Source: Alphaproteobacteria bacterium
GTDB lineage: Bacteria; Pseudomonadota; Alphaproteobacteria; SMXQ01
Direction: 5' to 3'
Length of the DNA: 64,000 bases
NCBI GenBank assembly: GCA_038145705.1
Contig: JAYQQF010000009.1
Location: forward strand, 68,422-132,421
The notes under the pieces are model-generated. The model did no database searches and had not been told where the DNA came from. It saw nothing but the letters and a program-made list of their open reading frames with translations. Shown piece after piece: positions 1 to 64,000 of this stretch. Both the position numbers and the translations under genes were made by a program. Positions within the stretch are counted from its first letter, which is position 1. Each line of letters begins with the position of its first letter.

Positions 1-732
1 GAAGGTGCCAAGCTGATCGGCTTTCCTGAAAACGTCGCTTTCATGGCCCCCGACGGCCAGGGCGTGCGCGAGGCGGCGCGCCCCGAAGCCACCCATCCCG
101 CGCTCGCGCGCTTCCGGGAGCTGGCGAAGGAACTCGACGCCTGGCTTTTGATCGGATCGCTTGGCATTGCCGGCGCCGACGATCAGGGCCGCGTCGCCAA
201 CCGCAGCTTCGTCATCGATGCGGGCGGCAATATTGTCACCCGCTATGACAAGATTCACATGTTCGACGTCGAACTGCCGGGCGGGGAAACTTACCGCGAA
301 TCGGCGACTTTCTGTCCCGGCGCCGAAGCCGTGACCGTGGCGACACCTTGGGCGAAATTGGGGCTGACCATCTGTTACGACGTCCGCTTTCCCTATCTCT
401 ACCGGGCGCTGGCCCATGGGGGCGCGGACATCATCGCGGTCCCGGCCGCCTTCACCCTGACAACGGGCCGTGCGCACTGGCATACCCTGTTGCGGGCGCG
501 CGCCATCGAAACCGGCGCTTTCGTCTTTGCCCCCGCCCAGTGCGGAACCCACCCGCGCGGCCGCAAGACCTTCGGCCATTCGCTGATCGTCGATCCGTGG
601 GGCGAGGTGCTTGCCGACGGCGGCGAGGAACCGGGCTTCGTCACTGCCGAGATCGATCTCGGCATGGTCGCCCGCGTACGTGCGCAGATCCCGTCGCTTC
701 GCCATGACCGGGGCTTTGCGTCACCCGCCTGA
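1..732 (+). CDS. carbon-nitrogen hydrolase (nitrilase superfamily) family protein, 5'-truncated by the window edge
   Basis: The reading frame is open from nt 1 (EGAKLIGFPENVAF...). The C-terminal part has the typical CN-hydrolase pattern (CYDVRFP...IIAVPAAF...). Stop at 730-732. Confidence 0.7.
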   Translation, partial: EGAKLIGFPENVAFMAPDGQGVREAARPEATHPALARFRELAKELDAWLLIGSLGIAGADDQGRVANRSFVIDAGGNIVTRYDKIHMFDVELPGGETYRESATFCPGAEAVTVATPWAKLGLTICYDVRFPYLYRALAHGGADIIAVPAAFTLTTGRAHWHTLLRARAIETGAFVFAPAQCGTHPRGRKTFGHSLIVDPWGEVLADGGEEPGFVTAEIDLGMVARVRAQIPSLRHDRGFASPA

Positions 733-740
733 CCTCTTGC

Positions 741-2015
741 TCATAGCCGATGCTCGATCATGCCTGCCGCGACCGTGGCGTTGGTGCGCGAATCGATGAT
801 GATGAAGGCGCCCGTCGCCCTGCAGGCGGCGTAAGCGTCATAGGCGATGTCGTCTTGCAGGCGGATGCGCGCCTCGCCGATGTCGTTGGTGCAAAGCGGC
901 TCGCCGCCCAGCCCGCGGGCGAGGGTATGGATGTCGAGGCGCGACTCGGGCAGGGCGACGCGGGCGGCAACCTCGCGGGTGCCGATGCGCATCAGGTAGG
1001 GCGCGCGCGGGTCCTGGGGCGCGGGGTCGAGCCAGCACAGCGCCGCCGTCACCTCGCGCGCTTCGGAGGGTGGTGATGCTGTGTCCGCCAGCATGAAGCC
1101 GCGTCCTGCGTCGATGTCGTCGGCGAGCGACACCGTCACCGACTGGCCCGCTGTCGCCGTCGCTGCCGGTCCATGGGGGGTAAGTATTTCCGTCACCGTG
1201 CTTTGACGCCCGCCCGGGGAAATGACGATGCGGTCGCCAACGGCGAGCCTGCCTTGCGCGATGCGGCCCATGTAGCCACGAAAATCGTGGGTGGATGCGC
1301 CCTGCGGCCGGTTGGCGATCTGCACGGCCATGCGGAAGGGGCCGGCGGCAGCGGTGACGCTCGCGGGGATGCCTTCCAGAACGTTCAGCAGCGGCGGACC
1401 CCCGTGCCAGTCCATGTGTTCCGAGCCGCGCACGACGTTGTCGCCACGCTTGGCCGAGAGCGGCACGTAATGGCGCGAGGCGAAGCGCAGTCTTTCGGTG
1501 AAGGAGTCGATTTCGCCGCGCAGGCGGAGGAAGGCCTCTTCGGACCAGTCGACGAGGTCCATCTTGTTCACGGCAAAGACTACGTCCTGAATACCCAGCA
1601 GCGCCGCGATGCAGATGTGGCGCCGGGTCTGGGCGGTCATGCCCGCACGCGCATCGACCAGCAGCAGCGCTGCCGTCGCCTTGGAAGCGCCCGTGACCAT
1701 GTTGCGCGTGTACTGCTCGTGTCCCGGCACGTCGGCAAGGATGAAGCTGCGTTTGGGCGTCGCGAAATAGCGATAGGCGACGTCGATGGTGATGCCCTGT
1801 TCGCGCTCCGCCGTCAGGCCGTCGGTAATGCGGGCAAGGTCGATCTGCTCCTGACCGTCGCGCACGGCCTGTGCGGCGAGCGCGCTCAACTGGTCTTCGG
1901 TCAGGGCGCCGGCGTCGGCAAGAATGCGGCCGATCAGCGTCGACTTGCCATCGTCGACGCTGCCCGCGGTTGTCAGGCGCAAAAGATCGCGCCCTTCGCT
2001 TCCGTATTCGGACAT
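741..2015 (-). CDS. cysN: sulfate adenylyltransferase subunit 1 (GTPase)
   Basis: GTP-binding motifs (DDGKST, DVPGH, NKMD) and EF-Tu-like fold. The ATG at 2013-2015 (MSEYGSEG) is preferred over the longer upstream ORF extension. It lies immediately downstream of cysD. Confidence 0.9.
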   Translation of the reverse strand: MSEYGSEGRDLLRLTTAGSVDDGKSTLIGRILADAGALTEDQLSALAAQAVRDGQEQIDLARITDGLTAEREQGITIDVAYRYFATPKRSFILADVPGHEQYTRNMVTGASKATAALLLVDARAGMTAQTRRHICIAALLGIQDVVFAVNKMDLVDWSEEAFLRLRGEIDSFTERLRFASRHYVPLSAKRGDNVVRGSEHMDWHGGPPLLNVLEGIPASVTAAAGPFRMAVQIANRPQGASTHDFRGYMGRIAQGRLAVGDRIVISPGGRQSTVTEILTPHGPAATATAGQSVTVSLADDIDAGRGFMLADTASPPSEAREVTAALCWLDPAPQDPRAPYLMRIGTREVAARVALPESRLDIHTLARGLGGEPLCTNDIGEARIRLQDDIAYDAYAACRATGAFIIIDSRTNATVAAGMIEHRL

Positions 2016-2025
2016 GTTGAAAACC

Positions 2026-2955
2026 TCAGAAATAACCGGCGAGCTTGCGCCGTTCCATCGCCGCCTCGGAAACGGCATCGTCGAGCCGCGTGGCCCCGCG
2101 TTCGGACGTTTCGGCGGCAAGGGTCTCGATCAGGATGTCTGCCGCCGTGCTGGCCGTGGACGGCACCGGGCAGGTGCAGGTGATGTCGCCCACGGTGCGG
2201 AAGCGCACGCTGCGCCGGACCGGCGTTTCGTTCGCACGCAGCGGCACCAGCGGATGCACGGGGATCAGGCGGTTGCCGCGCTCGACCACCTCGCGCTCAT
2301 GGGCGAAATAGAGCGAGGGGAGCGCGATCTCCTCGCGGGCGATGTAGCGCCAGACGTCGGCTTCGGTCCAGTCGCTGATGGGAAAGACCCGCATGTTCTC
2401 GCCCGGCGCGATGCGTCCGCAATAGAGATCCCACAGCTCCGGACGCTGGCGGCGCGGGTCCCAGCCGCCGAAGGCATCGCGGAAGGAAAACACGCGTTCC
2501 TTGGCGCGGGCCTTTTCCTCGTCGCGGCGGGCCCCGCCGATGCAGGCGTCGAACTGGAATTCCTCGATCGCATCGAGAAGCGTGATCGACTGGTGGGCAT
2601 TGCGGCTTTCGTTCGGATCGCGCAGCACGACGCGGCCCTGGCGGATCGAGTCCTCGACCGAGCGCACGACCAGCCGCGCACCCGCGGCCGCCGCGGCCTC
2701 GTCGCGGTAGGCGATCACTTCGGGATAATTGTGGCCGGTATCGACATGCATCAGCGTGAAGGGCATGCGGCCGGGCCGGAAGGCCTTCACCGCCAGGTGC
2801 AGCACGACGGCGGAATCCTTGCCGCCCGAAAACAGCAGCGCCGGTCGTTCGAACTGGGCGGCGGCTTCGCGCAGGATGTAGATGCCTTCGCTCTCGAGCA
2901 GGTCGAGGTGCCCGGGCGCGGGCCCGGATGCGGAAAGTATGTCGGATGCGGTCAT
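2026..2955 (-). CDS. cysD: sulfate adenylyltransferase subunit 2
   Basis: PAPS-reductase-like ATP pyrophosphatase fold (LFSGGKDSAVVLHL). Start MTASDIL at 2953-2955. Its stop is 10 nt before the cysN start. Confidence 0.9.
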   Translation of the reverse strand: MTASDILSASGPAPGHLDLLESEGIYILREAAAQFERPALLFSGGKDSAVVLHLAVKAFRPGRMPFTLMHVDTGHNYPEVIAYRDEAAAAAGARLVVRSVEDSIRQGRVVLRDPNESRNAHQSITLLDAIEEFQFDACIGGARRDEEKARAKERVFSFRDAFGGWDPRRQRPELWDLYCGRIAPGENMRVFPISDWTEADVWRYIAREEIALPSLYFAHEREVVERGNRLIPVHPLVPLRANETPVRRSVRFRTVGDITCTCPVPSTASTAADILIETLAAETSERGATRLDDAVSEAAMERRKLAGYF

Positions 2956-3005
2956 GGTTTCGGTAAACGGAACTGAAGTCGTTCGTGGGGATTGGGGCCG
3001 GGCGT

Positions 3006-3710
3006 TCACGGGCGCTTGGCGTCGAAGTAACCCGGGTGCAGGCCGCATTCGCGGCTGTCGGCGTTTTCCCACCACCAGCGCCCGGCGCGTTCGTCCTCGC
3101 CGGGCTTGAGCGCGCGCGTACAGGGCGCGCAGCCGATCGAGGCGTAGCCGCGGTCGTGCAGCGCGTTGTAGGGAACCTCGCGGGCGCGGATATAGGCCCA
3201 GACGTCTTCCGACGACCACGCGGCGAGCGGGTTGAACTTGAACAACCCGTGCTCGCCGTCCCAGCTTTTCTCCGGCACTGCCGTGCGGGTGGCCGACTGG
3301 TTCCGGCGCAGGCCGGTGATCCAGCTGCCCCGCCCCGAAAGGGCGCGCTTGAGCGGCACCACCTTGCGCGCATTGCAGCAGGCCTTGCGGGCCGTCACCG
3401 ATTCGAAGATCTGCGCATCGGTCCAGGACTGGCGGAAATCGCGCAGCGCTTCGTCATCGGGCTGATAGACGTCGATGGCGAGCCGGTAGCGCTTGCGCGC
3501 GCGCGCCAGCAGTTCGAGGGTTTCATCGTGCAGGCAGCCGGTATCGAGCATGAAAGCGCCGACCGCGAGCCGGCTGCGAGCGATCAGGTCGAGCAGCACC
3601 ATGTCCTCGGCGCCGAGCGAGCAAGCGAACACGGCCGGCGCGAAGTCGTTGGCGGCTTCGGCGAGAACGGCGCGGGCGGATTCGATGCGGGCGGCAAGTT
3701 CCGGGGTCAT
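3006..3710 (-). CDS. cysH: phosphoadenosine phosphosulfate / adenylylsulfate reductase (thioredoxin-dependent)
   Basis: PAPS-reductase family with a C-terminal ECGLH motif and a Cys pair (KACC...C) typical of the Fe-S APS-reductase subtype. Start MTPELAARIE at 3708-3710. It is the first gene of the cysH-cysD-cysN operon. Confidence 0.88.
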   Translation of the reverse strand: MTPELAARIESARAVLAEAANDFAPAVFACSLGAEDMVLLDLIARSRLAVGAFMLDTGCLHDETLELLARARKRYRLAIDVYQPDDEALRDFRQSWTDAQIFESVTARKACCNARKVVPLKRALSGRGSWITGLRRNQSATRTAVPEKSWDGEHGLFKFNPLAAWSSEDVWAYIRAREVPYNALHDRGYASIGCAPCTRALKPGEDERAGRWWWENADSRECGLHPGYFDAKRP

Positions 3711-3914
3711 TGGAAAACCAAATAATGTTTGTAATTTCTTATATAAGAACGAAACAAAAATGTAAAACAAATTAAACAACAATAATATTTGGTAATTTTG
3801 GCAAGAGGGCCGGCGGGATGTTTGCCTAACCCCCTGGAAAATCGTCAAAGCCCGCCCATTTTTAGTTTCGGTGGCGCTTGCGCCCTGCTGAATTCCCCGC
3901 TATCGGTGGCACCC
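3711..3914. promoter_or_regulatory. AT-rich divergent intergenic region (cysH-cysD-cysN promoter / DUF1178 promoter) with AAACAA-type repeats
   Basis: The first roughly 90 bp (3715-3800) are well below 40% GC and lie between divergent genes in a genome that is otherwise about 65% GC. They contain a degenerate AAACAA repeat array (gaaacaaaaatgtaaaacaaattaaacaacaataat). Confidence 0.35.
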
Positions 3915-4343
3915 ATGATCGTTTTCAACCTCTCCTGTTCGCAGGGACACGCCTTCGAGGGCTGGTTCAAGGACGCCCGCGCCTTTGGCGCGCAGCGCAA
4001 GGCGCGCAAGGTGTCCTGTCCGTCCTGTGGCGATACCGATGTGACGAAGGTGCCCGCGGGGGCGCGCATCTCCCGTGGCCGCGCCCGCGCCGTCGATGAG
4101 GCCGCCGCCGCCGGGGCCCGCGCCCAGGCGCTGCGCGAGGCGGTCGCCGAACTGCATGCCAAGGTGGCGGCGAGCTGCGAGGACGTTGGCCCGCGTTTCG
4201 CCGAAGAGGCCCGCAAGATTCATTACGGCGAAGCCAAGGAGCGCGGCATCTTCGGCGAGGCCACGCTGTCGGATGCCAAGGAACTGGTGGAGGAGGGCGT
4301 ACCGGTTCTGCCGCTCCCCAAACTGCCGGAAACGGATGCGTGA
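3915..4343 (+). CDS. DUF1178 family zinc-ribbon protein
   Basis: N-terminus MIVFNLSCSQGHAFEGWF plus CPSCG is typical of alphaproteobacterial DUF1178. The ATG at 3915 is preferred over the upstream ORF extension. Confidence 0.7.
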   Translation: MIVFNLSCSQGHAFEGWFKDARAFGAQRKARKVSCPSCGDTDVTKVPAGARISRGRARAVDEAAAAGARAQALREAVAELHAKVAASCEDVGPRFAEEARKIHYGEAKERGIFGEATLSDAKELVEEGVPVLPLPKLPETDA

Positions 4344-4901
4344 ATGTTTCTTGTCGGGTCCTACCTTTTTTCCGGTGACAATCTCGAAGCCTATCTCGCC
4401 GGCCGCCGCGACGCGGCGCTGAAGGCGCTGTCGGAAATCCCGCCCGACGACATCAGGGCGAAGGGCCGTAACGCCGTCCTGCGCGAATTGCGCGACCGGT
4501 TCGCCGTTCCCCAGACAACCCTGCATGTGGATGATGCGTATTTCCAGGCCGAGCGCGCGCTCAAGCCCGACGAGCTCGAAGCCATCGGCGCCCGTCCCGA
4601 GGACGCGGAAAAATTCAAGGCGCTCGCCATCGTCATCCCGTTTTCGGGCGACGAGCATCTGCTGACCTGCACGCCGAACATCTATTCGGCGAACCAGCCC
4701 CAGGCGGATGTGGCGGACGGCAAGGTGACGGTCACCTATTTCCTCAACGAGATCGAGGAAATGCAGCTCGAGAACAATTTCAAGCGCCTTGTCGCGCTGG
4801 TCGAGCGCACCCTGGAAGTGACCCAGTGGCAGGCCATGGGCCATAACGAAAAGCTGGTCGACGCGTTGTCTGCGGCGCTCGCCGAGCGCCTGGGCGCCTA
4901 G
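4344..4901 (+). CDS. hypothetical protein (translationally coupled to the DUF1178 gene)
   Basis: Its start sits directly against the upstream stop (TGAATG). It has coding-like codon usage and no recognisable family signature. Confidence 0.5.
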   Translation: MFLVGSYLFSGDNLEAYLAGRRDAALKALSEIPPDDIRAKGRNAVLRELRDRFAVPQTTLHVDDAYFQAERALKPDELEAIGARPEDAEKFKALAIVIPFSGDEHLLTCTPNIYSANQPQADVADGKVTVTYFLNEIEEMQLENNFKRLVALVERTLEVTQWQAMGHNEKLVDALSAALAERLGA

Positions 4902-5677
4902 GGCTTTTCCGCCGCGATCAGGTAATTCACCCCGGTATCCGTGCCAAGCCGCCAGCGCCCGCTGAGCGGATTGTAGATCATGCCCGCCGTGCCCGCAGGG
5001 ATAAGCCCGCGCGCGGCAAGTTGCCCGGAGAGCTCTTCGGGCGGGATGAACTTGTTCCAGTCGTGGGTTCCTACCGGCAGCCAGCGCATGACGTACTCTG
5101 CGCCTATGATGGCGAGTGCGTAGGAGCGGAGCGTCCGGTTGAGCGTCGCCAGCACCACGAGGCCACCCGGCTTCGCCAGCGCTGCGATGGCATCGAGGAA
5201 TACGCCGACGTCGGCGACATGCTCGACAACTTCCATCGCCAGCACGATGTCGAAGCGTGCGCCATCCGCGGCCAGCGCTTCCGCCGTCGTCGCCCGGTAG
5301 TCGATATCCAGTCCCATCTGGCCCGCATGGGTGCGGGCGATGCCGATGTTCTTTTCCGACGGATCAATGCCGGTAACGGCGGCGCCGAGCCGCGCCATGG
5401 GTTCTGCCATCAGTCCGCCGCCGGTTCCGATGTCGACCAGGCTGAGGCCCGAAAGCGGCTGCGCCTGCGCGCCGTCGCGGGAGAATCGGGCAAGGGCATG
5501 GTCGCGCACGAAGCGGACCCGTTCGGGGTTGAACCGGTGGAGCGGCCGGAAACGGCCGTCGGGATCCCACCATTCGGCGGCCATCGCCTCGAAGCGGGCG
5601 ATCTCGGCGGCGTCGACGGTGCTGGCGGGGCCCCGGCCGGGGGCGGGATTGCTCGGATTCTGGGAAGAAGGTGCCAT
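4898..5677 (-). CDS. ubiG: bifunctional 3-demethylubiquinone 3-O-methyltransferase / 2-polyprenyl-6-hydroxyphenol methylase
   Basis: Class I SAM methyltransferase motif (LVDIGTGGG) and a UbiG-like C-terminus. Start MAPSSQ at 5675-5677. Confidence 0.85.
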   Translation of the reverse strand: MAPSSQNPSNPAPGRGPASTVDAAEIARFEAMAAEWWDPDGRFRPLHRFNPERVRFVRDHALARFSRDGAQAQPLSGLSLVDIGTGGGLMAEPMARLGAAVTGIDPSEKNIGIARTHAGQMGLDIDYRATTAEALAADGARFDIVLAMEVVEHVADVGVFLDAIAALAKPGGLVVLATLNRTLRSYALAIIGAEYVMRWLPVGTHDWNKFIPPEELSGQLAARGLIPAGTAGMIYNPLSGRWRLGTDTGVNYLIAAEKP

Positions 5678-5839
5678 TTCAATAACATGATACGCGTTTT
5701 CAGGGCCTTTGGCTTGCCTGGACCCCGGTTCCAGAGTATGAATTGGCGCCTTTTCGGGGGCAAGCCGCGCTTTTCCGCGCTTTTTCTGCGCGTTCGGCCG
5801 GTGCTGGACGCCCCCCCGGAGATCGCGGGAAAGCAGCAC

Positions 5840-7060
5840 ATGGCCCTTATAGTTCAGAAATTCGGCGGCACATCGGTCGCGGACCTCAATCGCATTCGCG
5901 CGGTGGCGGACCGCGTCGCGGCAACCGTGCGTGCCGGCAACCAGGTCGCCGTCGTCGTGTCCGCCATGGCCGGCGTCACCAACCAGCTCGTCGCCTGGGT
6001 GCGCGAGGCGCATGCCGATTTTGATCCGCGCGAATACGATACCGTCGTGTCCACCGGCGAACAGGTGACGACGGGGCTGCTCGCGCTCGCGCTCAACAAC
6101 ATCGGAATTCCCGCGCGCTCGTGGCTCGGCTGGCAGTTGCCGATCCGGACCGACGGTTCGCACGGCCGCGCGCGTATCGACGAGATCGCCACCGACGAGC
6201 TGATGAAGGGCCTGTCGAAGGGCGAGGTCCAGGTCATCGCCGGTTTCCAGGGCCTGGCGCCGGGCAATCGCGTCTCGACGCTGGGGCGCGGCGGCTCAGA
6301 TACTTCCGCCGTAGCGGTCGCGGCGGCGCTCAAGGCGGAACGCTGCGACATCTACACGGACGTCGATGGCGTCTATACGTCGGACCCGCGCATCGTTGCC
6401 AAGGCCCGCAAGCTGGATAAAATCACCTACGAAGAGATGCTCGAGATGGCGTCGCTCGGCGCCAAGGTCCTGCACACCCGCTCGGTCGAACTGGCAATGA
6501 AGTACAATGTGCGCCTGCAGGTGCTCTCCAGCTTCAGTAACGAGCCGGGCACTCTTTGCGTCAACGAGGATGAGATCGTGGAACAGGAACTGGTCAGCGG
6601 CATTACCTATTCGCGTGACGAAGCCAAGATCACGCTGGTGCGCGTGCCCGACAAGCCGGGCATCGCGGCCAAGCTTTTCGGGCCGCTGTCGGACGCCGAA
6701 GTCAACGTGGACATGATCGTTCAGAACGTGTCCGAGGACGGCAAGGCCACCGACATCACCTTTACGGTGACCAAGGGCGATCTCAAGGCGGCCTTGAAGG
6801 TCGTCGAATCGCTCAAGGGCGAGCTCGGCTACGCCGCGCTCGTGCCCGACTCCAACGTGGTCAAGGTTTCGGTCATCGGCGTCGGCATGCGCAGCCATGC
6901 GGGCGTCGCCAAGACCATGTTCGAAACCATGGCCGCCAAGGGCATCAACATCCAGGTGATCTCGACCTCCGAGATCAAGATTTCCGTTCTTATCGCCGAG
7001 GAATACACGGAGCTGGCGCTGCGCGCGCTGCACTCGGCCTACGGGCTCGACTCGGCCTAA
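5840..7060 (+). CDS. lysC: aspartate kinase
   Basis: N-terminus MALIVQKFGGTSV, an amino-acid kinase domain and two C-terminal ACT domains. The long upstream ORF extension (5021-5839) overlaps ubiG on the opposite strand and is rejected. Confidence 0.92.
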   Translation: MALIVQKFGGTSVADLNRIRAVADRVAATVRAGNQVAVVVSAMAGVTNQLVAWVREAHADFDPREYDTVVSTGEQVTTGLLALALNNIGIPARSWLGWQLPIRTDGSHGRARIDEIATDELMKGLSKGEVQVIAGFQGLAPGNRVSTLGRGGSDTSAVAVAAALKAERCDIYTDVDGVYTSDPRIVAKARKLDKITYEEMLEMASLGAKVLHTRSVELAMKYNVRLQVLSSFSNEPGTLCVNEDEIVEQELVSGITYSRDEAKITLVRVPDKPGIAAKLFGPLSDAEVNVDMIVQNVSEDGKATDITFTVTKGDLKAALKVVESLKGELGYAALVPDSNVVKVSVIGVGMRSHAGVAKTMFETMAAKGINIQVISTSEIKISVLIAEEYTELALRALHSAYGLDSA

Positions 7061-7064
7061 CGCC

Positions 7065-8102
7065 ATGGACAGGGCGTCGGCGAAAGCGAGACTGGACCGG
7101 CTCTGGCAACGGGGCAGGGACTTTCTCGGTGTCGAATACGCCATCATGGGCGGCGCCATGTCCTGGGTGTCCGAGCACAACCTCGTCGCCGCCATTTCCA
7201 ACGGCGGCGGTTTCGGCGTCATCGCCTGCGGTTCCATGTCGCCCGACCTGCTGGGGAAGGAAATCGCCGCGACCCGCGCGCTGACGAAGAAGCCCTTCGG
7301 CGTCAACCTGATCACCATGCATCCGGAACTGGTGAAGCTGTCCGACGTCTGCATCGAGGCGGGCATCGGACATGTCGTGCTGGCGGGCGGCCTGCCGGCC
7401 TCCGCAACCATCTCGCGCCTCAAGGATGCGGGCTTGAAGGTGCTGTGCTTTTCGCCGGCTCTGCCCTTCGCCAAGCGCCTTGCGCGCATGGGCGTCGATG
7501 CCATCATCATCGAAGGCAACGAGGCGGGCGGGCATATCGGGCCGGTTTCGACATCCGTGCTGGCGCAGGAAATCCTGCCGGCCCTTCCGGAAGTACCGGT
7601 TTTCGTTGCCGGCGGCATCGGCCGCGGCGAGGCGGTGGTGAGCTATCTTGAAATGGGCGCGTCCGGCGTGCAGATGGGTACGCGCTTCGTCTGTGCCACC
7701 GAATCGATCGCGCACCCCAACTTTAAGCAGGCCTTCATCCGCGCCAATGCGCGCGATGCGGTTCCTTCGGTGCAACTCGATCCGCGTTTCCCGGTCATTC
7801 CTGTGCGCGCGCTCGCCAACAAGGCGACGGAGCGTTTCCTCGAACGCCAGCAGGAAGTGATTTCCCGTTACCGCGACGGCAAGATGGACCAGAAAACCGC
7901 CCAGCTCGAGATCGAGCATTTCTGGGCCGGTGCGTTGCGCCGCGCGGTCATCGACGGCGACGTCGAAAACGGCTCGGTGATGGCGGGCCAGAGCGTCGGC
8001 ATGGTGACCCGCGAACAGCCCTGCGCGGAAATCATTTCTGAAATCGTCGACCAGGCACTGGCCGCGCTGATGGTTCGACACCGATCAGAGGCAGCCGAAT
8101 AA
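7065..8102 (+). CDS. nitronate monooxygenase / NAD(P)H-dependent flavin oxidoreductase (NMO, FabK-like) family protein
   Basis: FMN-binding TIM-barrel signatures (GVEYAIMGGAMSWVS, IIIEGNEAGGH, VFVAGGIG). Confidence 0.8.
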   Translation: MDRASAKARLDRLWQRGRDFLGVEYAIMGGAMSWVSEHNLVAAISNGGGFGVIACGSMSPDLLGKEIAATRALTKKPFGVNLITMHPELVKLSDVCIEAGIGHVVLAGGLPASATISRLKDAGLKVLCFSPALPFAKRLARMGVDAIIIEGNEAGGHIGPVSTSVLAQEILPALPEVPVFVAGGIGRGEAVVSYLEMGASGVQMGTRFVCATESIAHPNFKQAFIRANARDAVPSVQLDPRFPVIPVRALANKATERFLERQQEVISRYRDGKMDQKTAQLEIEHFWAGALRRAVIDGDVENGSVMAGQSVGMVTREQPCAEIISEIVDQALAALMVRHRSEAAE

Positions 8103-10369
8103 TGCAGCCCGTCCCATCCGTTGTGGGGCCCCGGCGGCTGCTGCGACGAATTCGGGACGTCATGGCAAGCGAAGCGGAGGCCCAGTCCAAGCTGGACCAG
8201 GTCGTGCGCGTCATCGCTTCCGATATGGTGGCCGAGGTCTGCTCGATCTACGTTCAGCGCGCGGGCGAAGTGCTCGAACTGTTCGCTACCGAAGGCCTGA
8301 ATCCGGAAGCCGTGCACAACACGCGCCTGCGCGTCGGCGAAGGTCTCGTCGGCGAGGTCGCGGCCCGCGCCCAGCCCCTGGCGCTGGCCGATGCGCAATC
8401 CCACCCGGCCTTCGTCTATCGCCCGGAAACGGGCGAAGACCCGTATCATTCCTTCATGGGCGTTCCGATGCTGCGCCAGGGCCATGTGGTCGGCGTCGTC
8501 GTCGTGCAGAACCGCACCCAGCGCACCTACGACGAGGAAGAGATCGAGGCGATGGAAACCGTCGCCATGGTGCTGGCGGAACTGGTCGGCGGCAGCGGTC
8601 TCGTCAGTCCTGAAGAAACCGCGCCCGCCGAAGGCAATGCGGTTCTGCCGGTGCGCCTCGACGGCGTTCAGGCCAATGGCGGCATCGCGCTCGGCAAGGC
8701 GATCATCCACCGTTCCGACGTCGCCATCCGCCAGCTCGTCGCCGAAGATCCGGAAACCGAGCTGCGCCGTCTCGACGAGGCGCTGGCCGAAGTGCACCGC
8801 AACCTCGACCGCTTGTTCGGTGCGCGCGAACTGGCCCAGCAGGGCGAGCACCGCGACGTTCTCGAAACCTATCGCATGTTTGCCGCCGACGCGGGCTGGC
8901 TCAACCGCATCAGGGATGCGATCACCTCGGGCTTGACCGCCGAAGCGGGCGTCCAGCAGGTGCGCGAAAACACGCGCCTGCGCATGGCCCAGATCACGGA
9001 TCCTTACCTGCGCGAGAGGCTGGCCGACCTCGAAGACCTTGCAGTGCGTGTTCTTCTGCAGCTGACCGGCGCGGAAGCAGGGGCGCGGGCCGATCTGCCC
9101 GACGACGCCATTCTTGTCTGCCGTGTCATGGGGCCGGCGGAACTTCTCGACTACGACCCGAAGAAACTGCGGGCGCTGGTGATGGAGGAAGGCTCGGCCA
9201 CGGCGCATGTTTCCATTGTCGCCCGCGCCCTCGACATTCCCGTGATTGCGCAGGTCAAGGGCCTGCTCACGCGGCTTCGCAACGGCGACACGGTGATCGT
9301 GGACGGCGACAACGCCCAGATTTTCGTGCGTCCGTCCGACGATGCGGTGCAGTCCTTCCACGACAATCTGCGCGTGCGTGCCGCCCGCCGCGAGGTCTTT
9401 GCCCAGTTGCGCGATGCGCCTTCGGTGACCGAGGACGGCGCCGCCGTGTCGCTCAACATCAATGCCGGCCTGGAACTCGACGTGCCGCAGCTGCATGCGA
9501 CGGGGGCCGATGGCATCGGCCTGTTCCGCACCGAAATCCCGTTCATGGTGCGCGCGACCTATCCCGATGTGGGCGCGCAGACGGCCCTTTACCGCAACAT
9601 CCTCGATCAGGCCGAGGGCAAGCCGGTTATCTTCCGTACCCTCGATGTCGGCGGCGACAAGGCCTTGCCCTATTTCGCGAGCGAACCGGGAGAGAACCCG
9701 GCGCTCGGCTGGCGCGCCATGCGCATGACGCTGGACCGTCCCGCGATGCTGCGCCAGCAGATGCGCGCGCTCGTGCGTGCCGCCAACGGCCGCCCGCTCG
9801 CGGTGATGTTTCCGATGATCGCCGAGGTCGCGGAATTTTCCCGCGCCCGCGCCATCCTCGATCTCGAACTTGCGCGTGAGGAAAAATCGGGCGGCAAGCT
9901 GCCGCGCGAACTCAAGGTCGGCGCCATGGTCGAAGTGCCGTCCCTCCTCTGGCAATTGCCCGCGCTGCTGGCCCACGCCGATTTCCTGTCGGTCGGGTCC
10001 AACGACCTGATCCAGTTTCTTTTTGCGTCCGACCGTGGCAACCCGCGGCTCGCCGATCGTTACGATTCGCTCTCCCCCGTCGTACTGCGGGTCGTCCGCG
10101 ATCTCGTTCGCGACGCCGACAAGGCGGGTGTGCCCGTGTCGGTGTGCGGGGAAATGGCGGGCCGGCCGCTCGAGGCCATGGCCCTGATCGGCCTCGGCGT
10201 GCGTACGCTGTCGATGACGGCAAGCTCCATCGGCCCGGTCAAGGCGATGGTCCGGGCGTTGCGTCTGCGGCCGCTGGCCGATTACCTCAAGACCGTCCTC
10301 GACAGTTCGGATCACAGCCTGCGCGACCGGCTCCGGGCCTTTGCCCGGGACCACGAAATACCGGTCTGA
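8102..10369 (+). CDS. ptsP: phosphoenolpyruvate-protein phosphotransferase EI-Ntr (N-terminal GAF domain plus PEP-utilizing enzyme)
   Basis: A GAF domain followed by EI domains. The lysC-ptsP neighbourhood is typical of alphaproteobacteria. The N-terminus LLRRIRDVMASEAE resembles that of E. coli PtsP. Confidence 0.9.
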   Translation: MQPVPSVVGPRRLLRRIRDVMASEAEAQSKLDQVVRVIASDMVAEVCSIYVQRAGEVLELFATEGLNPEAVHNTRLRVGEGLVGEVAARAQPLALADAQSHPAFVYRPETGEDPYHSFMGVPMLRQGHVVGVVVVQNRTQRTYDEEEIEAMETVAMVLAELVGGSGLVSPEETAPAEGNAVLPVRLDGVQANGGIALGKAIIHRSDVAIRQLVAEDPETELRRLDEALAEVHRNLDRLFGARELAQQGEHRDVLETYRMFAADAGWLNRIRDAITSGLTAEAGVQQVRENTRLRMAQITDPYLRERLADLEDLAVRVLLQLTGAEAGARADLPDDAILVCRVMGPAELLDYDPKKLRALVMEEGSATAHVSIVARALDIPVIAQVKGLLTRLRNGDTVIVDGDNAQIFVRPSDDAVQSFHDNLRVRAARREVFAQLRDAPSVTEDGAAVSLNINAGLELDVPQLHATGADGIGLFRTEIPFMVRATYPDVGAQTALYRNILDQAEGKPVIFRTLDVGGDKALPYFASEPGENPALGWRAMRMTLDRPAMLRQQMRALVRAANGRPLAVMFPMIAEVAEFSRARAILDLELAREEKSGGKLPRELKVGAMVEVPSLLWQLPALLAHADFLSVGSNDLIQFLFASDRGNPRLADRYDSLSPVVLRVVRDLVRDADKAGVPVSVCGEMAGRPLEAMALIGLGVRTLSMTASSIGPVKAMVRALRLRPLADYLKTVLDSSDHSLRDRLRAFARDHEIPV

Positions 10370-10500
10370 AGCCGCGGAAACCTGCGGTTTCGGCACTTGG
10401 CGATTGCGCCCGGGCCCTGATATGCGATAACAAATCCCTGTTTTTGTGTAGGAAATTCCGTGTTGCCTGCCCCCGTGGGGAAGGCGCGGCGCGGAGCTGA

Positions 10501-11709
10501 ATGGGGATGGCAATGGCCGACGAACCCTCCAAGCGCAAGGTTTTGCCCGACAGCCAGAACGGCGATGGCGGCGATTTCGCTGCCGTTGTCCAGGGCGAGG
10601 CCCGGGTTGGCGATGTGCTGGCGCATATGCGCGCGGCGCGCGGCATTGAGCTTGGCGAGATCGCGTCGCACCTGCGCATTCGCGAACAGTACCTGGTGGC
10701 CATCGAATCGGGTGATCTCAGCCATCTGCCGGGTCCCACCTATGCCATTGGCTTCGTGCGCAGCTACGCCAATTTCCTTGGCCTCGACGGCGACGAAGCC
10801 GTCCGCCTGTTCAAGGGCGAGCGCGAAGGCGATGCCCAGAAGGCCGCTCTCAATTTCCCCGAACCGGTCTCCGAAAGCCGCATCCCGCGCGGCGCGCTCC
10901 TGTTCGTGTCGCTGGTGCTGGCGCTGGTTGCCTACGGCGGCTGGTATTACCTGTCGTCCCGCGACATGCAATTGGCAGATCTGGTGCCGCAGGTTCCCCA
11001 GAGCATGAATCCCGGCACGCCCGCAGGCGAAACCGCCAAGCCCGATGCCGCCGCGCCCGCGCAGCCGGCTCCGGCCGCTTCCGCGCCTGCCGCTCCGTCG
11101 TCCGAGCCCGCGACGCCTGCTCCCGTGACGGCAGAAGCCGACAAGAAGGCGAAGGAGGCAATGCCCGCGCCCGTTCAGTCCTCTGCGCCGACGCCGACGC
11201 CGGCCCCGGCCGCGGCCACGCAACCGGCACCTGCCGCCGCACCTGCACAGCCTGCCCCCGTCGCGGCGGCTCCTGTTGCGCCCGCGCCCGCGCCTGCGCC
11301 CACACCTGCTCCGGCGGCCCCGGCTCCGGCCGCGTCTGCCCCCGCCCCGACGCCTGCACCTGCGCCTACGCCGGCACCCGCGGCTCCGGCCCCGGTCGCG
11401 AGCGCGCCCCAGGCCGCACCCCAGACCGCTGCCGTGTCGGCTGCCATCGAAATTCGCGCCAAGGGCGACAGCTGGGTGCAGATTCGCGGGCAGGGCGGGC
11501 GCGTTGTCGTCATGCGCATCTTCCGCACCGGCGACACCTACAAGGTTCCCGACGAAAAGGGCCTGACGCTGATGACCGGCAATGCCGGCGCCATCGAGAT
11601 CGCGGTCGACGGCAAGGTCGTGCCTGCGATCGGCCCCTTTGGCGCGGTGCGTCGCGACGTGGCGCTCGACCCCGAACGCCTGAAGGCGGGCACAGCGGCC
11701 GGCCGCTAG
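10501..11709 (+). CDS. rodZ: RodZ-like cytoskeleton protein (HTH_XRE N-terminus, one TM helix, Pro/Ala-rich linker, C-terminal DUF4115)
   Basis: N-terminal HTH ([21 protein letters not shown]), a TM segment ([19 protein letters not shown]), a long PAPAPT linker and a C-terminal DUF4115-like domain. The start could be 10501 or 10513. Confidence 0.7.
11011..11440 (+). repeat. low-complexity GC-rich coding repeat (degenerate GCN-CCN units) encoding the Pro/Ala/Thr-rich RodZ linker
   Basis: Tandem degenerate repeats encoding [19 protein letters not shown]... are visible directly in both the DNA and the translation. Confidence 0.6.
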
Positions 11710-11809
11710 CCCTGCCGGGGCTTGGAATCGCCGCGAATTTGTTGATTTTCAGGGACCGAGCGCGCAGGAATACCGCTCACCGCGCGCCGTTCGCCAACCG
11801 GGACCAAGC

Positions 11810-12958
11810 ATGAGCCAGCGCCCTTATCGCGAGATCATCCGCCGCAAGAGCCGACAGATCCATGTCGGGTCCGTTGCCGTGGGCGGCGATGCGCCGATTT
11901 CGGTGCAGTCGATGACCAATACGCTGACCACCGACGTCAAGGCGACTATCGATCAGGTCCACCGGCTGGAAGCGGCCGGCGCGGATATCGTCCGCATATC
12001 GTGCCCCGACGAAGAGTCGAGCCGCGCGCTCAAGGACATCATCCGTGAGGTCCATGTCCCCATCGTCGCCGACATCCATTTCCATTACCGCCGTGCCATC
12101 GAGGCGGCGGAAGCGGGGGCCGCGTGCCTGCGCATCAATCCGGGCAACATCGGCTCGGCCGAGCGCGTGCGCGAGGTGATCAAGGCCGCGCGCGATCACG
12201 GCTGCTCGATCCGCATCGGCGTCAATGCCGGCTCGCTCGAGAAGCACCTGCAGGAAAAATACGGCGAACCCTGCCCGGAAGCGCTGGTTGAAAGCGCTCA
12301 GGCGCACATGCACATCCTTGAAGACAACGACTTTTTCGAATTCAAGGTGTCGGTCAAGGCGTCCGACGTCTTTCTTGCCGTCGCCGCCTACCAGCAGCTT
12401 GCCGACGTCTGCGACTATCCCCTGCACCTCGGCATCACCGAGGCGGGTGGCCTGCGCACCGGCACGGTGAAATCGGCCATCGGCATGGGATCGCTTCTAT
12501 GGGCCGGAATCGGCGATACCATTCGCGTTTCGCTTTCCGCCGACCCGGTCGAAGAGGTTCATGCGGGATTTGAAATCCTCAAGGCTCTCAACCTGCGTCA
12601 CCGCGGCGTCAATATCATCGCCTGCCCGTCCTGTGCCCGTCAGCAGTTCCAGGTCATCGACACGGTGGCGAAGCTGGAAGAACGGCTCGCCCATATCACC
12701 ACGCCGATCACGCTGTCGATCATCGGCTGCGTCGTCAACGGCCCGGGCGAGGCGAAGGAAACCGACATCGGCATCACCGGTGGCGGCAACCGCAACCACA
12801 TGGTCTACATGGCGGGCGCGCCCGACCATAAAGTGGGCGAGGAGCAGATGATCGAACATATCGTCGAGCTTGTCGAAAAACGCGCCGCGGCCATCGAAGT
12901 CGCGGCAAAAGACCAAGAGGCCGACGCCGGTGCCAAGCGCCCGGCAGGCGCCCATTAG
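11810..12958 (+). CDS. ispG: 4-hydroxy-3-methylbut-2-en-1-yl diphosphate synthase (flavodoxin)
   Basis: GcpE family with cysteines CPSC...C. Full-length protein of 382 aa. Confidence 0.92.
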
Positions 12959-12975
12959 TCCGGGGGAAAGTTCCA

Positions 12976-14220
12976 GTGGCATCGCTTCAGCCGGTTCGCG
13001 GCACCCATGACCTTCTGCCCGATGAAGGGCGCAAGCACCGTCACATCGCCGACACGGCGCGCGGGCTCGCCGCGCACTATGGCTATGAAGAAGTGGCGAC
13101 GCCGATCTTCGAATTTACCGAGGTCTTCAAGCGTACCCTTGGCGACACCTCCGACGTCGTCACCAAGGAGATGTACACTTTCGAGGACCGCTCGGGCGAC
13201 ATGATCACGCTCCGCCCGGAGGGCACCGCGGGCATCGCGCGCGCCGTGATTTCCGGCGGGCTCAGCCAGAACCTGCCGCTCAAGTTCTTCTACTACGGCC
13301 CGATGTTCCGCCATGAACGTCCGCAGAAGGGCCGCCTGCGCCAATTTCATCAGATCGGCGTGGAGCTGCTGGGCGTCCCTGCACCGCTTGGCGATATCGA
13401 GGTGATCGCGCTCGGCGCGCATATCCTCGACGAGCTCGGCATCCTTTCCCGCTGCAGGCTGGAACTGAACACGCTCGGCGATTCCGAAAGCCGCATTGCC
13501 TACCGTGATGTCCTTGTGAAGTATCTGAGCGGCCATATCGACAGCCTGTCCGAAGACAGCCGCGAGCGGCTCAACCGCAATCCGCTGCGCGTCCTCGATT
13601 CCAAGGACGAAGGCGACAAGCGCGTCGTCGCCGATGCGCCGGCCTTCGGCGATTACCTGACGGAAGCCGCCCGCGATTTCTTCGCCCGCGTGACCGACGG
13701 GCTCGATGCGCTCGGCATCCGTTACGAGCTCAATCCGCGTCTTGTGCGCGGTCTCGATTACTACTGCCATACCGCTTTCGAATTCACGACCGACGCGCTC
13801 GGCGCGCAGGGCACGGTGCTGGCGGGTGGTCGCTACGACGGGTTGATCGAAACCATGGGCGGTCCGGCGACGGCGGGCGTCGGCTGGGCGGCGGGCGTCG
13901 AGCGGCTGGCGATGCTGGCCGAGGGTTCGGCTGCCCCGGCGCGGCCCATCGCCGTCATCCCCATCGGCGCCGCGGCGGAAGCGGCGGCATTGAAGATCAC
14001 TTTCGACCTGCGCCGGGCGGGTTTTTCCGTCGACCTCGGCTTTTCCGGCAACCTGTCGCGCCGCATGAAGCGGGCCAACAAGCTCGATGCCGTCTGTGCC
14101 GTGATCCTGGGCGACGACGAGATCGCCAAGGGCGTCGCCACGCTGCGCGACATGGGCTCCGGCGAACAGACTACCGCACCGCTCGGCGAGATCGCCGCCC
14201 GTCTCGCCCGCTACCGTTAG
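12976..14220 (+). CDS. hisS: histidine--tRNA ligase
   Basis: Class II aaRS motifs (GTHDLLP, FRHERPQKGR, GGRYDGL). The start is GTG. Confidence 0.9.
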   Translation: MASLQPVRGTHDLLPDEGRKHRHIADTARGLAAHYGYEEVATPIFEFTEVFKRTLGDTSDVVTKEMYTFEDRSGDMITLRPEGTAGIARAVISGGLSQNLPLKFFYYGPMFRHERPQKGRLRQFHQIGVELLGVPAPLGDIEVIALGAHILDELGILSRCRLELNTLGDSESRIAYRDVLVKYLSGHIDSLSEDSRERLNRNPLRVLDSKDEGDKRVVADAPAFGDYLTEAARDFFARVTDGLDALGIRYELNPRLVRGLDYYCHTAFEFTTDALGAQGTVLAGGRYDGLIETMGGPATAGVGWAAGVERLAMLAEGSAAPARPIAVIPIGAAAEAAALKITFDLRRAGFSVDLGFSGNLSRRMKRANKLDAVCAVILGDDEIAKGVATLRDMGSGEQTTAPLGEIAARLARYR

Positions 14221-14241
14221 CGGCCGGGAAGGGAAGGGCCG

Positions 14242-15567
14242 ATGTCGCCGGATCGCATATCCGAAACGCCGCGGCCCGCCGCGCCGCTGGAAGCGCGCAT
14301 CTTTCTCACCGGTGCCAATCACCGCACGGCCGGACAGGAACTGCGGGACACGCTGTTCGTCGAGGACAAGGCGCTGCCCGCCTTCTACGACCGCCTGCGC
14401 GCGGCAGGGGCCGGGGAATCCATGGTGCTGTGCACCTGCGACCGGGTCATGGTCGCGGCACTTGCCGATGACGCGGACGCGGTTGCCGCGCGTGTACGCG
14501 GCCTGCTTGCCGAAAGCGCCGGCATCAACGATGCCCGCATCGAGGGTGCGTTCCTGACCCTCAAGGGTGTCGATGCGCTCCAGCATCTGTTCGCCATCGC
14601 CGCTTCGCTGGAAAGCCAGGTGGTGGGCGAGCCGGAAGTGCTGGGCCAGGTCAAGGAAGCACACCGCCGCGCGGCGGAACTTGGCGCCATCGGTCCGGGG
14701 CTTCACCGCGTGCTCGATGCGGCCTTTGCCGCGGCCAAGCGGGCGCGCAGCGAAACGGCGATCGGCGAAAGCGCCGTTTCGATCGTTTCCGCCGCGGCGC
14801 AGGTGGCGCGCGAGGTTCTCGGCCGCTTCGATACCGCTCACGCGCTGATGATCGGCGGTGCCGAAATCGGCGTCACCGTGATCGAGCGCCTCAAGGCCGA
14901 GGGGCTGACGCATATTACCGTCGCCGATCCGCTGGCCCCGCGCGGCGACGCGCTGGCGGCCAGGTTCGGTGCCCATCGTCTGGCCATGGACGGGGTCGCG
15001 GCGGGCCTTGGCGAATTCGATATCGTGCTGACCGGCCTTGGTGCGAGCCGCCCTGCGGTTCTTGCCGCAGATGTCGCCGTCGCCTTGAAGGCGCGGCGCT
15101 TCCGGCCCATGTTCCTGCTCGATGCGGCGGTGCCGCCCGACGTGGAAAAGGGCGTGCGCGATCTCGATGACGCCTACCTGTTCGATCTTCACGATCTGGA
15201 GCGCATCGCCCTGACCGGGCAGGAGAAACGCGGCCAGGCCGCGGCCGAGGCGCGCGCCATCGTTGAAGAAGAGGTGGGCCGGTTCGTTGCCGCCGACAGC
15301 GGCCGGCAGGCGGCACCCGTGGTCGCCGAATTACGCCGCCATTTCGAAGACGTGCGCGAGCAGCTCCTGCGCGAACAGCCGGGCATCACTGCCGACGAAG
15401 CGACGCGGCTTCTCGTCAACCGGCTGCTGCATGCGCCTTCGCGGGCGCTGCGTGAAATCGTGGCGGAAGCGCCGTCCGCCGAAAAGGCCGGGCGCCCGGC
15501 CGAGGCGGGACTGATACAGCGCCTGTTCGGGCTTGGCCGCAAGGCGGGCCGGGACGGCGAAAAATGA
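14242..15567 (+). CDS. hemA: glutamyl-tRNA reductase
   Basis: The N-terminus [10 protein letters not shown] with the catalytic Cys (CTCDRV) and an NADPH-binding Rossmann fold (GGAEIG). Confidence 0.88.
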
Positions 15568-15589
15568 TTCCAACCCTGGAGAACGTGAC

Positions 15590-16702
15590 GTGAGTACGGA
15601 ACAGCGTGGCAATGGCGGGTCGCTCGAGGCGATTCGCGAAAAGCTCGATCAGGTCGTGGCGCGCTACGCGACGGTGGGCGATCGCCTGGTGTCGGCGGGC
15701 GATCTCGGGAACGACGAGCGGCGCAAGTTGCAGAAGGAGTATTCCGACCTTTCCGACATCGTCGCGGCGATCCAGGAATGGAGCAAGTCCTGCGCGGAAA
15801 TCGCTTCTCTCAGGGCGATGATCGACAGCCCGTCGGAAGATGCCGACGTCAAGGCCATGGCGGAAGAAGACCTCGAATCCCTGGAGACGCGACTGCCCGA
15901 TCTCGAAAACGCCATCCGGGTCGGCCTTCTGCCCAAGGACGAGGCGGATGAAAAGAACGCGATCCTCGAGGTGCGCGCCGGTACCGGCGGCGAGGAAGCG
16001 GCCCTTTTCGCAGCCGATCTGTTTCGCATGTACCAGCGCTATGCCGAGTTGCATCGTTGGCGCTTCGAGGTGATGGAACTCTCCCACGCCGACAAGGGCG
16101 GCTACAAGGAAGCGACGGCCAATATTTCCGGCGCCGGGGTGTTCGCCCGGCTCAAGTTCGAATCGGGCGTCCATCGCGTGCAGCGCGTGCCCGAAACCGA
16201 AGCCCAGGGCCGCATCCATACTTCGGCTGCGACCGTGGCCGTGCTGCCGGAAGCGGAAGAAGTAGATATCGAGATCAACGAAAAGGACCTGCGCATCGAC
16301 GTCTTTCGCGCTTCCGGCCCGGGCGGCCAGTCGGTGAATACGACCGACTCGGCGGTGCGCATCACCCATATCCCGACCGGCGTCGTCGTGTCCCAGCAGG
16401 ATGAAAAGTCCCAGCACAAGAACAAGGCCAAGGCGATGAAGATCCTGCGCGCGCGCCTCTACGAAAAAAAGCGCGAGGAGCAGGACGCGGCCCGCGCCGC
16501 GAACCGGCGTTCGCAGGTCGGCTCCGGCGACCGTTCGGAGCGCATCCGTACCTACAACTTCCCGCAGGGCCGCGTGACCGATCACCGCATCGGCCTGACC
16601 CTGCATAAGATCGACCGCGTGATGGAAGGAGAGGCCCTCGACGAGGTCATCGACGCGCTGATTTCCCAGGACCAGGCGGCGCGGCTTGCCGCCATCGACT
16701 AG
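15590..16702 (+). CDS. prfA: peptide chain release factor 1
   Basis: GGQ motif (SGPGGQSVN) and PxT-class RF1 features. A GTG start at 15590 preceded by GGAGAA is preferred over the in-frame ATG at 15533, which overlaps hemA. Confidence 0.9.
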
Positions 16703-16706
16703 GCCG

Positions 16707-17630
16707 ATGATGGGCGCCGCTTCCGTTGCCCTTGCCGCGCTGATCAATGACGCCGCACGCCTGATCGGCGGCGCCGGGATCGCGGGCGCGCGGGCCGAGG
16801 CGACGGCCCTTGCCTGTGCCGTGCTCGGGCTCGGTCGCGAGCGTCTGGTGGCGGCGCCGGACATGGCGATCGCTGCCACGGACGCCGCGCGTTTGCTTGA
16901 CGCGGCAAGGCGCCGCGCCGCCCATGAACCCTTTGCCCGTATCGTCGGACGGCGGGAATTCTGGAGCCTCGACTTCGTGCTGTCCCCCGATACGCTGGTA
17001 CCGCGCCCGGAAACGGAAACCCTGGTCGAGGTCGTGCTCGAAGCGGTTGCCGATCGGGCGGCGGAAATTTCGATCCTCGATCTTGGTACCGGTTCGGGGT
17101 GCATCCTGCTGGCGCTCCTGTCGGAACTGCCCAATGCCCACGGCATCGGCATCGACGCGGCGCCCGGCGCCGTCGCGACGGCGCAGGAAAACGCCCGGCG
17201 TCTCGGGCTTGCGGCCCGCGCCGAATTCCGGGTCGGCGACTGGGGGCTGGGTGTCGTCGGCCCCTTCGATGTCGTCGTGTCGAATCCGCCCTATATCGCC
17301 GAAGGCGATCGCAAGACCCTCGATATCGAGGTGCGTGAGCATGATCCGGCGCTTGCGTTGTTTGCCGGCGATGACGGGCTCGCGGCTTATCGCGCGATCA
17401 TGCCGCAGCTCGACGGACTGCTCGCCTGGGGTGGCCTCGCGGCCTTCGAATGCGGGGCCGGGCAGGCCGGAAAAATCCGGCAATTTATTGATCTCGCGGG
17501 CCTCGCCGAGACCGGTTCGCGGCACGATCTGGCGGGCCACGAGCGCGTCGTCTGGGGCCGCCGGGAAGGCTTTAACCGGGCTTTAAGACAAGTGAAAAAA
17601 ACTGTTGGAAAAGGCGACATTCCCGTCTAG
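16707..17630 (+). CDS. prmC: release factor glutamine N5-methyltransferase
   Basis: NPPY motif (VVSNPPYI) and SAM-binding motif (ILDLGTGSG). It lies directly downstream of prfA, the conserved arrangement. Confidence 0.85.
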   Translation: MMGAASVALAALINDAARLIGGAGIAGARAEATALACAVLGLGRERLVAAPDMAIAATDAARLLDAARRRAAHEPFARIVGRREFWSLDFVLSPDTLVPRPETETLVEVVLEAVADRAAEISILDLGTGSGCILLALLSELPNAHGIGIDAAPGAVATAQENARRLGLAARAEFRVGDWGLGVVGPFDVVVSNPPYIAEGDRKTLDIEVREHDPALALFAGDDGLAAYRAIMPQLDGLLAWGGLAAFECGAGQAGKIRQFIDLAGLAETGSRHDLAGHERVVWGRREGFNRALRQVKKTVGKGDIPV

Positions 17631-17780
17631 TTTGCCTTTGCAGAGCGTGCACGGGGGTGCACTGCTCTTATCCCTCAAGGATACTCCCTTCACCGGCGGG
17701 CAGCGATTTAAGGCTGCTGCACCGGCTTCATCGAAGGCGTACCTGGGGCCCGACTCCGACATAACTGCGACAGAAAACGC

Positions 17781-18359
17781 ATGAGACAGGTACCGAACGG
17801 TAAGCGATCGCGTAATCGCCCTGGCCGCAATAACAACCGGCCACAGTACAACAACAGAAACCAGACGTTTGATTCCAGCGGTCCCGAAGGCAAGGTCCGC
17901 GGCACTGCGAATCAGGTCTATGAAAAGTATCTTGCGCTGGCTCGCGATGCGTCCTCTTCGGGCGACCGCGTGACGGCGGAGAACTTCTTCCAGCACGCCG
18001 AACATTATTTCCGAATCATGCTTGCCAGCGGCCAGCAGATGCGGCCCCGTCCGATGGACGGCTTCGGCGCGGACGGTTTCGAGGGCGAAGGCGCCGAAGG
18101 ACAGGACGGCCAGCCGTTCCCGGCCGAACAGCCCCAGCCCCAGCCCCAGGCACAGACTCAGCCCCAGCCGGTTGTGCACGCCGGGGGCAACGGCAACGGT
18201 GCGGCGGTCGAGCCGCAGGAAGCGGCGCCCCAGCCCGCCGCCGAGCGTCGGCCCGAAACGCCGGCGGAGCTTGCCCAGGCGGCGGCGGCCAATGCCGACG
18301 AACGCAGTCGCGAACGCGGACGCCGTCCCCGTCGCGGCAGCGCTCCGGTCGAGGCCTGA
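17781..18359 (+). CDS. DUF4167 domain protein (Arg/Asn-rich N-terminus, Gln/Pro-rich repeats)
   Basis: The motif GTANQVYEKYLALARDA...AENFFQHAEHYFRI typifies alphaproteobacterial DUF4167. The gene sits downstream of prmC, as is common. Confidence 0.7.
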   Translation: MRQVPNGKRSRNRPGRNNNRPQYNNRNQTFDSSGPEGKVRGTANQVYEKYLALARDASSSGDRVTAENFFQHAEHYFRIMLASGQQMRPRPMDGFGADGFEGEGAEGQDGQPFPAEQPQPQPQAQTQPQPVVHAGGNGNGAAVEPQEAAPQPAAERRPETPAELAQAAAANADERSRERGRRPRRGSAPVEA

Positions 18360-18399
18360 CGTCGGGGTTATTCTCGTGGCCAAGGTGCGGGTATAGACC

Positions 18400-19020
18400 A
18401 TGACGTTTCCCGACAAGCGCTACGAGGACATCGCCGGATTTGCCGGTGATTATTTCGCGCATTACGGTCAGGCCGCGGCAAGCGTCCCGCGCGAGGCTCT
18501 CGCCCGGGCGGCCGATGTTCTGAAGGCTGCTTACGCCGGCGGCGCCAATGTCTATGCCTGCGGCAACGGCGGCTCGGCGGCGATTTCCAACCACCTGCTG
18601 TGCGATCATGCAAAATGCGTGCGCACCGATACCGGCTTGATGCCGCGCGTGGTCAGCCTGTCCGCCAACCTCGAACTCATTACGGCCATCGCCAACGACA
18701 TCGCCTATGACGATGTGTTCGTCTACCAGCTCCAGAGCCTGGGGCGCAAAGGCGATGTTTTGGTCACCATCAGTTCCTCGGGCGATTCGGAAAATGTCGT
18801 GCGTGCGATCCAGTGGGCGCGTGACAACGGGCTTCATACCATCGCGATGACCGGCTTTTCCGGCGGGCGCACGGCCAAGCTGGCCGACGTCAGCCTGCAC
18901 GTGGATGGAGACAACTACGGCGTGATCGAGGACGTGCACCAGTCGCTCATGCATATCCTTGCCCAGTACGTCCGTCTGTCCCATATGCCCGACGGTCTGA
19001 TCCGCGAGCGCAAATTCTAG
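18400..19020 (+). CDS. gmhA: SIS-domain sedoheptulose-7-phosphate isomerase (phosphoheptose isomerase)
   Basis: SIS fold with GNGGSAAISNH and TISSSGDSENV motifs, about 200 aa. Confidence 0.65.
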   Translation: MTFPDKRYEDIAGFAGDYFAHYGQAAASVPREALARAADVLKAAYAGGANVYACGNGGSAAISNHLLCDHAKCVRTDTGLMPRVVSLSANLELITAIANDIAYDDVFVYQLQSLGRKGDVLVTISSSGDSENVVRAIQWARDNGLHTIAMTGFSGGRTAKLADVSLHVDGDNYGVIEDVHQSLMHILAQYVRLSHMPDGLIRERKF

Positions 19021-19040
19021 CGCCCGCCCGCCCGCGCCCC

Positions 19041-19069
19041 CTTGCCGCGGCGAAATTTCGACCCATATA
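19041..19069 (+). promoter_or_regulatory. putative RpoH (sigma-32) heat-shock promoter for clpB
   Basis: CTTGCCG, a 14-nt spacer, then aCCCATAT, compared with the sigma-32 consensus CTTGAA-N13-15-CCCCATnT. It lies about 120 bp upstream of the clpB start. Confidence 0.35.
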
Positions 19070-19075
19070 GCTAAT

Positions 19076-19100
19076 AGCCCTTGAAATCCGAGGGCTTTTT
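19076..19100 (+). terminator. hairpin followed by a T-tract (possible terminator of the gmhA-like gene, or an attenuator in the clpB leader)
   Basis: A 6-bp stem (AGCCCT ... AGGGCT), a 9-nt loop and then TTTTT. Confidence 0.3.
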
Positions 19101-19186
19101 AACGGTTCCACAACCCCGGGCCGCGAAGATCGCGGCCGAGCGCTGCCCGATCGGGGGCGCGAGGGGCCGGAGACTGAGGAAGACAT

Positions 19187-21772
19187 ATGGATTTCGAAAA
19201 ACTGTCCGAGCGCGTGCGCGGTTTCGTCCAGGCGGCCCAGACCAAGGCCGCCGGGCTCAAGCACCAGGAACTTTCCCCCGAACATCTGCTCAAGGTCCTG
19301 CTCGAGGACGAGGAAGGACTTTGCGCCAACCTGATGCAGGCTGCGGGTGCCGATCCCAAGGCAGCGCAGAAGGCTGTCGATGCCGAGCTTGCCCGCCGTC
19401 CCAAGGTTGAAGGCCCGGGTGCGTCGCAGGTCTATCTGGGCCGAGCCCTTGCCGCCGTTTTTGAGAGCGCCGCCGAAATCGCCAAGAAGTCCGGCGACAG
19501 TTTCGTTACCGTCGAGCGCATCCTGCTGGCGCTCGCCATGGCCGCCGGTACGCCCGCGGCGAAGATCCTCAAGGATGCGGGCCTTACGCCGCAGGCATTG
19601 AATTCCGCCATCAACGACCTGCGCAAGGGGCGCACCGCCGACACGGCTAGCGCCGAGCAGGGTTATGACGCGCTCAAGAAATACGCGCGCGACCTGACTG
19701 CCGTCGCCCGCGAAGGAAAGCTCGACCCCGTCATCGGGCGCGACGACGAAATCCGCCGCACCATCCAGGTGTTGTCGCGGCGCACCAAGAACAACCCGGT
19801 GCTGATCGGCGAACCCGGCGTCGGCAAGACAGCCATCGCCGAGGGCCTGGCACTGCGCATCGTCAACGGCGACGTGCCAGAGGGCCTCAAGCGCAAGCGA
19901 CTCCTGTCCCTCGACCTCGGCGCGCTGATCGCGGGTGCCAAGTTCCGCGGCGAATTCGAAGAACGCCTCAAGGCCGTGCTGCAGGAAATCTCGGCCGCGG
20001 GCGGCGAGGTAATCGTGTTCATCGACGAGTTGCACACGCTGGTCGGGGCGGGCGCGGCCGAAGGCGCGATGGATGCGTCCAACATGCTGAAGCCCGCGCT
20101 TGCGCGCGGCGAGCTGCATTGCGTCGGCGCCACGACCCTCGATGAATACCGCAAGCACATCGAAAAGGATGCGGCCCTTGCACGGCGCTTCCAGCCGCTT
20201 CTGGTCAGCGAGCCGACGGTGGAAGACACCATTTCGATCCTGCGCGGGATCAAGGAAAAATACGAGCTGCACCACGGCGTGCGGATTTCCGATTCGGCCC
20301 TTGTCGCTGCCGCGACCCTGTCCAACCGCTATATCGCCGACCGATTCCTGCCCGACAAGGCCATCGACCTGATGGACGAGGCGGCGAGCCGGCTGCGCAT
20401 GGAAGTCGATTCGAAGCCTGAAGACATTGACGAACTGGACCGGCGCATCATCCAGCTCAAAATCGAACGCGAGGCCCTGCGCAAGGAAGACGATGCCGCG
20501 TCCCGCGACCGGCTGGTGGCGCTTGAAAAGGACCTTACCGATCTCGAAGCGAAGTCGAAGGACCTGACGGCCGCGTGGCAGGCGGGCAAGGAGAAACTTG
20601 CCTCCGCCCAGAAGATCAAGGAGGAGCTGGACAAGGCCCGCTCCGAGCTCGAGATCGCGAGCCGCGAGGGCAACCTCGCGCGCGCGGGCGAGCTGACCTA
20701 TGGCGTCATTCCCGATCTGGAAAAGAAGCTCAAGTCGGCCGAAAGCGAAGGCAGCGCAGTGAAGGAGGAAGTCTCGCCCGAGAACATCGCCTCTGTCGTC
20801 TCGCGCTGGACGGGCATCCCCGTCGACAAGATGCTGGAAGGCGAGCGCGAGAAGCTCCTGCACATGGAGGAAAAGCTCGGCGAGCGGGTGATCGGACAGA
20901 AACAGGCGATCGAGGCCGTGTCCAACGCCGTGCGCCGCGCGCGCGCGGGCCTGCAGGATCCGAACCGGCCCATCGGCTCGTTCATGTTCCTGGGCCCGAC
21001 CGGCGTCGGCAAGACGGAACTGACCAAGGCCCTTGCCGAATTCCTGTTCGATGACGACACGGCCATGGTGCGCATCGACATGTCGGAATACATGGAAAAG
21101 CACGCGGTGGCGCGTCTGATCGGCGCACCTCCGGGCTATGTCGGCTACGAAGAAGGCGGCGCGCTGACCGAGGCCATCCGCCGCCGTCCCTATCAGGTCG
21201 TGCTGTTCGACGAGATCGAGAAGGCGCACCCGGACGTGTTCAACGTGCTGTTGCAGGTGCTCGACGATGGCCGCCTGACCGACGGCCAGGGCCGCACGGT
21301 CGATTTCACCAATACCCTGATCGTGATGACGTCGAACCTCGGTTCCGAACTGCTGGCGGCGGACGCCGGCGCGAAGGAGGTCGATGCCATGCGCGACACT
21401 GTGATGGAAGTCGTGCGCAGCCACTTCCGGCCCGAGTTCCTCAACCGCCTAGACGAGATCCTGCTGTTCCACCGCCTGACCCGCGACGAGATGGGGGCGA
21501 TCGTTTCCATCCAGTTGAAGCACCTCGAAAAGCTGCTGGCCGACCGCAAGATCACCCTCAAGCTCGACCAGGGTGCCAAGGACTGGCTGGCGAACGCGGG
21601 CTTCGATCCCGTCTATGGCGCGCGGCCCTTGAAGCGCGTCATCCAGCGCGCACTCCAGAACCCGCTCGCGACCCTGCTGCTCGAAGGGGCGGTCGTGGAC
21701 GGCGAAACGGTCAAGGTCAGCGCCGGGGCGGACGGCCTTTCCATCAACGGCAAGGTGGCCCGCGCGGCCTGA
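19187..21772 (+). CDS. clpB: ATP-dependent chaperone ClpB
   Basis: Two AAA+ modules with Walker A motifs ([16 protein letters not shown]), a middle coiled-coil and a Clp N-domain. 861 aa. Confidence 0.95.
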
Positions 21773-21824
21773 CGAAGCCTACGGGCGCGATTACAAGTCC
21801 GGGCCTTTGTGGTAGAAGGCTTGC

Positions 21825-22784
21825 ATGACTGCGCCTCTGACCAAGAGCGATAAAATCTACGTGGCGGGCCACGGCGGCCTTGTCGGCGGCGCCGTGGTGC
21901 GCGCCCTCAAGGCGCGCGGCTACGGCAATGTCCTGACGGCACGCCATCGCGATCTTGAGCTTACCGATCAGCAGGCGGTGCGCGCCTTCTTCGCGCGCGA
22001 GAAGCCTGCCGCCATCATCATGTGCGCGGCGCGCGTCGGCGGTATCGTTGCCAACGACAGCTACCCTGCCGATTTCATCGCCGACAACCTGATGATCCAG
22101 ACCAACACCATCGATGCCGCCTGGCGCGAGGGGGCGAAGAAATTCGTCTTCATGGGCACGTCCTGCATCTATCCGCGCGAGCCCGCGCGCATGCCGATCA
22201 CCGAGGACCTGCTGCTGACCGGCCCGCTGGAGCAGACAAACCAGTGGTACGCGGTGGCCAAGATCGCCGGCATCAAGATGTGCGAGGCCTATCGTCGCCA
22301 GCATGGTTTCGATGCGGTCAGCGTCATGCCCGCCAATCTCTATGGCCCGGGCGATTATTTCGATCTGGAAAAGGCCCATGTCATCCCGGCGCTGATGCGC
22401 AAGTTTCACGAAGCGAAACTGGCAGGGGCGAAATCGGTAACGGTCTGGGGCACCGGCAAGCCGCGGCGCGAATTTCTTTATGTCGACGACCTGGCGGAGG
22501 CGACGGTTTTCGTCATGGAAAACTACAGCGCGCCGGAACTGGTCAACATCGGCACCGGCGAGGACATCGCCATCGGTGATCTCGCCCGCCTGATCGCAGA
22601 CATCGTCGGTTTTGAAGGCAAACTGGAATTCGATACCTCGCGCCCGGATGGCGTTGCCCGCCGTATCCTCGATTCATCGAAGCTGGACAGGCTTGGCTGG
22701 CGGGCCAGCACTTCGCTGGAAGACGGGCTGCGGCGGACCTATGCCTGGTTCGCGGAAAATTTCGAAACCGCCCGCCTGGGCTGA
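21825..22784 (+). CDS. fcl: GDP-L-fucose synthase (GDP-4-keto-6-deoxy-D-mannose 3,5-epimerase-4-reductase)
   Basis: Near-collinear with E. coli Fcl (GGIVANDSYPADFI...SCIYP...GPGDYF...VIPALMRKFHEA). Confidence 0.85.
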   Translation: MTAPLTKSDKIYVAGHGGLVGGAVVRALKARGYGNVLTARHRDLELTDQQAVRAFFAREKPAAIIMCAARVGGIVANDSYPADFIADNLMIQTNTIDAAWREGAKKFVFMGTSCIYPREPARMPITEDLLLTGPLEQTNQWYAVAKIAGIKMCEAYRRQHGFDAVSVMPANLYGPGDYFDLEKAHVIPALMRKFHEAKLAGAKSVTVWGTGKPRREFLYVDDLAEATVFVMENYSAPELVNIGTGEDIAIGDLARLIADIVGFEGKLEFDTSRPDGVARRILDSSKLDRLGWRASTSLEDGLRRTYAWFAENFETARLG

Positions 22785-22800
22785 GTCCCGCAGACAGGTT

Positions 22801-23787
22801 TTACTTTGCCTGCCGCTGGGCCTGGTGCCAGCGCCAGGCATCGCCGATGATTTTCTCGATACCTGAGCGTTTTGCTTCCCACGCCAGAATTTCGCGGGCG
22901 CGCGCAGGGTCGGCGACAAGGGCCGGGGGGTCGCCGGGCCGCCGCGGCGCCTGGATGGTCGGGATTTTCCGGCCGGTGACTTTTTCCGCCGCTGCGATGA
23001 CGTTCCTGACCGAATGGCCGGCCCCCGTGCCGAGGTTGAGGCTTTCGCCCGGGTCGCCCGCCAGCAGGCTGCGCAGGGCGGCCACATGGGCATCGGCCAG
23101 GTCGCAGACATGGATGTAGTCGCGAATGCAGGTGCCGTCGGGTGTCGGGTAGTCGTTGCCGAACACCGATATGTTCGACCGCAGCCCGGCTGCCGCATCG
23201 AGGACGAGCGGAATGAGATGGGTTTCCGGGTCGTGGCATTCGCCGATCTCGCCGTCGGGGTCGGCGCCGGCGGCATTGAAATAACGCAGCGCATAGGAAC
23301 GGAACCCATAAGCCTGCCGGTAGTCGTCGAGGATCTGTTCGATCATCAGCTTGCTGCGGCCGTAAGGGTTGATCGGCCGACAGGGCTCCGATTCGGGGAT
23401 AGGCACGGACTCGGGAACGCCATAAAGCGCACTGGTGCTGGAAAACACCAGGCAGTCGACGCCCGCGTCCCTCAGCGCATCGAGCAGCGACATCGTGCCG
23501 CCGACGTTGTTGCGATAGTAGAGATCGGGTTTTTCGACGGATTCGCCGACACAGATGTAAGCTGCGAAGTGAATCACCCCGGCGGGACGATGCTTTTTGA
23601 TAACGGCATCGAGGCGGGTCCGGTCGTGGAGGTCCCCCTGTTCAAGTGGACCCCATTTCACGGCGGAAGCATGGCCGCGCGCGAGGTTGTCATAAGTGAC
23701 GGGGACGAATCCGGCATGGGCCAGCGTCTTGCAGGTATGGCTGCCGATATAGCCGGCGCCACCGGTGACGAGGATGGTCTGGGTCAT
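22801..23787 (-). CDS. galE: UDP-glucose 4-epimerase
   Basis: Motifs GGAGYIGSH and YGRSK plus GalE-like length. The ATG at 23785-23787, preceded by GGAGGA, is preferred over the upstream TTG. Confidence 0.85.
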   Translation of the reverse strand: MTQTILVTGGAGYIGSHTCKTLAHAGFVPVTYDNLARGHASAVKWGPLEQGDLHDRTRLDAVIKKHRPAGVIHFAAYICVGESVEKPDLYYRNNVGGTMSLLDALRDAGVDCLVFSSTSALYGVPESVPIPESEPCRPINPYGRSKLMIEQILDDYRQAYGFRSYALRYFNAAGADPDGEIGECHDPETHLIPLVLDAAAGLRSNISVFGNDYPTPDGTCIRDYIHVCDLADAHVAALRSLLAGDPGESLNLGTGAGHSVRNVIAAAEKVTGRKIPTIQAPRRPGDPPALVADPARAREILAWEAKRSGIEKIIGDAWRWHQAQRQAK

Positions 23788-23827
23788 GTCCTGCCCGTCC
23801 TCCAATGGCTGCCGGGTGTGGCCGGTA

Positions 23828-25300
23828 TCAGGGCCCGCCCACGCCGAGTTGCTGTTCTGCCCTGGCGCGGGCGGCCCGGGTTTTCTTCGGCGCGCCGGCG
23901 CGGCGCCCGTCGGCAGGCACCGCCGGCAGGGCTGCGAAGGTGCTGTCTATTTCCTGGCGCGCCGAGAGGAAGCGGTTGCGCTCGGCGCCGTGCAGGGTGC
24001 GCCCGGTCGGCAGCTTGATCGACAGCGGATTCATGTGCCGGTTGTTGTAGAGCACTTCGTAGTGCAGGTGCGGGCCGGTCGAGCGCCCGGTGGTGCCGAC
24101 ATAGCCGATGATCTGGCCCTGGCTCACGCGTGCGCCGCGGTTGATGCCCTTGGCGAAGCGGCTCATGTGGGCGTAGGCAGTCGAATAGGTCGTGTTGTGA
24201 CGGATGCGGACGTAGCGGCCATAGGCGCCGTTCCAGCGCGCATCGACCACCACGCCGCGGCCTGCCGCCATGATCGGAGTGCCGGTCGGAGCGGCGAAGT
24301 CGATGCCCTTGTGCACCTTGGTATAGCCGAGGATGGGATGGCGCCGCTTGCCGAAGCGAGACGACAGGCGGGCGCCGTCGATGGGCGTGCGCATCAGCGC
24401 CTTGCGGGTGCTTTCGCCCTTGCCGTTGAAGTAGTCCCAGGTACCGTCGTCGCCGCGGAAGCGGTAAATCTCGAGCTTCTTGCCCGAAAGTGTCAGCGCC
24501 GCGTAGATGACGTCGCCGGAACCGACGACGTTTCCTTCGGTATCCTTGATGCGGTCGAACAGCAGGTCGAAACGGTCCTGGGGCTGGATATCGCGCTGGA
24601 AATCGACGTCATAGGAAAAGGCGCGGATCATCTCGACGATTACGGGCGGCGGCACGCCGGCATTCACCGAATCGACGTAAAGGCTGTTTTCGATACTGGC
24701 CGAGGCGCGGGTCTGTTCGTGAGTCAGCTTGGTTTTCGACAGATAGGCCTCGAATGCATTGTCCCAGGTGCGGGCGACGCCGACGGTTTCACGGATGGAC
24801 GGCATGAATTCGAAGCCGCGGAAGGATTCGCCCGCCTTGTTGTCGGGACCAAGGGGCTGGAAGCTCAGTTCCAGCTCGGTCCCGGCCACCAGTTCGCGCG
24901 GGTTGAACACCTTGCGCAGGGCGGAGACGGCCGCATGGGCATCATCGGAACGTACCCGCGCGCGGGCGAGTACCGTCGTCAGGGTGTCGCCGCTGCGCAC
25001 TTTCACGACCCGGGTGACGCTCCTTTGGCGATTTTCAAGAGCGCTATCGGGGGTGGTCAGGGACAGGACCGCCTGCCGGGCGTCGATGCGTGCCTCGTGG
25101 TCGGCGGGCGCCAGCGCGTCCCCGCGCGGCGCCGGCGCGATCCATGGTGCGACCCAGATCGCGACGCCCCAGGTCAGGGCGCCGATGGCGGCGGCGGTGA
25201 CGAGGCCCGGCTTCGGCAGGTACTGCGGCAGGCGCTGCCACCAGCGTCGTTCGACGGGCGGGGGGGAAGTCTGGTCGGATAAGGGGGTCTGGGAAGTCAT
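23828..25300 (-). CDS. M23 family metallopeptidase with an N-terminal membrane anchor
   Basis: C-terminal LytM/M23 domain (HKGIDFAAPTGTPI...GTTGRSTGPHLHYEV) and an N-terminal TM helix. The start MTSQTPL at 25298-25300 is chosen over the 899-aa ORF extension. Confidence 0.8.
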   Translation of the reverse strand: MTSQTPLSDQTSPPPVERRWWQRLPQYLPKPGLVTAAAIGALTWGVAIWVAPWIAPAPRGDALAPADHEARIDARQAVLSLTTPDSALENRQRSVTRVVKVRSGDTLTTVLARARVRSDDAHAAVSALRKVFNPRELVAGTELELSFQPLGPDNKAGESFRGFEFMPSIRETVGVARTWDNAFEAYLSKTKLTHEQTRASASIENSLYVDSVNAGVPPPVIVEMIRAFSYDVDFQRDIQPQDRFDLLFDRIKDTEGNVVGSGDVIYAALTLSGKKLEIYRFRGDDGTWDYFNGKGESTRKALMRTPIDGARLSSRFGKRRHPILGYTKVHKGIDFAAPTGTPIMAAGRGVVVDARWNGAYGRYVRIRHNTTYSTAYAHMSRFAKGINRGARVSQGQIIGYVGTTGRSTGPHLHYEVLYNNRHMNPLSIKLPTGRTLHGAERNRFLSARQEIDSTFAALPAVPADGRRAGAPKKTRAARARAEQQLGVGGP

Positions 25301-25579
25301 CGAATTCCGGTGACGTTGATATGCGCCTCTGTCCGTTTGCGGTCCTTTTCGCCCGGCGACCGCGAACAGGGGTGAAATTCCGGCCTCCCGAGCCGTGCCT
25401 GCCATCGGCAAACCGTTTACCGGTCTTAAGGCTGGCCGCAGCAGAATGGAGTCAAGCCCCCGCGCTGTCAACAAGGGGCCGGAGGATTTCCGGGGTTTTC
25501 GCTCGCATATGAAAATGATATCGCTACCGCGCGAACGTCGGGCCGGCACAGGCAAGCCGGTTTGGGGATACGGGAAAAA

Positions 25580-26560
25580 ATGGGCGAGAACACGGGTTTT
25601 TCGACACGACAACTCGCGATCATCGAGAGGATTTTCGGTGTCGCGGGGCGGCCCGAGGGCGACGCCATCGTCATCGGCGACAGAAAAATCCCGGTTCGCG
25701 ACGGCGTCATTCTGCTGGATGAGGCGGTCGCCGCGGGCGAGGCGCTCAAGAGCGACGTCATTCGCTCCTTCGGCAACGAATGGCAGGCCTTTGCCGACCT
25801 CAAGCCCGAACATCAGCTCGAATTCGATTGCTATTTCGACGTCGTCGAGGTTGCCGGGCTTGCGGGCAAGTCGGTGATCGACCTCGGCTGCGGCATGGGG
25901 CGCTGGTCGCGTATCCTGATGGACCGCACCACGCCGGACTTCCTCGTTTGCGTGGATCTGTCCGATGCCATTTTCGTTGCCCGCGAAAACCTCAAGGGTT
26001 GCGACAACGTCGTGTTCATCAAGGCGGACCTCGAACACCTCGACTTTCCGGGATTCCGGTTCGACTTCGCCTTTTCGCTGGGTGTTCTGCATCATATTCC
26101 CGCCGGTATCGAGACGGCGGTGGGAAATATCCACGGCTATGCTGCCCGCTTTCTTTGCTATCTTTATTACAGCCTTGAAAACCGGGGCCTCGGCTTTCGC
26201 CTGCTGTTCGGCGCGGCGACCTTGGTGCGCAAGGTTCTGTCGTCGATCGGACATGAGGGCACGCGCCGCTTCCTGTCCTGGCTGATCGCGGTCTTCGTCT
26301 ACAAGCCGCTGACGCTGATCGCTGATCTCGCGGGCGCGCTTGGCATGAACAAGGAGCGCGTGCCGCTCAACGCCTATTGCGGGTTTTCGATCGGCCGTAT
26401 CCAGCAGGATGCCTATGATCGCTTCTTCACCAAGGTCGAGCATAGGTTTTCGCGCGCCGACATCCAGCGCATCTTTTCGCCTTACTGGGAGCGGATAACG
26501 ATCTCGGACATTCAGCCGTTCTGGCATTTCTTTTGCGAGGGACGGCGGGAGAGACGATGA
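25580..26560 (+). CDS. class I SAM-dependent methyltransferase
   Basis: SAM-binding motif VIDLGCGMGRWS. ATG at 25580. Confidence 0.7.
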   Translation: MGENTGFSTRQLAIIERIFGVAGRPEGDAIVIGDRKIPVRDGVILLDEAVAAGEALKSDVIRSFGNEWQAFADLKPEHQLEFDCYFDVVEVAGLAGKSVIDLGCGMGRWSRILMDRTTPDFLVCVDLSDAIFVARENLKGCDNVVFIKADLEHLDFPGFRFDFAFSLGVLHHIPAGIETAVGNIHGYAARFLCYLYYSLENRGLGFRLLFGAATLVRKVLSSIGHEGTRRFLSWLIAVFVYKPLTLIADLAGALGMNKERVPLNAYCGFSIGRIQQDAYDRFFTKVEHRFSRADIQRIFSPYWERITISDIQPFWHFFCEGRRERR

Positions 26561-27438
26561 CCTGGATTTCGTCCGTCGCCGGCAAACTGCCCTGGTGGGC
26601 GAAGATCGCGGGAAAGGTCGTCCTTTCCAGGCTGCCGGTCAGCGGCAAGGTGTGGCAGAAGATCGGCCTGTTTTCGCCGGGCCTGATGTGGCGGCCCGAT
26701 TACGCCATCGGCGTGTTCGATTTCCATTACCGCGCGGCGGGATCGCCCGCGGCGGGCTTTTCCTACCTGGAACTCGGCCCGGGGGATTCCGTGGCCTCGG
26801 CTGTCGTCGGCAAGGCCTATGGCGCGGCGCGAGCGTGGCTGGTCGATTCGGGGTCCTATGCCAGCCGGGACATGGATCTGTACCGGGAAGTGGTGCGGCG
26901 CCTCGCGGCGGAACGGCCGGGCACAGACCTCTCCGTCTTGCGCGATGCGCCGGGCCTCGACGCACTGCTGCAGGCCTGCGCGACGACCTTCCTTGAACAG
27001 GGCCTAGCCAGCCTCAAGCAGGTGCCGGCCGAAAGCTGCGATTTCATCTTTTCCGAAGCGGTGCTGGAGCACGTGCCCCTTGGCGAATTCGATGCCGTCA
27101 TGGGCGAACTGCACCGCATCCTGAAGCCGGGCGGGGTCGCCACGCACCGGGTCGATTTCCGCGATCACCTGGGCGGCGGCTGGAATAACCTGAGGTTTTC
27201 CGCCGATCTCTGGGAGTCGCCGTGGTTCGCCCTGCGGTCGGGGTTCTACACCAATCGGCTGCGTCTTTCGGTAATGACCGCGAGGCTGCAGGCAGCCGGT
27301 TTCGCTGTTGAGGTGTCGCAGCGGTCGTCCTGGCCCGCCCCGCCGATTGCGCGGGGCCTGCTGGATGGCGGCTTCCAGGGTCTTTCCGAGGAAGACCTGA
27401 TGACCGATCAGGCCCATATCCTTGCCAGAAAACCCTAG
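26557..27438 (+). CDS. class I SAM-dependent methyltransferase (Methyltransf_11-like)
   Basis: ATGA overlap with the upstream gene. Motifs LELGPGDS and HRILKPGGV. Confidence 0.7.
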   Translation: MTWISSVAGKLPWWAKIAGKVVLSRLPVSGKVWQKIGLFSPGLMWRPDYAIGVFDFHYRAAGSPAAGFSYLELGPGDSVASAVVGKAYGAARAWLVDSGSYASRDMDLYREVVRRLAAERPGTDLSVLRDAPGLDALLQACATTFLEQGLASLKQVPAESCDFIFSEAVLEHVPLGEFDAVMGELHRILKPGGVATHRVDFRDHLGGGWNNLRFSADLWESPWFALRSGFYTNRLRLSVMTARLQAAGFAVEVSQRSSWPAPPIARGLLDGGFQGLSEEDLMTDQAHILARKP

Positions 27439-27458
27439 GGTTTCGCCCCCGAACCTAT

Positions 27459-27535
27459 ATTCACGCGATGAATCACCGGTTCATTTTTAATTAACTATCT
27501 GATAATATTGAAATATTAATATTCATGGCGTGAAT
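27459..27535. promoter_or_regulatory. cluster of dyad-symmetric ATTCAY/RTGAAT motifs (candidate operator) in an AT-rich intergenic region
   Basis: ATTCACgcgATGAAT at 27459-27473, ATGAATcaccggTTCAT at 27468-27484 and ATTCATggcGTGAAT at 27521-27535. The last is the near reverse complement of the first, with a 47-bp AT-rich spacer between them. Confidence 0.4.
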
Positions 27536-27544
27536 AATCGCGCC

Positions 27545-27573
27545 TTGACGGGGCGGTCGTTAAGCTTATAAAT
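27545..27573 (+). promoter_or_regulatory. sigma-70-like promoter (TTGACG - 17 nt - ATAAAT) for the regulator / rfaH-like operon
   Basis: A near-consensus -35 and -10 with a 17-nt spacer, 25 bp upstream of the GTG start at 27598. An RBS-like AAGGGGA precedes that start. Confidence 0.45.
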
Positions 27574-27597
27574 TGCGCAGATTCAAGGGGATAATCC

Positions 27598-28239
27598 GTG
27601 TTTTCGACGAAGCCGCGCGCCAAGACCGAACTGGATTTCCTTGCCGCCCTCGAGCGCGGCGAGGTCGTAACCCAGGCAACCCTGTCGCGCCGGATCGGCA
27701 TCGCCATCGGGCTGGTCAACGCGCTTCTCAAGCGCGCGACGCTGAAGGGCTTCGTCAAGGTTCGCACCGCCCCCTACAAGCGTTACGCCTATTACCTCAC
27801 GCCCCGCGGCTTCGCCGAGAAGAGCCGTCTGGTGGCCGAATACCTCGAAGTTTCCCTCGAATTCTTCCGCGAGGCGCGGCGCCAGTACCAGGACCTGCTC
27901 TGGCGTGCCGAACAGTCGGGCCGCAAGCGTCTTGTCTTGGTCGGCGGCGGCGAACTTGCGGAAATCGCGGTCCTTGCGTCGCGCGATCTCGGCGTCGAAC
28001 TGGTCGCCGTCGTCGATGCCGAAACCAACAGGAGCAGCCTGTTCGGCCTTCCCGTCGTGAGGAACATTGATCAGGCCGCAGATTGGGACGCCGTCATCAT
28101 TACCGACAGCAAGCGGCCGCAGGCTGTATATGACGAGATTAAGGGCATTGTGGATCCCGCACGCTTGCTGGCCCCCGAACTGCTCAAGATTACCCTTGCA
28201 CCGTCCGAGGGGCTCGAAGAGGGGGAGAGCGCCGCATGA
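27598..28239 (+). CDS. transcriptional regulator with an N-terminal winged helix-turn-helix and a C-terminal CoA-binding-type Rossmann domain (Rex-like architecture)
   Basis: wHTH (TQATLSRRIGIAIGLVNALLKRATLKGFVKV) followed by a Rossmann-like module (RLVLVGGGELAEIAVLASRDLGVELVAVVD...GLPVV...DAVII). GTG start. Its stop overlaps the next gene's start (ATGA). Confidence 0.55.
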   Translation: MFSTKPRAKTELDFLAALERGEVVTQATLSRRIGIAIGLVNALLKRATLKGFVKVRTAPYKRYAYYLTPRGFAEKSRLVAEYLEVSLEFFREARRQYQDLLWRAEQSGRKRLVLVGGGELAEIAVLASRDLGVELVAVVDAETNRSSLFGLPVVRNIDQAADWDAVIITDSKRPQAVYDEIKGIVDPARLLAPELLKITLAPSEGLEEGESAA

Positions 28240-28733
28240 AGGGCTGGTACGTCGTCTGTACCCATCCGAATCAGGAAAGGCGCGCCGAGGAAAACCTCCG
28301 TCGCCAGGGATTCCGCCCTTGGGTGCCGAGTTTCGCGCGCCTGCGCCGGCATGCGCGTCGCGTCGAGCGGGTGCGCGCGCCGCTTTTCCCGGGCTATCTG
28401 TTCGTCGAACTTGACCCCGTGCGCGAACCCTGGTCTGCGATCAATTCGACCTTTGGCGTGAAGCGGCTGATTTGCCGCAAGGATGTTCCGGCCAGGCTGC
28501 CCGAGGGGTTCGCCGAAGATCTGCGCGCCAGCGTCGAATCGCCCGATTTCATTGCCCCCGAAGACCGGCTCGATGCCGGAGATCGGGTACGCATTACCGA
28601 TGGCCCGTTTGCCGATGCGGTCGGCTTTATCAGCTCGATCGATCCGCAGCAGAGGGTGTCGCTGCTTTTGAGTCTGCTCGGACGCGAAGTATCCGTCGTC
28701 GTGCCGCGCGACTTGGTCGTCCTCGCTTCCTGA
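28236..28733 (+). CDS. rfaH: RfaH-like specialised NusG paralog (operon-specific transcription antiterminator)
   Basis: NGN domain (MKGWYVVCTHPNQERRAEENLRRQG...PLFPGYLFVELDP) is collinear with E. coli RfaH (MQSWYLLYC...PLFPNYLFVEFDP). It has a KOW-like C-terminus and is 165 aa. There is no secE/rplK context. It lies immediately upstream of an exact ops element. Confidence 0.7.
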   Translation: MKGWYVVCTHPNQERRAEENLRRQGFRPWVPSFARLRRHARRVERVRAPLFPGYLFVELDPVREPWSAINSTFGVKRLICRKDVPARLPEGFAEDLRASVESPDFIAPEDRLDAGDRVRITDGPFADAVGFISSIDPQQRVSLLLSLLGREVSVVVPRDLVVLAS

Positions 28734-28761
28734 GCGGGGCGTGTTTTCAGTCCTGGTCGAT

Positions 28762-28782
28762 GGGTGAAAGCCGTTTTCACCC
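28762..28782 (+). other. perfect 8-bp hairpin (GGGTGAAA-gccgt-TTTCACCC) in the operon leader, 4 nt upstream of ops
   Basis: Read directly from the sequence. No downstream U-tract, so it is not an intrinsic terminator. Confidence 0.5.
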
Positions 28783-28786
28783 AAAC

Positions 28787-28798
28787 GGCGGTAGCGTG
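28787..28798 (+). promoter_or_regulatory. ops (operon polarity suppressor) element GGCGGTAGCGTG, the RfaH recruitment/pause site
   Basis: Exact 12/12 match to the canonical E. coli ops sequence on the non-template (coding) strand. It lies 53 nt after the rfaH-like stop and 36 nt before the first biosynthetic gene. Confidence 0.75.
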
Positions 28799-28833
28799 CC
28801 GAAAGCCGGCCGCAGTCATATGGGAAGGTTCGC

Positions 28834-29772
28834 ATGAAGATTTTCGTTACCGGGGGATGCGGGTACAAGGGCACGGTGCTGGTGCCGAAGCTCCTGCGCG
28901 ACGGTCATGAGGTCGAGGTCCTCGACACCCAGTGGTTCGGCAATTTCCTTCCGAAGCATGCGGCGCTGAAGGTGCGCAAGGGCAGCGTCCTCGATATCGA
29001 GCGCATCAACCTTGAAGGCTTTGATGCCATCATCCACCTGTCGTCGGTTGCCAACGATCCTTGCGGCGATCTCGACCCGAAACTCACGTGGGAGATCAGC
29101 GCGCTCGCGACCATGCAAATCGCCGACAAGGCGGTTCGCCAAGGGGTGAAGCAGTTCATCTATGCGTCGTCGGGCAGCGTTTACGGCGTCAAGGAGGAAG
29201 AGCAGGTCACCGAGGATCTCGAACTGCTCCCCATCTCCGAATACAACAAGACCAAGATGGTGGCGGAACGGGTGCTGCTGTCCTACGAGCCGCAGATGGC
29301 CATTCAAATCGTTCGACCGGCGACGGTCTGCGGGCTGTCGCCGCGCATGCGCCTCGATGTTTCGGTCAACATGCTGACCATGCAGGCGCTCGAGCGGGGG
29401 CAAATCACCGTGTTCGGCGGTGACCAGACGCGCCCCAACATCCACATGGACGACATCACCGACGTTTACCTGCATCTCCTCGGCAACCCGGAAATCCGCG
29501 GGGTTTACAACGCCGGCTTCGAAAATCTCTCGATCATGGAAATTGCCGAGATGGTGACGTCCTTCGTTCCGGCGAAGATCGTCAAGCAGGGATCGAACGA
29601 TCCGCGCTCCTATCGCGTCAATTCGGACAAGCTTCTTGCGACCGGTTTCACGCCGCGCAAGACGGTGCGCGACGCCATCGCCGAGATCGTCGCGGCCTAC
29701 AAGGCGGGCGATCTCAAGAACGAACCGCATTTCCACAATCTGAAGTGGATGCAGGAAAAGGTTTTGGGTTAG
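28834..29772 (+). CDS. NAD-dependent epimerase/dehydratase (extended SDR) family protein
   Basis: Motifs VTGGCGYKG and the catalytic YNKTK. RBS GGGAAGG. Confidence 0.75.
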   Translation: MKIFVTGGCGYKGTVLVPKLLRDGHEVEVLDTQWFGNFLPKHAALKVRKGSVLDIERINLEGFDAIIHLSSVANDPCGDLDPKLTWEISALATMQIADKAVRQGVKQFIYASSGSVYGVKEEEQVTEDLELLPISEYNKTKMVAERVLLSYEPQMAIQIVRPATVCGLSPRMRLDVSVNMLTMQALERGQITVFGGDQTRPNIHMDDITDVYLHLLGNPEIRGVYNAGFENLSIMEIAEMVTSFVPAKIVKQGSNDPRSYRVNSDKLLATGFTPRKTVRDAIAEIVAAYKAGDLKNEPHFHNLKWMQEKVLG

Positions 29773-29786
29773 GTGGAGTTGTAAAC

Positions 29787-30791
29787 TTGACGCAAGGAGC
29801 GCCGAAGGTTCTGGTTTTGGGCAGCAACTCGTTCTCCGGGGCGAGTTTCGTTGCCCACGCGCTCGCACGCGGCGCGGACGTGATCGGCGTCAGCCGTTCC
29901 CCGGAACCCAACGCTGTCTTCCTGCCTTACCGCTGGGGCGGGGGGCTCGACCGCTTCCGTTTCCGCGCCCTCGACATCAATCGGGACCTTGATGCGATCA
30001 TTTCCCTGACGACCGCGGAAAAGCCCGATTACTTCGTAAATTTTGCCGCCCAGAGCATGGTCGGCGAAAGCTGGGACCGGCCCGAGGACTGGTTTCGTAC
30101 CAATGCGGTTTCCACCGTCATGCTGCACAACAGGCTGCGCAAGGAATGCGGCTTCCTCAGGAAGTTCGTGCATGTGACGACGCCCGAGGTCTATGGCAGT
30201 ACCCAGGGTTTCATCGACGAGACCACGCCCTTCAACCCGAGCACGCCCTACGCAGCGTCGCGCGCGGCGGGCGACATGAGCCTCAAGACTTTCGTCGAGG
30301 CCTACGGGTTCCCGGCCGTTTCCACCCGCGCCGCCAATGTTTACGGGCCGGGCCAGCAGCTTTACCGGATCATTCCGCGCACGATCCTGTTCATCCGCAT
30401 CGGCCGGAAGCTGCAGTTGCAGGGTGGCGGTCTGTCGGAGCGTTCATTCATCCATATAGACGATGTCAGCGACGCGACCTGGCGCGTCATGGAGGATGGC
30501 CCGGCCGGCGAGGTCTATCACATCTCCACCAACGAGATCGTGACCATCCGCGCGCTGGTCGAGCGCATCTGCGCGTTGATGAAGGTTTCCTTCGACGAGG
30601 TGGTCGAGGTCGTCGGCGACCGTCTGGGCAAGGATTCGGCCTACAAGCTCGACAGCACGAAAATCCGCAAATCTCTGGGTTGGACCGACCGCATCGGTCT
30701 GGACGAAGGCCTCGGGCAATGCATCGACTGGGTCGACCGCAACCTCGATGTCCTCAAGACCCAGGAAATGAATTACATCCACAAGCCGTGA
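29787..30791 (+). CDS. NAD-dependent epimerase/dehydratase (sugar-nucleotide 4,6-dehydratase-like) family protein
   Basis: Extended SDR fold (LVLGSNSFSGASF...TPYAASRAAGD). The start is uncertain: TTG at 29787 with a GGTGGAG RBS, or GTG at 29745, which overlaps the upstream gene. Confidence 0.65.
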   Translation: MTQGAPKVLVLGSNSFSGASFVAHALARGADVIGVSRSPEPNAVFLPYRWGGGLDRFRFRALDINRDLDAIISLTTAEKPDYFVNFAAQSMVGESWDRPEDWFRTNAVSTVMLHNRLRKECGFLRKFVHVTTPEVYGSTQGFIDETTPFNPSTPYAASRAAGDMSLKTFVEAYGFPAVSTRAANVYGPGQQLYRIIPRTILFIRIGRKLQLQGGGLSERSFIHIDDVSDATWRVMEDGPAGEVYHISTNEIVTIRALVERICALMKVSFDEVVEVVGDRLGKDSAYKLDSTKIRKSLGWTDRIGLDEGLGQCIDWVDRNLDVLKTQEMNYIHKP

Positions 30792-30813
30792 ACCGTTAGG
30801 GCACATAAAAACG

Positions 30814-32385
30814 ATGGCTGAACAAAAACCTTTCGATCGCCGTAGCCAGCCGCGCATGGCGCGCAACAAGATCCGCTCCATTGCGGAACTCGGCGAGATA
30901 TCTGCGCGCGCCAAGGCCGAGGGCCGCAAGGTCGTTCTCTGCCATGGCGTTTTCGACCTGTTGCACATGGGCCATGTCCGTCACCTTGAGGCCGCGCGCC
31001 GCGAAGGCCATGTCCTGTTCGTGACGCTGACCGCGGACAAGCATGTCAACAAGGGGCCCGGCCGGCCCGTCTTCACGGAACAGCTGCGCGCCGAGATGAT
31101 CGGATCGGTCGAATATGTCGATTGGGTCGGCATCAACGAAGCGCCCAGCGCGGAGCCCGTTCTTCAGGCCATCAAGCCCGATATCTACGTCAAGGGCAGC
31201 GACTACAAGAACCCGGGCGAGGACGTCACGGGCCGCATCGTTTCCGAACAGGAGGTTGTGGAGGCCCACGGCGGAAAGATCGTTTTCACCGACGACATCG
31301 TTTTTTCCTCGTCGGCGCTGATCAACCAGCATCTGGGGATTTACGAGCCGACGCTTCAGGCCTATCTCGGGCGGCTGCGCGACGAAGGCCGCCAGCAGCA
31401 GCTTCTCGATGCGATTGAGCGGCTCAGAGATCTCAAGGTCGTGGTCATCGGCGATGCCATTATCGACGAGTACCAGTACGTCCAGCCGATGGGCCGTTCG
31501 GCCAAGGAAAACATGATCGCGACCCTGTTCCAGGAACGCGAGGTCTTTGCCGGGGGCGTCTTCGCCGCGGCCAACCATGTCGCCGATTTCTGCGAGAACG
31601 TCACGGTCATCACCGGTTTCGGCGGCTACGACACCTACGAGGAAATGGCGCGCGGCAGCCTCAAGCCGAACATCTCGCTTCGGGCCGTATACCGGAAGGA
31701 AGCGCCGACCACGCGGAAGTGCCGCTTCATCGACCATGGCTATTCGATGCGCAAGATGTTCGAGGTCTACTTCATGGACGACAGGCCGTTGTCTGAAGAA
31801 AGCAGGCTGTCTCTAAACCGAGAGATTGAAAAAGCAATCACGGACGCCGATGTAGTCATTGTCACCGATTTCGGTCATGGCCTGCTTAGTGGCGACAGCA
31901 TCGCGCTTCTGGAGCAGAAATCGAAATTCCTCGCGGTGAATTCGCAGTCGAACGCCGGCAATCACGGCTACAACCTGGTCAGCAAATACAGGCGGGCGGA
32001 TTACGTGTGCGTCGACGGAACCGAGGCGCGGCTGGCGGTCCATGACAAATTTTCCGACATGGAAGATGTCGTAACAAAGCTTTTGCCCGGCCTGATTGAC
32101 TGCAACAACATCGTCGTCACGTTGGGCAAAAACGGCTGCTTCGCGTTCGACCGCAAGGCCGGCCTTTGCAAGGTTCCGGCCTTGACCAGTTCCATTGTCG
32201 ATACGGTCGGCGCGGGCGATGCGTTTTTCGCGCTCAGCGCGCCGATGGTAGCCGTCGGCCTGCCGATGGAACTGGTCGGCTTCTTCGGCAATGCGGCGGG
32301 CGCCATGAAGGTCGGCATCGTCGGCCACCGTTCCTCGGTCGAGAAAGTCCCGATGATCAAGTTCCTGACGGCGCTGCTGAAATAG
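30814..32385 (+). CDS. bifunctional heptose-1-phosphate nucleotidyltransferase / heptose-7-phosphate kinase-like protein (HldE-like, domains in reversed order)
   Basis: The N-terminus is an HxGH cytidylyltransferase-like domain (LCHGVFDLLHMGHVRHL...VTLTADKHVNKGPGRPV), as in HldE domain II. The C-terminus is a PfkB/ribokinase-family kinase (DTVGAGDAFF), as in HldE domain I. Confidence 0.65.
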   Translation: MAEQKPFDRRSQPRMARNKIRSIAELGEISARAKAEGRKVVLCHGVFDLLHMGHVRHLEAARREGHVLFVTLTADKHVNKGPGRPVFTEQLRAEMIGSVEYVDWVGINEAPSAEPVLQAIKPDIYVKGSDYKNPGEDVTGRIVSEQEVVEAHGGKIVFTDDIVFSSSALINQHLGIYEPTLQAYLGRLRDEGRQQQLLDAIERLRDLKVVVIGDAIIDEYQYVQPMGRSAKENMIATLFQEREVFAGGVFAAANHVADFCENVTVITGFGGYDTYEEMARGSLKPNISLRAVYRKEAPTTRKCRFIDHGYSMRKMFEVYFMDDRPLSEESRLSLNREIEKAITDADVVIVTDFGHGLLSGDSIALLEQKSKFLAVNSQSNAGNHGYNLVSKYRRADYVCVDGTEARLAVHDKFSDMEDVVTKLLPGLIDCNNIVVTLGKNGCFAFDRKAGLCKVPALTSSIVDTVGAGDAFFALSAPMVAVGLPMELVGFFGNAAGAMKVGIVGHRSSVEKVPMIKFLTALLK

Positions 32386-33357
32386 ATGATGGACGCAACC
32401 ACCCGCAAGGCGCTTTACCGTGCCATGAGCCGCATCCGCACCGTCGAGGAACGGATCGCGGACCTGTATCCCGAGCAGGAGATGCGCTGTCCGGTGCATC
32501 TGTGCATCGGGCAGGAGGCGGCGGAGGCCGGAACCGGTCTGGCGCTCGATCGGCGCGACTATGCGCTGTCGGGGCACCGGTCCCATGGCCATTACCTTGC
32601 CAAGGGCGGCGATCTCAAGGGCATGATGGCTGAAATCTACGGCAAGGCCACGGGATGCGCGGGCGGCAAGGGCGGCTCCATGCACCTTGTCGATCTCGAT
32701 GCCGGGTTCCTCGGCGCCGTGCCCATCGTCGGCAGCACCATTCCCATCGCCGTCGGCACCGCCTTCAGTTCGAAAATGAAGGGCGAGGACCGGGTGACCA
32801 TGGTCTTCTTCGGCGACGGCGCGACGGAGGCGGGCGTGTTTCACGAAAGCCTCAACTTCGCCGCCCTGCATGCTCTGCCCATCGTCTTCGTCTGCGAAAA
32901 CAACCTCTATTCCGTGTATTCGCCGATGGGCGTGCGCCAGCCTGACGGGCGTTCCATCGCCGGGATTGCCGCGGCCCATGGTGTCGCGACCCAAACGGGC
33001 GACGGCAATGATGCCGAGGCGGTCTTCACGCTCGCCAGCAAAGCAGTGGATGCTGCCCGGCGCGGACAGGGGCCGGTTTTCATCGAGCTTTCCACCTATC
33101 GCTGGCGCGAGCATTGCGGACCCAATTTCGACAATCACATCGGCTATCGCACCGAGGCCGAGTACGAGGAATGGCGGCAGCGAGATCCGCTGGCGCTCTA
33201 CCGCGCCCGGCTGATTGCCGACGGCGCCGCCACGGGCGCGGAACTCGCCGCCATCGATGCGGAACTCGCCGCCGAAATGGAGGACGCCGTAACGTTCGCG
33301 AAGTCCTCCCCGTTCCCGCCGCGCGAGAGCGCCGGCCAGCACATCTACGCTGAGTGA
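32386..33357 (+). CDS. thiamine-diphosphate-dependent dehydrogenase E1 component, alpha subunit (PDH/acetoin-DH E1-alpha-like)
   Basis: ThDP-binding motif GDGATEAG...NN and E1-alpha-like length and pattern. Confidence 0.8.
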   Translation: MMDATTRKALYRAMSRIRTVEERIADLYPEQEMRCPVHLCIGQEAAEAGTGLALDRRDYALSGHRSHGHYLAKGGDLKGMMAEIYGKATGCAGGKGGSMHLVDLDAGFLGAVPIVGSTIPIAVGTAFSSKMKGEDRVTMVFFGDGATEAGVFHESLNFAALHALPIVFVCENNLYSVYSPMGVRQPDGRSIAGIAAAHGVATQTGDGNDAEAVFTLASKAVDAARRGQGPVFIELSTYRWREHCGPNFDNHIGYRTEAEYEEWRQRDPLALYRARLIADGAATGAELAAIDAELAAEMEDAVTFAKSSPFPPRESAGQHIYAE

Positions 33358-33367
33358 GGGCCGCGCC

Positions 33368-34426
33368 GTGACCAGACAGATCAAGTTTTTCGAAGCGCTG
33401 CGCGAAGGCCTTGACCAGTGCATGGGGGCCGATGCCTCCGTCTACGTGATGGGCCTCGGCGTGCCCGATCCGGGCGGAATCTTCGGTTCGACCAAGGGGC
33501 TTGTGGAAAAATACGGGGCATCCCGGGTGCTCGACATGCCGCTCGCCGAAAACACCATGACAGGCGTTGCCATCGGTTCGGCGCTGACGGGACTGCGGCC
33601 GGTGCTGACCCACCAGCGCGTCGATTTTGCCATCCTGTCGATGGAGCAGCTCGTCAACCAGGCGGCCAAGTGGCACTACATGTTCGACGGGCGCATGCGC
33701 GTGCCGCTGGTCGTGCGCATGATCATCGGGCGCGGCTGGGGGCAGGGCCCGCAGCATTCCCAGAGCCTGCAGGCGATGTTCGCCCAGGTGCCGGGCCTCA
33801 AGGTGGTAATGCCGACCACGGCGTATGACGCCAAGGGTCTGCTGATCGCCGCCATCGAGGACGATAACCCGGTGGTCATGCTCGAGCACCGCTGGCTTTA
33901 CGGCATCGCCGACGATGTCCCCGAAGAGGCCTATCGGGTTCCGCTCGGCAAGGCCAAGATCATGCGCGAGGGCGGCGACGTCACCATCGTCGGGCTGTCC
34001 TACATGAGCCTGGAAAGCCTGCGCGCGGCAGATATTCTGAAGGGCTACGGCATTTCCGCCGAGGTCATCGACCTTCGTTCGCTGCGTCCCCTCGATGAAG
34101 CGACGATCCTGGCGTCGTTGCGCAAGACGGGCCGTCTTGTCGTCACCGATACGGCGCACGGGCCTTTCGGGGCGACGTCGGAGATCATGGCGCTCGCGGC
34201 GGAAAAGGCATTCGGCGCCCTCAAGGCGGCGCCGTCGCGGGTCTGCCTGCCCGATCATCCAGCACCGACCAGTCCGGCGCTTGCCGACGATTTCTATCCG
34301 CGCGCCGGCCACATCGCCGCCGCGGTGCTGCGCCAGTTGGGCCGCGAACCGGATGCCGCGCTGTTTGCGCCGCCCGCGGGCCGCCGCCTCGACCAGCCCG
34401 ATTCATCGTTTCAGGGGCCATTCTGA
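33368..34426 (+). CDS. E1 component beta subunit (transketolase-like pyrimidine-binding domain plus C-terminal domain)
   Basis: E1-beta pattern (MPLAENTMTGVAIG...RVPLVVR...VVMLEH...VTIVGLS). GTG start. Confidence 0.8.
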   Translation: MTRQIKFFEALREGLDQCMGADASVYVMGLGVPDPGGIFGSTKGLVEKYGASRVLDMPLAENTMTGVAIGSALTGLRPVLTHQRVDFAILSMEQLVNQAAKWHYMFDGRMRVPLVVRMIIGRGWGQGPQHSQSLQAMFAQVPGLKVVMPTTAYDAKGLLIAAIEDDNPVVMLEHRWLYGIADDVPEEAYRVPLGKAKIMREGGDVTIVGLSYMSLESLRAADILKGYGISAEVIDLRSLRPLDEATILASLRKTGRLVVTDTAHGPFGATSEIMALAAEKAFGALKAAPSRVCLPDHPAPTSPALADDFYPRAGHIAAAVLRQLGREPDAALFAPPAGRRLDQPDSSFQGPF

Positions 34427-35619
34427 TGAGTGAATTGCTTTCCAGCCTGTCGACGTCGCTCGGTACCGCTTGCGCAGTCTGTGGTGGGCCCACGGAGTCG
34501 ACCCTTGAACTGCCCGGGTTGCCTCTGACCGATACCTTCACGCGGACGCCGGTCGACAATCCCGTGAGCGGCATCGACCAGACGTTCAGGTTCTGCGAGG
34601 CCTGCGGGCACGGCCAGTTGGGGCATCAGGTCGCGCCCGAGGTGCTTTACGGCAGCAATTACTGTTTCCGCACATCGGCAAGCCCGACGGCGCGAAAGGG
34701 TACCGATTTCTTCATGTCGCTGCTGGACGAGGTAGCGGCAGGACGCCAGTTTCGCTCGGCCATCGATCTTGGCTGCAACGATCTTTTCCTTCTTGATCGT
34801 GTCGGCGACCGTGCCGCATTGCGCACAGGCGTCGATCCGATCTGGAAGGGGCGCGAGCATGAAATGGATGGCCAGCCCATCCGCGTGATCGGCGCCCCCA
34901 TCGAGGACGTGGATCTTTCCGTGCTGGACCAGAAGCCGGACCTCGTGATGTGCCGCCACACGCTCGAACACATCGCGCGTCCGCGCGATGTCGTTGCGGG
35001 ACTGCTGGCGGGCGCGGCTGACGATGCCATTTTCGTTTTCGAGGTTCCGGGCATCGAGGCTCTGGTCAACCGCTGTCGTTTCGACCAGGTGTTTCACCAG
35101 CATCTCCAGTATTTTTCGATGCGGTCGTTTCTGAAAATGCTGGAAGGCCTTGGCGCCAGGGCCATCGCGGTGAAGTCGCACTATCACGACTGGGGCGCCT
35201 TCGCGGTCGCGTTCGCCAAGGGTGGCGATGGTGGCGCGGCGCCCCTGCTGGATGCCCCGGACGGGGAGAAGATGTCTTCTCGGCTGAAGGTTTTCCGCTC
35301 GCAGATGGCTGCGAACGCGGAATTGATACGATTGATCGATGGACCGGCCTTCGGTTACGGCGCCGCGCAGATGTTGCCGGTGCTCGCCTATCACATGGGC
35401 ACGGATCTCGGGTTTCTCGACGCGGTGATCGATGACGATCCGGAAAAGGAAGGCGTATTCTACTGGAACCTGCCGGTCAGCATCCGGCCGCTCGCAGCGG
35501 TGGGAAGCCTCGATGCCGCGACGGTCCTGATTACGGCGGTCGACAGCGCGCAGCCCATTTTGCGCCGTCTTCTCGAAAGGCGGCCCCGTCACATCATTCA
35601 TCCCTTCAACATGATTTAA
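34426..35619 (+). CDS. C-methyltransferase-family protein (N-terminal zinc ribbon, SAM methyltransferase, C-terminal C-MT domain; TylC3/NDP-hexose C-methyltransferase-like)
   Basis: CAVCG...CEACGHG zinc-binding pairs, a methyltransferase core (IDLGCNDLF) and a long C-terminal domain, as in sugar C-methyltransferases. Confidence 0.6.
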   Translation: MSELLSSLSTSLGTACAVCGGPTESTLELPGLPLTDTFTRTPVDNPVSGIDQTFRFCEACGHGQLGHQVAPEVLYGSNYCFRTSASPTARKGTDFFMSLLDEVAAGRQFRSAIDLGCNDLFLLDRVGDRAALRTGVDPIWKGREHEMDGQPIRVIGAPIEDVDLSVLDQKPDLVMCRHTLEHIARPRDVVAGLLAGAADDAIFVFEVPGIEALVNRCRFDQVFHQHLQYFSMRSFLKMLEGLGARAIAVKSHYHDWGAFAVAFAKGGDGGAAPLLDAPDGEKMSSRLKVFRSQMAANAELIRLIDGPAFGYGAAQMLPVLAYHMGTDLGFLDAVIDDDPEKEGVFYWNLPVSIRPLAAVGSLDAATVLITAVDSAQPILRRLLERRPRHIIHPFNMI

Positions 35620-35640
35620 ATCGGAAGCAGGTCGCAACAG

Positions 35641-36330
35641 ATGTCAGACGGCAAAGCCAGGGAATTCCAGAACCAGAGCCAGATCGACGACTATGGGAGC
35701 CGTGGCGGCGTATCCTTCGGGCCGTGGACGAGCCACATCTGGCGCACCGACCCACGCCACCTCGCCTTTCTGATGTCGCGCTACAAGTTCATTTCGAAGA
35801 TGCTGGCCGGACGCGAAAAGGCCTTCGAGGTCGGCTGCGGCGATGCGGCGGGCACACCGGTCGTGCTGCAAACCGTGAAGCGCGTCTTCGCCATCGATTT
35901 CGAGCCGCTGGTTCTCGAGGATGCGCGCAGGCGCTATGCCGCGGAAGGAGACGACCGGGTGCGTTTCGCCGTTCACGATATCTGCAGCGCGCCGGTGGAT
36001 GAAAAAGGTTTCAACGGCGCCTATTGCCTGGACGTGATCGAGCACGTCCCCGCCGAGCGCGAAGCCCTTTTCATGCGCAACATCGTCGCATCCCTCGATC
36101 GCCACGGCGTGTTCATCATCGGCACGCCCAATGTGACGGCCCAGCAGTATTCCAGCCCGGCGAGCATGGAAGGGCATATCAACCTCAAGAGTGCCAAGAC
36201 GCTGCATGAACTGATGGCCGTTCATTTTCACAATGTTTTCGACTTTTCGATGAATGACGAAGTCGTGCACACGGGGTACTCGCCGATGGCGCATTACCTG
36301 TTCTGCATGGGCGTCGGGGTCAAGTCGTAG
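35641..36330 (+). CDS. class I SAM-dependent methyltransferase
   Basis: Motifs FEVGCGDAAG and CLDVIEHV. Confidence 0.65.
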   Translation: MSDGKAREFQNQSQIDDYGSRGGVSFGPWTSHIWRTDPRHLAFLMSRYKFISKMLAGREKAFEVGCGDAAGTPVVLQTVKRVFAIDFEPLVLEDARRRYAAEGDDRVRFAVHDICSAPVDEKGFNGAYCLDVIEHVPAEREALFMRNIVASLDRHGVFIIGTPNVTAQQYSSPASMEGHINLKSAKTLHELMAVHFHNVFDFSMNDEVVHTGYSPMAHYLFCMGVGVKS

Positions 36331-36353
36331 GAACTGGCGCGGGGTATCGAATC

Positions 36354-37133
36354 ATGGACCTTGGAATCAAAGGCAAGCTGGCGCTGGTGACGGGGGCGGG
36401 TCGCGGCCTTGGCCGCGCGATTGCGAAGTCCCTTGCCGACGAGGGCGCGCGGGTCGTCGCGACGTCGCGGACGGAAGCCGACCTCGATGAATTGATGGCC
36501 GAGATCGGCGGAACTGGCGCCGGGCATCTTTCGGTCCCGATGGACATCGTGCCCGAGGGCGGGCCGGCGGAGCTTTTGCGCAAGTCACGCGAAGGCGGTT
36601 TCGATCATTTCGACATCGCCGTCCATAACGTCGGCGGGACCCTCGACATAAAGGATCCTTTCTGCTCCGTCGAGGACTGGCGGCGCGTCTACCGCTTCAA
36701 CTTCGAGGTCGCGGTCGAGCTGAACGCCTTGATCGTGCCCGCCATGCAGAAGCGCAAATGGGGCCGTGTCGTGCATATTTCCTCGATTTCGGCGATGGAA
36801 AACCATGGTCCCGTCACCTATTGCGCGATGAAGGCGGCATTGACCGCCTATACCCGCAGTTTCGGCGGCGTTGTCGCGCCCGACGGCGTGGTGATCTCGG
36901 CTGTCCTGCCGGGCGCCGTATTCACCGAAGGCGGTTACTGGGATACCACATCGCGGGAAAACCCCGAGCATGTGCGCAAGTATCTGACGGAACGTCAGCG
37001 CATCGGCCGCTTCGGCCGGCCCGAGGAAATCGGTAACTACGTAGCCTACCTCTGTTCCGAACTCGCATCCTTCAGCACGGGCAGCATCGTGCCGGTGGAC
37101 GGCGGGCAGGGCAGGGGCTATTTCGGCCAGTAA
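36354..37133 (+). CDS. SDR family oxidoreductase
   Basis: TGAGRGLG with a YxxxK core (YCAMKAA). Confidence 0.8.
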   Translation: MDLGIKGKLALVTGAGRGLGRAIAKSLADEGARVVATSRTEADLDELMAEIGGTGAGHLSVPMDIVPEGGPAELLRKSREGGFDHFDIAVHNVGGTLDIKDPFCSVEDWRRVYRFNFEVAVELNALIVPAMQKRKWGRVVHISSISAMENHGPVTYCAMKAALTAYTRSFGGVVAPDGVVISAVLPGAVFTEGGYWDTTSRENPEHVRKYLTERQRIGRFGRPEEIGNYVAYLCSELASFSTGSIVPVDGGQGRGYFGQ

Positions 37134-37164
37134 TCAGGGCCAGTAATCAGGGCAGGAACCCAAT

Positions 37165-37953
37165 ATGACCGCCAACGTGCTCAACAAGGATTTGCGCCGG
37201 CTGATCGTCGACATGACTGTCGCCGGGCGCGACGGGCATATCCCGAGCGCCTTCTCGATCGTGGATATCATCACCTATCTTTACGACCATGTTCTTCGGA
37301 TCGATCCGAAGAAACCGGATGATCCCGCGCGCGATTATTTCGTCCTCAGCAAGGGGCATGGATGCCTGGCGCTTTACGTCAACCTGCGCCGGCATGGGTT
37401 CATTACCGATCACGATATCGACACCTTCTGCAAGAAGGGCGGGATCCTCGGCGAGCATCCCGATCTGTGCAAGGTGCCGGGCGCCGAAGCGTCGTCGGGC
37501 TCCCTCGGCCATGGGCTCAGTTTTGCGGTCGGCATCGCGATGGGGCACAAGATCAAGAAGATGAACAACCGCATGTTCGTCCTGATCGGCGATGGCGAAA
37601 GCCACGAAGGCACCGTCTGGGAAGCAGCCCATGTCGCGGCCAATCACCGGCTGAAGAACCTCTGCGTGATCGTCGACTGGAACCGCTCGGGCATGCAGCT
37701 TCTGCCGATGGACGACCTGCCGGCGAAGTGGCGGGCCTTCGGCTGGCACACCCAGGAAATCGACGGCCACGACGAGGCCCAGATCAAGGCTGCCTGCGAT
37801 GCGGTCGCGGCCAAGACGACGGACCAGCCGAGCGTGATCGTTGCTCATACGGTCAAAGGCAAGGGCGTGCCGATGATCGAAGGACACGGCATGTGGCATC
37901 ACCGCATTCCCAACAAGGACGAATACGCTCACATCATGGAAGTGTTGTCATGA
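37165..37953 (+). CDS. transketolase, N-terminal (ThDP-binding) subunit of a split transketolase
   Basis: HIPSAFSIVDI...LSKGHG...GSLGHGL...GDGESHEG, the transketolase N-section. Confidence 0.8.
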   Translation: MTANVLNKDLRRLIVDMTVAGRDGHIPSAFSIVDIITYLYDHVLRIDPKKPDDPARDYFVLSKGHGCLALYVNLRRHGFITDHDIDTFCKKGGILGEHPDLCKVPGAEASSGSLGHGLSFAVGIAMGHKIKKMNNRMFVLIGDGESHEGTVWEAAHVAANHRLKNLCVIVDWNRSGMQLLPMDDLPAKWRAFGWHTQEIDGHDEAQIKAACDAVAAKTTDQPSVIVAHTVKGKGVPMIEGHGMWHHRIPNKDEYAHIMEVLS

Positions 37954-38882
37954 CCCCGGAAAAAGCCCTGCGTCAGCAGTTCGCCGATACCATGCTGGCG
38001 GTCGGCCAGGAAGACAGAGACCTCGTCGTCATCGTCGGCGACATCAGTCACGGCATCCTCCAGCCCTTCGCCAAGGCCTGCCCGGAGCGTTATTTCAACA
38101 TCGGCATCCTTGAACCGACGACCATGAGCCTGACCGCCGGCATGGCCCGCGTCGGTTTGTATCCGGTGCTGCACACGATCGCCCCGTTCCTGATCGAGCG
38201 CTCGTTCGAGCAGATCAAGCTCGATTTCTGCTATCACAAGCTGCACGGCAACATCATCACCGTGGGCAGCGCCTTCGACTATTCGAACCTCGGCTGTACC
38301 CATCACTGTTACGGCGACTTCGCCTTGCTCAAGACCCTGCCGGGTGTCGAGATCACCTACCCGGGATCGGCCGTCGAGTTCGATGCGCTCTTCCGTCAGG
38401 CCTATCGCAACGACAAGGTGACCTATTACCGCCTGCCCGGTACGCCGCACGGGGTCGTGTTCAAGCCCGAGGACGTCGTGCTAGGCAGGGGCATCAAGGT
38501 GGCAGAGGGGTCCGATATCACCCTGATCGGGACCGGCCCGCACCTGCGCACCGCACTGGATGTGCGTGACCGCCTGGCGGCCGAAGGCAAGAGCGCCGAG
38601 GTGCTCTACATCCATACCATCCGCCCCCTCGATTGCGAGCTGGTGCGCGCGAGCATTGCCAAGACCCGGAGGGCCGTGGTGATCGAGGAACACATGCGAT
38701 CGGGCGGGCTCGGCGACGAGGTGCTGAGAGAAACGCGGGACATTCCCGATGTCAAGTTTGCCTCCGCTTCGATCCCGGACCGCTTTGTCACCGGCTACGG
38801 TACCTACGAGGACCTGCTCGAGAGCATCGGGCTGACGGTTGATGGGGTCCTGTCGCTGATCGCGGAAAAGCGTTTCTTCTGA
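37950..38882 (+). CDS. transketolase, C-terminal (pyrimidine-binding plus C-terminal domain) subunit
   Basis: ATGA overlap with the upstream subunit. Transketolase C-section motifs (YFNIGILEPTTMSLTAG...). Confidence 0.8.
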   Translation: MTPEKALRQQFADTMLAVGQEDRDLVVIVGDISHGILQPFAKACPERYFNIGILEPTTMSLTAGMARVGLYPVLHTIAPFLIERSFEQIKLDFCYHKLHGNIITVGSAFDYSNLGCTHHCYGDFALLKTLPGVEITYPGSAVEFDALFRQAYRNDKVTYYRLPGTPHGVVFKPEDVVLGRGIKVAEGSDITLIGTGPHLRTALDVRDRLAAEGKSAEVLYIHTIRPLDCELVRASIAKTRRAVVIEEHMRSGGLGDEVLRETRDIPDVKFASASIPDRFVTGYGTYEDLLESIGLTVDGVLSLIAEKRFF

Positions 38883-38893
38883 AAGTCAGGGAA

Positions 38894-39892
38894 ATGAGCA
38901 ACGAGCGCACGCGAGCCATTGTTCTGGAACAGGTCGCTGCCCTTTCGGGCAAGGCGGATACGGTGGTTTCCGTCTGGGACACGCAGATTTTCCCGCTGAC
39001 CGTCGGCGGGCTGCTCATCGGGTTGCAGGAAATCCTGATGCTGCGCGCGCTCGTGGGGGCGCGGCGCGGCGTTCTTTGCGTGATTTCCCCGAAGGATGCC
39101 GGAGGCGGCGTGGCATTCAGGGCCGGCGATGCCGTGCCGAACCCGCTCGTGGAATTTGCGATGGCGACGCAAGCCATCGAGGAGTTCCATTACCTGCCCG
39201 ACCACGCTGCGGTTGCCGGCGTTGTCGCCGGGCGCTCCGCCCTGCTCTGGCCGTCCGAAACGGTTGCGCGGGAGCGGGCCCATGTTTATGGCACCACGCT
39301 TTACCTTCAGGCCCTTTACGACAGGCTCGGCAGGTTGCCGATGCTCTCGGTAGCAGGTCCCGCAAAAGAGTGGGCTCGGCGGTTTCTGGCTGAAAAATTC
39401 GGCGCCCGCCCGGTCATCGCCCTGCACCTGAAGAACAAGCCTGGTGCGATCAACGAAAGCAACGCGAATTTCCCCGCCTGGGCGGAATTCCTCGCAGAGG
39501 CGCCGGTGCGCCACGAGTGCGGCTTCGTCCTCGTCGGCAACGAGCCGGTGCCTGATTCGGTTCGGTCCCTGCCGCATGTCGTGCTCGCAGCCGACCATGG
39601 CAGCGCCTTGTGCCGCGATCTCGCCCTGATCGACTGTGCCCAGGCGTTCATGGGCATGGCGAGCGGCCTTTGCCAGATGGCGATGTTCGGTTCGAAGCCC
39701 TACATCGTGTTCAAGAATCCCGGACACCATGCCCCGGAAATGCAGCTTGAGCTTGGCGATGCCGATGGCTTCAACTTTTCGGGCAGGGCGCAGAAACTGC
39801 TGCGCATCCTTGATTCCCAAGATGTCCTTTTCCGCGAGTTCGGCGACGTTCTCGATGCTCTCGAATGCGGGACCGAGGAGGCCAGAACATGA
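38894..39892 (+). CDS. hypothetical protein, glycosyltransferase family 9 (heptosyltransferase)-like
   Basis: A weak GT9-like pattern (RPVIALHLKNKPGA...FVLVGNEP...ALIDCAQAFMGMASGLCQMAMFGSKPYIVF). Confidence 0.4.
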   Translation: MSNERTRAIVLEQVAALSGKADTVVSVWDTQIFPLTVGGLLIGLQEILMLRALVGARRGVLCVISPKDAGGGVAFRAGDAVPNPLVEFAMATQAIEEFHYLPDHAAVAGVVAGRSALLWPSETVARERAHVYGTTLYLQALYDRLGRLPMLSVAGPAKEWARRFLAEKFGARPVIALHLKNKPGAINESNANFPAWAEFLAEAPVRHECGFVLVGNEPVPDSVRSLPHVVLAADHGSALCRDLALIDCAQAFMGMASGLCQMAMFGSKPYIVFKNPGHHAPEMQLELGDADGFNFSGRAQKLLRILDSQDVLFREFGDVLDALECGTEEART

Positions 39893-40695
39893 CCAGTGGA
39901 ATTTCCGGAAAGATTGCACTCGTGACCGGCGGGGGCAGCGGCATCGGGGCCAATATTTCGAAAAAGCTGGCGGCGCTTGGCGCCCATGTCTGGATGTTCG
40001 GCCTGCACGAGGAGAACCTTGTCCGGACCGCGGATGAAATCCGCCGTGACGGCGGGTCGGCGGAGTTCCGCGTGACGGATTTTGCAAAGCCCCATGCTCC
40101 CGAAGAGGCCGTGCGCCTTGTCGTTTCGCACGCCGGCCGCATCGATATTCTGGTCAACAATGCACGCAACCGGCAGCGGACGAATCTGCAGACGGAGACG
40201 CTTGAAAGCTGGAATGAATCGATTGCAGTGCTGCTGAGCCTGCCTTTTTTCGCCTCCCAAGAGGCCATGAAAAGCATGGAAGCCCGGAAATCCGGGTGCA
40301 TCGTCAACATCAGTTCGACCTCGGGCCTGTATTCGAGCCATGAGTCGCCCGCCTATCATGTGACCAAGGCGGCACTCATTCATCTGACCCGGTATCTTGC
40401 CAACCGGGGCGGCCCTTCGGGTATCCGGGTGAATACCGTCACCCCTGGTTTCATCATCAAGGATGAACATAGGGCGCGATACCAAGGCGACGGAAACGAG
40501 GCTTTTCGCGAAATGGTGGAATACATCCATCCGCTGCGGCGCCCCGGTTACCCGGATGATGTCGCCGAGGCGGTCGCCTTTCTCGCTTCGGATGAGGCGG
40601 CCTTCATCACCGGTCAGAATTTGACGGTTGATGGCGGCCTTGTCGACCAGGGGCCGTGGGAATTGTTGACGGGTTATCTCAAGGACAGGGAATAA
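39889..40695 (+). CDS. SDR family oxidoreductase
   Basis: TGGGSGIG with YHVTKAA. ATGA overlap with the upstream gene. Confidence 0.8.
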   Translation: MTSGISGKIALVTGGGSGIGANISKKLAALGAHVWMFGLHEENLVRTADEIRRDGGSAEFRVTDFAKPHAPEEAVRLVVSHAGRIDILVNNARNRQRTNLQTETLESWNESIAVLLSLPFFASQEAMKSMEARKSGCIVNISSTSGLYSSHESPAYHVTKAALIHLTRYLANRGGPSGIRVNTVTPGFIIKDEHRARYQGDGNEAFREMVEYIHPLRRPGYPDDVAEAVAFLASDEAAFITGQNLTVDGGLVDQGPWELLTGYLKDRE

Positions 40696-40784
40696 ATTCA
40701 GTCTTCATGTGATCAGGTAAGTACTGCCTTGCGAAAATCTTGCGGGGCCATCTGCAAAAGGGAAAAGTCCAAAAAGGATAGCCA

Positions 40785-41453
40785 ATGGGTCAGGAAATCA
40801 ATCTTCTCTCGGAATATCCGCGTTCCAAACGACCGATCGACGATCGCGCCAAGCTGATTACCGAAGAGCATCGCGCCGTCGCCCGCAAATTTGGCCCGGA
40901 ATTCTTCGATGGGGACCGGCTGACCGGGTATGGAGGGTTTAATTACCATCCGAGGTTCTGGACCGATACGGTGCGCCGGTTCCGCGATCATTACAATCTG
41001 GCATCCGACGCGCGGGTTCTCGATGTCGGCTGCGCCAAGGGCTTCATGATATATGACTTCAAGCTGCTGATGCCTGAAGCTGATGTGCGCGGTATCGATG
41101 TTTCCAGCTACGCGATAGAGCATGCGAAAGAAGAGGTTCGGGAGTTCGTGCAGGTTGCCGATGCAATGCAGCTGCCATATCCCGACAACTCCTTCGATCT
41201 TGTGATCTCGATAAACACTATCCATAACCTGCCTCTTGATCAGTGCAAGCAGGCTTTGCGGGAAATCCAGCGCGTATCGAAAAAAAACGCCTTCGTAACG
41301 ATGGACGCTTGGCGCAACGAAGCGGAAAAAAAGGCGATGCTCGCGTGGAATCTCACCGCGCTCACCTACATGCATGTGGATGACTGGAAAAAAGTTTTTG
41401 ATGAGGTCGGTTACACCGGTGACTACTATTGGTTCATTGCTGAATCGGCCTGA
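40785..41453 (+). CDS. class I SAM-dependent methyltransferase
   Basis: Motifs VLDVGCAKG and DLVISINTIHNL. Confidence 0.7.
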   Translation: MGQEINLLSEYPRSKRPIDDRAKLITEEHRAVARKFGPEFFDGDRLTGYGGFNYHPRFWTDTVRRFRDHYNLASDARVLDVGCAKGFMIYDFKLLMPEADVRGIDVSSYAIEHAKEEVREFVQVADAMQLPYPDNSFDLVISINTIHNLPLDQCKQALREIQRVSKKNAFVTMDAWRNEAEKKAMLAWNLTALTYMHVDDWKKVFDEVGYTGDYYWFIAESA

Positions 41454-41474
41454 TTCGACTGGGACCCTGCTCCG

Positions 41475-42470
41475 TTGTCATCCTTAAGACCGGATTTAGG
41501 AACGATCGCGAGGCTGTTGATCGGTTTCGCCCTGCTAGGGCTGCTTTATTACCAGGGGGCGCTGGATCCGGTATGGCTGTTGAACCTGTTCCAGAACAAG
41601 GCCCATGCCAGCCTGGCGATATTGCTGCTGTTTGCGACCGTTCCCCTGTCTGCCGTGCGGTGGCACATACTGCTTCGTGCCGCGGGCCATCGCCAGGCGT
41701 TCAGCAGCAAGATGCGGATGGCTTTCATCGCCAATTTTTTCAACGTCTTCCTGCCCGGATTATTCGGCAGCGATTTCGTGCGGGCGACACTGGCCGTGCG
41801 CGGCGCCCATGAGCGTTATACGGGACTCGCGCTTTCCGTCATCGCTGACCGGCTGATCGGTCTCGGCGGGTTGATCATTCTCGGCGCCATTGTCGTGTTA
41901 TGCGGTGGCGTACAGCCGATGGGCCAGATTGCCGTCCTGATTCTGCCTCTTTTGATTGGGTACGTAATGGGTATAGCGATCGTGGTTTCGCCGGCGCGCG
42001 CCTTGGTGACGAATTTGATGCGGCGGTTCATTCCATCGGGACAAAAAGTAAATGTCTTCATCGAAGAGGTAAGTACGACGCTGAGGTCTTGCAGCGACCG
42101 CTTCCTTGTGTTGTGCCTCGCTCTGGCGCTCTCGGTCATGCTCAGCGTAATGTCGGTCGCCGGTCTCGTGTTTATTGCTGCTGGACTGGGCAGCCTGAGC
42201 CTGCCGGTTCTGACCTTTGGTGCCATCGGCACGCTATCCCTCCTCGCCAACGCGATTCCGCTGACGCCTGTTGGAATCGGAGTTGGGGAGTTAGCCTTTA
42301 TCCACTTCGCCGAAGTGGCCAGCAATGAAGCCGTTGGTTCTATGGCGATGGTATTTCTCGGCTACAGGATGTTTTCCATAATGGTCGGGCTGACGAGACT
42401 GGTGCCCTTTATCCTCTCGCACTGCGCAAAAAATTCTGTCGAAGGACAGCAAAAGGAGCACGTGTCATGA
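41475..42470 (+). CDS. flippase-like domain (lysylphosphatidylglycerol synthase TM region / UPF0104) integral membrane protein
   Basis: About 8 predicted TM helices and the UPF0104-typical RW..LLRA motif near the N-terminus. Confidence 0.55.
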   Translation: MSSLRPDLGTIARLLIGFALLGLLYYQGALDPVWLLNLFQNKAHASLAILLLFATVPLSAVRWHILLRAAGHRQAFSSKMRMAFIANFFNVFLPGLFGSDFVRATLAVRGAHERYTGLALSVIADRLIGLGGLIILGAIVVLCGGVQPMGQIAVLILPLLIGYVMGIAIVVSPARALVTNLMRRFIPSGQKVNVFIEEVSTTLRSCSDRFLVLCLALALSVMLSVMSVAGLVFIAAGLGSLSLPVLTFGAIGTLSLLANAIPLTPVGIGVGELAFIHFAEVASNEAVGSMAMVFLGYRMFSIMVGLTRLVPFILSHCAKNSVEGQQKEHVS

Positions 42471-43522
42471 GTGCGCCAACCATTCAGGCACGCGCCGCGG
42501 TGTTGTCGCAGATCGGGTGTCCACTCGAACTGGTCGATCTCGAGATTCCGGAACTCAAGCCTGGACAGGTCCTGGTCGATATCGCCTGGAGCGGCGTCTG
42601 TCACAGCCAGCTCAACGAAGTCGAAGGCCTTCGCGGACCTGATCCATATATTCCGCATGCTTTGGGACATGAAGGCAGCGGCATCGTCAGGAGCATCGGC
42701 GGTGACGTCGCGAAGGTCCGTCAGGGCGATCGGGTCGTATTGACCTGGATCAAGGGTACCGGCGCCGATGTTCCCGGGACCGTCTATGGGAGCAAGCTTG
42801 GGGCGATCAATTCCGGCGCGGTCAGTACCTTCATGACGAGAGCGGTGGTCAGCGAAAACCGCATCGTACGTATTCCGGATGATTTCCCATTGCGTGAGGC
42901 GGCTTTGTTGGGTTGCGCCGTCCCGACGGGAGCGGGTATCGTCTTCAACACGCTATCGCCCAAGTCGGGCCAATCCATCGCGGTATTCGGTATCGGCGGG
43001 GTCGGCGTGAGCGCCGTCATGGCCGCGGCGATGTTGGGCGCCGGCCCCATCATCGCGGTGGATCTCAACGACGACCGCTTGGCAATTGCCAGGCGCTTCG
43101 GCGCCACACACCTCATCAATGCCGTGCGCGAAGACGTGCTTGCCGCGATCCGTGAAGCGACGGGAGGACAGGGCGTCGATTTCTCGATAGAGGCTGCCGG
43201 CCGCAGCCAGACGATGGAAAATGCCTTTGCCGCGGTCCGTGGCGCCGGAGGGCTGTGCGTGGTGGCCGGAAATCCGCCTCATGGCACGAAGGTAAGTATC
43301 GACCCCTATGATCTCATTCGCGGCAAGCGGCTGGCGGGGTCCTGGGGCGGCGATTCGCGCCCGGACCGCGATATCCCGGTTTACGCGGGCCTTTATCGAG
43401 ACGGCAAAATGCCCCTCGATCTTTTCTCCGGCAGGGAATACGGACTCGACGCAATCAATGCCGCATTGGATGACCTCAGGACAGGCCGCGTCCTGCGTCC
43501 GCTGATCAACATGTCGTCATGA
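42467..43522 (+). CDS. zinc-binding alcohol dehydrogenase family (MDR) oxidoreductase
   Basis: GHEGSG catalytic-zinc motif and the Rossmann motif GIGGVG. Confidence 0.8.
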   Translation: MSAPTIQARAAVLSQIGCPLELVDLEIPELKPGQVLVDIAWSGVCHSQLNEVEGLRGPDPYIPHALGHEGSGIVRSIGGDVAKVRQGDRVVLTWIKGTGADVPGTVYGSKLGAINSGAVSTFMTRAVVSENRIVRIPDDFPLREAALLGCAVPTGAGIVFNTLSPKSGQSIAVFGIGGVGVSAVMAAAMLGAGPIIAVDLNDDRLAIARRFGATHLINAVREDVLAAIREATGGQGVDFSIEAAGRSQTMENAFAAVRGAGGLCVVAGNPPHGTKVSIDPYDLIRGKRLAGSWGGDSRPDRDIPVYAGLYRDGKMPLDLFSGREYGLDAINAALDDLRTGRVLRPLINMSS

Positions 43523-43669
43523 TAGTGTTCGCTCACATCTACGGGGGTCGCTACTCGGTGCTATTCGGCTATTGCCTCGATGTATCCGACCTGTCGCTTG
43601 CCAAGGTGTCGGCGAAATTTCCCATCATGGATTCTCAAGAAAATTATTCCCCAACAAAATAGTTCAGGC

Positions 43670-44863
43670 ATGAAGAAGCGAATCCTTTTCATAACCGTTG
43701 ACTTGGACATCGGCGGAACACAGTGGCACTTGGTGCAGCTCTTGCCGGAACTTGTGAAGCGCGGCATCGAGCCAACGGTTTATACCATCAGACATAAGGG
43801 TAGGCTGGCGGATATCCTCGAAGGTGCCGGAATCGAGGTGATCGCGCCGCCGTTTGCCAAGGGTATGCGATTCATTCCCCAGCCGCTCAGACGCATCGTA
43901 GTCATTGTCGTCAGCGGAATCAGCCTGTATCTGCTGCTTTGGCGGCGGCGGCGGGATTACATACATTTCTTTCTACCGATGGCTTACCTGATGGGTGGCC
44001 TGTTGAGCTTGTTCGTTCCGGTCAAGATTCGAATCATGAGCCGGCGCAGCATGAATCTTTATCAACGTGCGCATCCCGTTCTCGTGCGTATCGAGCGCTG
44101 GCTCCACCAGTTTGTCGATGCCGCACTCGCCAACGCGAAATGCGTCGTTGCCGAGCTTCGGGAAGAAGGCGTAAGCGAGAGCAAGCTGGGATTGATCTAC
44201 AACGGGATCGACCTCAGGCGGTTCGAGGGACTCCCCAGCCGTCGCGAGACACGGGCGGAACTGGGAATCGACGAAAATGCTTACGTGATGACCATGGCGG
44301 CGAATTATCTGGCATCAAAGGGCCACGCCGACCTGTTGACGGCTCTGGCGTTGATCAGGGATGAACTGCCATCAGATTGGCACCTCCTGCTTGCGGGCGA
44401 GGACCACGGGTCCTTGCGCGCCCTCCAGGAGCAGACCGCGCGAAGCGGTCTTGGCCCGCACATCCACTTTCTCGGGGGTAGAAAAGATATTCCCGCGCTT
44501 TTGGGGGCTTCGGATATCGGAATACTCTCCTCTCATCAGGAGGGCTTCTCCAATAGTGTTCTCGAGGGAATGGCGGCGCGCCTGCCGATGATCGTCACGC
44601 GCACGGGCGGTAATCCCGAAGCAATCACGGATCGGCAAAACGGTATCGTGGTGCCGGTCAGTAGCCCGAAGGAACTGGGTGACGCCATACTCGTGCTGGC
44701 CGCAGATCGTGAACTTGGGCGCCGCTATGCGGAAAATGCGCGTGCCCGCGTTGAATCGGAATTCACCATCGACGCCTGTGCTGAACGGTATTGCCGCTTC
44801 TATGCCGGGCTCGGTAAAGGGGAAAAAGTCGACCTAAGGTCGATTCTCCCCAATGACGACTAA
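43670..44863 (+). CDS. glycosyltransferase family 4 (GT-B)
   Basis: C-terminal GT4 motif (SHQEGFSNSVLEGMAARLPMIVT). The start MKKRILFIT at 43670 is chosen over the upstream ORF extension. Confidence 0.8.
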   Translation: MKKRILFITVDLDIGGTQWHLVQLLPELVKRGIEPTVYTIRHKGRLADILEGAGIEVIAPPFAKGMRFIPQPLRRIVVIVVSGISLYLLLWRRRRDYIHFFLPMAYLMGGLLSLFVPVKIRIMSRRSMNLYQRAHPVLVRIERWLHQFVDAALANAKCVVAELREEGVSESKLGLIYNGIDLRRFEGLPSRRETRAELGIDENAYVMTMAANYLASKGHADLLTALALIRDELPSDWHLLLAGEDHGSLRALQEQTARSGLGPHIHFLGGRKDIPALLGASDIGILSSHQEGFSNSVLEGMAARLPMIVTRTGGNPEAITDRQNGIVVPVSSPKELGDAILVLAADRELGRRYAENARARVESEFTIDACAERYCRFYAGLGKGEKVDLRSILPNDD

Positions 44864-45065
44864 ATTGGCGACTTCCTGATATGTCTGGATGCATAAAATG
44901 TTTTGCCGCCCGCAAGGCGCCACTCGATGCAGCCGTTATTCCCGCGCGCTTGAACTTCAGGCAGCGGCAAGCAGGAATTTCCGCTTAGTGAGAACAGCGG
45001 CTTCGGCATTGTCCATTGTGACCGGTCCCGATGTTTCAGAACAGCGAAGTCAGCCGATGGGTGAA

Positions 45066-45668
45066 CTAGTCGCCGTGTCTGCTGGCGTGCTTCAGAATAT
45101 GGGCCGCCGCCGCGCTCAGGTCGGGGAAAATCGCCGTCGCCCGTGGCAGTCCTCGTTCTTTTTCATGTGCCAGCCGATCGATTTCCTTGGCGCCATGGCC
45201 ACTTCGCAGCAGGTAGGTGGTGCCGAGCCCTGCATTGATGCCGGCTTCGATGTCGGTAAGCGTGTCACCGATCATAATGCTGGACGAAAGCTCGATACAG
45301 AAATCGCGGGCGGCCTGCAGAAGGAGACCCGGGCCCGGTTTTCTGCAGTCGCTCGCGCGCCGATAGGCTTCAACAGAAGCTTCAGGATGGTAGGGCGAAA
45401 AATATATTGCGTCGATTTTTGCGCCCTCTATCGCAAGAAGAGTCAGAAGCCGTTCGTGTATTTTTTCGAGCCCCTCCTCACTGAGGTACCCACGGGCAAT
45501 CGCGGATTGATTTGTCACGACGATGACAAGCCATCCCGCAAGATTGAGCGATCGCACGGCTTCCGCCGCGCCAGACAGCAATGCGATCTGATCCGGATCC
45601 GTGATGTAACTTTGCTCACGGTTCAGAACGCCGTCGCGGTCCAGAAAAATTGCACTCCTTTTCCGCAT
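45066..45668 (-). CDS. gmhB: D-glycero-D-manno-heptose 1,7-bisphosphate phosphatase (HAD-IIIA)
   Basis: Motifs FLDRDGVLN, VVTNQS and KP..G. About 200 aa. It is the only minus-strand gene inside the locus. Confidence 0.8.
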   Translation of the reverse strand: MRKRSAIFLDRDGVLNREQSYITDPDQIALLSGAAEAVRSLNLAGWLVIVVTNQSAIARGYLSEEGLEKIHERLLTLLAIEGAKIDAIYFSPYHPEASVEAYRRASDCRKPGPGLLLQAARDFCIELSSSIMIGDTLTDIEAGINAGLGTTYLLRSGHGAKEIDRLAHEKERGLPRATAIFPDLSAAAAHILKHASRHGD

Positions 45669-45865
45669 CGTGTGATGACCTTGGCAAAACTCTCGCGTCT
45701 CAAGTCCGCCCATCCGCAGCGGGTAACGCCCAGAATCTTAGATTGTTTTCAACGAGTCAATTCTTGGTACGCAGGGCACCCATTCTCGGCGCCCCAGGGC
45801 ATGGACATTAAAAATATCCGGCAACAACGGCGATGTATCGAGCCTTATAAGGCGGAGTCAACGAC

Positions 45866-47029
45866 ATGAAAATCTCTCTCTCTCGCATCAAGGGGTTGAT
45901 CAATCACATCCGCAAGGATGGCATCGCCTGGTCGATCCGCAACAGCCTCGTTGTCAGTGGGCTTCGGCGGCATAAACCCAGGAAATCCCCTACGCCGGTG
46001 GGCGGGCAGTTAACAGGTGAGGATACACTATATGCGTTCTATGACATGAGTGTAGACCCCGCCACTTATGACGTCGCCTGGTTCTGCGTCTGCGCTGAAA
46101 TGGCCAGGCGCGAACGCGGTTTGGCGAATCTGGAAATTGTTATCGTTCCCGGGCCGCTCGAGGGATTGCGGGAGGAATCCACCGATTATGATTCATCCGT
46201 GGACCTTCGGGCCCGACATTGGCGGGTGAACAATCTCGTCATTCCGTGCATTTGCCTTTTGCGTCCCCAAGCGGCGCTCCGGATCCTGCGGCGGATTTCG
46301 GATCTCGAGTACGAAGACATCGATCCGAAGAACATATTCCCCCTTGGTTACAACCCGTATTTCTTCCCCGCGCCGATCACGCACGAGGATTTCGCGGCAT
46401 TGAACAAGAAGCTTTGCGAAACCGGGCTGGAGGATTTTTTTTCGGTAGGGCGCATAGGGCGACGCTATGTGGATCAATGGCGTGCATCGGCGCGAGCGGC
46501 GAAAAGGTTGGTTGTCATCACCTTGCGCTACTACAGCTACCATACCGAACGAAACAGTAATCTCGAAGCATGGCTCGAATTCGCAAGGAGTCTCGATAAG
46601 GACTTGTATACGGTTGTTTTCATCCCGGACACGGAGACGGCATTTTCGGAGGCGATGCTCGCAATCGAGAGAGAGTTCATCTTGTTGCGCGAGGCATCGT
46701 TCCTGCTTCACTTGAGGCTCGCGTTTTACGAGGCTGCGTACGTCAACATGGCAGCTCTCACCGGCCCGACGGCGTTATTCACGCTGAATAAGTCATCTCG
46801 TTATATTCTCTTGAAAATGATCGTACCGTCGGCTCCTCTTAATACAGATGCCGCAATGCGAAACCTAGGGTATACGCCCGGTACGGCGCCATCTTATGCA
46901 TCTGAACTACAAAGGTGGGTGTGGGAAACCGACGATGTCGAAGTCATAAAGCGCGAGTTTGTCAAGTTTCAGGCCCTCGCTGAAAAGCAGGGAGTTCCGG
47001 ATGCTCCGCCGGTCGATATCCTCGATTAG
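45866..47029 (+). CDS. hypothetical protein (387 aa, no recognisable family)
   Basis: A long ORF in lower-GC DNA with coding-like periodicity. No motif was recognised. Confidence 0.45.
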   Translation: MKISLSRIKGLINHIRKDGIAWSIRNSLVVSGLRRHKPRKSPTPVGGQLTGEDTLYAFYDMSVDPATYDVAWFCVCAEMARRERGLANLEIVIVPGPLEGLREESTDYDSSVDLRARHWRVNNLVIPCICLLRPQAALRILRRISDLEYEDIDPKNIFPLGYNPYFFPAPITHEDFAALNKKLCETGLEDFFSVGRIGRRYVDQWRASARAAKRLVVITLRYYSYHTERNSNLEAWLEFARSLDKDLYTVVFIPDTETAFSEAMLAIEREFILLREASFLLHLRLAFYEAAYVNMAALTGPTALFTLNKSSRYILLKMIVPSAPLNTDAAMRNLGYTPGTAPSYASELQRWVWETDDVEVIKREFVKFQALAEKQGVPDAPPVDILD

Positions 47030-47082
47030 TCCGGCTACTGCGATGGCTGGTTTGCCGCCTCTGTATGGCGGAATTTTTGCGC

Positions 47083-48501
47083 ATGGGCGAACGAGCGCGC
47101 CGGAAACCCTATTTACCGTTCCATGTCCAATGGCAGGAAAAGCCAGTTTTGTCGTTACCCAATAGGTTAAGCGCGCTTTGGCTGACGCTTCGTTCGAAGG
47201 TCACCAACAACGGCACGTATTTCAATGGCATCCTAGCCGCTTACGTTTCCCAAGCGTTGCAGATGGTCGCGCAAATCATTCTCATCCCGCTTTATGTAAA
47301 TCATCTTGGCGAACAATACTTCGGTGTTCTGATGATCGTCATGACGACGATGGCCGCGACGAACATCATCGCCACATGGTCTATCGGCGGCATCACCCGG
47401 CGCTTTGGTGATTGTTTCAGCCGTGACGATATTGCAGCGCTTCGTGTGCGCTATGCGGCCGCGAAGTACGTTTTTCTGGGTTTCGGCGGGTCGATGATAC
47501 TCATCGAGACCCTCATCGGCCTGGCGATCTGCGGCTACGTTTATTCCAAGCCTGGCGCACATGTTGACTATGACGTCGTGCTGACCATCATTTTTGCAGC
47601 CGTTAATGTGTTCCTGACTGTCGACAACATGGTCGAGGTGGCGGCACTCACGGCAAAGAATCGCTTGTCTGCCGCATACGCCCTGCAAATCGAGAGCCTT
47701 ATTGTTTTTTTCTTTTGCGTCGTCATGTGGTTCGAATTGGGGGGCGGTCTGGCCGGTGTGTTCCCTTCCATGATTGCCGGTGCGATTTGTTCGCGAATTA
47801 CGGTTTGGTTCTATTGGCGCCGCCAGGGCTTGCAACTGCGATGGAGGTGCCTACGCGATGAGGTTCGCGTCGAGGCGGCACAGCTCTTCGATACGTTGAA
47901 GCGTGGGTATCCAATGTATAGTCTGATTTTCGCCGGTCTTCAGATGGATACGGTTGTGCTCGGGATTCTCGGCAACCCGGTGGTTGTCGGAAAATATGTG
48001 CTCATCTGGAAAATCGCCGAGGTCGGCATTTTTCTTATTTGGCGCTTTTCGGAGAATCTGCAGCCGGAAATTTTTCGAGCTTTCGATACAGGAGATCGAG
48101 AGCGGGTGATTCGAATTTATCGCCTTGGGATCAGGTCAATAGCGGCGATATCGGCTCTGGCCGCGATCGTTTATGCGTTGTTCGGAAATTGGCTGGTAAG
48201 AATTTGGATCGGGAGCGGAGCGGTGCCGGAGGATTGGCTCGCTTATGCGCTTGCCGGGGCGGCGATATTCTGGTTGGGAACGGCGCGGCTATCTCAAATT
48301 GTTGCATTCTCGAGTTCCAATCTCAAGGGACTGATACGGGTATCCGCTGTCGAATTGGTCGCTCGTCTTGCGATTTTCGCGGTCTTGGCGCCTTTCGTCG
48401 GATACCTAGCTCCGTTGATAGCGATCAATGCCGTTCACGCTCTCGGCTGCGCCTATGCCTACGTCAAGATTGCCAGGGCGGGTGTCGCGGGTCGCCGATG
48501 A
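47083..48501 (+). CDS. MOP-superfamily polysaccharide flippase (Wzx-like)
   Basis: About 12 TM helices and an N-terminal Polysacc_synt-like pattern (LRSKVTNNG...YVSQALQ...PLYVNHLGEQYFGV). The start is uncertain: ATG at 47083, or TTG at 47149. Confidence 0.6.
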   Translation: MGERARRKPYLPFHVQWQEKPVLSLPNRLSALWLTLRSKVTNNGTYFNGILAAYVSQALQMVAQIILIPLYVNHLGEQYFGVLMIVMTTMAATNIIATWSIGGITRRFGDCFSRDDIAALRVRYAAAKYVFLGFGGSMILIETLIGLAICGYVYSKPGAHVDYDVVLTIIFAAVNVFLTVDNMVEVAALTAKNRLSAAYALQIESLIVFFFCVVMWFELGGGLAGVFPSMIAGAICSRITVWFYWRRQGLQLRWRCLRDEVRVEAAQLFDTLKRGYPMYSLIFAGLQMDTVVLGILGNPVVVGKYVLIWKIAEVGIFLIWRFSENLQPEIFRAFDTGDRERVIRIYRLGIRSIAAISALAAIVYALFGNWLVRIWIGSGAVPEDWLAYALAGAAIFWLGTARLSQIVAFSSSNLKGLIRVSAVELVARLAIFAVLAPFVGYLAPLIAINAVHALGCAYAYVKIARAGVAGRR

Positions 48502-48550
48502 TTCATTTGCCCCGAATTAACGATTTTTCTCGCAGGCCGAGTGCCGATGA

Positions 48551-50437
48551 ATGATTAAGCACTTCCGGATCTTTTTGGCTTATTTCGGGCTCGGCTATGG
48601 CCGAGCCATGATCCTGATCGTTTTGGGCAGCGTTGTCGTTGCTATCTTTGAAGCGATGGGGGTTCTGCTCATATTTCCTTTGATGGCTCTTGTCGTGAAT
48701 CCCGCAGAGGCAATCAGCAGTGGCATGATCGGGCGCCTCTATGATTTTGTCGGAAGTCCGCCCATCAAGGTTTTTACTGCTTTATTCAGTGTAATCGTCG
48801 GGGCCGTTTATCTTGGGAGAGCACTGTTCCAGATCGGCTTCACGCGTTGGCAATACCGCCTTATCGCGCGGTGGAAAATTGCGATCTGCTATCGCTTCTT
48901 CTGCAAGTTTCTTGATGCCGATTACGGCTACCACGTACAGAGAAATTCAACGCGGATCATATCGCTGATTACTACTACCGTAGAGTTGGTGTTGAACAAC
49001 TTTATGTATCACATCATTTCCTTGACGGCCCAAATCATCACTGCAACGCTTTTGTGCCTATCGATGATTATTTTCCACCCTCTCGTCACTGTCGTGGTGG
49101 GTATTTTCTTTTTCGTTTTGTTTCAGTTTCAGAATACGTACATCAAGAAACGCATCCGCGATGTCGGTGGTCATGTTGCCCAGTTCAAGGCGGAAAACGC
49201 ATTCGCCATTCAGCAGGCGCTCGGGGCATACAAGGAGACGAAGGTCAATCTCAAGGAAAAGTACTTCCGGACCATGTTCATGAGTGCAAACAAGAGGCTC
49301 ATGGATGCGGAAGGCAGGCTTCTATTTTTCCAGAGCATCCCAGTAACGACGACCGAAATTATTGTTTTGTCTGTCGTTATTATTGCGTTCAACATGATCA
49401 CGGTGGCAGGCGAGACCAGTCAGGCGGTCATGCAGAGCCTCGCCGTCATTGTCGTGACGATGTTCCGTCTGATTCCCACCGTCAATCGCAGTCTAACGTC
49501 GATTACATTCATCAATAGCGCCATCTATCCGCTCGATATGCTGGTCAAGGAAGCCGATGCGGTCGGTTTCCGCGCCGGTGCGACCGACGCCGTCGACGAG
49601 GCAGAACCGCCTGCGATGGTGTTAGAGCAGGCTCTCAGCCTGCGCGGCGTAGGTTATACCTATCCGGGCGCCGCACAGCCGGCCTTGCGCGACATCAACT
49701 TAACCATTCGCAGGGGCGAATTCGTCGGCATCATCGGGCCTTCCGGAGCGGGCAAGACCACTTTGATCGCTGTCTTGCTTGGGTTTCTTCGGGCTGAAAC
49801 CGGCGATTACGACGTTGACGGCAAGCGGATCGACGATCAGCGTATCAGGTCCCTGCGCCACAGCATCGGTTACGTCGATCAACAGCCGTTTATCTTCGAT
49901 GCGACCGTGATGGAAAACGTCGCCTTCGGTGTCGAGAAGGCGGATATCGACCGCAATCGGGTCGAGCAAGCACTCCATCAGGCCCAATTGTGGGATGTGG
50001 TCAGCGGCCTTGAGAGCGGCATCGATAGCTTTGTCGGTGAAAACGGCAAGTGCTTTTCCGGCGGCCAGAGGCAGCGCTTGGCGATCGCGCGCGCCCTTTA
50101 TAAACAGCCGTCATTGCTCATTCTGGACGAAGCGACGTCGGCGTTGGACGTGGATACCGAACAGCGATTGTCCGAAACGATCCGTCACCTCAAGGGCTCC
50201 CTGACCATCATCGTTATCGCTCACCGGCTTTCGACGCTGCAGGCCTGCGACCGCCTTATCATGATGAAGGACGCACGTATTGTTGACGACGGCGCTTATG
50301 AAGAACTGCTGCAGCGCAACGAGACTTTCCGTCACTTGGTATATGCGTCGCAGGTGCGGGGTACAGACGACAGGGACCGCCGCGAGACGCCGATCGATGC
50401 CGTGTTGGGCTGTGACGACAGCCCGGAGGGGCAATAG
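48551..50437 (+). CDS. ABC transporter, fused permease/ATP-binding protein (type I exporter, MsbA-like)
   Basis: A 6-TM domain followed by an NBD with Walker A (GPSGAGKTT), the ABC signature (LSGGQRQRLAIARAL) and Walker B (ILDEATSALD). Confidence 0.85.
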   Translation: MIKHFRIFLAYFGLGYGRAMILIVLGSVVVAIFEAMGVLLIFPLMALVVNPAEAISSGMIGRLYDFVGSPPIKVFTALFSVIVGAVYLGRALFQIGFTRWQYRLIARWKIAICYRFFCKFLDADYGYHVQRNSTRIISLITTTVELVLNNFMYHIISLTAQIITATLLCLSMIIFHPLVTVVVGIFFFVLFQFQNTYIKKRIRDVGGHVAQFKAENAFAIQQALGAYKETKVNLKEKYFRTMFMSANKRLMDAEGRLLFFQSIPVTTTEIIVLSVVIIAFNMITVAGETSQAVMQSLAVIVVTMFRLIPTVNRSLTSITFINSAIYPLDMLVKEADAVGFRAGATDAVDEAEPPAMVLEQALSLRGVGYTYPGAAQPALRDINLTIRRGEFVGIIGPSGAGKTTLIAVLLGFLRAETGDYDVDGKRIDDQRIRSLRHSIGYVDQQPFIFDATVMENVAFGVEKADIDRNRVEQALHQAQLWDVVSGLESGIDSFVGENGKCFSGGQRQRLAIARALYKQPSLLILDEATSALDVDTEQRLSETIRHLKGSLTIIVIAHRLSTLQACDRLIMMKDARIVDDGAYEELLQRNETFRHLVYASQVRGTDDRDRRETPIDAVLGCDDSPEGQ

Positions 50438-51438
50438 TGGCATCGCTCAGGGGAAGCGATTCGGACGAGTTTACCATCGTCGGCGGATTTAAATCCGATG
50501 TGCCGCTACGGCTGTCAGTCGCTATCATCACCTATAACCAACGCGATCGAATTGCAGCTCTTCTCGATGATCTGGTTTCCGAACTGGGGACAATGACCGG
50601 CGTCGAGGTCATCGTCAGCGACGATGGGTCGCAAGACGGAACACAGGATCTGCTGCGGGACTATGCGGCGCGTTGGCCGCATCTAATTTGGGCGATTCTT
50701 GGCAACAGGAACGTCGGCATCTGGGCTAACGCCAACCGGGTTCGGAACGCCTCGAGGGGCGCGTATGTGGCCCCGATGGCCGGCGACGACCGCATTTTGT
50801 CAGGTAAATTCCGTCGTCAGATGGATTTTCTTGATCACCATCCGGATGTCGGAGTGTGCTACCACGATGTCGAAGTTATCTATGATCCGCCCCTGCGGCG
50901 ACCTTGGCTCTTCAGCAGCCGGCATTGCCAGCGGCGGGGAGATGCCGCGACGGTGATTCGCTATGGAGCATTCTTTCCGTGTCAGTCAGTCATGGGGCGC
51001 CGCGCTGTGTTTCAGGCGGCCGCGACGCGGCCAGAGGTCGGAATTTCCGGGGACTCGCTGTTCTATGCCGAGGCTCTGGCGAATACGGGGAGCAAAATCG
51101 ACTTTATCCCTGGGGTATACATGCAATACATCCGCCATGATTCGAACGTTACGACGATGTGGGCTTCGGAGATCGCCGAGGAAAAAAGCGCGGAACTCGG
51201 CATTTTGAGCACCCAGTTTCCGCAATACGAACGGGAACTGCGGTTGCGGCGCTCAGACCATGAATTTATCCTCGCTATTCGCAGTTTGTTTGATGGCCGG
51301 TTGTGGACGGTACTCCGCCACCTAGGCCGGAGTCTGGTATTGGGCCGCTGGACCTGGCCGGCGCTCGGCATCGCATTTGTGGAGGCACGTTTTTTTGTGA
51401 GCCATAGATTAAAGGAAATTCTGCGTGTTGCTGCTTAG
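50437..51438 (+). CDS. glycosyltransferase family 2
   Basis: SVAIITYNQ...SDDGSQDGT...GDD GT-A motifs. GTG start overlapping the upstream stop. Confidence 0.8.
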   Translation: MASLRGSDSDEFTIVGGFKSDVPLRLSVAIITYNQRDRIAALLDDLVSELGTMTGVEVIVSDDGSQDGTQDLLRDYAARWPHLIWAILGNRNVGIWANANRVRNASRGAYVAPMAGDDRILSGKFRRQMDFLDHHPDVGVCYHDVEVIYDPPLRRPWLFSSRHCQRRGDAATVIRYGAFFPCQSVMGRRAVFQAAATRPEVGISGDSLFYAEALANTGSKIDFIPGVYMQYIRHDSNVTTMWASEIAEEKSAELGILSTQFPQYERELRLRRSDHEFILAIRSLFDGRLWTVLRHLGRSLVLGRWTWPALGIAFVEARFFVSHRLKEILRVAA

Positions 51439-52435
51439 CGGTGCGGCTGGCTTCATCGGAAGCCAGATGGTGCGTACGGCAATCGGCCTGGGGCACCGTG
51501 TTGTCGGCCTGGACAAGCTGACCTATGCTGGGTCGACTGATAATGTTGCCGGTTTGCCGGGGGATCGTTTTGAACTGGTGGTGGGCGACATATGTGACGC
51601 GGACTTGGTGCGGGACCTGTTGCACAGGTGTCGGCCGACGGCGGTACTGAATTTTGCGGCGGAAACCCATGTCGACAGGTCCATCGTCTCTTCCGATGCG
51701 TTCGTCCAGACAAATATCATCGGAACCTTGACGCTGCTGAAAAGCTGTCTCTCCTACTACGAAACTTTGTCCGGTCAGACGCGGGCGGATTTCCGCTACG
51801 TGCAGATTTCTACAGATGAGGTTTACGGCTCTCTGGGCGACGAGGGTGTCTTCGATGAAGGAAGTCACTATCGACCGCGTTCTCCCTATGCGGCATCCAA
51901 GGCCGCCGCCGATCATCTGGTCGATTCGTGGCACCACACATACGGCCTGCCGACGATCGTGACGCATTGCTCGAACAATTATGGCCCCCGGCAATTTGCG
52001 GAGAAGCTGATTCCGCATATGATCACCCAAGCGTTGTCAGGCGCCCAGTTGCCGGTTTACGGCAATGGTCGGAACGTCCGCGACTGGATTCATGTCAATG
52101 ATCATTGCGCCGGCGTCATCGCGGCCCTCAGCCGCGGCATACCGGGACAACACTATTGTTTCGGCGGAAATTGCGAATGGCGCAATATCGATCTGGTTAA
52201 CCGTGTTTGCGACATACTCGACGAGATCTGCCCGCGGGGCGACGGGGCATCCTATCGGTCGCAAATCACCTTCGTGACGGATCGCCTTGGGCACGATTTC
52301 CGCTACGCGATCGATTTCGCGCGTGCCCGTGACGAACTGGGATTTTCACCGAGTGTTGATTTCGCGGCCGGGTTGAGGAATACCGTGTCCTGGTACAGCG
52401 AACGCTACAAGAAAGCCGGGAGCGGGACATCATGA
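51425..52435 (+). CDS. rfbB: dTDP-glucose 4,6-dehydratase
   Basis: Motifs GAAGFIGS, YAASKAAAD and THCSNNYGP. GTG start. Confidence 0.9.
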   Translation: MLLLSGAAGFIGSQMVRTAIGLGHRVVGLDKLTYAGSTDNVAGLPGDRFELVVGDICDADLVRDLLHRCRPTAVLNFAAETHVDRSIVSSDAFVQTNIIGTLTLLKSCLSYYETLSGQTRADFRYVQISTDEVYGSLGDEGVFDEGSHYRPRSPYAASKAAADHLVDSWHHTYGLPTIVTHCSNNYGPRQFAEKLIPHMITQALSGAQLPVYGNGRNVRDWIHVNDHCAGVIAALSRGIPGQHYCFGGNCEWRNIDLVNRVCDILDEICPRGDGASYRSQITFVTDRLGHDFRYAIDFARARDELGFSPSVDFAAGLRNTVSWYSERYKKAGSGTS

Positions 52436-53295
52436 AGGGCATATTGCTGGCTGGCGGGAGTGGCACCCGGCTCGCGCCGCTGACATGGAGCATTTCGAAG
52501 CAGCTTCTTCCTATATACAATAAGCCTTTGATTTATTACCCGCTGACGATGCTCATGTATGCGGGTGTGCGTGACATTCTCGTCATTTCGACGCCGCGCG
52601 ATACGCCTATGATCGAACAACTCATGGGCGATGGAAACCAGTTCGGATTGCAACTGAGCTACGCCGTTCAGGAGCATCCTAGGGGAATCGCCGAAGCATT
52701 TTTGATCGCTGAGGAAAGATGCGGCGGTGAACCCGTCTGTCTGGTGCTAGGCGACAATATTTTCCACGGCCATGAATTGCCCGCACTTCTGGATCGGGCC
52801 GCGCGAAATAATGATGGGGCGACTGTTTTCGCCTGCCATGTCTCCAATCCCACGGCCTATGGCGTGGTGACGCTGGATCATGCGGGGCGACCGATCGAAA
52901 TCGAAGAAAAACCCGTTCATCCAAAGTCCGATTTGGCAGTCGCCGGATTGTATTTCTACGATTCTTCGATCTACGATGTAGCCAGAGGATTGCGCCCCTC
53001 GGCGCGCGGAGAACTGGAGATAACAGACGTCAACCGTCATTATCTTACCGAGGGTCGTTTGAGCGTCCAGAAGATGGGCCGTGGCACTGCGTGGTTTGAT
53101 GCGGGTACGTTCGATAGCATGCTGTCGGCCAGTCAATTCGTGCAAATGCTTGAAGCAAAACAGGGCTTGATGATCGGCCTGCCCGAGGAAGTCGCATTCC
53201 GAAAAGGTTTTATTTCCGTTGAAGAGATCACCGAACAGGCCGAGCTGATGAAGAACAGTCCGCTCGGTGATTACTTGAGGAGGTTGCTGGCATAA
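52432..53295 (+). CDS. rfbA: glucose-1-phosphate thymidylyltransferase
   Basis: GGSGTRLAPLT...YDKPMIYYP-like N-terminus. 287 aa. Confidence 0.9.
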   Translation: MKGILLAGGSGTRLAPLTWSISKQLLPIYNKPLIYYPLTMLMYAGVRDILVISTPRDTPMIEQLMGDGNQFGLQLSYAVQEHPRGIAEAFLIAEERCGGEPVCLVLGDNIFHGHELPALLDRAARNNDGATVFACHVSNPTAYGVVTLDHAGRPIEIEEKPVHPKSDLAVAGLYFYDSSIYDVARGLRPSARGELEITDVNRHYLTEGRLSVQKMGRGTAWFDAGTFDSMLSASQFVQMLEAKQGLMIGLPEEVAFRKGFISVEEITEQAELMKNSPLGDYLRRLLA

Positions 53296-53744
53296 TGGCC
53301 TCTCCTGGTTTGGCTCGGCGCGCGTATTTGGTGCCGGTGACGACGATTCAGGACGCAACCGGTACCATCGGCGTCGCGGAAATCGCCGACTTGGCCGGAT
53401 TCGCCGCCAAACGTTTCTATTTTCTCTACGGTGTTAAAGGGCGACGGGGCGGCCACGCGCATAAGCAGTTGCACCAACTGCTGATTGCCCTGACCGGAAC
53501 TGTCGAAATCAAGGTCGAAGCCGGGCCGGAATCGGCGACATTTGTACTGTCCTCGCCGCGTGAAGCCCTGGTCATAAAGCCGATGGTCTGGCGGGATATC
53601 ACGATGAGCCAAGGCGCGGTGTTAGGGGTGCTGGCATCCGAATCTTTCGATGAAGAGGATTACATCCGTGACCACGCTGCCTTTCGCGCCTTGTCGGCGC
53701 CCTCGGAGACCGGCGGCAAAGTACCGTGGACCACGGAACGTTGA
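53295..53744 (+). CDS. dTDP-4-dehydro-6-deoxyglucose 3,4-ketoisomerase (FdtA/QdtA/WxcM cupin family)
   Basis: Cupin core with RGGHAHK..HQ and VWRD, about 149 aa. It sits between rmlA and a DegT-type aminotransferase. Confidence 0.7.
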   Translation: MASPGLARRAYLVPVTTIQDATGTIGVAEIADLAGFAAKRFYFLYGVKGRRGGHAHKQLHQLLIALTGTVEIKVEAGPESATFVLSSPREALVIKPMVWRDITMSQGAVLGVLASESFDEEDYIRDHAAFRALSAPSETGGKVPWTTER

Positions 53745-53745
53745 A

Positions 53746-54846
53746 ATGACCAACACGCCCATCCCCTTCGTCGATCTTCGGGCCCAGTATGCGGCGATCG
53801 GGAGTGAAATTCAGCAAGCGATTTCCGCCGTTCTTGAAGGCTGTGACTATATCCTCGGGCCTGAAGTGGAGCGTTTCGAGCGCGAATTTGCCGATTATTG
53901 TGGCGTGCCGTATGCCGTTGGCGTCGGCAATGGCGTCGATGCCTTGACTTTGTCGGCCCGTGCTTTGGGAATCGGTCCGGGTGACGAAGTGATCGTGCCG
54001 GCGATGACTTTTGTTGCTACGGCGCTGGCGTTCAGCCTGGTGGGTGCAAAACCGGTCCTGGTGGATGTTGAGGCCGATACGGCGCTGATCGATCCGGCCC
54101 GGATAGAGGGCGCGATCACTAGCCGCACAAAGGCGATCTGTCCCGTGCACCTGTTCGGTCAATGTGCCGACATGGACGCGGTCAAAGCCGTTGCCGCGCG
54201 CCACGGCCTATCAGTAATTGAAGACGCGGCGCAGGCCCACGGCGCCACATTCAACGGTGTCAGGGCCGGCGCCCTGGGGCACACCGGGTGTTTCAGTTTC
54301 TATCCGGCAAAGAACCTCGGGGCCTATGGCGACGGTGGACTGGTTTCGGTAGCTGATCCAGCGGCTTATGAGCGCCTGTTGGCGCTGCGAAATTACGGCT
54401 CCAAGGTGAAGTATCATCACGATATCCAGGGTACCAACAGCCGCCTTGATGTCATCCAGGCAGCCGCCCTGCGCGTCAAGTTGCGCCATCTTGAAGGCTG
54501 GAATGCGGCCCGCCGAGGCCATGCCCGGCGTTATGATGACGTTCTGGCTGATGTCCCGAATGTCCGCCGCACCCGTTATAGAGACGGCAGCGTTTATCAT
54601 CTCTACGTGGTCAGGGTGCCCGATCGCGATGCCGTTCTGGCGCGACTGCATACGGCTGGAATCGGTGCCGCCATCCATTATCCCTTCGCTGTTCATCAGT
54701 CCGCCTGCTACGCCGATCTGGAATATGGCGAAGGTTCGTTCCCTATGGCCGAAAACTGGGCGGCGAATTGTTTGTCGTTGCCGCTCTACCCGGAATTGCC
54801 GTCGGACGCACCGGAACGGGTCGCAGAGGTTCTCAGGCGCGCATGA
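53746..54846 (+). CDS. dTDP-3-keto-6-deoxyhexose 3-aminotransferase (DegT/DnrJ/EryC1/StrS family, FdtB/QdtB-like)
   Basis: PLP-dependent sugar aminotransferase pattern (DALTLS...IVPAMTF...PVHLFGQ...FSFYPAKNLGAYGDGG). ATG at 53746. Confidence 0.8.
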   Translation: MTNTPIPFVDLRAQYAAIGSEIQQAISAVLEGCDYILGPEVERFEREFADYCGVPYAVGVGNGVDALTLSARALGIGPGDEVIVPAMTFVATALAFSLVGAKPVLVDVEADTALIDPARIEGAITSRTKAICPVHLFGQCADMDAVKAVAARHGLSVIEDAAQAHGATFNGVRAGALGHTGCFSFYPAKNLGAYGDGGLVSVADPAAYERLLALRNYGSKVKYHHDIQGTNSRLDVIQAAALRVKLRHLEGWNAARRGHARRYDDVLADVPNVRRTRYRDGSVYHLYVVRVPDRDAVLARLHTAGIGAAIHYPFAVHQSACYADLEYGEGSFPMAENWAANCLSLPLYPELPSDAPERVAEVLRRA

Positions 54847-55013
54847 AACAAAGCGCATCTGTTTCGTTGCGGATGTCATTGACCGCTGGCGATGTAGTTG
54901 GCAAAAGGCTATTCAATTGACTCGCAGCCTGCGACAATGCGTGCACGGAATGATCGGGGCCGTGCCGGGCCACGCGGTTACTGCCTTGGGTAACAATCCG
55001 TAAGGCACTATTC

Positions 55014-56396
55014 GTGACGCCGTTTTACAAGAATATTAATCGCCATCCGATGAATGCGCGATATGTCACGTGGCTTCAGGCGTTATATCTGAAGTACTTT
55101 TGCCGTTACGCCGTATTCAGGTGGTGCAAGCCCTGCGTTGTCGGGGCTATAACCTGGGCGACTTACAAGTTTCGCCAGTTGCTGCCCTATTCCGTACATC
55201 TCTTCAGCGGGCAGGGGTGGTGGCTGCTGCTTCCGAAGCAGCTTACGACGATCAGCACATTGACTGTTGCGCGACGGCAAACACTTGAATCCGACGACTT
55301 CATCGAAGTGCTCGGGCCGCGCTCCTTCAACGGGTTCCCATCGGGTGTATCGATCCTGGATCGCTACAAAATACATTCCCCGTTTGTCGGCGCATATGAA
55401 ATCCAGTCGGCCATTGTGATGGGGAACACCAATTTTGTGATCGGCGACTGGGGGATAGCTTACCCCGATATTTTCGATATCGAAAACCATGCCTGTCCCG
55501 CCGAAATACTCAAGGTGATCACCATAAATTTGGAGAAACACACCGGGCGCATCTTGCCAGCATACAAAACGCGGAATCTTCCTTACAAACGCGCCATTTC
55601 CATCCTTAACCAGTGCAGCAGCAATTACATCCATTGGCTGCTGGAAACGCTGCCACAACTGACGCTCATCGACCAAATTCCGGAGTATGACGGCTTGCCC
55701 ATTCTGGTCGATGGTGAGGTTCATCCGAATATCATGGAGTCGCTGCGGCTTTTAAATTCGACTGGCCGGGAAATCATCCCGGTTGCGGCCTATGAGCCTG
55801 TAATGGTCGAGTCCTTGATCGTTATTTCACCGCCAGGGTATGTGCCTTATGAACCGCGCTCGATCGTCACGGGCAAAGTGGGCGAAGTGCGTTATGATGA
55901 ACTTCATTTTTCTCCTATGGCTCTCTGCGCGCTCAGGCAGGCGGCCTGGCGCGCTGTCTCCGCGGCGCCGGGGCCAGACAGGATATACCTGCGCAGGCAG
56001 GGCCTGCACCGTCCCCTGATCAATTCGGGTGAAATAGAAGCCTTGGTGCGGAACTATGGGTTCGAAGTCGTTGTGCCGGATGTGCTCAGTTTTCGGGAAC
56101 AGGTTTCGCTGTTCAGAAACGCAAAGTGCATTATTTCGCCGGTCGGGGCGGGCCTGGGGAACATGATATTTGCACCCAGTGGGTGTAGGGTCGTGTCCAT
56201 GGGCTTTTTCACCACCGTCCCGAATTTCTACTTTTTCGACGGCATCGCGAAAGTTCTGGGACACAGGCACGAATACGTACTGGGTCCCTATATCGACCGC
56301 CCCGGTGACTCCGTGAACCACAGGAGCTACAGCATTGACGTCGATGTCATGAGACGATTATTGGACGAAATTGTCAGTGAAATCGGACGGTCATAA
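55014..56396 (+). CDS. glycosyltransferase family 61 (DUF563) protein
   Basis: NYIHWLLETLP and IYLRRQG motifs typical of DUF563/GT61. GTG start; an alternative ATG at 55050. Confidence 0.55.
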   Translation: MTPFYKNINRHPMNARYVTWLQALYLKYFCRYAVFRWCKPCVVGAITWATYKFRQLLPYSVHLFSGQGWWLLLPKQLTTISTLTVARRQTLESDDFIEVLGPRSFNGFPSGVSILDRYKIHSPFVGAYEIQSAIVMGNTNFVIGDWGIAYPDIFDIENHACPAEILKVITINLEKHTGRILPAYKTRNLPYKRAISILNQCSSNYIHWLLETLPQLTLIDQIPEYDGLPILVDGEVHPNIMESLRLLNSTGREIIPVAAYEPVMVESLIVISPPGYVPYEPRSIVTGKVGEVRYDELHFSPMALCALRQAAWRAVSAAPGPDRIYLRRQGLHRPLINSGEIEALVRNYGFEVVVPDVLSFREQVSLFRNAKCIISPVGAGLGNMIFAPSGCRVVSMGFFTTVPNFYFFDGIAKVLGHRHEYVLGPYIDRPGDSVNHRSYSIDVDVMRRLLDEIVSEIGRS

Positions 56397-56416
56397 ATGC
56401 AAGAGACATCAATACA

Positions 56417-57592
56417 GTGAAAACACTTCTTGTCGGCACCAGCTTCAGTGCGGCGCCCGTTTACGCAGCCCTCAAGAGAAAAGGGCATCATGTTGCCGTT
56501 TGTGGCGGCATCCCGGGTGATCCCTGCCATCAGTACGCGGACGCATCCATCCACATCGATTATTCCTCACGCGAGGATCTTTTGGCGGCAGTAAAGAGCG
56601 GGGGGTACGACTTCATCGTGCCGACCTGCAATGATACATCGTACATGTCGACCGCGTGGGTCGCGGCCCAACTCGGCTATCCCGGATTCGATTCATTTCG
56701 AACGACCGAAATCCTGCATAACAAACCGCTGTTTCGCGAATTCGCGCTGGGAGTGGGGCTTCCGGTTCCCGCCGCGTATAGGGTTGTCTCCGCCAGCACG
56801 GATGTGGCGGGCAAAGTTCGCTTCCCCGTCCTGGTAAAGCCGTCCGACAGTTTCAGCGGCCGGGGCGTGACCAAGGTCGGGCGACCAGATGAACTAGCGC
56901 TAGCCATCGACGCGGCTTTGGCGGTATCGCACGATGGCAATGCCGTTGTTGAGGACTTTATCGAAGGAACCTTGCACAGCCACTCGGCCTTCATCGTCGA
57001 TCAAAAGATCATTCTCGATTTTTTTGTCGATGAATACTGTACGGTTTACCCCTACCAGGTGAATTGCTCCAATCACCCGTCCGGGCTGGCTGACGACCTG
57101 CGGCGCCAGACTCGCGACGTTATAACGAAGATGATTGTTGCCCTCGGACTATCCGATGGCCTGCTCCATACCCAGTTCATCGCGCAGGACGACAGGATCC
57201 AGATCATTGAGTGTATGCGCCGCGCGCCAGGCGACCTCTACGGACAATTTGTCGGCGCTTCGACCGGGATTGATTACGCCGATTTATATGTGCGCCCCTT
57301 CGTGGGCGAGAAAATTCCGACGGATATTGTCGTCCAGAGCCCAAAACCGATGGCGCGCCACACCATCAGTGTCGATACACCCCAAATCGTCGCAGATTTC
57401 ACCGTTACCGGACCAGCGAAGTCTGTACGCATCATTCCCCTCAAGGAAAGCGGCGAATTATTGGGCGTTGCTCCCTTCGACAAGCTGGCAATCGTTTTTG
57501 CCGAATTCGAAACGATGGATGATATGCTGAACTTGGCGCCCTTTTTCGATCGCTACATTGTCATCGAGCCACTGGACATCCAATGCCGATAA
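56417..57592 (+). CDS. ATP-grasp domain protein (carboxylate-amine ligase)
   Basis: ATP-grasp core (FPVLVKPSDSFSGRGV...VVEDFIEG). GTG start. Confidence 0.7.
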   Translation: MKTLLVGTSFSAAPVYAALKRKGHHVAVCGGIPGDPCHQYADASIHIDYSSREDLLAAVKSGGYDFIVPTCNDTSYMSTAWVAAQLGYPGFDSFRTTEILHNKPLFREFALGVGLPVPAAYRVVSASTDVAGKVRFPVLVKPSDSFSGRGVTKVGRPDELALAIDAALAVSHDGNAVVEDFIEGTLHSHSAFIVDQKIILDFFVDEYCTVYPYQVNCSNHPSGLADDLRRQTRDVITKMIVALGLSDGLLHTQFIAQDDRIQIIECMRRAPGDLYGQFVGASTGIDYADLYVRPFVGEKIPTDIVVQSPKPMARHTISVDTPQIVADFTVTGPAKSVRIIPLKESGELLGVAPFDKLAIVFAEFETMDDMLNLAPFFDRYIVIEPLDIQCR

Positions 57593-58767
57593 TACAGCCC
57601 CCGACACCATTATCGCTCGCGGTCAAGGGCGGACCACGCAAGCTGCGGGTTGCGTTTCTGGGCGGGGGTATAGATTCCGCAGTCGGACAGGTTCATCAGA
57701 TCGCGATCGGCATGGATCAAAGATTCGACTTGGTCGCGGGCTGTTTCAGCCGCGAGATGGAAATCAATCAGTCGAGCGGCGTTGCCTATGGCGTTGATCC
57801 GGATCATGTATACCCTTCGCTCGAAGACCTGATTGCTGCCGAGGCCAAATCAATTGATGCGTTCGTGGTCGTCACGCCGACCGATCAGCATCTGGACCAT
57901 GTGCTCCGCTGCGTAACGGCGGGCATTCCTGTGATCTGCGAAAAGGCCTTGGCACTGGACGATGCCGAAGCGATGAAAATCAAAGAAGCGCTGGATCGCC
58001 ACAACGGCTACTTGGCGGTGACATACAATTATCTTGGATATCCGATGTTGCGCGAACTGAAGGATATCATCGCACGGGGCCAGCTTGGGGCGATCCATCA
58101 GGTGCATGTTGAAATGCCGCAGGAGGGCTTCAGCAAGGTCCGGATTCAAGACGGGAACCCTATCGTTCCGCAGGACTGGAGATTGCATGACGGAAACGTC
58201 CCGACGGTATCGCTCGATCTCGGTGTTCATTTGCACATTATCACCAAATTCCTGACCGATGCCGTTCCATTGGAAACGGTCGCTACGGCGAGTAGCTTTG
58301 GTAACTTTGACAATATCGTCGATAACGTAATTGCGACGGTTCGCTACAGCGGCGACATGGTTACCAGCATCTGGTACGGAAAGGTCGCGTTGGGGTGCCG
58401 AAATGGCTTGAAAGTCAGAGTCTTCGGTGAAGCGGGTGCGGCAGAGTGGTGCCAGGAATATCCCGAAGACCTCCTACTCAGTGACCGTTACGGTCGGCGC
58501 TTCCGGCTGGACCGTGGGCATCCGGATGTGCGCGTGTCTAACGCTGCTCGTTATACTCGTTTCAAGGCGGGGCATCCCACGGGGTTCATTGAGGCGTTCG
58601 CGAACCTTTATGTCGATATAGCCGACCACCTTCTGCGCTTTCATGAAAGCAGGCAATGTGGCGAAACCGAATACGTTTACGGGATCGATGGCGCCATCGA
58701 GGGGTTGCGGCTACTGAGCGCGATTGCCCATTCTGCACGGGAAAAGCGCTGGGTACGCGTGTCCTGA
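57583..58767 (+). CDS. Gfo/Idh/MocA family oxidoreductase
   Basis: N-terminal NAD(P) Rossmann domain (RVAFLGGG) with EKA and a C-terminal alpha/beta domain. Confidence 0.8.
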   Translation: MPIIQPPTPLSLAVKGGPRKLRVAFLGGGIDSAVGQVHQIAIGMDQRFDLVAGCFSREMEINQSSGVAYGVDPDHVYPSLEDLIAAEAKSIDAFVVVTPTDQHLDHVLRCVTAGIPVICEKALALDDAEAMKIKEALDRHNGYLAVTYNYLGYPMLRELKDIIARGQLGAIHQVHVEMPQEGFSKVRIQDGNPIVPQDWRLHDGNVPTVSLDLGVHLHIITKFLTDAVPLETVATASSFGNFDNIVDNVIATVRYSGDMVTSIWYGKVALGCRNGLKVRVFGEAGAAEWCQEYPEDLLLSDRYGRRFRLDRGHPDVRVSNAARYTRFKAGHPTGFIEAFANLYVDIADHLLRFHESRQCGETEYVYGIDGAIEGLRLLSAIAHSAREKRWVRVS

Positions 58768-58921
58768 CCGGCTGCGGCCGATGCTGGAACGAGCGTGCAG
58801 GCCGGCCTTCGGCGCTTGACAGGCTGCCGCCAATATTCTCCACAGGGTCTCGTCGTAGAGATGGGGAACGACGCATCTCGTGCGGCGGCGATTCATAAAT
58901 CAACTTATGCGGTACGGTGTA

Positions 58922-60082
58922 ATGAACAATTTCTATAGCTATAATCCCACCAAGATTCTTTTCGGTAAGGGCATGATTGCGCGAATCGGTGCCGAGCTTC
59001 GCGACGTTTCCAAGATACTGCTGGTCTACGGCGGCGGATCGATCAAGCGGAACGGGGTTTATGATCAGGTTCGGTCCGCGTTGAAGGACTGGAAGGTCGT
59101 CGAATTCGGCGGCGTGGAACCCAACCCTGAATACGAGACCTGCGTCTCGGCCATAAAATTCTCTCGTGCGGAAGGGGTCGACTTCGTTCTAGCCGCCGGC
59201 GGAGGTTCGACGATTGATGCGGCGAAGTTCATCGCCTTGGCCTATGCCGCCGACATCGAAGATTCGTGGCGAATCGTCACCGGCGAGGCGGCGGTGCCTG
59301 CCAAAGTGCTGCCGGTCGGTTGCATCCAGACGCTGCCCGCCAGCGGGGCGGAAATCAACAATGCGTTGGTTCTGAGCCGCAGGTCGATCCGGCGCAAGCT
59401 TTCGTTCAATACCATCGCCCTGTATCCTCGCTTCAGCGTGCTCGATCCCGAGGCAACCATGACCCTGTCGCGTCACCAGACGGCCTTGGGCATGGCCGAT
59501 ATTTTCATGCATGTGCTGGAACAATACATGACCTATCCGGCGGGCGCGCTGCTGCAGGACCGTCAGTCGGAGGCGATACTGTCAACGCTTGTCGAAGTCG
59601 CTCAGCCCCTGCTAGAAAGACTCGATGATTACGATCTGCGCGCGACGGTAGCGTGGTGCGCTGCGCAAACCTCGAATGGCACCATCAATCGTGGCGTGCC
59701 CACCGATTGGGCGACGCATGCAATCGGTCACGAGTTGACGGCGCTTTACGATATTCCCCATGCCCAGACACTCGTCTTGGTCGTCGGCGGAATGTATCTG
59801 CATCAAATCGAACGGAAAAAAGCCAAGCTGGCCCAGTATGGCCGCCGGGTCTGGGGTCTTTCCGGTTCAGATGGCGAAGTTGCCCGTGCGGCAATCGACT
59901 GCACCGTGGCGTTTTTCGATGCGATGGGATTGCCGACGCGATTCTCCGCTTTGGGCATGGATATCGCTGAGGTGGCGCCGGCGGTCCGGCGCCAGTTCGA
60001 GCAAAGCGGATTCCAGCCTATCGGCGAGCACAAGGATATCGACCTGAACGCCATAGATTCAATTCTGGCACTCTGCGCCTAG
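58922..60082 (+). CDS. iron-containing (group III) alcohol dehydrogenase
   Basis: Fe-ADH motifs (GGGS.ID.AK, GHELTALYDIPH). ATG at 58922. Confidence 0.8.
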   Translation: MNNFYSYNPTKILFGKGMIARIGAELRDVSKILLVYGGGSIKRNGVYDQVRSALKDWKVVEFGGVEPNPEYETCVSAIKFSRAEGVDFVLAAGGGSTIDAAKFIALAYAADIEDSWRIVTGEAAVPAKVLPVGCIQTLPASGAEINNALVLSRRSIRRKLSFNTIALYPRFSVLDPEATMTLSRHQTALGMADIFMHVLEQYMTYPAGALLQDRQSEAILSTLVEVAQPLLERLDDYDLRATVAWCAAQTSNGTINRGVPTDWATHAIGHELTALYDIPHAQTLVLVVGGMYLHQIERKKAKLAQYGRRVWGLSGSDGEVARAAIDCTVAFFDAMGLPTRFSALGMDIAEVAPAVRRQFEQSGFQPIGEHKDIDLNAIDSILALCA

Positions 60083-60092
60083 CGGGTCGATC

Positions 60093-61355
60093 GTGGTTCC
60101 ACTTGTTACGCGACAGGGCTTGCCGATTTCGGACCTCAGGTCACTGGTCGGCGAACGCAGAGTCCTGGTCTGGGGAGTCGGCGATATGGCGCTTGATGTC
60201 GTCACCAGCCTGACGAAGGCGGGGTTGCGACCGCGGGCGTTGTTGCACAGCGATATGTCGGTGGTCGGCAGTGACCGCCATGGATTGCCCGTATGGTCGG
60301 CGTCCAGTGTCCTGTCCCCGGCGCAGTCCGATAGAAATTTCATTGTTCTGGCCGCGCCAGCCTATCGGCGAGAGGGTGAGGCTGCCTGCGTCGAAGCCGG
60401 GCTGCGCAAGAGCGCGGACTTTCTTTCGTTCCTGTCCATCCCGCGTCCGCAGGCGATCGTCGAAGTGGCCAACGATTGTTCGTTGCAGTGTCTTGGATGT
60501 CTGCAATCCACCGTCGGTGGTCCGTCTGCGTCCCAGCGGATGTCCGCCGATACGTTTTCGAAGGTGGCAGCCAAATTGGATGCGGACTTGCCCTTGCTCA
60601 GTCATATCGAATTGGCGCTTTGGGGCGAACCGACGCGAAATCCGGATTTGCCTGCAATCATCCGCTTGGCGCAGGCTGTCGCGCCCTGCACGGTGGCGAC
60701 CGGACTGCCGGCCGATGTGTCCTTGGAGTCCGTGGTCAGGGCTGAGCCCGCGCGGCTCGACATCACGGCAATGGGCTTCGGCGAAACCTACGAGGCGCGG
60801 GTGCCCGGCGGGAGCTGGCCTGCCTTCACCCGACAGCTTGCCGTCCTCCGCGAATTGATCGACGATAGCCGACCGTCCACGAGGTTTCAGGTCCGACTTT
60901 ACCGGTGGCGCAACGACCCCTCGGACCTGGTGGAGAAGTGGCGCGGTCTGCTCGGCGACTCGGGCATCCTGCTATCTCCGCAAACGCCCTATGTCATGCC
61001 CTATGACCAGACCCTGGCATATTGTGAAAGCGGGGCGTGGTCGGAGAAGGCTCTGAAGGCTGCGGAAATGCTGCCATGGCACCTGCAGCGCACACTGGAC
61101 GCCTGCCGGGTGGAGCGGGACCGTCCCTGCCTCTCGCAGCGGATTTTCCCGGTCATCAACGTCGATCTCTCGGTCGGGCTGTGCCACCTTTATGCTCAGC
61201 CGCAGGTGGCTGCAAATTTCCTATCAATATCCTGGGATAATTTGCTTCAAGCTCGGCATAAATCGGATTTTTGCCAGCGTTGCCAAAGGTTTGGATTGCA
61301 TAGGCTTGATCTGGATGTTATTAAAAATCAGTATGGTAATCTCCTTGATGTCTAA
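60093..61355 (+). CDS. radical SAM protein with an N-terminal NeuD/PglD-like Rossmann domain and a C-terminal Cys-rich tail (paralog 1)
   Basis: CSLQCLGC (CX3CX2C) about 125 aa from the N-terminus. N-terminal VLVWGVGDMALDV...NFIVLA. C-terminal CQRCQRFGLH. GTG start. Confidence 0.6.
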   Translation: MVPLVTRQGLPISDLRSLVGERRVLVWGVGDMALDVVTSLTKAGLRPRALLHSDMSVVGSDRHGLPVWSASSVLSPAQSDRNFIVLAAPAYRREGEAACVEAGLRKSADFLSFLSIPRPQAIVEVANDCSLQCLGCLQSTVGGPSASQRMSADTFSKVAAKLDADLPLLSHIELALWGEPTRNPDLPAIIRLAQAVAPCTVATGLPADVSLESVVRAEPARLDITAMGFGETYEARVPGGSWPAFTRQLAVLRELIDDSRPSTRFQVRLYRWRNDPSDLVEKWRGLLGDSGILLSPQTPYVMPYDQTLAYCESGAWSEKALKAAEMLPWHLQRTLDACRVERDRPCLSQRIFPVINVDLSVGLCHLYAQPQVAANFLSISWDNLLQARHKSDFCQRCQRFGLHRLDLDVIKNQYGNLLDV

Positions 61356-61375
61356 TTCTTTTCGGGAAGTGCGCG

Positions 61376-62674
61376 ATGAGTCCTGACAGCCGGGTCCTGA
61401 CCCGACCAGACGCGATGTCGACGATGGGGCGGGAGCAATTCAAGGCTCTCGTGGGCAATCGGAAGATCTTCATTTTCTCGGTGAATCTCGAAGGTGTCGG
61501 TTTCCTGCGCCGCTTTACCCGCATGGGGTTGGACGTCGGTGGCTTCATCGATTCCCGCCCGTTCAAGGACGGCAAGCAGCGCGGCAAGCCGGTGATCTCG
61601 CCGGACGAATTTTTTGCCGGCGAAAACCGCGATGTCTTCGTATTGATCACCGCGAAGCATCGGCAGACGCGGAAATGGGCGATCGACCTTTGCGAGTCCG
61701 CTGGGCTCGCAAAGGGGACCGGGTACATGTATTCGACCATGTTGTGCGATTACTTCCCGACCATCGAAGTCGCGGGCGTGTGCAATCTGCGCTGCATTTC
61801 CTGCAACATGGGGCAGCCCGATGCCAACAGGGGCAAGGGCGTAATGTCGGCGGAAAGATACCGCCAAGTCCTTGAGAAAATGAGTCAGGAAATACCCTTC
61901 CTGAATTCGGTTTATCTCTATTTGTGGGGTGAGCCCTTGCTGAACAAGGAGCTGCCCGAAATCGTTCGCATCACCCGCGAACTGGGCGCCGCATCCGAGA
62001 TTTCGTCCAATCTCGTCGATGGCGCCAGGCTCGAAGCTTTGATCGAAGCACAACCCGATGTGCTCGTGGCGCCCTGTTCGGGTGTCGGCGAAAATTTCGG
62101 CCTTGCCCGCACTGGCGGAACTTGGGACGAATACCGGGACAACCTTTACAAGCTGCGCGAATACCTGGATCGCCACAATGCGGAAACGGTGGTCCGCATC
62201 ACTTATCATATGTACAAGCACAATCTCGAGAAGGACTACGATACGGTCGAAAAGATCGCTAAGGAGCTGGGATACCAGTTCCTCCCCGTTCTGGCCCAGA
62301 TTTTCCCGGAAAAGGTGCTGCGCAACGTCATCAACGGGGAGGCCATTCCGGAAGAGATGCTGCGCGCCAACGAGATGTTGTATTTCCCGATCCATGAGCA
62401 GCTCGCCTATGCGCAGAGCGTCAAGGACAGAAACTGCTTCATGATGAAGGTCTTCCCCAGCATTCGTTGGGACGGTTCCGTCGTGCATTGCAGCAATCTG
62501 ATGAATCCGGTGCTGACGCGAAACTATCTGGACATCTCGCTCGACGACCTTCTCGACCAGCGCGGCGCCAATGGCTTCTGCAACTCGTGCATGGATCACG
62601 GAATGCATCGTTTCTTCGATGTGTCGGCTTCCGTGACGGTGAAAAACGGCCGCCGGGTGCCGCAACGCTCCTGA
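61376..62674 (+). CDS. radical SAM protein with an N-terminal NeuD/PglD-like Rossmann domain and a C-terminal Cys-rich tail (paralog 2)
   Basis: CNLRCISC (CX3CX2C), N-terminal KIFIFSVNLEGVGF...VFVLI and C-terminal CNSCMDHGMH. It is collinear with paralog 1 (LYLWGEPLLNKELPEI versus ELALWGEPTRNPDLPAI). Confidence 0.6.
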   Translation: MSPDSRVLTRPDAMSTMGREQFKALVGNRKIFIFSVNLEGVGFLRRFTRMGLDVGGFIDSRPFKDGKQRGKPVISPDEFFAGENRDVFVLITAKHRQTRKWAIDLCESAGLAKGTGYMYSTMLCDYFPTIEVAGVCNLRCISCNMGQPDANRGKGVMSAERYRQVLEKMSQEIPFLNSVYLYLWGEPLLNKELPEIVRITRELGAASEISSNLVDGARLEALIEAQPDVLVAPCSGVGENFGLARTGGTWDEYRDNLYKLREYLDRHNAETVVRITYHMYKHNLEKDYDTVEKIAKELGYQFLPVLAQIFPEKVLRNVINGEAIPEEMLRANEMLYFPIHEQLAYAQSVKDRNCFMMKVFPSIRWDGSVVHCSNLMNPVLTRNYLDISLDDLLDQRGANGFCNSCMDHGMHRFFDVSASVTVKNGRRVPQRS

Positions 62675-62759
62675 CGCGAAGGGCGCGCCAAGCTTCGGCG
62701 CCCCGGCGTTTGCCGGGGTATCATCAAGTTTTCGGCCGACACTGACCGCTGTTTCCGAT

Positions 62760-63869
62760 ATGAGCACAGATACCCTCAAATCCGTCCTGGCAAGTTTCGA
62801 CCAATGGCAGGCGTCTCCGTTGGAGGTGCGTTCGCATCTGGACGATGTGCTTCGCGGTAAACGCCGTTGCTACGTCCTTGGTCGGAATCACAACAGCGCT
62901 TTCATGGCCGAACGCTTGCCGGTCGCCGGGTTTCTGGACGACTTCGTGGAACCGGGCACCGTCTGGCACGGGTTGCCCGTGCTGCCTTGCAGCGACCTCC
63001 CCACCGGATCGGTCGTTATCAATGCCGTCCTCCTGCGCCGGCCCCATCAGGCTCTGGCGCGGCTGGCTTCCTTGCCGCAGCCTCCCATCGTCGTTCACTA
63101 CGCGGATTTCATGCGTCTGGATCCGGTTAAATTTGTGCCGCCGATCTTCGTGCAGGAGGCGCGGTCCGTCGTCGCCGACCGCGCCGATGCCTTCGCTGCG
63201 TTGGGAGACCGACTGGAAGACGAAGAGTCGCGCGAGGTCATGAAGGATGTCCTTTTGTATCGCCTGACCGGTGATCCCGCCTTTACCAGGGGATATCAGA
63301 TCCGGGACGAGGACGAATATTTTGACCTGCCGTTCGTCCTGCCTCAGGGACCGGTTTTCGTTGACGGCGGTGCCTATCGCGGTGAAACGACCGAATTGTT
63401 CTGCCGGCATTATCCCGATTACAGCTGTGTCCACCTGTTCGAGCCGAATGCCGGCTCTCTGGCGAAGGCAAAGTCGAGGCTCGGCAGCCTGGAACACATC
63501 CACTATTACAACAATGCCGTTGGCGATGTTCGTGCTCATGTTGCGTTCGACGACAGCGCGGAGAATGCATCGCGAATCACCGGAGAAGGCGGTGAGGGTA
63601 TCGAAGCAATGCCCATTGATGAATTGTCCGGCAAAGTCGATTTTATCAAGCTGGATGTCGAAGGCTATGAGACCAAAGCCCTGGTTGGTGCTCGGAGATC
63701 GATCTCTGACTTTCATCCGTCGCTTGCGATCTGCATCTACCATCGCATCACGGACTTTATCGACGTTCCAGGCGTGGTTCTCGCTATCCGTGACGATTAC
63801 CGCTTGTATATTCGCCACTACACCGAGGGTCTGGAAGAGACGGTCATGTATTTCGTGCCGCGGAATTGA
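62760..63869 (+). CDS. FkbM family methyltransferase
   Basis: Methyltransf_21 pattern (FVDGGAYRGETT...VDFIKLDVEGYE). Confidence 0.75.
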   Translation: MSTDTLKSVLASFDQWQASPLEVRSHLDDVLRGKRRCYVLGRNHNSAFMAERLPVAGFLDDFVEPGTVWHGLPVLPCSDLPTGSVVINAVLLRRPHQALARLASLPQPPIVVHYADFMRLDPVKFVPPIFVQEARSVVADRADAFAALGDRLEDEESREVMKDVLLYRLTGDPAFTRGYQIRDEDEYFDLPFVLPQGPVFVDGGAYRGETTELFCRHYPDYSCVHLFEPNAGSLAKAKSRLGSLEHIHYYNNAVGDVRAHVAFDDSAENASRITGEGGEGIEAMPIDELSGKVDFIKLDVEGYETKALVGARRSISDFHPSLAICIYHRITDFIDVPGVVLAIRDDYRLYIRHYTEGLEETVMYFVPRN

Positions 63870-64000
63870 CGGCGTCTTGTCATCGGATCGGCATTCTTCC
63901 AAACAGATCGACAGAGTACGGCGGCCGCAGGGAAGTAAAACTTGCCGTTCAAGGCATCTTACAACGAGCAGACGGTGACGGGGCGCGATGAAGGTCGGGA

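What the first reader, a model, noticed from the sequence alone, without database searches (positions are those of the whole stretch)
60093..62674. Tandem paralogous radical-SAM proteins with a sugar-nucleotide-type N-terminal Rossmann domain and a C-terminal CxxC tail
Both proteins (420 and 432 aa) carry a CX3CX2C motif about 125-135 residues in (CSLQCLGC / CNLRCISC). Both share a downstream block (E/YLALWGEP...LP.I) and a C-terminal Cys cluster (CQRCQRFGLH / CNSCMDHGMH). Their N-terminal roughly 110 aa resemble the NeuD/PglD/WbaP-type Rossmann domain (KIFIFS...GVGF...G..V.GF.D...VFVLI), not a cobalamin-binding domain. This architecture does not match the well-known sugar rSAM enzymes (DesII, class-B B12 methylases such as GenK/Fom3). 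They sit next to an ATP-grasp ligase, a Gfo/Idh/MocA oxidoreductase, a Fe-ADH and an FkbM methyltransferase. That placement suggests an uncharacterised radical modification of a nucleotide sugar or of its N-acyl substituent, such as epimerisation, C-C bond formation or dehydration.
Basis: partly seen in the sequence, partly recalled or inferred. Interest (0 to 1): 0.75.

Follow-up and report, generated by a model that had tools for sequence, protein, structure and literature searches.

The report
Radical-SAM enzyme with decaying paralogue partner
Two neighbouring genes in a large sugar-coat gene cluster encode a radical-SAM enzyme of an uncharacterised sugar-pathway family and a sister copy whose relatives have repeatedly lost the radical-generating iron-sulfur site; they always travel with an aldehyde reductase, so they probably perform an undescribed radical step on an amino sugar.

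Summary
ORF A (60093-61355, 420 aa) and ORF B (61376-62674, 432 aa) are full-length paralogues (27% identity, E 1e-45). Each has a Rossmann-like N-domain, a CX3CX2C motif, a WGEP block and four C-terminal Cys.

ORF B is a genuine radical-SAM enzyme. Its AF2 model (pLDDT 93) best matches twitch/SPASM enzymes (BlsE, SuiB, anSME, MoaA, SkfB). Its N-domain best matches the N-domains of FkbM (2py6), PglD-like acetyltransferases and a WbpM-like protein, not a B12 domain.

The key correction concerns ORF A. In its orthologue group the CX3CX2C triad survives in only 7 of 26 members. The 72%-identical nearest relative has lost it, while the four C-terminal Cys are invariant. A-type genes sit beside B-type genes across distant phyla.

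A YqhD-like Fe-ADH is tightly coupled to the pair, usually after FdtA and a DegT aminotransferase. I read this as a catalytic rSAM (B) plus a degenerating partner (A) plus a carbonyl reductase, acting on a dTDP-3-amino-3,6-dideoxyhexose-derived substrate. The exact reaction is unknown.

The family is large (619 clusters at 50% identity) and I found no characterised member. Verdict: new variant of a known kind, interest 0.6.

The parts
61376..62674 (+). ORF B (432 aa): the catalytic B-type radical-SAM/twitch enzyme with an N-terminal Rossmann-like domain
61427..61741 (+). ORF B N-domain (about aa 18-122), a PglD_N/FkbM-N/WbpM-N-like alpha/beta domain; G40, F57 and D59 are nearly invariant
61781..61804 (+). 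ORF B CX3CX2C (C136, C140, C143), the site for the SAM-cleaving [4Fe-4S] cluster
   Evidence: Invariant in all 38 aligned sequences.
62435..62590 (+). ORF B four-Cys motif C354-X17-C372...C402-X2-C405, a putative fully Cys-ligated auxiliary [4Fe-4S] cluster (twitch-type)
   Evidence: C372, C402 and C405 are invariant and C354 is at least 90% conserved. The first two Cys flank a predicted beta-hairpin. Fused relatives pass the Pfam SPASM gathering score.
60093..61355 (+). ORF A (420 aa): A-type paralogue from a lineage that is losing the rSAM cluster site but keeps the N-domain and the auxiliary-cluster domain
   Evidence: BLASTP against B E 1e-45. Orthologue alignment A3. Tree. Adjacent to a B-type gene in L001 and L004-L007, L009-L012, L014, L015, L023.
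60477..60500 (+). ORF A CX3CX2C (C129, C133, C136): intact here but not conserved in orthologues
   Evidence: Present in 7 of 26 A-type sequences. Mutated in P0122 (72% identity) and P0123. Deleted in P0138, P0142, P0145, P0146, P0150, P0156 and P0157.
61128..61283 (+). ORF A four-Cys motif C346, C364, C394, C397, within the invariant PCLSQRIFPVI...CH...CxxCQxxGLHRLD block
   Evidence: Invariant in 26 of 26 A-type sequences.
58880..60082 (+). YqhD-like Fe-dependent alcohol dehydrogenase/aldehyde reductase, 10 nt upstream of ORF A; the public gene call starts at about 58922
   Evidence: Pfam Fe-ADH E 8e-39. PDB YqhD 4qgs E 4e-107. Adjacent to the A/B pair in L001, L004, L006, L007, L009, L011, L014, L015, L023, and to B alone in L013.
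62760..63869 (+). FkbM-family methyltransferase with an N-terminal extension of the same domain type as the rSAM N-domain
   Evidence: Pfam Methyltransf_21. Homologous to 2py6, E 6e-21. hhalign of the N-domain profile against its N-terminus: probability 77%, E 2e-5.
53295..53744 (+). FdtA/WxcM-type 3,4-ketoisomerase; with RmlA and RmlB upstream it supplies the dTDP-3-keto-6-deoxyhexose
   Evidence: Pfam FdtA E 6e-33. Conserved in cassette loci.
53746..54846 (+). DegT/DnrJ/EryC1-type PLP aminotransferase (FdtB-like)
   Evidence: Pfam E 8e-117. Conserved in cassette loci.
56417..57592 (+). ATP-grasp ligase, the only candidate N-acylating enzyme in the cassette
   Evidence: Pfam ATP-grasp_4. Present in L001, L004, L005, L006, L010 and L013.
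57583..58767 (+). Gfo/Idh/MocA sugar oxidoreductase
   Evidence: Pfam. Present in L001, L004, L005, L006 and L013.
51425..53295 (+). RmlB-like dTDP-glucose 4,6-dehydratase and RmlA glucose-1-phosphate thymidylyltransferase
   Evidence: Precomputed Pfam hits for the identical contig L001.

Best explanation
ORF B is the catalytic subunit of an uncharacterised, glycan-pathway-specific radical-SAM enzyme. It has three parts: an N-terminal PglD_N/FkbM-N-like nucleotide-binding-type domain, a partial TIM barrel with the SAM-cleaving CX3CX2C cluster, and a twitch-type C-terminal domain whose four conserved Cys should hold a fully ligated auxiliary [4Fe-4S] cluster. ORF A is its co-inherited paralogue from a lineage under relaxed selection for SAM cleavage. 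That lineage always keeps the N-domain and the auxiliary-cluster domain but has repeatedly lost the CX3CX2C triad. A therefore most likely works as a non-radical partner of B, in structure, substrate binding or electron relay, and not as a second independent radical enzyme. Together with the tightly coupled YqhD-like Fe-ADH they form a conserved three-gene module, usually placed after FdtA and a DegT aminotransferase. My proposal is that B abstracts a hydrogen atom from a dTDP-3-amino-3,6-dideoxyhexose-derived substrate. The radical then collapses, with the auxiliary cluster(s) handling the extra electron, into a carbonyl product. Candidate routes are beta-elimination of the neighbouring amine or hydroxyl (DesII/AprD4-like), dehydrogenation (BtrN-like), or rearrangement. 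The Fe-ADH then reduces that carbonyl with NAD(P)H. What is shown: the domain architecture, the fold, the conservation patterns, the loss of the triad in the A clade, and the gene linkage. What is inferred: the A/B complex, the nucleotide-sugar substrate, and the carbonyl-forming chemistry.
Against: In this window ORF A still has an intact CX3CX2C and WGEP, as do four other members of its subclade, so it may still cleave SAM here. No physical evidence for an A/B complex could be obtained, because no multimer prediction was available and ORF A itself was not modelled. One cassette locus (L013, Aquificales) has B and the Fe-ADH but no A. Three loci (L005, L010, L012) lack an Fe-ADH within reach. 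The ATP-grasp ligase in the fuller cassettes suggests that the 3-amino group is kept and acylated, which argues against deamination in those loci. YqhD-type enzymes normally act on small aldehydes and are not known to reduce NDP-ketosugars. The four-Cys cluster geometry could not be checked in the model coordinates. Distant family members occur as 3-5 intact paralogues without an aminotransferase, so the substrate is not uniform across the family.
Confidence: 0.5

Rival explanations
1. A and B are two independent, fully active radical-SAM enzymes that catalyse two successive radical steps on the nucleotide sugar or its N-acyl group, such as epimerisation, C-C bond formation or dehydration.
For: Both window proteins keep CX3CX2C and WGEP. 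Basal A-type lineages and the window's subclade keep the triad. Distant relatives occur as tandem arrays of 3-5 intact paralogues, so multi-step radical tailoring does exist in this family.
Against: 19 of 26 A-type orthologues lack the triad, including the 72%-identical nearest one, which still sits next to an 88%-identical B. A-type proteins also lose the WGEP motif, and in L005 part of the barrel. A fails the Pfam gathering score. The pathway is evidently viable without SAM cleavage by A.
Confidence: 0.25
2. B is a BtrN/SpeY-type radical-SAM dehydrogenase. It oxidises the hydroxyl next to the 3-amino group to a ketone, passing the electron to the four-Cys auxiliary cluster. The same DegT aminotransferase then acts a second time, following the BtrS/BtrN logic, to give a diamino-dideoxy sugar. 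The ATP-grasp ligase then acylates that sugar.
Against: This leaves the tightly coupled aldehyde-reductase-type Fe-ADH without a role. The FeADH-A-B triad also occurs without a nearby aminotransferase (L015, L023). BtrN similarity at sequence level is confined to the CX3CX2C region (E about 0.01).
Confidence: 0.15
3. The pair modifies a peptide or protein (a RiPP or a glycoprotein such as flagellin) and not a sugar.
For: The top structural neighbours include the peptide maturases SuiB, SkfB, anSME and CteB. Some relatives are fused to TPR repeats. One locus lies next to flagellin genes, and 12 loci carry GT41-TPR genes.
Against: No RRE/PqqD domain or SPASM second cluster was detected by Pfam or NCBIfam, and no conserved small ORF is evident in the called genes. 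The conserved neighbours are NDP-sugar enzymes in most of the 69 loci. The N-domain is of the type found in sugar-nucleotide enzymes. Other relatives are fused to GT2/GT4 glycosyltransferases.
Confidence: 0.05
4. ORF A is merely a decaying duplicate with no function.
For: A evolves faster than B, and it has lost the catalytic triad and even barrel segments.
Against: 25 columns are invariant across 26 A-type sequences at 22-72% identity. These are concentrated in the C-terminal Fe-S domain and the N-terminal VPLTTxQGL peptide. The ORFs remain open, and their position next to B is kept across several phyla. That is purifying selection on a different function, not pseudogenisation.
Confidence: 0.05

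Closest known systems
BtrN (2-deoxy-scyllo-inosamine dehydrogenase) and SpeY, twitch-domain radical-SAM dehydrogenases
   Different: BtrN and SpeY have no N-terminal Rossmann-like domain and no paired degenerate paralogue. Sequence similarity is limited to the CX3CX2C region. The C-terminal domain shows no sequence match. Here the partner is an Fe-ADH, and the substrate is presumably a dTDP-sugar.
BlsE (cytosylglucuronate decarboxylase), the best structural match
   Different: 17% identity. No N-domain. It catalyses a decarboxylation, for which no uronic-acid-forming enzyme is evident in this cassette.
DesII (TDP-4-amino-4,6-dideoxyglucose deaminase)
   Different: DesII has an all-helical N-domain and a single cluster with no auxiliary Cys motif (PMC11434129). 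It is not closer in sequence than other rSAMs.
AprD4/AprD3 (radical-SAM diol dehydratase plus NADPH reductase)
   Same: The logic of a radical enzyme that creates a carbonyl, paired with a dedicated nicotinamide-dependent reductase, giving net deoxygenation of an amino sugar (PMC5461906).
   Different: No homology was tested, because AprD4 is absent from the PDB and the AFDB library was unavailable. I did not establish the protein family of AprD3.
Catalytic plus non-catalytic paralogue pairs in Fe-S radical enzymes, such as eukaryotic Dph1-Dph2 (my own knowledge), and NCBIfam's 'pseudo-SAM/SPASM' family TIGR04347
   Same: A paralogue that has lost, or does not need, the SAM-cleaving site is retained next to an active one and keeps an Fe-S site.
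   Different: There is no sequence relationship: TIGR04347 matches B only weakly (E 5e-4). A heteromer is unproven here. The loss of the triad is still in progress and is polyphyletic.
FkbM methyltransferase 2py6, PglD/VioB-type N-acetyltransferases, and the WbpM/PglF N-domain (3nkl), compared for the N-domain only
   Different: The fusion to a radical-SAM barrel is, as far as I could find, undescribed. The GxGxxG-like motif is degenerate in B (SVNLEG). The ligand is unknown.

Membership tests
Radical SAM superfamily (PF04055) | [quoted passage not shown] | tested here: met
   ORF B: C136/C140/C143 are invariant in all 38 aligned sequences. For ORF A see the next row.
Radical SAM superfamily (PF04055), ORF A specifically | A CX3CX2C motif conserved among orthologues, and a Pfam score above the gathering threshold | tested here: not met
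   The motif is present in the window's A, but in only 7 of 26 orthologues. Pfam scores 19.2 bits against a threshold of 29.5. A is homologous to rSAMs (E 1e-45 against B) but its clade does not behave as an obligate rSAM.
Radical SAM superfamily | A partial (beta/alpha)6 TIM-barrel fold with a GGE-type SAM-binding motif | tested here: met
Radical SAM superfamily | Reductive cleavage of SAM to a 5'-deoxyadenosyl radical | not testable with these tools
   This needs anaerobic biochemistry.
SPASM/twitch subfamily | A C-terminal extension after the barrel that binds auxiliary Fe-S cluster(s), with the first two Cys flanking a beta-hairpin | tested here: met
   Four conserved Cys (CX17C...CX2C). 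Short strands at 361-362 and 369-370 lie between C354 and C372, and a helix starts at C402. The best fold matches are SPASM/twitch enzymes. The coordinates could not be inspected for Cys clustering.
SPASM/twitch subfamily | A sequence match to the SPASM profile (PF13186 / TIGR04085-type) | tested here: inconclusive
   The two window proteins give no hit at E<0.1. 4 of 38 relatives match weakly (best E 0.005). Fused relatives P0242, P0243 and P0292 pass the gathering score. A C-domain profile finds nothing in the PDB.
SPASM (two auxiliary clusters) versus twitch (one) | Seven or eight conserved C-terminal Cys (CX9-15GX4C ... CX2CX5CX3C ... C) for SPASM | tested here: not met
   Only four C-terminal Cys are conserved in either clade. 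The domain is therefore twitch-like, with one cluster.
Class B cobalamin-dependent rSAM (GenK/Fom3 type) | An N-terminal B12-binding domain (PF02310) | tested here: not met
DesII family | A helical N-domain, a single [4Fe-4S] cluster and no auxiliary Cys motif | tested here: not met
   The N-domain is alpha/beta, and four auxiliary Cys are conserved. The DesII description comes from PMC11434129.
BtrN/SpeY rSAM dehydrogenases | Orthology or a family-level sequence match, and dehydrogenase activity | tested here: not met
   phmmer E about 0.01 over 75 residues only. Activity is not testable. The resemblance is at the level of architecture.
PglD_N / C2185-like_N type domain (PF17836 / PF22674) | A small Rossmann-like alpha/beta domain at the N-terminus of sugar-nucleotide-modifying enzymes | tested here: met
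PglD_N-type domain | Binds the nucleotide part of an NDP-sugar | not testable with these tools
   A conserved Gly (G40) and an Asp at the end of beta-2 (D59) are compatible with nucleotide binding, but no ligand modelling was possible.
RiPP-maturase rSAMs | An RRE/PqqD-like peptide-binding domain and an adjacent precursor peptide | tested here: not met
   No such Pfam or NCBIfam domain. No recurring small gene is evident among the called genes of the sampled loci; small ORFs were not searched for systematically. The neighbours are NDP-sugar enzymes.

The most novel reading that the evidence does not exclude
A and B form an obligate rSAM/pseudo-rSAM heterodimer, and with the YqhD-like reductase they carry out a radical transformation of a dTDP-3-amino-3,6-dideoxyhexose that has no characterised counterpart. 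One possibility is a DesII-style C3 deamination followed by reduction, which would be an E1/E3-independent route to 3,6-dideoxyhexoses. Another is a radical ring contraction or rearrangement to a C-formyl sugar that is then reduced to a C-hydroxymethyl branched sugar. In either case the pseudo-subunit's auxiliary cluster would act as the electron relay.
Probability: 0.2. Interest if true: 0.8.

Novelty: new variant of a known kind. Interest (0 to 1): 0.6.

Why it matters
Radical-SAM chemistry on nucleotide sugars is known from only a handful of antibiotic-pathway enzymes (DesII, BtrN, AprD4, BlsE, SpeY, GenK). This work defines a sizeable family: 619 clusters at 50% identity with E ≤ 1e-30. 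The family is dedicated to cell-surface glycan and flagellin-glycan pathways across many phyla, has a distinct domain architecture, and I found no characterised member. It comes with a natural experiment, namely a paralogue caught at different stages of losing its radical-generating cluster while keeping its auxiliary cluster. That bears directly on the long-standing question of what auxiliary clusters in twitch/SPASM enzymes do. The conserved FdtA-DegT-FeADH-A-B operon gives a defined, commercially accessible substrate route for in-vitro testing. Cultured hosts such as Polynucleobacter, Chitinibacter tainanensis, Hydrogenophilus and Endothiovibrio could reveal the sugar product.

Tried and rejected
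1. Cobalamin-dependent methylase: rejected. There is no B12-binding hit, and the N-domain fold matches are PglD_N/FkbM-N-like.

2. RiPP maturase: rejected on domain content and context.

3. Assignment to a named NCBIfam family: all hits (W_rSAM_matur, N_Twi_rSAM, NrdG2, MoaA and others) are partial and far below their cut-offs.

4. Sequence-level proof that the C-terminal domain is a twitch domain: a domain profile found nothing relevant in the PDB.

5. Literature: four searches combined radical SAM with FkbM/ATP-grasp/O-antigen, FdtA, flagellin glycosylation, and nucleotide-sugar/LPS terms. None found a paper on this family.

6. AFDB fold search, intended to reach AprD4 and NeoN: the library was unavailable.

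7. Organism identification: the exact-sequence look-up returned no accession or organism, and the window has no tRNA genes.

8. Treating the downstream MtnA plus aldolase genes as part of the conserved module: rejected, because they are present only in this genome's version of the cluster.

9. An earlier count said 8 of 26 A-type sequences keep the triad. A recount gives 7 of 26.
Full report
**1. Observation**

The window contains two adjacent + strand ORFs exactly as described: ORF A at 60093-61355 (420 aa, GTG start) and ORF B at 61376-62674 (432 aa). They align over about 400 residues at 27% identity, E 1e-45.

Both carry a CX3CX2C motif, at A 129-136 and B 136-143. Both carry the (A/Y)LWGEP block and a C-terminal CxxC. 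Pfam Radical_SAM scores 40.9 bits for B, above the gathering score of 29.5, but only 19.2 bits for A. NCBIfam gives only partial, far-sub-threshold hits to assorted rSAM families.

Upstream lie RmlB, RmlA, FdtA, a DegT aminotransferase and a GT61.

The GTG start of A is supported by the nearly invariant orthologue N-terminus MVPLTTxQGL, so the public 389-aa gene call is too short.

**2. Structure of ORF B**

An AF2 model built on 38 homologues is confident, with pLDDT 92.9 and pTM 0.92.

- SuiB, 17.6
- anSME, 17.3
- MoaA, 17.3
- SkfB, 17.1
- viperin, 15.1
- DesII, 13.3
- BtrN, 12.9
- SpeY, 12.2

Foldseek agrees.

Family-wide, the invariant residues are the CX3CX2C triad, WGEP, and C372, C402 and C405. 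C354 and H411 are at least 90% conserved. The pattern C354-X17-C372...C402-X2-C405 has the first two Cys flanking a predicted hairpin and the CX2C at a helix start.

This is the architecture of a twitch domain with a fully Cys-ligated auxiliary [4Fe-4S] cluster, as described for BtrN (PMC9012708). Only four C-terminal Cys are conserved, so it is not a two-cluster SPASM domain.

At sequence level the C-domain is too divergent to match any solved structure or Pfam SPASM in the window proteins. Longer fused relatives of the same core do pass the SPASM gathering score. I could not inspect the model coordinates, so the clustering of the four Cys is inferred from topology and homology.

**3. The N-domain**

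- a PglD-like N-acetyltransferase, 7l7y (11.0)
- 2g6t (11.0)
- the WbpM-like domain 3nkl (10.8)
- Rex and CoA-binding domains
- WbaP (8.5)

A sequence profile of the domain reaches 3nkl (E 1e-4), VioB (0.012) and PglD (about 0.1). No cobalamin-binding domain appears.

The FkbM gene next door (62760-63869) is a sequence homologue of 2py6 (E 6e-21). Its N-terminus aligns to the rSAM N-domain profile (hhalign probability 77%, E 2e-5). Three adjacent proteins therefore share this domain.

What it binds is untested; a conserved Gly and an Asp at the end of beta-2 are compatible with a nucleotide.

**4. ORF A is different**

A search with ORF A found 37 relatives, nearly all annotated 'hypothetical' and without Pfam hits. 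Aligning 26 of them gives these results:
- The CX3CX2C triad is present in only 7.
- It is mutated in the closest orthologue (P0122, 72% identity: CSPESRGG) and in P0123.
- The whole loop is deleted in at least seven others.
- WGEP decays to GDP, NDP or GYS.
- The four C-terminal Cys are present in 26 of 26, inside an invariant PCLSQRIFPVI...CH...CxxCQxxGLHRLD block.
- The N-terminal VPLTTxQGL peptide and the N-domain are kept.

A neighbour-joining tree rooted on B-type sequences places triad-bearing lineages at the base. It requires many independent losses, two of them inside the window protein's own subclade.

A evolves faster than B in pairs whose longest contigs have the same length, so they are presumably on the same contigs. 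The identities to the window proteins are 72 against 88%, 48 against 72%, 52 against 70%, and 40 against 68%.

Genes left unannotated next to B-type genes in distant loci are A-type. L005's 316-aa gene matches at hhalign probability 100%, E 3e-75, and has lost about 100 residues of the barrel. L004's 345-aa gene matches at probability 93%.

Across the cassette loci, A lies immediately beside B in 11 of 12 informative cases. The exception is L013, which has none.

The window's A still has the triad, so activity here cannot be excluded. I estimate about a one-in-three chance that it still cleaves SAM.

**5. Context**

Contigs with proteins identical to the window's extend past its end. Contexts were sampled from four distant relatives:
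- Polynucleobacter (L004)
- a Rhodospirillales MAG (L005)
- an unnamed Logan metagenome-assembled contig (L006)
- a Rhodocyclaceae MAG (L007 and L011)

These show a recurring cassette: FdtA, DegT, ATP-grasp, Gfo/Idh/MocA, FkbM, Fe-ADH, A and B. The minimal form is FdtA-DegT-FeADH-A-B with 1-nt gaps or overlaps.

L006 places the cassette beside a 1271-aa GT2 and flagellin/FlaG genes, which suggests flagellin glycosylation.

The Fe-ADH is a close YqhD homologue (E 4e-107). It ends 10 nt before A's start codon. It is adjacent to the A/B pair in 9 loci and to B alone in L013, and it also occurs without a nearby aminotransferase in L015 and L023.

No conventional N-acyltransferase is present in any sampled cassette.

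A scan of species-representative genomes returned 70 loci. My own ORF and HMM analysis shows two context types. Members at 43% identity or more to B live in this cassette. More distant members (25-38%) form tandem arrays of 3-5 paralogues, all with an intact triad.

Clustering all neighbours over 69 loci gives these counts:
- epimerase/4,6-dehydratase: 45 loci
- TylCIII-like C-methyltransferase: 40
- GT1: 27
- B12-rSAM: 23
- DegT: 21
- RmlC: 21
- nucleotidyltransferase: 21
- FkbM: 20 and 16 (two clusters)
- TPP enzyme: 14
- CmcI methyltransferase: 13
- GT41-TPR: 12

An exhaustive profile search finds 619 representative clusters at E ≤ 1e-30 and 6,930 at E ≤ 1e-10. These include core-only forms and fusions to GT2/GT4 glycosyltransferases or TPR repeats. 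This is a glycan-pathway family, not a RiPP family.

**6. Mechanism**

Shown:
- B has everything expected of an active rSAM with one auxiliary cluster.
- The A clade keeps only the auxiliary-cluster and N-domains.
- A, B and a YqhD-type reductase are co-inherited and translationally coupled.
- The usual upstream enzymes make a dTDP-3-amino-3,6-dideoxyhexose. This follows from the established roles of RmlA, RmlB, FdtA and FdtB.

Inferred:
- A and B form a complex in which A is a non-radical partner. This resembles catalytic plus non-catalytic paralogue pairs such as Dph1-Dph2 (my own knowledge).
- B abstracts a hydrogen atom from the sugar or its substituent, and the radical resolves into a carbonyl that the Fe-ADH reduces.

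Three chemistries fit:
- (i) Beta-elimination of the 3-amine or a hydroxyl, followed by reduction, giving net deoxygenation. The precedents are DesII (PMC11434129) and AprD4/AprD3 (PMC5461906). This uses every enzyme of the minimal operon. It conflicts, however, with the ATP-grasp ligase needing an amine in the fuller cassettes.
- (ii) BtrN-like dehydrogenation enabling a second transamination. The four-Cys cluster favours this, but the Fe-ADH is left idle.
- (iii) Radical rearrangement to an aldehyde that a YqhD-type enzyme would naturally reduce. This is speculative.

I commit to 'carbonyl-forming radical step by B, assisted by A, followed by Fe-ADH reduction' at about 0.5 overall. No single chemistry exceeds about 0.25.

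**7. Comparison with what is known, and novelty**

The core belongs to the rSAM twitch/SPASM group. It is not a member of the BtrN, DesII, BlsE or class-B families (see the membership tests).

Three things appear undescribed:
- the fusion of a PglD_N/FkbM-N-type domain to a twitch rSAM
- the conserved pairing with a paralogue that is progressively losing its SAM-cleaving site
- the Fe-ADH linkage

Four literature searches found no paper on the family. I rate it a new variant of a known kind, interest 0.6.

**8. Limits**

- There is no multimer prediction and no model of A.
- There was no access to model coordinates.
- AFDB was unavailable.
- The organism is unidentified.
- All functional statements beyond architecture, conservation and linkage are inference.

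Noticed in passing
L001 12613-15799 (same organism; about 0.1-3.2 kb beyond the window's 3' end): Directly after the FkbM gene come an MtnA S-methyl-5-thioribose-1-phosphate isomerase (472 bits against a cut-off of 271) and a bifunctional class-II aldolase/SDR (1065 bits). Together they resemble the 'DHAP shunt' that salvages the SAM by-products 5'-deoxyadenosine and MTA. They sit next to a radical-SAM gene and several SAM-dependent methyltransferases. The pair is present only in this genome's version of the cluster.
   Followed up: partly
window 28834-51438: The rSAM cassette is the tail of one very large glycan-biosynthesis region. The region holds two epimerase/dehydratases, an HldE-like kinase/cytidylyltransferase, TPP-dependent E1 alpha and beta subunits, a TylCIII-type C-methyltransferase, further methyltransferases and SDRs, a transketolase-like protein, an LPG_synthase_TM protein, a Zn-ADH, a GT4, an ABC exporter and a GT2. 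The TPP and C-methyltransferase genes suggest branched-chain sugars.
   Followed up: partly
window 44889-48501: Three consecutive + strand ORFs (326, 387 and 478 aa) inside the glycan cluster have no Pfam match at E<0.001. They could be polymerase, ligase or flippase-type membrane proteins, or novel glycosyltransferases.
   Followed up: no
window 1-64000: G+C falls from about 64-68% in the first 26 kb to about 53-59% from 40 kb onward, which is the glycan cluster. That is typical of a horizontally exchanged surface-polysaccharide island. The window has no tRNA gene.
   Followed up: no
L006 13478-18517: In one relative the full cassette lies beside a 1271-aa double-GT2 protein, flagellin and FlaG, which suggests the sugar decorates flagellin there. 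Upstream is a WcbI / AMP-binding / PP-binding-rSAM-SPASM trio.
   Followed up: no
L015-L047, e.g. L033 (Allochromatium warmingii DSM 173) 8602-14967 and L025 (Thiorhodococcus minor) 8686-15263: Distant family members form tandem arrays of 3-5 N-domain rSAM paralogues, all with an intact CX3CX2C. They sit beside RmlB/RmlC-like genes, C- and O-methyltransferases, B12-rSAMs and a GT1. This may be a multi-step radical tailoring pathway for a 6-deoxyhexose.
   Followed up: partly
proteins P0248 (1104 aa), P0277 (977 aa), P0261, P0282 and P0286: The same rSAM plus Cys-domain core occurs fused to GT4+GT2 or GT2+GT2 glycosyltransferase domains, and in other proteins to TPR repeats. That hints that some members act at the glycosyl-transfer or glycoprotein level.
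   Followed up: no
window 60093-60185: The public (JGI) gene call for ORF A starts at Met32 (389 aa) and cuts off the first strand of the N-domain. Orthologue conservation supports the GTG at 60093.
   Followed up: yes
L013 11242-12222: In the Aquificales locus the position after the B-type gene is occupied by an unrelated 326-aa protein instead of an A-type partner. This is the one informative cassette without A.
   Followed up: partly
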